In this document: positions 1 to 26,652 of the stretch, one piece after another
Layout: the number at the start of each line of letters is the position of its first letter
Numbering within the stretch: position 1 is the stretch's first letter
Assembly (NCBI GenBank): GCA_963715195.1
Contig: CAVQRT010000010.1
Location: 1 to 26,652, forward strand
DNA length: 26,652 nt
Direction of reading: 5' to 3'
From: Thermodesulfovibrionales bacterium
GTDB lineage: Bacteria > Nitrospirota > Thermodesulfovibrionia > Thermodesulfovibrionales > SM23-35
Notes under the pieces: generated by a model
Databases searched by the model: none
What the model saw: the letters and a program-made list of their open reading frames with translations, nothing else
What the model was told of the DNA's origin: nothing
Translations under genes and position numbers: made by a program

Positions 1-1222
1 TGTCCGACTGCCGTCGTCTTGTCTGTCACAAAGGCGCTCGATGATTCTTCTATAAGGTGGCACCACCGCCTGCTGCTTAAACTTGCGGATTGATGTATTC
101 TGCCTTTCTGCTCGAAGACCACCCTGCTTCATTCTTCTTTTTTCGGGGCAACCGATTTCTTTTTAGGGCCTCAGCTTGGCCTGCTGAAGGAGCATTTTCG
201 GAGTCATGGCGAGAGTCCCAGCAGTCTTTGCGGGACAGGTTATTCACACTCCCAAGGGGCTCCAGGGGTCTCATTGTTCCTGTTCGGTTGGTACAGGTCG
301 TCCGTCCTCTCTGCGCCTTCCCGGAGGAGGAGCCGAAGCCGATGACCGAAGCCAACGGAAGATCGTGAAGTTTACGCGGCTATTGCATCCATGCAGGAGA
401 CGTCTGCGATGTTCCGTGACATAGTTCTGCGTCGATAAGGCTTATCAGGATCTCATCATGGGGGTCTCTTATGATTTGGAGACGTGTCTCGTGGGAATCG
501 TTGATCGACAAGGTAACGTAATTTTTGATCGAAACATCGGATGGTCACTACGAAGAATTCGTTCAATTCGAGACTCAAAGATTGTGTCCGGCATATCGCG
601 GAGCATGTTGAAACATGAGTCTCCAAATGCGTGTCCAGAAAATCGGATGGCAGGGATTCACTGAGGGCAAGGACAGCAGATCTGCATGTAGCTCCTCTGG
701 CGAGGCTGATGTTGCTGATGCCATGGCGACGCCGCTTGCTCTGGCAGAATGGAGAGATGTTCAGGATACTCGGAGGCAAACCAGCTCATGATACACTTGC
801 CTTCCACTGGGCCCGACTAATGACCCTTTACGCAGCCGCATATGATGGAGCTGACTACAACGAAGATCACTGATCCGCACATCGAGAATACCGTCTCGAC
901 TCCGAAGAGCATAGGTATTCTTGAAGCCTACCACGGTACCCTGATTCGCCGTTCTGAAGCCGATAGAATCGATGATCAGACCGGAGCCAGATCTGAATCA
1001 TTGCAACGGTGCACAATACCGCGCCGATCTGTATGTCAATTGAGAAAGCTCGCGAGTCATGAGAAGGGATTGCGGAAGAGTCTCCTCGACGTGGTTCAAT
1101 AGCTTTCCGTCCTTCGACCCTGTTTTCCTGTGCAACCCCATATCGTACAGATCAAGAAGTATGTCCATACATGTCCGGATAGCCAAGGTCAATTCACGGG
1201 CTTGATCGGAATGCTCTATTAA
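1..1222 (+). CDS. mvhA: [NiFe]-hydrogenase large subunit, group 3c/MvhA-like; 5'-truncated, many apparent sequencing indels
   Basis: Stitched frames give CPTA at base 1 (end of the L1 RxCGxCPxxH motif), LMYSAFLLEDH, VAPLARL, MFRILGGKPAHDTLAFHWARL, ITDPHI..TPKSIGILEAYHGTLI and IIATVHNTAPICMSIEKA. An L2 motif AFRPxDPCFSCAT at ~1102-1140 needs indel correction and is followed by a short extension. End coordinate approximate. Confidence 0.85.
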
Positions 1223-1316
1223 TATCGAGTTGAAAAGGGGATCACAGAGTGCGAAAGGTGTTGATTACTCAATCATTTGGTGAAAATATATATTCCAGAG
1301 GAGAAATATAGTAACA

Positions 1317-1540
1317 ATGGCGACAGTAACGGTAGACTCTAGAGTCTTCAGATGCCTCAACCTATTTAAAAATAGCCGCAAGAGTCAGCTAGAGCTGAAG
1401 TCCGGTTGATACACTCGAAGCATCGGCTGATTGTCCTCCTTTTGAAAAGGACATTCATAATCATGTGAAAGAACAAAGAAAGACACTCAATCAATAAAGG
1501 ATGAAGGCACCAGAAGAGCGCTGCAAGATCCAGTTTTTAA
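1317..1540 (+). CDS. tusA: TusA/SirA-family sulfurtransferase (sulfur carrier), frameshifted
   Basis: GAGGAG RBS, ATG at 1317. Stitched reading is MATVTVDSR..RCPQP..K...LKSGDTLE..ADCPPFEKDI...CERT.KTL..IKDEG...RCKIQF*, giving the CPxP motif and ~75 aa size. Confidence 0.75.
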
Positions 1541-1573
1541 TTGATATCATCAACAATTCTGTAAAAGGTTCAT

Positions 1574-2724
1574 ATGCAGCATTACATGAAGATTTGCTCC
1601 AAAACAATTAAAAATTCTCCTATCTCCTTGACAAGAACTTCAAGACTCCCTCACGGCAAGACAGAAATGGATCTACTGATGAGCCGCGTCTTGATGAACT
1701 GGCCCGGGTATCTGCATGCGGACTGCATGTGCCTGTTGCTTTGGGTCTGGCCGACGATCCCGGGCAGTCTTCGGCACTGTTCGGATATGACCGGTTCAGT
1801 CGCACGATCGGCAGATGCTCGAGGCGCTCAGCTTGATCCGAGGCTCAGAAAGACGACGTTGCCATCAGGATCAATTATGCAACAATTGAAATCAGCTCAT
1901 CCAGAAGCTGACAGCAAAGAATCCCGACGGATCAGAGCAAAACATACAAAGACTTCAGGAGAACATCCAAGATGATGATGTCGAAGTGATTCACTACAAT
2001 GAAGCCGTTTGCTAGTCTCGATTCCCTGAACCACTTCCACCAGATGACCTTGATTAGACCGATCCACAAGAAGGCCTGGAGCCGAGACCAGTCACCTTCG
2101 AACCCCGAAGCCGAACAGATCACACAGGTCATCGGAGAGATTTATCCTGAATGCCACGGTGTATTGAGGCATGAGCCGGTGGCAAGTTTTTTCTTCCTCG
2201 TGGAATTGCGCAGGTGCTCGATATCCTCACTTTAATTAATGTCATGAATCCCTCTGCATTGCAGTCTGTCCCAATGTACCGCGGTCTTGCCCGTCTGATC
2301 GGATGGATGCGCCGCTTTACAAGGTGACGTACAGGATGAAATCAATTTTCTGAAAACGCGCTATTGTTTCATGATTATAATTTTCTTCTCTGCATGTGAA
2401 AAGATTGATTCGTATGGAGAGAGGACGGAAATTTTCAAGGCAAAGTTCAAAGATAGAAGAGTTCGATCTCCTTTTTTCCGGATATATGAGCCTTAATCCG
2501 GACGTCATCATTGTCACCGGGGACCATTCCACGCCTGCTGTTTTGAAGCCATCGCTCACCCTGCCGGTTTCTCCTCCAAATCACCGTATGTGCTCGGGCA
2601 GACCTGCCAGCGGTTTACCGAGCGGGAGTGTATCAGGGGCGAACTGGGTATCTTCCGCATAGTTAACCTGATGACTTTAGCTCTGCCAACGCGGCAGGGG
2701 CTCAGAGAGAGCTTTGGTGCCTGA
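1574..2724 (+). CDS. apgM: 2,3-bisphosphoglycerate-independent phosphoglycerate mutase, ApgM type, heavily frameshifted
   Basis: Fragments LDELARVSACGLHVPVA, LFGYD, DDVAIRINYATI, RIPTDQSK, TDPQ.EGLEP, LHVK.IDSYGE.GNF, DVIIVTGDHSTPA, FTERECIRGELG and FGA* ending at TGA 2724. Confidence 0.8.
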
Positions 2725-2769
2725 TAGACGGTACGTGACCCCTCTGAATCCTCTAACTCTCGAATCTTC

Positions 2770-4185
2770 TTGTCGGATACCCATTGCCATCTTGAGATGG
2801 ACGCCTTTAACCCTGACAGGGAAGAGGTAATCCAAAGGGCACGCGATGCAGGGATAGGGGCAATTATTACGATCGGATCCGACCTCGCCGGGAACAGGGG
2901 AGGCCTTGAACTCTCACAAAAATACGATTTTATTTACTCAACAGTCGGCTTTCATCCCCATGATGCAAAGGACTTTACGGAGGAAATATTCACCCAGATA
3001 AAAGAATGGGCAATTAAATACAAATTCCAAATCCCAAATTCCAAAAATCAAACTTCAAATACCAAAAACCAACATAGCAAAGTGGTTGCGATTGGGGAAA
3101 TAGGACTCGATTATCACTACGACAATTCCCCGCGCGAGGTTCAGCGCATGGTATTCGGAAAGCAGCTTCGATTAGCGAAAGAACTGGACCTCCCGGTGAT
3201 AATTCACAGCCGGGAAGCGAAAAAGGATACCCTTGAGATCATTATGCATTCTGGAGTGAACCGTGGTGTTTTCCATTGTTTTTCCGGCGACATGGATATG
3301 GCAGAGAAGGCGATGGCATTGGGGTTTCATATCTCGATTGCCGGCCCTGCGACCTTTAAGAATGCAAAGAGGCTGAGGGAGATCGCTCAGGCATTACCGG
3401 ATAATTATCTGCTCATCGAAACAGATGCACCATATCTGACTCCAGAGCCTTTCAGAGGCAAACGAAACGAACCGTCCTATCTTGTCCATACTGCACAGGC
3501 AATTGCAGCCTTAAGGGGCGTCAGCCTCGAGGATGTGTCGCGGATTACCACCCTGAATGCAAAGCTGCTTTTCAGAATCGGCGGGATGCCGGATCAGAGG
3601 AAAATTGCCTACCAGATACGGGACAGTCTCTATCTCAACATCACAAACCGGTGCACCAACCGCTGCTCCTTCTGTATCAGGTTCCAATCGGATTATGTCA
3701 AAGGTCACAATCTGAGGCTTACGGATGAACCTTCTGAAGATGAGCTGAAACAGGCCATCGGGGCTCCGGGCCGGTATAAAGAGATTGTCTTTTGCGGTTT
3801 TGGGGAGCCGTTAATCAGACTTGAGGTAGTAAAAAACATCGCCCAATGGGTCAAGGAGAACAAAGGGCGTGTCAGAATCGATACAAACGGGCAAGGGAAC
3901 CTGATACACGGAAGAAATATCCTGCCTGAATTGCAGGGTATTGTCGACAGCATGTCGATAAGCCTCAATGCCCAGAACAAGGAACTATACGATGCTGTCT
4001 GCCGACCATCCTTCCCGGATGCATATGACGGGGTACTCTCTTTCATTAGGGAAGCACAGAAGGTAATCCCTCACGTACAGGTTACGGTCGTCGCGATTCC
4101 CGGTGTTGATGTAGGAAGATGCAGGGAGATCGCGAAGGAATTAGGCGTAGATCTCAGGGTGAGAGAGCTGGATGTTGTTGGGTGA
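2770..4185 (+). CDS. tatD: TatD-family hydrolase fused to a TatD-associated radical SAM domain
   Basis: TatD metal ligands DTHCH, GFHPH, AIGEIGLD, IIHSRE, VFHCFSG and ETDAPY. C-terminal YLNITNRCTNRCSFC (CxxxCxxC) and VFCGFGEP. True start may lie slightly upstream. Confidence 0.92.
   Translation: MSDTHCHLEMDAFNPDREEVIQRARDAGIGAIITIGSDLAGNRGGLELSQKYDFIYSTVGFHPHDAKDFTEEIFTQIKEWAIKYKFQIPNSKNQTSNTKNQHSKVVAIGEIGLDYHYDNSPREVQRMVFGKQLRLAKELDLPVIIHSREAKKDTLEIIMHSGVNRGVFHCFSGDMDMAEKAMALGFHISIAGPATFKNAKRLREIAQALPDNYLLIETDAPYLTPEPFRGKRNEPSYLVHTAQAIAALRGVSLEDVSRITTLNAKLLFRIGGMPDQRKIAYQIRDSLYLNITNRCTNRCSFCIRFQSDYVKGHNLRLTDEPSEDELKQAIGAPGRYKEIVFCGFGEPLIRLEVVKNIAQWVKENKGRVRIDTNGQGNLIHGRNILPELQGIVDSMSISLNAQNKELYDAVCRPSFPDAYDGVLSFIREAQKVIPHVQVTVVAIPGVDVGRCREIAKELGVDLRVRELDVVG
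3019..3074 (+). repeat. Degenerate 7-bp tandem array inside the tatD reading frame
   Basis: tacaaat tccaaat cccaaat tccaaaa atcaaac ttcaaat accaaaa accaaca, translated within KYKFQIPNSKNQTSNTKNQH. Confidence 0.8.
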
Positions 4186-4721
4186 TCGTTCGAAATGATA
4201 TCCAGTGTCCTTCAGCAATCCCATGTTTATCACAGAATCCGGCATTGACCTCAACGACATATTTCGCATTCTTTATAGACCGGATAGCATTATACGACAA
4301 TGGTTCTGTCTTTTTATATATTTTTATGACCTGCTTTTTCTCGTCAGCAAAGATGATATCGAGCGGGATATAGGTATTTCTCATCCAGAATGAGAGCGGG
4401 CCAGAATCCTGAAAGATAAATAACATTCCCAGCGTTATCAGGCAGGGAGCTCCGGTACATCAATCCTCGTGTTCTCTCAAAATCGGTATCAGCAATCTCG
4501 ATATCAATTTTTGTGATTTCCTTCCGGTTTTTCTCCCCGAGGAAGATTAGTTCACCTTCTTTAGTAAATTGAGGGGATTCTGCCGCAATGGCGGATGGAG
4601 TGAAGAAGCGCTGGGCATTTACCTTTGAGCATCCGGAGAAGAGGGAGTGATGATGGACAAAAAAGGCGAGGAGGCAAAAGATGATCGCGATGAAAGCAGG
4701 GGTTTTGATTTTTCTTAGCAT
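4154..4721 (-). CDS. DUF192 family exported protein (one frameshift near 4426)
   Basis: Hydrophobic N-terminus. EIADTDFERTRGLMYR..LPDNAG joins MLFIF...LSFWMRNTYIPLDIIF...YVVEVNAG in the adjacent frame. Confidence 0.88.
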
Positions 4722-4766
4722 ATATTGCTTACAAAAGTGTCAGTCCATGAGTCGTATAAATTCTTG

Positions 4767-4839
4767 TGTCATTCCCCGACGTGATCGGGGAATCCATTTT
4801 TATTAATTCTGGATTGTCCGGTCAGGCCGGACAATGACA
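4767..4839. repeat. GTCAT-tagged REP-like bipartite palindrome
   Basis: tgtcattccccgacgtgatcggggaatcca ... tggattgtccggtcaggccggacaatgaca: two hairpins with inverted ends. Confidence 0.8.
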
Positions 4840-4871
4840 ACACATACTTTCTGCGCAGTACGCTGCCAAAC

Positions 4872-4912
4872 AAAAACCGGACTGCCTATTATCTAACCTG
4901 TCAGCAGTCCGG
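4872..4912 (-). terminator. Putative intrinsic terminator downstream of the dsbA-like gene
   Basis: Minus strand reads ccggactgc-(18 nt)-gcagtccgg followed by TTTTT. The loop is long. Confidence 0.5.
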
Positions 4913-4989
4913 CCATTCCATTCGGTACCCGAAACTTTCCTATCCCTGTCTTCAAAAAAAATTACACTTTGCCGAAATACCCTATTGTG

Positions 4990-5758
4990 CTACTCCTTGT
5001 CAGGATTGAGAAGCTCGTCTATCGCGGCCTTGAAAGCAGCATACGGCTGAGCACCTTTTACGATTTTTACAGCTTTGACGCTTTTTGCCGTTCTCCTGGA
5101 CCCATCCGAGGAGTGATGATGGTGTTCCTCTAACGCCGGCCTTCTGCCCCTCTGACATATCTTTCTTAATCTCATCAGCAGTTTTTCCGCTGTCGAGACA
5201 TTCCTTGAATTTTGGCATGTCCAAACCAAGCCCTTCAGCATACTTTACCAGGTCCTCAGGATTCAGGGCTTTTTGGTTTTCGAAGAGCTTGTCGTGCATC
5301 TCCCAGAATTTTCCCTGGTCTCCGGCACAGGCGCCTGCCTCGGCAGCCTTAAAAGCCTGTTTGTGGAACCCGAGCGGAAAGTCGAGGAAGTAGTATCTGA
5401 TTTTGCCTGTATCGACATAATCTTTGACAATCTGCGAGACCGTCTCACGGACGTGTCTGGAGCAGAAAGGTCACTGATAATCAGAAAACTCGATGACTGC
5501 GAGTTTGGCATCCTTGCTGCCCTTGAAAGGATCCCCGTCGACATTGACGACGGTCTCCTTGAATTCGGCGGGAGCAGGTCTTGCCTTGATCTGACTCTTA
5601 ATTCCCTGGAGTTCTTTCTGGATTGCCTGCTGCCCTTCCTTCAACCCCTTGATGTCTTCTTTGATGGTGTCAATTTCTTTGCTACTCTGAGAAAAAGCGG
5701 TTTGTGCGCTGAGGAGAAAAATAATAACCAGCGCGGGTACGACGAAAAAATTCTTCAT
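4990..5758 (-). CDS. Exported DsbA-family thioredoxin-fold oxidoreductase, probable selenoprotein (UPFC)
   Basis: Signal peptide, coiled coil, then DPFKGSKDAKLAVIEFSDYQ-TGA(5471-5473)-PFCSRHVRETV continuing in frame to DFPL..H..A..AAEA..CA.DQGKFWEMHDKLF and GVRGTP (cis-Pro). A +1 slip in an A-run near 5083 precedes GAQPYAAF. Confidence 0.88.
5431..5466 (-). promoter_or_regulatory. Bacterial SECIS-like hairpin immediately 3' of the in-frame UGA
   Basis: mRNA UGA-CCUU-UCUGC-UCC-AGAC-A-CGUC-[CGUGA]-GACG-GUCU-C-GCAGA. The apical loop starts 21 nt after UGA and has G at its second position. Confidence 0.7.
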
Positions 5759-5924
5759 ACATGCTCCTTCCTGTAATTTATTTTAAATAGTTTATAAGAA
5801 AATGGAGCAGAAGGGAAGAGAAAATAAAAGTTTTAACAAAGGCTGGTGTCCGGGTATGTTTTTCATGAGCCGCGCTTCTATTCAAGGTCGAAAGTGGTAT
5901 ACTGTATTGCAGGAGATCCCTGGC

Positions 5925-6623
5925 ATGAGTGAAAACGTTAAGATAGATTTCCTTCAAAACATACAACTCTTTTCATCGCTTGCGGAGCATGAACTGCAGC
6001 AGATCGCCGACAAAATACGGATAGAAGAATTCAGAAAGAATCAGATTGTTCTTCGCGAGGAAGATACCAATGAATACATGTACATCATTCTGGATGGACA
6101 GGTGAAAGTTATTCAGGCAACAGAAGATGGCAAGGAGATACTCCTTGCTATTCATAAGACCCACGATTTTTTTGGGGAAGTTTCGCTGATCGACGGGATG
6201 ACGGCTCCGGCAACCGTGCAGGCGTCGGAAGATTCTTTTATCGCATTTATTTCAAAAAAGGATTTTTTTGCCCTGCTCTCCGCGCAGCACAAAGTGCTCG
6301 AAAAATTGTTGGAGATATTGTGCTCGCGACTCCGTGATTCATGGAAAAGAATATACCTCCTGAATTTCAAGCATGCCTCAAACAGGGTCAAGACCTTGTT
6401 TCTCTCTCTTTCTCTTGAAAATGGCATCCGAACTCCTGAGGGCATCGTGATCAACCTGAAGCTTACCCATCAGGAAATTGCTGACATGACCGGATTGACA
6501 CGCGAATCGGTTACCCGCGTACTTGACAAATTGCAGAAAGACGGAGACATAGCCGTGCTCAAAAACAAACGGATATGCCTGAGTCAGAAGTTCGTAAAGA
6601 GCACAAATGTAATGGAGCAATAG
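5925..6623 (+). CDS. Crp/Fnr-family transcriptional regulator
   Basis: cNMP-binding-like domain (YIILDGQVKV, FFGEVSLID) and HTH LTHQEIADMTGLTRESVTRVL. AGGAG at 5911 favours ATG 5925 over 5802. No Fnr Cys cluster. Confidence 0.9.
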   Translation: MSENVKIDFLQNIQLFSSLAEHELQQIADKIRIEEFRKNQIVLREEDTNEYMYIILDGQVKVIQATEDGKEILLAIHKTHDFFGEVSLIDGMTAPATVQASEDSFIAFISKKDFFALLSAQHKVLEKLLEILCSRLRDSWKRIYLLNFKHASNRVKTLFLSLSLENGIRTPEGIVINLKLTHQEIADMTGLTRESVTRVLDKLQKDGDIAVLKNKRICLSQKFVKSTNVMEQ

Positions 6624-6703
6624 TACAGAAATGCAAAAGGATATAAGTGCAGAAGTGCAATAATGCAGAAGGCTTCTGAGCCTCTGTTCTTTTGCTCTTC
6701 TGT
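6624..6703. repeat. Degenerate 8-bp arrays in inverted arrangement
   Basis: gtacagaa atgcaaaa ggatataa gtgcagaa gtgcaata atgcagaa, followed by complementary-type units cttctgag cctctgtt cttttgct cttctgta. Confidence 0.6.
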
Positions 6704-6717
6704 AGTCAAACCGGCAA

Positions 6718-6994
6718 CTAAAGCAAAAAAAGATAAGCCCAGAGAAGACATCCTGAGGTTGCGAGAATTTTTTCAGGCAGGCTCAGGCGTTTGCTCCTGA
6801 TAATGAAGTAAATGCTGAGTGGAGATGTAAGAAAGCATGCCATCAAATACACCCATTTGGGAATGTGCGTTTTTTTCCGAGGGGATATGGTAGTAGCCGC
6901 TGCAAACAGGGCATTCGATCTCTCCGTTGAGTCTCTGCCCGCATTGAGCACATCGTGTGATCCCAAGTGCCTCATCGAGTTCGTCCTGGTGCAT
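6718..6994 (-). CDS. Small hypothetical membrane protein with an N-terminal zinc ribbon (one frameshift)
   Basis: MHQDELDEALGITRCAQCGQRLNGEIECPVC joins RKKTHIPKWVYLMACFLTSPLSIYFII..ILATSGCLLWAYLFLL*, giving two CxxC motifs and two hydrophobic segments. Confidence 0.65.
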
Positions 6995-7010
6995 GAGGAA
7001 TATTATACAT

Positions 7011-7163
7011 AGAATTCGAGGATCCGAGGATTCAAGGGGGATCCAAGTGCAGATTGATAGTAATGATTATGACTCAATGAATGATAATTATTTAGCTTTA
7101 TCTATGCTCTTTATAATGACTCTGTTTCAAAATTTTAGTTGGATCCTTGATCCCTTGGACCCC
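7011..7163. repeat. Inverted 8-bp GGATTC(G/A)A-type arrays enclosing an AT-rich core
   Basis: agaattcg aggatccg aggattca ...atccaag on the left and ggatcctt gatccctt ggacccc on the right. Confidence 0.55.
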
Positions 7164-7176
7164 TATTATTTAACGT

Positions 7177-7854
7177 ATGCGTATTCTCTTAGTTGAAGAC
7201 GAAAAAAATGTAGCTGCCTTTATTAAGAAAGGGCTTGAGGAAGAGACCTATGCCGTTGATGTTGCCGAAGAGGGTCCTGAAGGTCTGTTGATGGCAACGG
7301 AAACCGATTTTGATCTCATCATCCTCGACGTCATGCTTCCCGGAATGAATGGAATAGAATTGTGCAAGACTCTCCGTACAAAGGGTATCATAAAGCCGAT
7401 CCTTATGCTGACTGCTGTTGATTCCGTGGAAAGAAAGGTCGAGGGTCTCGAAAGCGGCGCCGATGATTATCTTGTCAAACCGTTTGCATTTTCTGAACTG
7501 ATTGCGCGGATTAAGGCATTGCTCAGGAGAACTCCGAGCATCGTCAGCGAACTATCTCTCAACGATCTGCGAATCGATCTTTTTTCACGGAGAGTGTTCA
7601 GAGGGGGGAGAGAGGTTGTTCTTACACAAAAGGAATTTTCGCTGCTTGAATATCTGCTCAGGAACAAAGGAAGAGTCCTGTCAAGGACACAAATAATCGA
7701 GAATGTGTGGGGTTACGATTTTTCACCGGGTACAAATATTGTTGATGTACACATTAAGTCCCTGCGGGAGAAGGTGGACTCAGACTTTGAGAGGAAGCTC
7801 ATCCACACGGTAAGGGGAACGGGTTATATCATGAAGGTTGACAATGATCTTTAA
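7177..7854 (+). CDS. OmpR-family response regulator (CusR/CzcR-like)
   Basis: MRILLVEDE, LDVMLPG phospho-Asp, GADDYLVKPF and winged helix NIVDVHIKSLREK..IHTVRGTGY. Confidence 0.93.
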   Translation: MRILLVEDEKNVAAFIKKGLEEETYAVDVAEEGPEGLLMATETDFDLIILDVMLPGMNGIELCKTLRTKGIIKPILMLTAVDSVERKVEGLESGADDYLVKPFAFSELIARIKALLRRTPSIVSELSLNDLRIDLFSRRVFRGGREVVLTQKEFSLLEYLLRNKGRVLSRTQIIENVWGYDFSPGTNIVDVHIKSLREKVDSDFERKLIHTVRGTGYIMKVDNDL

Positions 7855-9223
7855 GACATTCAGAGGAAGATTTGTTTTCATCTCTGCAGGAGTGGTTTCG
7901 CTCTTGGGGGTTGCTTTTGCGTTATTGATCTATTTCTCTTACAGCAAGACCCTTATGGAGTCAATCGACAACTCCCTTCTCGCAGTTGCGAAAAGAGGTT
8001 CTGCCGGCGACGGCGAGGATATCTCTGATCCGAATATCAGCGTGGAGCTCCTCAGGATTGTGAACAATGAGTTTTATCAGGTTATTACCCATCAGGGAAA
8101 AGTGACAATCGCCTATCTTGAGAGCAATTATCCGTGGCCTGTCAACCGTCGATTGATCGATAAAGCTTTAAAGGGCTTGCCACAGTATGAGACTGTATAT
8201 TACAAGTTTGAGAATCACCGGATACTCTATTATCCCGTTGATTCCGATACCGTTCTCCGTACAAGAAAATCCCAGGAGAGTTTTGACAGGGCAGTCGCGG
8301 AGCTGAAGAGGCTCTTGCTCTTTTCCTTCCCTCCTTTTTTGGTGATTTCCCTGATACTCGGATGGGTATTTGCCGGGAGAATGCTTGATCCTGTCAGGAG
8401 AATGAAGTCGCTCACCGAGCAGATCAGGCAAGGCAGGTGGGATAATCAATTGGATCTTGAATCTTACGGGAAGGAGATCAGTGAACTGGGATTGATCCTG
8501 AATGAAATGATCGGAAATATAAAGCGGTCGATGGAGTCCCAGAAGCGCTTCACTGCTGATGTCTCCCACGAGATACGCTCGCCGCTGACATCTCTGAGGG
8601 GGAGCATAGAAGTTGCCTTGAGAAAGAAAAGGGCTCCGGAAGAGTATGAAGACGTTTTGAGGAGTAATTTATCCGATGTTATCCGGTTGACGAGGTTGAC
8701 CGACAATCTTTTGTTCCTTTCAAGGGCCGACCATCAAATACTTTCTCTCAGAAGGCAGTGGTTTGATGTCAAACACTTGCTCGAAGCCGTTGTTGAAGGG
8801 TTCCGCGACAGAGCGCTTCAGGAGGGTGTGCTCATTCACGAGGACTACCAGCACGAGCTTGAATTGAATGGCGATATCGAACTTCTTGAGCAGTCATTTT
8901 CGAATGTCATCGATAATGCAATCAAATACACGCCCCGCGGTGGCAGTGTGACCATAAAATCGCGTGCAGAAGGAGATGTTGTGAAAATATGGGTCAGCGA
9001 TACGGGAATAGGCATCCCGGAGGATCAGATCCCTCAAGTCTTCGAGCGGTTTTACCGGGTCGACAGGGAACGGTCGAGAAGGCTCGGCGGAACAGGCCTG
9101 GGGCTTGCGATAACGAACTGGATAATTAAGGCCCACAATGGTAATATTTCTGTCGAGAGCATTGTTGATAAAGGGAGTGAATTTACCATCACCCTGCCCA
9201 AACTAACTGAAATCAGTATTTAA
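7838..9223 (+). CDS. Membrane sensor histidine kinase (HAMP-HisKA-HATPase)
   Basis: Two TM segments, H-box FTADVSHEIRSPL, N-box NVIDNAIKY, DTGIGI and GGTGLGL. Overlaps the response regulator gene. Confidence 0.93.
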   Translation: MTMIFKTFRGRFVFISAGVVSLLGVAFALLIYFSYSKTLMESIDNSLLAVAKRGSAGDGEDISDPNISVELLRIVNNEFYQVITHQGKVTIAYLESNYPWPVNRRLIDKALKGLPQYETVYYKFENHRILYYPVDSDTVLRTRKSQESFDRAVAELKRLLLFSFPPFLVISLILGWVFAGRMLDPVRRMKSLTEQIRQGRWDNQLDLESYGKEISELGLILNEMIGNIKRSMESQKRFTADVSHEIRSPLTSLRGSIEVALRKKRAPEEYEDVLRSNLSDVIRLTRLTDNLLFLSRADHQILSLRRQWFDVKHLLEAVVEGFRDRALQEGVLIHEDYQHELELNGDIELLEQSFSNVIDNAIKYTPRGGSVTIKSRAEGDVVKIWVSDTGIGIPEDQIPQVFERFYRVDRERSRRLGGTGLGLAITNWIIKAHNGNISVESIVDKGSEFTITLPKLTEISI

Positions 9224-9247
9224 TACGAGCCCCTTGGCCCTTTCTAT

Positions 9248-9277
9248 CGTCATCCTGAGAGAAGAAACGAAAGATCT
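9248..9277. repeat. GTCAT-tagged half palindrome
   Basis: cgtcatcctgagagaagaaacgaaagatct, same family as the 14099 element (gtcattctgagcgaagcgaagaatct). Confidence 0.55.
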
Positions 9278-9310
9278 CTTTTTTCAGCCTGGCACCTTTC
9301 TTCAGACCGG

Positions 9311-9342
9311 TTGACATCAATTATATTACAGTGTAATATAAT
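9311..9342 (+). promoter_or_regulatory. Sigma70 promoter overlapped by a perfect palindromic operator
   Basis: TTGACA (9311)-17 nt-TAATAT. ATTATATTACA-G-TGTAATATAAT (9320-9342) has perfect 11-bp arms. Confidence 0.75.
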
Positions 9343-9361
9343 GTTTACAAAAGGAGGTACA

Positions 9362-9778
9362 ATGAAAAGTGTCGTAAAAAGTGTCCGGCTTGACAAAAAA
9401 ACTCTCTCTGAAGTTGAAAGTCTTCTTCGATTCAAAAATGAGACGTTTTCCAGTATGACAACCGAATTAATCACAGAAGCTATTAAAATGAGGAAGTGCC
9501 CGGGAATAATTTTTGTTGAAGGGGCAACAGGAAGACGCGCGAGGATTGAGGGTACGGGAATAGATGTCTGGGAACTTATCTCTGCTTATCATGATCTTAG
9601 GGATGATCTTCCTTCTTTAAAGGAGGCATTTCATTGGCTGACAGACAGGCAGATTATGGCGGCAATTGGCTATGCACGGATATATCCTGATGAAATAGAA
9701 ATGCTTATCAGGAAAAATAGGGAGTGGAGTAGAGAAAATGCCCGCACTGAATTGCCTTTTACCCGACAGAAAGGATGA
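9362..9778 (+). CDS. DUF433-domain antitoxin with an N-terminal RHH-like segment
   Basis: AAGGAGG RBS before ATG 9362. PGIIFVEGATGRRARIEGTGIDVWELI...LTDRQIMAAIGY. 4-bp overlap with the PIN-like gene. Confidence 0.85.
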   Translation: MKSVVKSVRLDKKTLSEVESLLRFKNETFSSMTTELITEAIKMRKCPGIIFVEGATGRRARIEGTGIDVWELISAYHDLRDDLPSLKEAFHWLTDRQIMAAIGYARIYPDEIEMLIRKNREWSRENARTELPFTRQKG

Positions 9779-10119
9779 AACTTCTTCTGGATGAGGACCT
9801 CAGCCCGAAAATAGCCATTATTCTGAGAGACAAAGGTATAGATGCGCTGAGCATTCACGAAATTGGTAGGACAGGATTTACTGATTATGAGCAGTTGGAA
9901 TATGCGGCCTCTGAGGGTCGTTGTTTTGTGACACGCAACAGGAATGATTATATCCTTCTTACACGCCAATTTTTCTCAAATGGTATGTCCCACAAAGGAG
10001 TAATAATTCTGCCGGCGACATACAAACTCAATGACTTCAAGGGAATTGCAAATGCGCTTTCAAAATATGTGTCAAAATGGGAAGAAGATTCCTCTGATTA
10101 TCTCTTTGACTTTGTTTGA
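9775..10119 (+). CDS. DUF5615 PIN-like toxin
   Basis: MKLLLDEDLSP...GIDA...G.TDYEQLEYA..EGRCFVTRNRNDY...HKGVI. Confidence 0.85.
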   Translation: MKLLLDEDLSPKIAIILRDKGIDALSIHEIGRTGFTDYEQLEYAASEGRCFVTRNRNDYILLTRQFFSNGMSHKGVIILPATYKLNDFKGIANALSKYVSKWEEDSSDYLFDFV

Positions 10120-10139
10120 TGATTTGCTTCTTGAAAGAT

Positions 10140-10253
10140 ATTGCCCGACACCCGATCTGAGTCGAGGGCAGGCTTGATTGGGCAATCCAATGAAAGGAAC
10201 TGGATTCTCGGGCCCTCCAAAATGAAGGCGGACAAGCAAGCCAGAGAATGACA
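10140..10253. repeat. Degenerate nested GTCAT-family palindrome
   Basis: attgcccga...cttgattgggcaatcca ... tggattctc...gagaatgaca, with inner hairpins. Confidence 0.6.
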
Positions 10254-10368
10254 GTTTTGAGTTTGGCTTTTAGCCCTGTGCTCTTGGCGCAGGGTTCTTA
10301 ACTTTCCTTGCATATATGTTTCAACTTTATCTGTATTCGGCATTATTGATGGATAGCATATATCAAAT

Positions 10369-10782
10369 TTATCTCTGCCAAGGATTAATTACTTCAAGCC
10401 CCGGATAATCGAAATCTTTGGCATTGCGTGTAACAAGCCGTAACTCGAAATGTAAGGCTGTCGCAGCAAGAAGACTGTCGATGGCAGGAACCGGGCGGCC
10501 AACCTCTGCGAGCAGTCTGCCCCATCGGTCGGCAACAGGAATATCAATTGGAAGTATACGGCCCCCGAACCATGCTGTAAGTTCATGATCAAGCCAGAGG
10601 CGAAGCTTCTCTCGCCGTTTTTTATCCGTATGCCTTTCAATGCCTTTCCGAATTTCGCCAAGTGTTAGGACGCTAATGAAGAGTGCCTCAGTCGGAATCT
10701 GGTCAATCCATGTAATTACTCGTTGGTCCTGTTGTCGTCGTACCGTCTCTGAGATAACATTTGTATCGAGTAAATAGCTCAC
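10369..10782 (-). CDS. vapC: VapC-family PIN ribonuclease toxin
   Basis: YLLDTNVISE, ISVLTLGEIRKG, IDSLLAATA..LVTRNAKDF. Confidence 0.92.
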   Translation of the reverse strand: MSYLLDTNVISETVRRQQDQRVITWIDQIPTEALFISVLTLGEIRKGIERHTDKKRREKLRLWLDHELTAWFGGRILPIDIPVADRWGRLLAEVGRPVPAIDSLLAATALHFELRLVTRNAKDFDYPGLEVINPWQR

Positions 10783-11033
10783 CGGATATCAGTCTCCCGG
10801 GTTATGGTCTGGACCCGCTTCATATCAATATCCGTGCCGTAGAGAGGCGATTTCCGCATGAAATCGACAAAACTCTCCAACGGATGCTTGAGCCGCTCAT
10901 ACTCATCTCTCGAAATAATCACAGCAGTCGGCTCCCCGCGCATCGTAATAGTCTGTGGCCCTTCTCTTGAGGCCTGCTTGATTACCTCGCTCAAACGCGC
11001 TTTTGCTTCTTGCAATTGCCAGGTTCTTCCCAT
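10779..11033 (-). CDS. Phd/YefM-family antitoxin
   Basis: WQLQEAKARLSEVI..A..EGPQTIT.RGEP.AVIIS. 4-bp overlap with vapC. Confidence 0.92.
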   Translation of the reverse strand: MGRTWQLQEAKARLSEVIKQASREGPQTITMRGEPTAVIISRDEYERLKHPLESFVDFMRKSPLYGTDIDMKRVQTITRETDIR

Positions 11034-11045
11034 AAAATTCTCCTT

Positions 11046-11060
11046 ACTAGTCAGACTAGT
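11046..11060. promoter_or_regulatory. Palindromic operator candidate for phd-vapC
   Basis: ACTAGTC-A-GACTAGT directly upstream of the RBS on the minus strand. Confidence 0.6.
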
Positions 11061-11147
11061 CTAGTATACTCTCTGCTGAGCAGGAGATCAAGTGTTTTGT
11101 TTGCAATGATGACTCCTTGCCTCTAGTCTGCTGTCCCATAAAAAACT

Positions 11148-11223
11148 TGTCATTCCGAACTTGTTTCGGAATCTGTCTTCTTTATATGAGGAAAGACCCT
11201 GAAACAAGTTCAGAGATGATGAC
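11148..11223. repeat. GTCAT-tagged bipartite palindrome
   Basis: tgtcattccgaacttgtttcggaatct ... agaccctgaaacaagttcagagatgatgac. Confidence 0.75.
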
Positions 11224-11236
11224 GGAGTCCGGACCG

Positions 11237-11285
11237 GTACAAATTGCGAATGGTATTGACAATTTGTACTATCGGCATATAGCAT
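11237..11285 (+). promoter_or_regulatory. Promoter with a 10-bp inverted repeat upstream of the AAA ATPase
   Basis: GTACAAATTG-13 nt-CAATTTGTAC overlaps TTGACA (11256). TAGCAT at 11280. Confidence 0.6.
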
Positions 11286-11291
11286 AATCAT

Positions 11292-12443
11292 ATGATTCAG
11301 AGAAACGCATACCATACTCTAATGCGTCTGGCGAGCGGTTTCCCCGTTATGGCGATCACCGGCCCTCGCCAGTCAGGCAAGACAACGCTTGCTAAAATGG
11401 CTTTCCCTCATAAGCCGTATCTATCTCTGGAAGACCCCGATGTGCGAAGCCTCGCAGAGGAGGACCCAAGGGGGCTTCTGTCCAGATTTTCAGATGGAGC
11501 TGTATTGGATGAAGTGCAGAGGGCTCCAGAACTCTTTTCGTATTTGCAGACGCATGTAGATGCTCATATGCGCCCCGGGATGTTTGTGCTCACGGGTTCC
11601 CAACAGTTCGGCCTGCTGTCAGGCCTCAGCCAATCACTTGCAGGTAGGGTGGGGCTGGTGCAATTGCTCCCTTTCTCGGTCAGCGAACTGAAAGCAGCAA
11701 AACGTCTCCCTGTAACTATAGATGAATTGCTTTTTCAAGGCCTTTATCCTCCGATTTACGACCGTGACCTTATGCCTGGTGATTGGTTTGCAGGGTATAT
11801 GATGACGTATATAGAGCGAGATGTGAGGCAGTTAATCAATGTGCGCGACCTTTCCACATTTCAGCGTTTCGTAAAGATGTGCGCTGCCCGCACAGGCCAA
11901 TTGCTGAACCTTTCATCCCTCGCTGTTGACTGCGGCATTACGCATAACACGGCAGCTGCCTGGATTTCTGCGCTGGAAGCGAGCTACGTTGTGTGGTTAC
12001 TCAGACCTCATCACCGCAACTTCAATAAGCGTCTTGTCAAATCGCCGAAGCTGTATTTCGTTGATGTTGGGCTTGCTGCATGGCTGCTCGGAATCAGGGA
12101 ACTCGAACAGATATCATTTCACGCCCAGCGAGGCGCACTGTTTGAAAATTTTGTGATTATAGAGTTTCTCAAGGATCGGTTTCATCAGGGATTGCAGTCC
12201 GACCTCTACTTCTGGCGTGACAGCAAAGGGTTAGAAATCGACCTTATTTTGGCAGAAGGGGAAAATCTGAGACCTGTCGAGATTAAATCGGGTCAGACGA
12301 TTGTTCCGGAATTTTTCTCCAATGTTCAGAAATGGGCAGCCTTATCGGGCAACCCAAACCGTCCCATAACGATTGTATACGGCGGAGCGCGGGAACATGC
12401 AAAAGGAAGCGTTACGATAATTCCATGGAAAAAACTACCTTGA
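11292..12443 (+). CDS. AAA_14 ATPase with C-terminal DUF4143 (PD-(D/E)xK-like) domain
   Basis: GPRQSGKTT, VLDEVQ, LTGS, LAGR, KSPKLYFVDVGL, GALFENFV and YFWRD..GLEIDLI...VEIKSG. Confidence 0.92.
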   Translation: MIQRNAYHTLMRLASGFPVMAITGPRQSGKTTLAKMAFPHKPYLSLEDPDVRSLAEEDPRGLLSRFSDGAVLDEVQRAPELFSYLQTHVDAHMRPGMFVLTGSQQFGLLSGLSQSLAGRVGLVQLLPFSVSELKAAKRLPVTIDELLFQGLYPPIYDRDLMPGDWFAGYMMTYIERDVRQLINVRDLSTFQRFVKMCAARTGQLLNLSSLAVDCGITHNTAAAWISALEASYVVWLLRPHHRNFNKRLVKSPKLYFVDVGLAAWLLGIRELEQISFHAQRGALFENFVIIEFLKDRFHQGLQSDLYFWRDSKGLEIDLILAEGENLRPVEIKSGQTIVPEFFSNVQKWAALSGNPNRPITIVYGGAREHAKGSVTIIPWKKLP

Positions 12444-12798
12444 TATTCTGTCTCGGGAAACGAGGACTAACTATCAGCTGGTGCGATGAAAAAGAAAGTG
12501 AAGCAACAATTGTATTCCTTATGCAGCATTCGGTACACATAGACCAAGATCAGTAGACCTTAAACAGTAGATAGTAGACAGCGAGAAAGCAAAAAACCAA
12601 AATCCACAAATTGACGACGGGATCAGGATACTGAATTAATTGCAGAGATTTCTGCGCAAATGTTACACACCCCTGCACCTCTCTCAGGGGGAGCGAAGGT
12701 GTTGGACTTATCGGGAGGGGTCAGGAAAGCAAAGTTGAACCCATAGGAATTGAAAGTTTTACGTGCATTTAGGTAAAAACAACTTGCTGAGGTGCAGA

Positions 12799-13016
12799 TT
12801 ACTTAGCTGCTTCCACAGGGATGTTTTCAATACTCACATTTGCTATATCGGCGAGACTGAATCGTTGACTCACATCCAGAACCTCGATCCCAATAATTTG
12901 TCCATTCTTATCGAAATCGATGACAACGCCATCTTCGATTTCTTTGCTTTTGGCGACATATTCTTCCTAAAATAAACGTAAATCGCATCATCTTCCTTAC
13001 TATATTGTATTTTCAT
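12799..13016 (-). CDS. DUF2283 family small protein (one base missing near 12967; absent from the ORF track)
   Basis: MKIQYSKEDDAIYVYF joins EEYVAKSKEIEDGVVIDFDKNGQIIGIEVLDVSQRFSLADIANVSIENIPVEAAK*. Confidence 0.8.
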
Positions 13017-13051
13017 TGTTTTCTTTTATGATTTCGGACACTAAAAGTCAG

Positions 13052-13530
13052 CTACCTTGATTTTATCTTATCTTGGAGGATGTCAGGAAGTATCGAATCA
13101 AGGAATTCTGAAGGGTCCACTATCTTGAAGGAATAAGTACCCCCTTTCTTGAGTTTTCCAAAGTCTTTCTTATCGCCTGTGACGAGAAAGTCTGCTTTAC
13201 CATTTATGGCGGAAGCAAAACCGGGAGGTCTTTCCGGAGGATATCCATGATCTGTTTAGAAAACTTTTCAATCTCATCTGTCGGTGGTAGAGGAATAATC
13301 TCGAGACTCAGTTCGGGGAAATATTTATTGTATACAGGTAGAGCGCTTGATAATTTTTTGGACAGGTTTCGTTCAATTTCGGTTATATTGTACCTGCCTG
13401 TTATGCCTGTGAGAAAAGGAAGTCCCGTGCAGAGTATATCGAGGATAATGCGCGGTGCTCCCTTTTCAGAAATAAGACCCGAGAGAATGACGTTGGAATC
13501 CAGAAATACTCTAACGACTTTTTTTGCCAT
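13052..13530 (-). CDS. PIN-domain toxin (PIN_3-like), frameshifted
   Basis: RVFLDSNVILSG...KDLPV joins ASAINGKADFLVTGDKKDF, then SFKIVDPSEFLDSILPDILQDKIKSR*. Confidence 0.82.
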
Positions 13531-13798
13531 ATCGCTCTTTGAAAAGGGTTTTTCTCTCCTCCTTTAGGCCGGCTAACAGGTCTTCGAGTGTAAGACCAGA
13601 CTCCTTCATTATCCTTCCGATCTCCCTTCTTGCTTCGTCAAGCATGAGCCTTCTCGGCGTTATGAATATGGATTCACCGCAAGGAATAATCGAAACTACT
13701 TGACCCTCTTCAAGATTGCTCATATCCCTAATCTTTTTTGGAATAGTGAGCTGACCCCGAGACTTTATTTCCGCTAAAAACGGCTTTAGATTGCGCAT
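13511..13798 (-). CDS. AbrB/MazE/SpoVT-family antitoxin
   Basis: IKSRGQLTIPKKIRD..NLEEG. GGAGG RBS. Overlaps the PIN gene. Confidence 0.88.
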   Translation of the reverse strand: MRNLKPFLAEIKSRGQLTIPKKIRDMSNLEEGQVVSIIPCGESIFITPRRLMLDEARREIGRIMKESGLTLEDLLAGLKEERKTLFKERYGKKSR

Positions 13799-13970
13799 TA
13801 TTAACCTCCTTTCATGATTTCAGAATATCAGAAATCAGAAATTATTTTCAAGCCTCGCCTACTCACACTCCTTATATTCTCCGGAATCCCCGAACCCCAC
13901 GCGATTATTAAGAAAAATTAATTTTGCCTTCATACGTTATTCATATTCAAACTGTAGAATAGAGCATATA

Positions 13971-14066
13971 AAGGATTCGAGGATTCAAGTGCAGAAGTCA
14001 AAAGTGCAAAAGTGCAAATGAGCAAAAGAACTGAAGTGTAAAAGTCAGAAGAACAAAAAGTTCAGC
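13971..14066 (+). repeat. Degenerate 7/8-bp tandem array
   Basis: aggattcg aggattca agtgcaga agtcaaa agtgcaaa agtgcaaa ... agtgtaaa agtcaga agaacaaa. Confidence 0.65.
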
Positions 14067-14098
14067 ACTAAATGGAGAATCCCGGTAAAATCAGAGGT

Positions 14099-14266
14099 TG
14101 TCATTCTGAGCCCTTCGCCACCTGTCATTCTGAGCGAAGCGAAGAATCTCGCTGTTTGGTTCAGGATAAACTCCGTGAAGAATCTCTTACTATATCAACA
14201 CATTATAAGACCGAGATTCTTCGGTTGAAGCCTCAGAATGACATTGCGTCACAGCCTCTTAACCGG
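14099..14266 (+). repeat. Nested GTCAT-tagged composite repeat (element A)
   Basis: tgtcattctgagc occurs twice, ending gagattcttcggttgaagcctcagaatgacattgcgtcacagcctcttaaccgg. Inverted homolog at 26380-26521. Confidence 0.8.
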
Positions 14267-14317
14267 AGGCTTCATTGTTATTAGGGAGGTTGTGCGTAAA
14301 TCATGACTTACTTAATT

Positions 14318-14347
14318 TGTCATTCCGGCTTGGCCGGAATCTTTCCG
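14318..14347 (+). repeat. GTCAT-tagged palindrome (element B)
   Basis: tgtcattccggcttggccggaatctttccg, 29/30 identical to the reverse complement of 26062-26091. Confidence 0.8.
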
Positions 14348-14553
14348 GTTGCTCGGCGACAGGATAATTATTATAATTAAACCTTTAAAATTTATATTAA
14401 GAAAAGGTAAAATAGAAAAATTTTTTATGAAAAAAGCAATTATGCCAAGAAAAAAAGCAATATCTTCATTGACAATGACTAAAATATCGGTGATCTTATA
14501 TAGAGTTCCCAAGAAATAATCTCCTTAGGGAGGTTCTGCGCAAGGAGGTTTTT

Positions 14554-17500
14554 ATGAAAGCATAGGTATGCATTTGTTATGATTCTTTCTAATGAGCATA
14601 TTCTTCTGTTACTCATCTGCTGATGGCAGTAACTGCTCCAAGCAGTCTCTCTGCCATCAGCGGTATCAACGAGTCAGATTGATTTAAGCTGGACGGATAA
14701 CTCGAACTGATGAGAACCGGGTTTGAAATAGAGAGGTCGAATACGTTCTCGGAGGCTCGTTCAGCACAGATAGCAACGGTTGGGGCGCAGGACGACTTCA
14801 TATCAGAATACCGGCCTCAATGCATCTACGACTTATTACTATCGCGTACGCAGCTATAAGGTAAAGAATAAGAAGTTTACCGATTACTCAAACATCGCCA
14901 GTGCAACGACGCAGGGCGCGGGCAGATACAACACCGCCTGCGGTATCGATCACGAGCCCCTCATCCGGCACAACCTATACGAGTGCCCAGACGGTGACGA
15001 TTTACGCATCGGCATCGGACAATGTGGGCGTGACGAGGGTGGATTTCTATGATCGGGGTACTTATAAAGGAACAGACACGACTGTCATCATACACGTATT
15101 CCTGGACATTCACGAGTGCGGACAATGGCACGCACAACTGGACGGCGAGGGCCTATGATGCAGCGGGCAACAGCTCGACCTCCAGTGTTGTGAGTTTGAC
15201 GGTCAATATCAGCACAGCAGATACAACTCCCCCAACGGTATCGATTACAAGTCCTTCTTCTGGAGACGACCTACACAAGTGCGCAGACGGTGACGATTTA
15301 CGCATCGGCCTCGGACAATGTGGGCGTGACGAGGGTGGATTTCTATGATGGGGGTACTTATAAAGGAACAGACACGACTTCATCATACACGTATTCCTGG
15401 ACATTCACGAGTGCGGACAATGGCACACACAACTGGACGGCAAGGGCTTATGATGCAGCAGGCAACAGCTCGACCTCCAGTGTGGTGAGTTTGACGGTTA
15501 ATATTGGTTACGTTCAGCCCAACTGCACCGAGCAGTCTTTCAGCGCAGCTGCAGTTTCATCCAGCCAGATCAATTTAAGTTGGACAGACAATTCTTCCAA
15601 TGAAAGTGGGTTCAAGATAGAGAGATCGACTTCTGCCACCAGTGGTTTCAGCCAGATAGCGACGGTGGGAGCGAATGCCACGTCTTATTCGAACTCGGGT
15701 TTGAGTGCCTCGACGACCTATTATTACAGGGTCCGTGCATACAACTCAGCGGGGGATTCCGGTTATTCCAATACCGCGAGTGCGACGACACAGGGTACGA
15801 CGATAACCGTACCAGATGCACCAACCAATCTGACCGCAAGTGCAGTTTCGTCCAGTCAGATCAATTTGACATGGCAGGACAATTCAACAAATGAAGAAGG
15901 GTTTCACATCTGGCGATCATTCACCAGTGGGCTGGGTCCAGATTGCAGTTGTTGGAGCGAATACGACATCTTATGCAGATATCGGCTTAAGTGCATCTAC
16001 GACATATATGTACACTGTTCGTGCATATAATTCGGTAGGGGTACTTCGAGTTGGTCAAATGTTGTATCCGCGACCACCTTGTCGGGAACGGGCGACACGA
16101 CTCCACCGACTGGTACGATAGCAATCAATGGTGGGGCAACCTTTACTAATACAAGATCGGTGAGCTTAACGTTATCTGCCACCGACGATTCGGGGGTGTC
16201 TCAGATGTGTATCAGTAATACGGCGTCATGTTCAGCATGGGAAGCTATGCGACATCGAAGGCATGGACGTTGACGAGTGGAGACGGGACGAAGACGGTGT
16301 ATGTGTGGTACAAGGATGGGGCAGGGAACACGTCAACTGTTTATAGCGATACGATTTTCCTCGATACCGTGCCTCCTCAGTGTTCAATTATCATCAATAA
16401 TGGGGCCACGTATACGACCTCTGCTGCAGTGACGTTGACGTTATCGGCTGTAGATCCAAATCCGGGAAGCGGTCTTGCGCAGATGTGCGTAAGCAATGCA
16501 AGTAGTTCCTGTTCGTCGTGGGTAGCTTATGGAACATCAATGAACTGGACGTTGCCTTCGGGAGACGGCACAAAGACAGTTTATGCGTGGTTTAGGGACA
16601 ATGCCGGGAATCAAACTGCAACGCCATCAACAACTTCGGATACCATTGTTCTTGATACGGCAGCACCTCCGGTGCCATCGGGGTTGACGGCGACAGCAGT
16701 TTCATCCAGTCAGATCAACCTCACCTGGAACGCGGTAGTTGATACATACAGGCGGCTCAGGGCTTGCGGGGTATAAGGTATATCGGAGTGTGACACAGAT
16801 CGGAACAACAGCGGCCACGAACTATGCAGATTACGGACTGACCGCGAACACGCAGTACTGTTATCGGGTGGCATCATATGATAATGCGGGGAATGTATCT
16901 GGTCAGTGCACGCAGGCGTGTGCAACGACGCCATCAGGCTCCCAGCCTGGGTCACATATCTGGTCGGAGCGATTTGGCGGGGCGAGTAATGATTTTGGAC
17001 GGGCAGTGGAGGTAGATAGCACCGGCAATCTAATCGTAGCGGGACGGTTTATGGGAACAGTAAATTTTGGAGGTGGGCCTTTAACGAGCATTGGAAGTTC
17101 AAGTCTTTTTGTAGCGAAATATACTACTGAAGGAACATACCAATGGTCAAAGGCTTATGGTGGGGCGAGCAGTGATGTGATTGTTCAGAGTATAGCAATA
17201 GATAGCAGTGGGAATGTAGTAGTGGTTGGATATTTTACCGGCGCGGTGAATTTTGGAGGAGGAGTGCTTACAAGTGCTGGAGGGAATGATATCTTTCTTG
17301 TGAAGTACTCCGGAGCAAATGGAGCGCATGTTTGGTCAAAGAGGTTTGGCAGTTCCCAAAACGATGCAGGGTATGGAGTAACTGTAGATGAGTTCGAGCT
17401 ATGTTATCGTGACAGGTGGATTTAGAGGATCGGTAGATTTTGGTGGGGTAGCGTTGGTTGCATATGCATCAAGCGCGGACTTCTTTATAGCTAAATATAC

Positions 17501-18246
17501 GGGATCAGGCACTCACCAGTGGTCAAAACGGGTAACGAACAATGGTGATGATTACGGCTATAGTGTGGTGACAGACAGCAGTGGAGATATTCTTCTGACT
17601 GGTTATTTTTCGGGCAAGATTGACTTTGGCGGAGGAGTACTCACCAGCGCAGGTCTTTTTGACATATTTGTTGCCAAGTATTCAGGTGCCGGTACATATG
17701 TGTGGTCGAAGCAGTTGGGAAGCACGCAGGACGATTTTGGGTACGATATTGCCGTGGACAGTAGCGGTAATGTAGTGGTCACAGGGGTATTTAAAGGTTC
17801 TGTAAATTTTGGTGGTGGGGCCACTGACCAGCGCTGCTTTGCAGGATATATTTGTGGCCAAGTATAGTGGGACAAATGGTGCCCACCAATGGGCGAAGAG
17901 ATTTGGTGGGTCGAGCGACGATGTCGTTAACAAAATTGCTGTTGATGTAAACGGCGATGTGGTCATGACAGGATATTTCCAAAAGACCGTGGATTTTGGA
18001 GGTGGTCCTTTAAGTAGCATGGGTCTCTTTGATGTTTTTGTAGCTAAGTATGCCGGGACAAACGGAGCACACAAGTGGTCGAAGAGATTTGGAAGCACCA
18101 GCAACGATGCAGGCTACGGAATTAGCACGGACAGTTCTGGCAATGTGATTGCAACAGGCTATTTTATGGGATCGGTAGATTTTGGCGGCGGAACATTAAC
18201 CAGCGCCGGTACCCTCGATGTGTTTGTCGTTAAATTGGCTCAGTAG
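14554..18246 (+). CDS. Large secreted FN3/Ig-like/7-bladed beta-propeller protein, paralog 1 (multiple apparent indel errors)
   Basis: AAGGAGG RBS and signal peptide. Four FN3 repeats (AVSSSQINLSW..YYYRVRAY), two Big_7-like repeats (DTTPPTVSITSP..ARAYDAAGN), two Ig-like repeats (INGGATFT..GDGTKTVY.W.KD.AGN) and seven W.KRFG..D....AVD..GN....G.F.G.V.FGGG.LTS.G..DIFVAKY blades. Confidence 0.85.
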
Positions 18247-18257
18247 TGAATGCATCT

Positions 18258-18290
18258 ATATGTGCGGGGTCTTTAGCCCGGCACATATTT
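18258..18290 (+). terminator. Hairpin terminator candidate after paralog 1
   Basis: atatgtgc-ggg...ccc-g-gcacatat followed by a short T run. Confidence 0.5.
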
Positions 18291-18552
18291 CTACAACTAA
18301 CACCTTCTAAATATTTTCTTTTCGAATAAAATTTATTGAGGAGCTCAATGCTGCTCTTTTTGTCCTCATTGATGATTTTTTAGGTTTTATCCCCCTCGCA
18401 GTCTTTTCCCCAAAACATTTTGAAAGTATCTATCAGTCAGAATTATCCCCTGTGATTTGGCTCACTGTGTCCATATGCTTAAACGGTTTTAAATATAGCA
18501 GTGAATGAGGAAGCGTGAGACTGGTATAAATAAATTTTTTAAGGAGGTAGTC

Positions 18553-21500
18553 ATGAAAACGAGGCATATTTTGGTGACAGTTCTCTCAATTCTGCTCATT
18601 TTTTGTCAGACAGTATCCGGAGCTCGTCGAGTTCAGGCATTATCAGCACCCATAAATATTGATGCTATCGCCGTCTCAAGCAGCCAGATAAATCTCACCT
18701 GGGATGATGTCAATTCAGGCAAATCAAATGAGACCGGATATTCGATCGAGCGGAGTCTGAGTGAGGACAGGTGGCTTTGTAAAGATCGCCACTGTCGCGC
18801 GAAATGGGACATCATATAGTGATCTCGGGCTTGCGAGCGGCACAACCTATTATTATAGGGTTCAGGCAATCGGGAAAAAAGGGGTAGTATCACAATATTC
18901 AAACGTTACCAGCGCTACCACTTTCGCAGGGGATACAACACCTCCGTCGGTACCGACAGGACTAACAGCAACGGCGACGAGTTGCAGTGAGATTAGCCTT
19001 ACATGGGATGCCTCGACCGATGTGGGCGGATCAGGACTGAAGGGATACTATGTTTTCAGAAATGGCTCGTACATCAAGCAGGTTACTACAACATCGACAA
19101 CAGATACAGGGCTTGCCGAATTAACAGCTTATAGTTATACCGTATCAGCAGTAGATAATGCTGATAACCAGTCAGCGCAGAGTATCGTATCAAATGCAAG
19201 TACACCTTCATGCTCAATAACCACTCCACCGGCAGCGCCGACCGAATTAACAGCAACTGCAGTTTCCTCAAGCCAGATCAATTTAACCTGGACGGACAAT
19301 GCAGACAAATGAAGATGGATTTCACATCTGGCGGTATCATTCATCAGTAGGATGGGCACAGATTGCAGATTGTTGGTGCCAATACGACATTTTATTCAGA
19401 TACTGGTTTGAGCGCGTCTACAACATATATTATGCAGTTCGTGCATACAATTCAGCAGGTGTATCCAGTTGGTCAAATATCCCTTCTGCAACGACCTTGG
19501 GGCAGGAGACACGACCCCACCGTCGAGTGCCGACTGGATTAAATGCAACAGCGGCAAGCTGCAGCCAGGTGAACCTGAGCTGGAATGCATCGACGGATAC
19601 AGGTGGTTCGGGATTGAAAGGCTACAATGTCTATAAAAATGGTTCATACCTGAAGCAGGTGACGACGACCTCGACCTCAGATACGGGGTTGAATGCATCA
19701 ACGAGTTATTCGTACAGAGTGTCGGCAGTGGACAATGCAGGCGAACCAGAGCGCCCAGAGCAGCCCTGCAAGCGTAACGACACCGGCATGCCCTGATGAG
19801 ACCCCACCGACAGTCTCGATCACGAGCCCCTCATCTGGTACATCTTATACAAGTGCCCAGACGGTGACGATTTATGCATCGGCATCGGACAATGAAGGAG
19901 TGACAAGGGTGGAGTTTTATGATGCATCCACGTTAAAGGGGACGGATACGGCAGCCCCTTATAAGTATTCCTGGACAATCACGAATGCCGACAATGGGAC
20001 TCATAGTTGGATCGCAAGGGCATTCGATGCAGCAAATGAACAGCAATATTTCCGGTGCAGTGAGCCTGACGGTAGACGTTCCTTCTCCCGACACAACTCC
20101 CGACGGGTCGGAGAATCAACGGTGGGGCAACGTTTACCTATACAAAATCCGTAACCCCTTAACCTATCTGCAACCGACGATTCAAGCGGAGTCTCGCAGA
20201 TGTGTATCAGTAACACGAGTTCTTGTTCAGCATGGGAGAGCTATGCGACATTGAAGGCATGGACATTGACGACGGGAGACGGGACGAAGACGGTGTATGT
20301 GTGGTACAAGGATGGAGCAGGGAACACGTCAACTGCTTATAGCGATACGATTTTCCTCGATACCGTACCTCCTCAGTGTTCAATTATCATCAATAATGGC
20401 GCCACTTATACGACCTCCGCTGCAGTGACATTGACGTTATCGGCTGTAGATCCAAATCCGGGAAGCGGTCTTGCGCAGATGTGCGTGAGCAATGCAAGTA
20501 ATTCCTGTTCGTCGTGGGTAACTTATGGAACATCAATGAACTGGACGTTGCCTTCGGGAGACGGCACAAAGACAGTTTATGCGTGGTTTAGGGACAATGC
20601 CGGGAATCAAACTGCAACGCCATCAACAACTTCAGATACCATTGTTCTTGATACCGCAGCTCCTTCAGTACCATCAGGGTTAGCTGCTACAGCAGTTTCA
20701 TCCAGCCAGATCAACCTGAGCTGGAATCCGGCAACGATACAGGAGGCTCCGGACTTGCAGGGTACAAGGTATACCGTAGCGTCACGCAGATTGGGACAAC
20801 CACGGCAACGAACTATTCGGATTATGGACTTACCGCGAATACACAGTACTGTTATAGAGTAGCGTCATACGATAATGCTGGGAATATATCAGCCCAGTGC
20901 ACACAGGCATGTGCGACGACGCAGTCAGGCACCCAGCCTGGTTCGCATATATGGTCAGAACGGTTTGGTGGAACGAGTAGTGACTTTGGACGGGCAGTGA
21001 GAGCGGATAGTGTAGGCAATCTGATAGTAGCGGGACGTTTTATGGGGACGGTGAACTTTGGAGGCGGCCCGTTGACGAACATAGGGAGTTCAAGTCTGTT
21101 CGTGGCGAAATATACTGCTGAAGGAGCGTACCTATGGGCAAAGGCTTATGGTGGGACGAGCAGTGATATTATTGTTCAAGATATAGCGTTAGACAGCAGT
21201 GGCAATATTGTTGTGATCGGATATTTCACTGGTGCGGTGAATTTTGGTGGAGGCGTTCTGGGCAGTGCTGGGTTGAATGATATTTTCCTTGCGAAATATT
21301 CGGGAGTGAATGGAGCGCACATATGGTCGAAGAGATTTGGTAACACGCAGGACGATGTGGGGTATGGAGTAGCCGTGGATGAGTTTGGCAACGTTATTGT
21401 GACGGGCGGGTTTAGGGGATCGGTGGATTTTGGAGGAGGGGCCCTGGTCGCCTATGCTTCAAGCGCGGACTTCTTTGTGGCTAAGTATGCGGGAACAAAC

Positions 21501-22241
21501 GGTTCTCACCAGTGGTCGAAAAGAGTGGCGAACAATGGCGAGGATTACGGCTATGATATTGCAATAGACGGAAGTGGAGATATTCTGCTGACCGGGTACT
21601 TCTCGGGCCTAATTAACTTTGGAGGAGGGGTACTTACGAGTGCAGGCCTCTTTGACATATTTGTAGCGAAGTACTCAGGTGCAGGTACCCATATTTGGTC
21701 GAAGCGATTCGGCAGCGTGCTGGACGATTTCGGTTACGATATTGCTGTGGACAGCAGTGGTAACGCAGTGGTGACAGGGGTATTTAAGGGCTCGGTGAAT
21801 TTTGGTGGTGGGATTGACCAGCGCTGCGTTGAGGACATATTTGTGGCCAAGTATAGCGGGAACAAACGGCTCCCACCAATGGTCGAAGAGAGTGGGTGGG
21901 TCGAGCGATGATGTCGTTAACAAAATTGCGGTTGATGAAAATGGTGATGTGGTCATGACAGGGTATTTCCAGTATACCGGTGGATTTTGGAGGGGTCCTT
22001 TAAGAGCAGGGTCTCTTTGACGTATTTGTAGTCAAGTATGCTGGGACAAACGGAGCACACAAGTGGTCGAAGAGATTTGGAAGCACCAGGCAACGATGCA
22101 GGATATGGCGTTAGCGACGGATGTTCTGGGAATGTGATTGCGACAGGATACTTTATGGGGTCGGTAGATTTTGGCGGCGGAACATTGACCAGTGGTGGTA
22201 TCTCGATGTGTTCCTGTGTTATGCTTGTATCCATAAGATAA
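18553..22241 (+). CDS. Large secreted FN3/Ig-like/7-bladed beta-propeller protein, paralog 2 (multiple apparent indel errors)
   Basis: AAGGAGG RBS and signal peptide MKTRHILVTVLSILLIFCQTVSG. Four FN3, one Big_7-like, two Ig-like, one FN3, then a propeller homologous to paralog 1. End approximate. Confidence 0.85.
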
Positions 22242-22399
22242 ATTTTCGGTTCTAAGAAGTTATGCAAAGAAGGGGGGCTTGGGCGCACCCCACAGTGAAT
22301 GCACTAAGTTGGAGAGGCATTAGAATAAGCCTATTTAAGGTGGGAATTCTGATTAAGTCTCCTTTACATTTGAGCACCCGCAATTATGGCTAATTTAAT

Positions 22400-24755
22400 C
22401 TACACCGGACCACCGTCGGTTGATGTGCAATTTTCAGTAGTTGCATTATTAGCCATTCGCACTGTGACTCGGGCAGACCGGATTGGTGTTGAGTATCCGA
22501 CTTCGCAATTCATCGATTGCAGATGCCATTCGTGGCAATTATTCTCGAATGTTTCGCAGTTGCAAGCCTCCCGGTAGATTTGAATTGCCAAGGTATCTTG
22601 TCCGCACAAGTTGCATACCGGCAGTGCATCGTGAATATCTGTATCGCAGTTATTCCATCGAGTCGACCTCTGTTTTAGTCGACCGTTCACCACCCATTGC
22701 GCACGATCCATTGGCCTCAGCGAAGAGGGTACTTCAACACGTAGCAATCGCCTCGACTTGCACAATGCAGGCCACGAAACCGCTACTACCGCCGTTCAAT
22801 GCCATTGCGGTCAAATGAAGCTGCTGAGGCTGTCCAGGATTGCCTGCCAAAGCCTTCGCGGGCTAAAATTCAGATCCTCGACTGCCGAGCTCGTAGTCAC
22901 TTATATCGGTGCGGCATACCTCGAGCGCAACCACCGCATACTATTGATTACATCCAACGTGACGTTCATAGCGCCTCTTTCAGTTCCGGCATGTGTGCAC
23001 CAGTAGCCAGGTGTGCGGGTCAAACATCCTTGCTGCGGTGCGCAAGATAGGATCAAGTTCCGGGTCTCTTTGCATAAGCCATCAGCGGATCGCAGTATTC
23101 ACATACATCCGGCACATTTAGATCCTCTGAGCGACGAGACAGTATCGGTGTCACATTGATTAGTTTCTTCGTTACAGGTTATCGTGGTACAGGCATCTTG
23201 GATCGTCAGGACAGACGGCGTCCGAGATGTCGGTCTGTACACACTGGTCTGTGGCTTCGTCACATGCGTTGGTAGCGCAGAAGAAGTCATCAGGCGGACA
23301 GACGGCGTCCGAGATGTCGGTCTGTACACACTGGTCTGTGCCTTCGTCACATGCGTTGGTAGCGCAGAAGAAGTCGCCAGGCGGACAGACGGTGTCGGAG
23401 ATGTCGGTCTGTACGCACTGGTCTGTGGCTTCGTCACATGCGTTGGTAGCGCAGAAGAAGTCACCAGGCGGACAGACGGTATCCGAGATGTCGGTCTGTA
23501 CGCACTGGTCTGTGCCTTCGTCACATGCGTTGGTAGCGCAGAAGAAGTCGGCGGACAGACGGTGTCGGAGATGTCGGACTGTACACACTGGTCTGTGCCT
23601 TCGTCACATGCGTTGGTAGCGCAGAAGAAGTAGCCAGGCGGACAGACGGTGTCGGAGATGTCGGAGTTGGATGGGACACACTGATCCGCAGCTTCGTCAC
23701 ACGCGTTGGTAGCGCAGAAGAAGGCGTCAGGCGGACAGACGGTGTCGGAGATGTCGGACTGGACACACTGATCCGCGGCTTCGTCACACGCGTTGGTAGC
23801 GCAGAAGAAGGCGTCAGGCGGACAGACGGTGTCGGAGATGTCGGACGGGCACACACTGATCCGCGGCTTCGTCACACGCGTTGGTAGCGCAGAAGAAGGC
23901 ATCAGGCGGACAGACGGCGTCGGAGATGTCGGTCTGTACACACTGGTTCGCACCTTCGTCACAGGCGTTGGTAGCGCAGAAGAAGGCATCAGGCGGACAG
24001 ACGGTGTCGGACTCGTCGGTGTGATCGCACTGATCGGTTTCCTCGTTACAGGTTACATCAGTACAGAAGAGGTCATCCGGGCACGGGTTCGTCCCGGGAC
24101 ACAGCCTCCAAGCCGCTCTTCGAAGTCTCCATATCCGAGTTTCGGTCACACGCTTCCGATCCGGTGCAGAATTCTCCGTCGCAGCTTGCGGCTACATCGA
24201 GATGAATAGGGGTGCCACCATCAACCCCGAAAATATCCGTCGAACCAATGTGGGCATATGCATCTTGCAAGTGAGTCGAGAAGGTTTCGGTTCCACCAGA
24301 GATATCCGAGGGCTTTATTTTATACGGAACAAGCGCAATTTGACAGATCCCGGAGTGCTAGCACATAGTCCCCTTCCGTCATTGTAGCAGAGTTTGGATC
24401 GTTTGTACTGTTTACCACCTGTACAAGGGAGGTCCGCCAACCATGGGGGTTACGTCCACGGGTGTATCGTCCATCGTGGTTATTGTCCATGTGCCCCTTT
24501 CAAAGGAGGCATTCCACCGGACCCAACACTCAAGGTGGATTGCACGTATATTGTTTCGCACTCCGCCAATGGTTGAGCAGAAACCGCCGGACTCGTTCCG
24601 TCAGCTAAAAAGACGGTGAGGGAAATTGCAATGCCAGTCGCTGTAGAACCTGTTGGGGTAGTGTGGGCAAATACGTTTCCTGCTCCAAAAAGCCCTGCAG
24701 CCATCAGCAATGCCAGAAATACGGTAATACATCGCGTTACACTTCTACAATTCAT
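22400..24755 (-). CDS. Secreted Cys-rich protein with 29-aa CDE-type repeats (frameshifted)
   Basis: AGGAG RBS and signal peptide MNCRSVTRCITVFLALLMAAGLFGAGNVFA. Repeat TDISDTVCPPDAFFCATNACDEATDQCVQ, followed by a Cys-rich domain beginning GCLTRTPGYWCTH. 3' end approximate. Confidence 0.75.
23150..24085 (-). repeat. 87-bp coding tandem repeat: 9 near-identical plus 2 degenerate flanking units
   Basis: cgttggtagcgcagaagaag recurs at 23267, 23354, 23441, 23528, 23611, 23704, 23791, 23879 and 23966. Confidence 0.92.
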
Positions 24756-25286
24756 TTTTCACTCCTTTCTCTTTTTGTTTTTTTTACTCACAACTCCCCT
24801 TGGTACTCAAAAAGATATCTTTATGACATCACCTCCTTCGCTTTTGAATATAAGAGAGCACAATTCAAGACAATCCCCATGGCGAAGCCATAGGGTGAAA
24901 TCTACCACTTGTCAAAAACTTTTTTCCCCGGAGAAGATATCCCCGGTCTTACTCTCCCTCCCTGGGATCCGAAAGATTTTTTGAATCTTTTACTATTAAA
25001 ATTAGTCTAACAGAAAAAAATTTTTTGTCTATAAGATTCTTGCTTTTTTTCATGGTAATCTTGCTCTTTTAAAAATAAATATTATGATTTTTGGGATTTT
25101 CGATCTGAATTCACACTCAATCTAAATGTAAAGAAATTGTCTGAAGAATACTATCGGAAATCTTCCCATATTTATGTAAGAATTTGTCGCGTATTCTGTA
25201 GGAAAAAAGTTGACAAAACAGAAATCGACAATGAATATGCAACAACGAGACCCTTCGACTGTTCAGTAGGCTCATAAATGTCTATT

Positions 25287-25700
25287 TTATGGATCAGTAT
25301 GCTTGCATTGCAGTTTTCTGAAGTCACTTTGGTCAAACGTTACGACCGTGCAACCATTGTCTCGAGCGAGAACAGCGAGGAGGATGTCTTGTATGTCCAT
25401 GGAATGCTTTGCGTACAATCTCAGGCTCTCCGTATAGAGCTCTTTTCTGAAAATCGTTTTTATCCCCTTGTAATTGATCAGCTTAGAAAATTTTTCTGCA
25501 ATCTCAGAGCGGGGCACATCATAAACCTTGTTTAACACCCAGACAACCTCTGCGAAGACGATGTCTGTTATCAATGCCTCATCTTTCGCAAGCTCCAATC
25601 TTTGAATAAAAGGCTTTGTTTTTCTGAACTGATCCTCATCATCCTGAAGGAAGAATCTCAGGATGACATTTGCGTCAATGACCTTTTCTGGCAGTTTCAT
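25287..25700 (-). CDS. PIN-domain (VapC-like) toxin
   Basis: VIDANVILRF, ITDIVFAEVVWVL, DIQDILL...VVTFD. Confidence 0.88.
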   Translation of the reverse strand: MKLPEKVIDANVILRFFLQDDEDQFRKTKPFIQRLELAKDEALITDIVFAEVVWVLNKVYDVPRSEIAEKFSKLINYKGIKTIFRKELYTESLRLYAKHSMDIQDILLAVLARDNGCTVVTFDQSDFRKLQCKHTDP

Positions 25701-25932
25701 GGGCAACAATCTCCGTAGTTTTTTCTATTGCTTTCTTTGTTGGCACTTTTTTCTTTGCTGCATATCCCTTCATGCAACCGGCAAGCCGTTCGGAAGATAG
25801 ATCGGCTTTTCTGACGATACCGGTATCATCCTTTATCTCGATCGACACCAGCTCCTTGACTTTAAGGGAGTCTCTTAATTTTTTTGGCAATACTACCTGG
25901 CCCTTCGGTGATACTCTGAGAACAAATTCCAT
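25675..25932 (-). CDS. AbrB/MazE/SpoVT-family antitoxin
   Basis: RVSPKGQVVLPKKLRDSL. Overlaps the PIN gene. Confidence 0.88.
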   Translation of the reverse strand: MEFVLRVSPKGQVVLPKKLRDSLKVKELVSIEIKDDTGIVRKADLSSERLAGCMKGYAAKKKVPTKKAIEKTTEIVAHETARKGH

Positions 25933-25950
25933 AAGTTGTACCTCTCTTAA

Positions 25951-25993
25951 TAGTATTACTTAATATAATAGTTATACTACTGCAAAAAGTCAA
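25951..25993 (-). promoter_or_regulatory. Promoter/operator of the AbrB-PIN pair
   Basis: TTGACT on the minus strand at 25993-25988. Inverted repeat TAGTATTACT-9 nt-AGTTATACTA (one mismatch). Confidence 0.55.
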
Positions 25994-26061
25994 TACTGTC
26001 CACGTTGAGATCGTAAAGATTATCTCCATTTGTATATATAAAATTCTTCCGGGAATCCTTT

Positions 26062-26148
26062 CGGAAAGATTCCGGACAAGCCGGAATGACAAAAAGGGAA
26101 GGAGTTTACCCACAAGATTCCCGACGCGCTTTGCTTATGGGAATGACA
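26062..26148 (-). repeat. Two GTCAT-tagged palindromes (element B' and a neighbour)
   Basis: cggaaagattccggacaagccggaatgaca and gattcccgacgcgctttgcttatgggaatgaca. Confidence 0.8.
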
Positions 26149-26248
26149 CCGAGAAATGGACATTCAAAGAATAGACGCCCTTCGGTTTCTGCCGCATAGA
26201 TTTTGATGCAGAGCCTCTATCTGAAAGCAGCATATTCAGGAACACGCT

Positions 26249-26357
26249 GAATCCTTCTGACAATTTCTCTTTATGCTCCCACATACGCTTGATCAAATCA
26301 GAAGTCATTCCAACATACAAAGCACCATTTCGCCCACTTGCCAATATGTAGACATAG
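26249..26357 (-). pseudogene. Truncated small GIY-YIG nuclease (YhbQ/UPF0213-like) remnant
   Basis: YVYILASGRNGALYVGMTSDLIKRMWEHKEKLSEGF. No clear start and the C-terminal half is missing. Confidence 0.8.
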
Positions 26358-26379
26358 TTGACATCAAGATCAGGATTCC

Positions 26380-26521
26380 CCGGTTAAGAGGCTGTGTCGC
26401 AATGTCATTCCGAGGCACAAGCCGAAGGATCTCGCTTTTATAACACACTGATCTTGTGAGATTCTCCGCGGAGCCTGCCCGAGCTGAACAGCAGGACCCT
26501 TCGACCGTGCTCAGGGTGACA
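26380..26521 (-). repeat. GTCAT-tagged composite repeat (element A')
   Basis: Terminal 31 nt are 30/31 identical to the reverse complement of 14236-14266. Spurious translations share YK.EILRL.P.NDIA.QPLNR. Confidence 0.8.
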
Positions 26522-26548
26522 AGACAGAGAAAACATAAATAAACCATA

Positions 26549-26586
26549 CCCCCTCACCCTTGCCCTCTCCCGCGAGGGGAGAGGGG
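26549..26586. repeat. CCCCTCACCC..CCCTCTCCC..GGGAGAGGG palindromic repeat
   Basis: ccccctcacccttgccctctcccgcgaggggagagggg. A degenerate relative lies at ~12667-12692. Confidence 0.7.
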
Positions 26587-26652
26587 TTATAAGAGGACCC
26601 TTCGACTGTACTCAGCGTGTCAGGAATAAGAATGAGTCACGCGCTCTCTCTG

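Follow-up and report, generated by a model that had tools for sequence, protein, structure and literature searches.

A predicted selenocysteine-containing DsbA-fold protein with an N-terminal heptad helix in a Thermodesulfovibrionales bacterium

Introduction

An open reading frame that ends precisely where a DsbA-type protein would carry the first cysteine of its active site may be a broken gene, or it may be one part of a gene in which UGA is decoded as selenocysteine (Sec). This question is raised by a locus in the 26,652-nucleotide stretch of DNA analysed here (the window; contig C10 of the source genome, G000), for which an earlier note, made from the letters alone, had proposed an exported DsbA-like Sec oxidoreductase with an N-terminal coiled coil and a SECIS hairpin. 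The stretch is present in public sequencing runs of sediment, estuary and marsh metagenomes.

UxxC proteins named 'DsbA-like' (COG2761) and 'DsbG-like' (COG1651) appear in the accessible parts of selenoprotein lists from 2005-2006 (PMC1088965, PMC1794560). A review of 2026, in its accessible text, lists 'DsbG-like, NF041057', calls such proteins largely uncharacterised and describes nearly all thioredoxin-fold bacterial selenoproteins as predicted only, without measured function (PMC13188914). Here we ask whether the UGA is read as Sec, to which kind of protein the gene belongs and what that protein may do.

Results

A reading frame that continues across an in-frame UGA

Codon 96, a TGA in the context E-F-S-D-Y-Q-(TGA)-P-F-C, falls on the first cysteine position of a C-P-F-C motif, as the earlier note had read it (Table 1). 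A further 156 codons follow before the frame closes, about 130 of them homologous, in line with the more than 120 codons with DsbA motifs first described. With the TGA read through, residues 1-225 match the Pfam families Thioredoxin_4 (98 bits) and DSBA (61 bits). The intact length, taken from a second copy of the gene on contig C14 (C14:9757-10521) with UGA read as Sec, is 255 amino acids.

Table 1. Positions of the selenoprotein gene, its parts and the adjoining DUF192 gene in the window.
Feature	Position	Strand	Remark
Whole gene	4990..5758	-	ATG 5758, stop 4990-4992; UGA = Sec at codon 96
Predicted Sec-pathway signal peptide, residues 1-23	5690..5758	-	read by eye
Amphipathic heptad helix, residues 26-57	5588..5683	-	predicted oligomerisation stalk
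In-frame UGA, inferred Sec96	5471..5473	-	homolog alignment, TGA recurrence
Active-site motif U-P-F-C, residues 96-99	5462..5473	-	
SECIS hairpin	5431..5466	-	core CGUC-CGUGA-GACG 5453-5441, apical loop 5449-5445, 21 nt past UGA
Cys144, first of invariant second Cys pair	5327..5329	-	aligns to Cys of 3f4r
Cys187	5198..5200	-	partner of Cys144
G-T-P loop, residues 211-213	5120..5128	-	inferred cis-proline loop
+1 frameshift	5082..5088	-	5-base homopolymer; probable assembly error
DUF192 gene, frameshift-split	4154..4721	-	whole (214 aa) on C14

The source genome holds all components sought for Sec insertion, namely tRNA-Sec (73.4 bits), selA (624), selB (356) and selD (369), each above its curated cut-off, and its selD itself contains a TGA. 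Close orthologs (57-93% identity) were found in six of 61 related genomes; five have TGA at the site, aligned with the cysteine of other homologs, and one of the same genus (G002) has TGT. A sample of 401 genomes of the phylum gave 36 with a match at E <= 1e-45, nine of them with a TGA inside it. Among TGA-bearing genomes, selA was detected in 10 of the 11 tested, the exception being 89% complete, as against 8 of 14 tested Cys-bearing ones. A pattern scan of metagenomes, with a pattern that ends one codon before the core of the hairpin, returned at least 122 stretches.

In databases the TGA forms are stored as pieces of 95 and 102 amino acids, the kind of split-gene annotation that the earlier note had anticipated. 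Full-length relatives, filed as 'protein-disulfide isomerase', 'DsbA family protein' or 'thioredoxin domain-containing protein', have C at the Sec site in 114 of 120 cases and W in four. Reading the gene as a selenoprotein thus corrects a common mis-annotation, in which it is either split in two or given a Trp in place of Sec.

A frameshift and a duplicate copy

A feature that the earlier note did not mention is an extra base near 5082-5088, which moves the last ~29 codons into another frame, so that homology beyond residue ~226 resumes elsewhere. It is absent from the unbroken C14 copy, which has the same TGA, and from contigs of two further public runs, X2 and X3; the latter are no direct test of the window allele, since they carry C14-type letters over that stretch. 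Database protein P0006 combines the N-terminal allele of the window with an in-frame reading to the whole C-terminus. The adjoining DUF192 gene, which lies downstream of the selenoprotein gene in three genomes of the genus, is likewise split in the window only. Hence the frameshift is very probably an assembly error.

The first 6.6 kb of the window duplicate C14 at 89% identity with 153 gap openings, of which the first 2.5 kb have 20-32 per 500 bases. Over a longer range (window 1-9200 against G000:C14:4643-13815) the duplicate is a mosaic, 100% identical at 3000-4000, 70-90% identical elsewhere and rich in indels at window 1-2700. It is probably a sister-strain haplotype, with which the contamination figure of the genome (6.6%) is consistent. 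C21 repeats the ccdA region of C2 in a similar way.

A hairpin core fixed at synonymous positions

The minimum-free-energy fold behind the UGA is exactly the hairpin drawn in the earlier note, with an upper stem AGAC-A-CGUC / GACG-GUCU closed by the loop CGUGA and an outer stem UCUGC/GCAGA. The 50 nt from the UGA fold at -19.5 kcal/mol (z = -3.3; one of 200 shuffles equally stable); z is -2.2 for 40 nt without the UGA and -1.6 for the C14 copy. The accessible account of the bacterial SECIS model asks for a loop of 3-9 nt with a G in its first two positions, an upper stem of 4-16 bp, a distance of 16-37 nt from the UGA and a minimum free energy of -7.5 kcal/mol or lower (PMC13188914). Checked by hand, the hairpin agrees with the model in all four respects, with a 5-nt loop whose second base is G, a stem of 4+4 bp, a spacing of 21 nt and an energy of -15.2 to -19.5 kcal/mol.

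Codon usage under the core gives a further line of evidence. We pooled 133 distinct TGA sites from all loci, most of them found with a TGA-containing pattern, and 102 of these encode V-R-E-T at positions +7 to +10; the exact codons GTC CGT GAG ACG are used in 96 of the 102, where codon use elsewhere in the same genes would predict ~0.8%. The Arg codon is CGT in 106 of 112 TGA genes as compared with 4 of 20 Cys genes, the Thr codon is ACG in 119 of 122 as compared with 13 of 68, and of the helix-bearing members, 86 of 88 TGA genes but 3 of 43 Cys genes can form all four upper pairs; since the sequences are kin, these counts are not independent events. The 13-nt core is kept across a GC3 range of 0.30 to 0.98. 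A codon-open pattern (TGA/TGC/TGT and any V-R-E-T codons), scanned over two other phylum samples of 401 genomes each, gave six and one matches, all seven with TGA and the same core. The hairpin core is under synonymous-site constraint. Because the upper stem is invariant, it offers almost no compensatory covariation; of the members, only some half to two thirds retain the lower and outer stems. Of 114 full-length database homologs listed with C, compared here as protein sequences, 30 likewise read V-R-E-T; the single Cys gene with V-R-E-T for which DNA is at hand keeps the SECIS core. The selD of the source genome has a similar apical part, GUC-CGUCA-GAU.

Could the TGA nevertheless be a true stop, in a pseudogene, a split gene or an error-rich contig? 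The indels that separate the window from C14, the broken DUF192 gene, the frameshift within the gene itself and the two database pieces would all be in keeping with this. It is contradicted by the conservation data: the same TGA stands on C14 and in an X2 contig that bridges the site (5435-5883) without a difference at the TGA, it recurs at the 133 sites (most of them, again, retrieved with a pattern that contains TGA) and in all seven codon-open matches, both the hairpin and the residues beyond the TGA are conserved, and the genome has the complete Sec machinery. A true stop is therefore scarcely credible, and we conclude from these sequence comparisons that UGA96 is almost certainly read as selenocysteine.

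Protein architecture

The N-terminus has a basic start, a hydrophobic core and an A-F-S end, with no lipobox Cys. Among 86 Sec coiled-coil loci whose upstream frame is long enough, a hydrophobic stretch is present in 81 and a lipobox-like motif in two. The helix that follows spans 32 residues, with an Ile/Leu core and a single Gln layer; in an AlphaFold model it appears as a coiled-coil-type helix (H6-37, pLDDT 93-95). Its core columns are 98-100% hydrophobic in relatives, with the Gln in 45 of 50, in rows that had been pre-selected by the heptad pattern. Export and an N-terminal coiled coil, both part of the original proposal, are thereby supported; the term 'DsbA-like' holds for the fold only.

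The catalytic domain is class II DsbA-like, of the kind seen in BdbD and Wolbachia alpha-DsbA1, with a thioredoxin fold bearing a helical insert, an xxxC motif and a T/V-P loop. The T and P of that loop are invariant, and G-T-P is present in 39 of 42 full-length Sec members. The second Cys pair is conserved without exception in both aligned sets (50 of 50 and 39 of 39 members), and by analogy with alpha-DsbA1 it would form a structural disulfide. The best profile and Foldseek matches are oxidases or presumed oxidases (alpha-DsbA1, C. diphtheriae DsbA/TsdA and BdbD); the profile match to alpha-DsbA1 reaches 110 bits and that to ScsC only 58-63 bits. The mature N-terminal extension comprises ~45 residues in a single helix, compared with 50-60 in ScsC.

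Sec and Cys forms

A quick tree of 157 catalytic domains groups 105 rows (52 Sec, 53 Cys), including most of the helix-bearing ones, on a branch with a support of 98. Across the tree, Sec and Cys require 15 changes, at least five of them forced by strong branches. Two Cys genes lie among Sec genes. One (L018, same genus) has lost the hairpin core, and its genome keeps selA and tRNA-Sec; the other (L061; C-P-I-C, L061:3265-3330) keeps the SECIS core, likely as a fossil, and selA had no match in its genome, for which no completeness is given. Their placement, together with the lost core in the one and the missing selA match in the other, suggests reversion from Sec to Cys. Tandem paralogs were seen at L136, L165/L166, L172/L173 and L175, where two Sec copies adjoin or a Cys copy stands beside a Sec copy.

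Relation to known families

The nearest described selenoprotein group is NF041057, the Rcas_1661 family of thioredoxin-like (seleno)lipoproteins, which shares the Thioredoxin_4/DsbA fold, a UxxC motif with Sec first, and export. All 50 aligned members of the present subfamily match this model, and lipoproteins close to it, such as L141 (184 bits, 46% identical), carry the same SECIS core. The present protein differs in that the heptad helix replaces a Pro/Thr-rich tether, in an extra beta-hairpin after the T-P loop and in having no Cys in residues 1-95, hence no lipobox. Scores of 127.7-134.5 bits fall below the cut-off of 190, and the best E-value among the 50 members, 9.4e-45, is weaker than the 8e-50 of a 169.7-bit match. 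On the scores and the missing lipobox we regard the subfamily as a sister of NF041057, not as a part of it; this model, the nearest of the NCBIfam selenoprotein set, misses it, and the others gave no match to any of the 50 members at E <= 0.001.

'DsbA-like protein form 1' (PF01323, COG2761; PMC1088965, PMC13188914) also has UxxC, and PF01323 scores 61 bits here; Thioredoxin_4, however, scores higher, and FrnE-type structures match only the C-terminal half. This separation is drawn from the COG2761 listing and from profile and structure matches.

ScsC-type trimers (P. mirabilis ScsC, C. crescentus ScsC, Wolbachia alpha-DsbA2, Salmonella BcfH) differ in having Cys where Sec stands here, at 20-24% identity; here there is one straight 32-residue heptad helix, an extra Cys pair, and neither an scsB neighbour nor a DsbD-alpha match, and a trimer is predicted only. 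The G-T-cisPro loop of the ScsC type is present but not diagnostic, as alpha-DsbA1 also has T-P. With no ScsB partner found, and with trimer and activity both inferred, we do not file the protein as an ScsC. The class II DsbA oxidases alpha-DsbA1, B. subtilis BdbD and C. diphtheriae DsbA/TsdA are the best matches, and alpha-DsbA1 shares the second Cys pair and a C-terminal hairpin. Yet these oxidases have Cys instead of Sec, their solved constructs lack the heptad helix, and alpha-DsbA1 has a DsbB as partner, for which the genomes searched here gave no match.

The papers listed by literature searches include none on a Sec-bearing protein of the DsbA fold that has a coiled coil or forms a trimer, and catalogue supplements may already list members under broad names. 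In sum, this is a widespread subfamily of an already catalogued selenoprotein kind, UxxC DsbG/DsbA-like proteins having been known since 2005.

Other selenoprotein candidates of the same fold

A DsbC-like exported protein is encoded on the plus strand at G000:C3 ~283983, with TGA in D-P-D-U-P-Y-C and a hairpin of its own; it is the probable second periplasmic selenoprotein of the genome. Its relatives have either TGA (L037, L040, L042, L043) or Cys (L036, L038, L041). Other families of the same order have a short exported protein of the DsbA fold with U-P-H-C, in which a GGUCCG element is conserved after the UGA (L023-L026, L028, L030-L033, L035); all 10 loci seen have TGA. The U-P-Y-C proteins at L022, L027 and L029, again of the DsbA fold, have beta-repeats in their N-terminal region, and their hairpin is a different one.

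Discussion

The activity of the protein is approached here through partner genes and characterised relatives. In the accessible accounts, DsbA-fold proteins with a helical N-terminal extension form trimers with isomerase activity, and removal of the extension yields a weak oxidase (PMC6450060, PMC8900818); Sec at the first CXXC position is strongly reducing, with a potential of -260 mV for UXXC Grx3 (cited in PMC9304195). DsbB (PF02600) and VKOR (PF07884) gave no match in G000 and five relatives with the gene, one genome being 97.8% and five 100% complete, which falls short of proving absence. A stand-alone CcdA is encoded in G000, in two syntenic copies of which one is probably from a contaminating genome. 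No match to ScsB/DsbD-alpha (PF11412) was obtained in G000, and no redox partner gene, ScsB/DsbD included, is among the conserved neighbours of 130 loci.

The helix analogy, the missing DsbB/VKOR match, CcdA and the reducing character of Sec in Grx3 together favour a likely role as isomerase/reductase rather than as a DsbA-type oxidase. We propose, with a probability of roughly 0.55, that the protein may be an oligomeric, likely trimeric, periplasmic selenium isomerase/reductase that resembles ScsC and is kept reduced through CcdA. In such a scheme SelB with Sec-tRNA would bind the hairpin and decode UGA96 by the established pathway, and the chain, with its class II DsbA fold and second Cys pair, would be exported by a predicted cleavable signal peptide. 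The heptad helix could bundle several catalytic domains, the Sec96 selenolate would attack wrong or oxidised disulfides of envelope proteins, and Cys99 would resolve to the selenylsulfide. Electrons may return from the cytoplasm via CcdA, directly or through a periplasmic thioredoxin.

It should be noted that several observations speak against this isomerase reading. CPFC is described as the motif of the oxidising DsbL (PMC8405906, accessible text), the nearest structures are oxidases, the extension is ~45 residues long, no partner gene is conserved, and the same genome has the separate DsbC-like TGA gene. Moreover, according to the part of the literature available, activity cannot be inferred from the oligomeric state alone, ScsC proteins acting both ways (PMC11634996). 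The same selenoprotein could instead be a dithiol oxidase of exported proteins of the DsbA/BdbD type, re-oxidised by an unrecognised partner or by small oxidants, with a helix that anchors or oligomerises it without changing the catalytic direction. The solved relatives closest by profile and fold (alpha-DsbA1, BdbD, corynebacterial DsbA) would fit, isomerisation could be covered by the DsbC-like protein with its U-P-Y-C, and the second Cys pair implies that some disulfides are formed outside the cytoplasm. This reading is disfavoured by the lower redox potential that Sec at the first position confers in the Grx3 model; the missing DsbB/VKOR matches and the isomerase activity that accompanies helical extensions in characterised cases also stand against it, and we consider it possible but doubtful.

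A specialised protective reductant, or a scavenger of metal or oxidants with little general folding activity, appears unlikely. It could act in DsbG-like repair of sulfenic acids, or bind Cu(I) in the manner of StScsC and CcScsC: in the accessible reports the reduced active site of ScsC binds Cu(I), and the protein protects against oxidative and copper stress (PMC8900818, PMC11634996). In the literature the nearest selenoprotein group goes by the name 'DsbG-like', and a Crp/Fnr regulator gene adjoins in this genus. However, that neighbour is found only in close relatives and at one other locus, and copper, peroxide and scs genes are absent among the conserved neighbours of the 130 loci.

Returning to the isomerase/reductase reading, one may tentatively go further, at less than even odds for the whole combination: the subfamily could be a selenium-containing, coiled-coil-trimerised family of periplasmic isomerases, found in at least three phylum samples, sharing a nearly invariant 13-nt SECIS core and working where there is no DsbB/VKOR pathway, and in this genome it could make up, with the DsbC-like selenium enzyme, an envelope disulfide-repair system hidden as split genes. 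That termination at the UGA under selenium shortage would export a helix-only fragment able to join and damp the oligomer is, by comparison, a far-fetched idea.

The SECIS is unusually fixed. The finding establishes no new principle. Natural Sec/Cys pairs exist within a single genus (G000/G001 and G002), and with this fixed SECIS they provide a clean system for studying the role of selenium in envelope disulfide chemistry and the reversion of Sec to Cys.

Several other parts of the window deserve mention. The gene at 2770-4185 (+) joins a TatD nuclease to a TIGR04038 radical SAM domain. At 14780-22288 (+) lie one or two very large surface proteins, fragmented into many ORFs; by eye, their repeats resemble fibronectin III/Ig domains, and they have SBBP-like beta-propeller parts and an internal duplication (16093-18224 and 20089-22212, 84%). 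About ten tandem 87-bp repeats with a Cys-rich unit occupy 23099-24149 (-); they are frameshifted, and the repeat ORF tested had no NCBIfam match. Toxin-antitoxin-like pairs, VapC-like with a Phd antitoxin and AbrB-type with PIN-like partners, are found at 9311-13798 and 25287-25932, and the cluster includes an ATPase-like ORF at 11292-12443.
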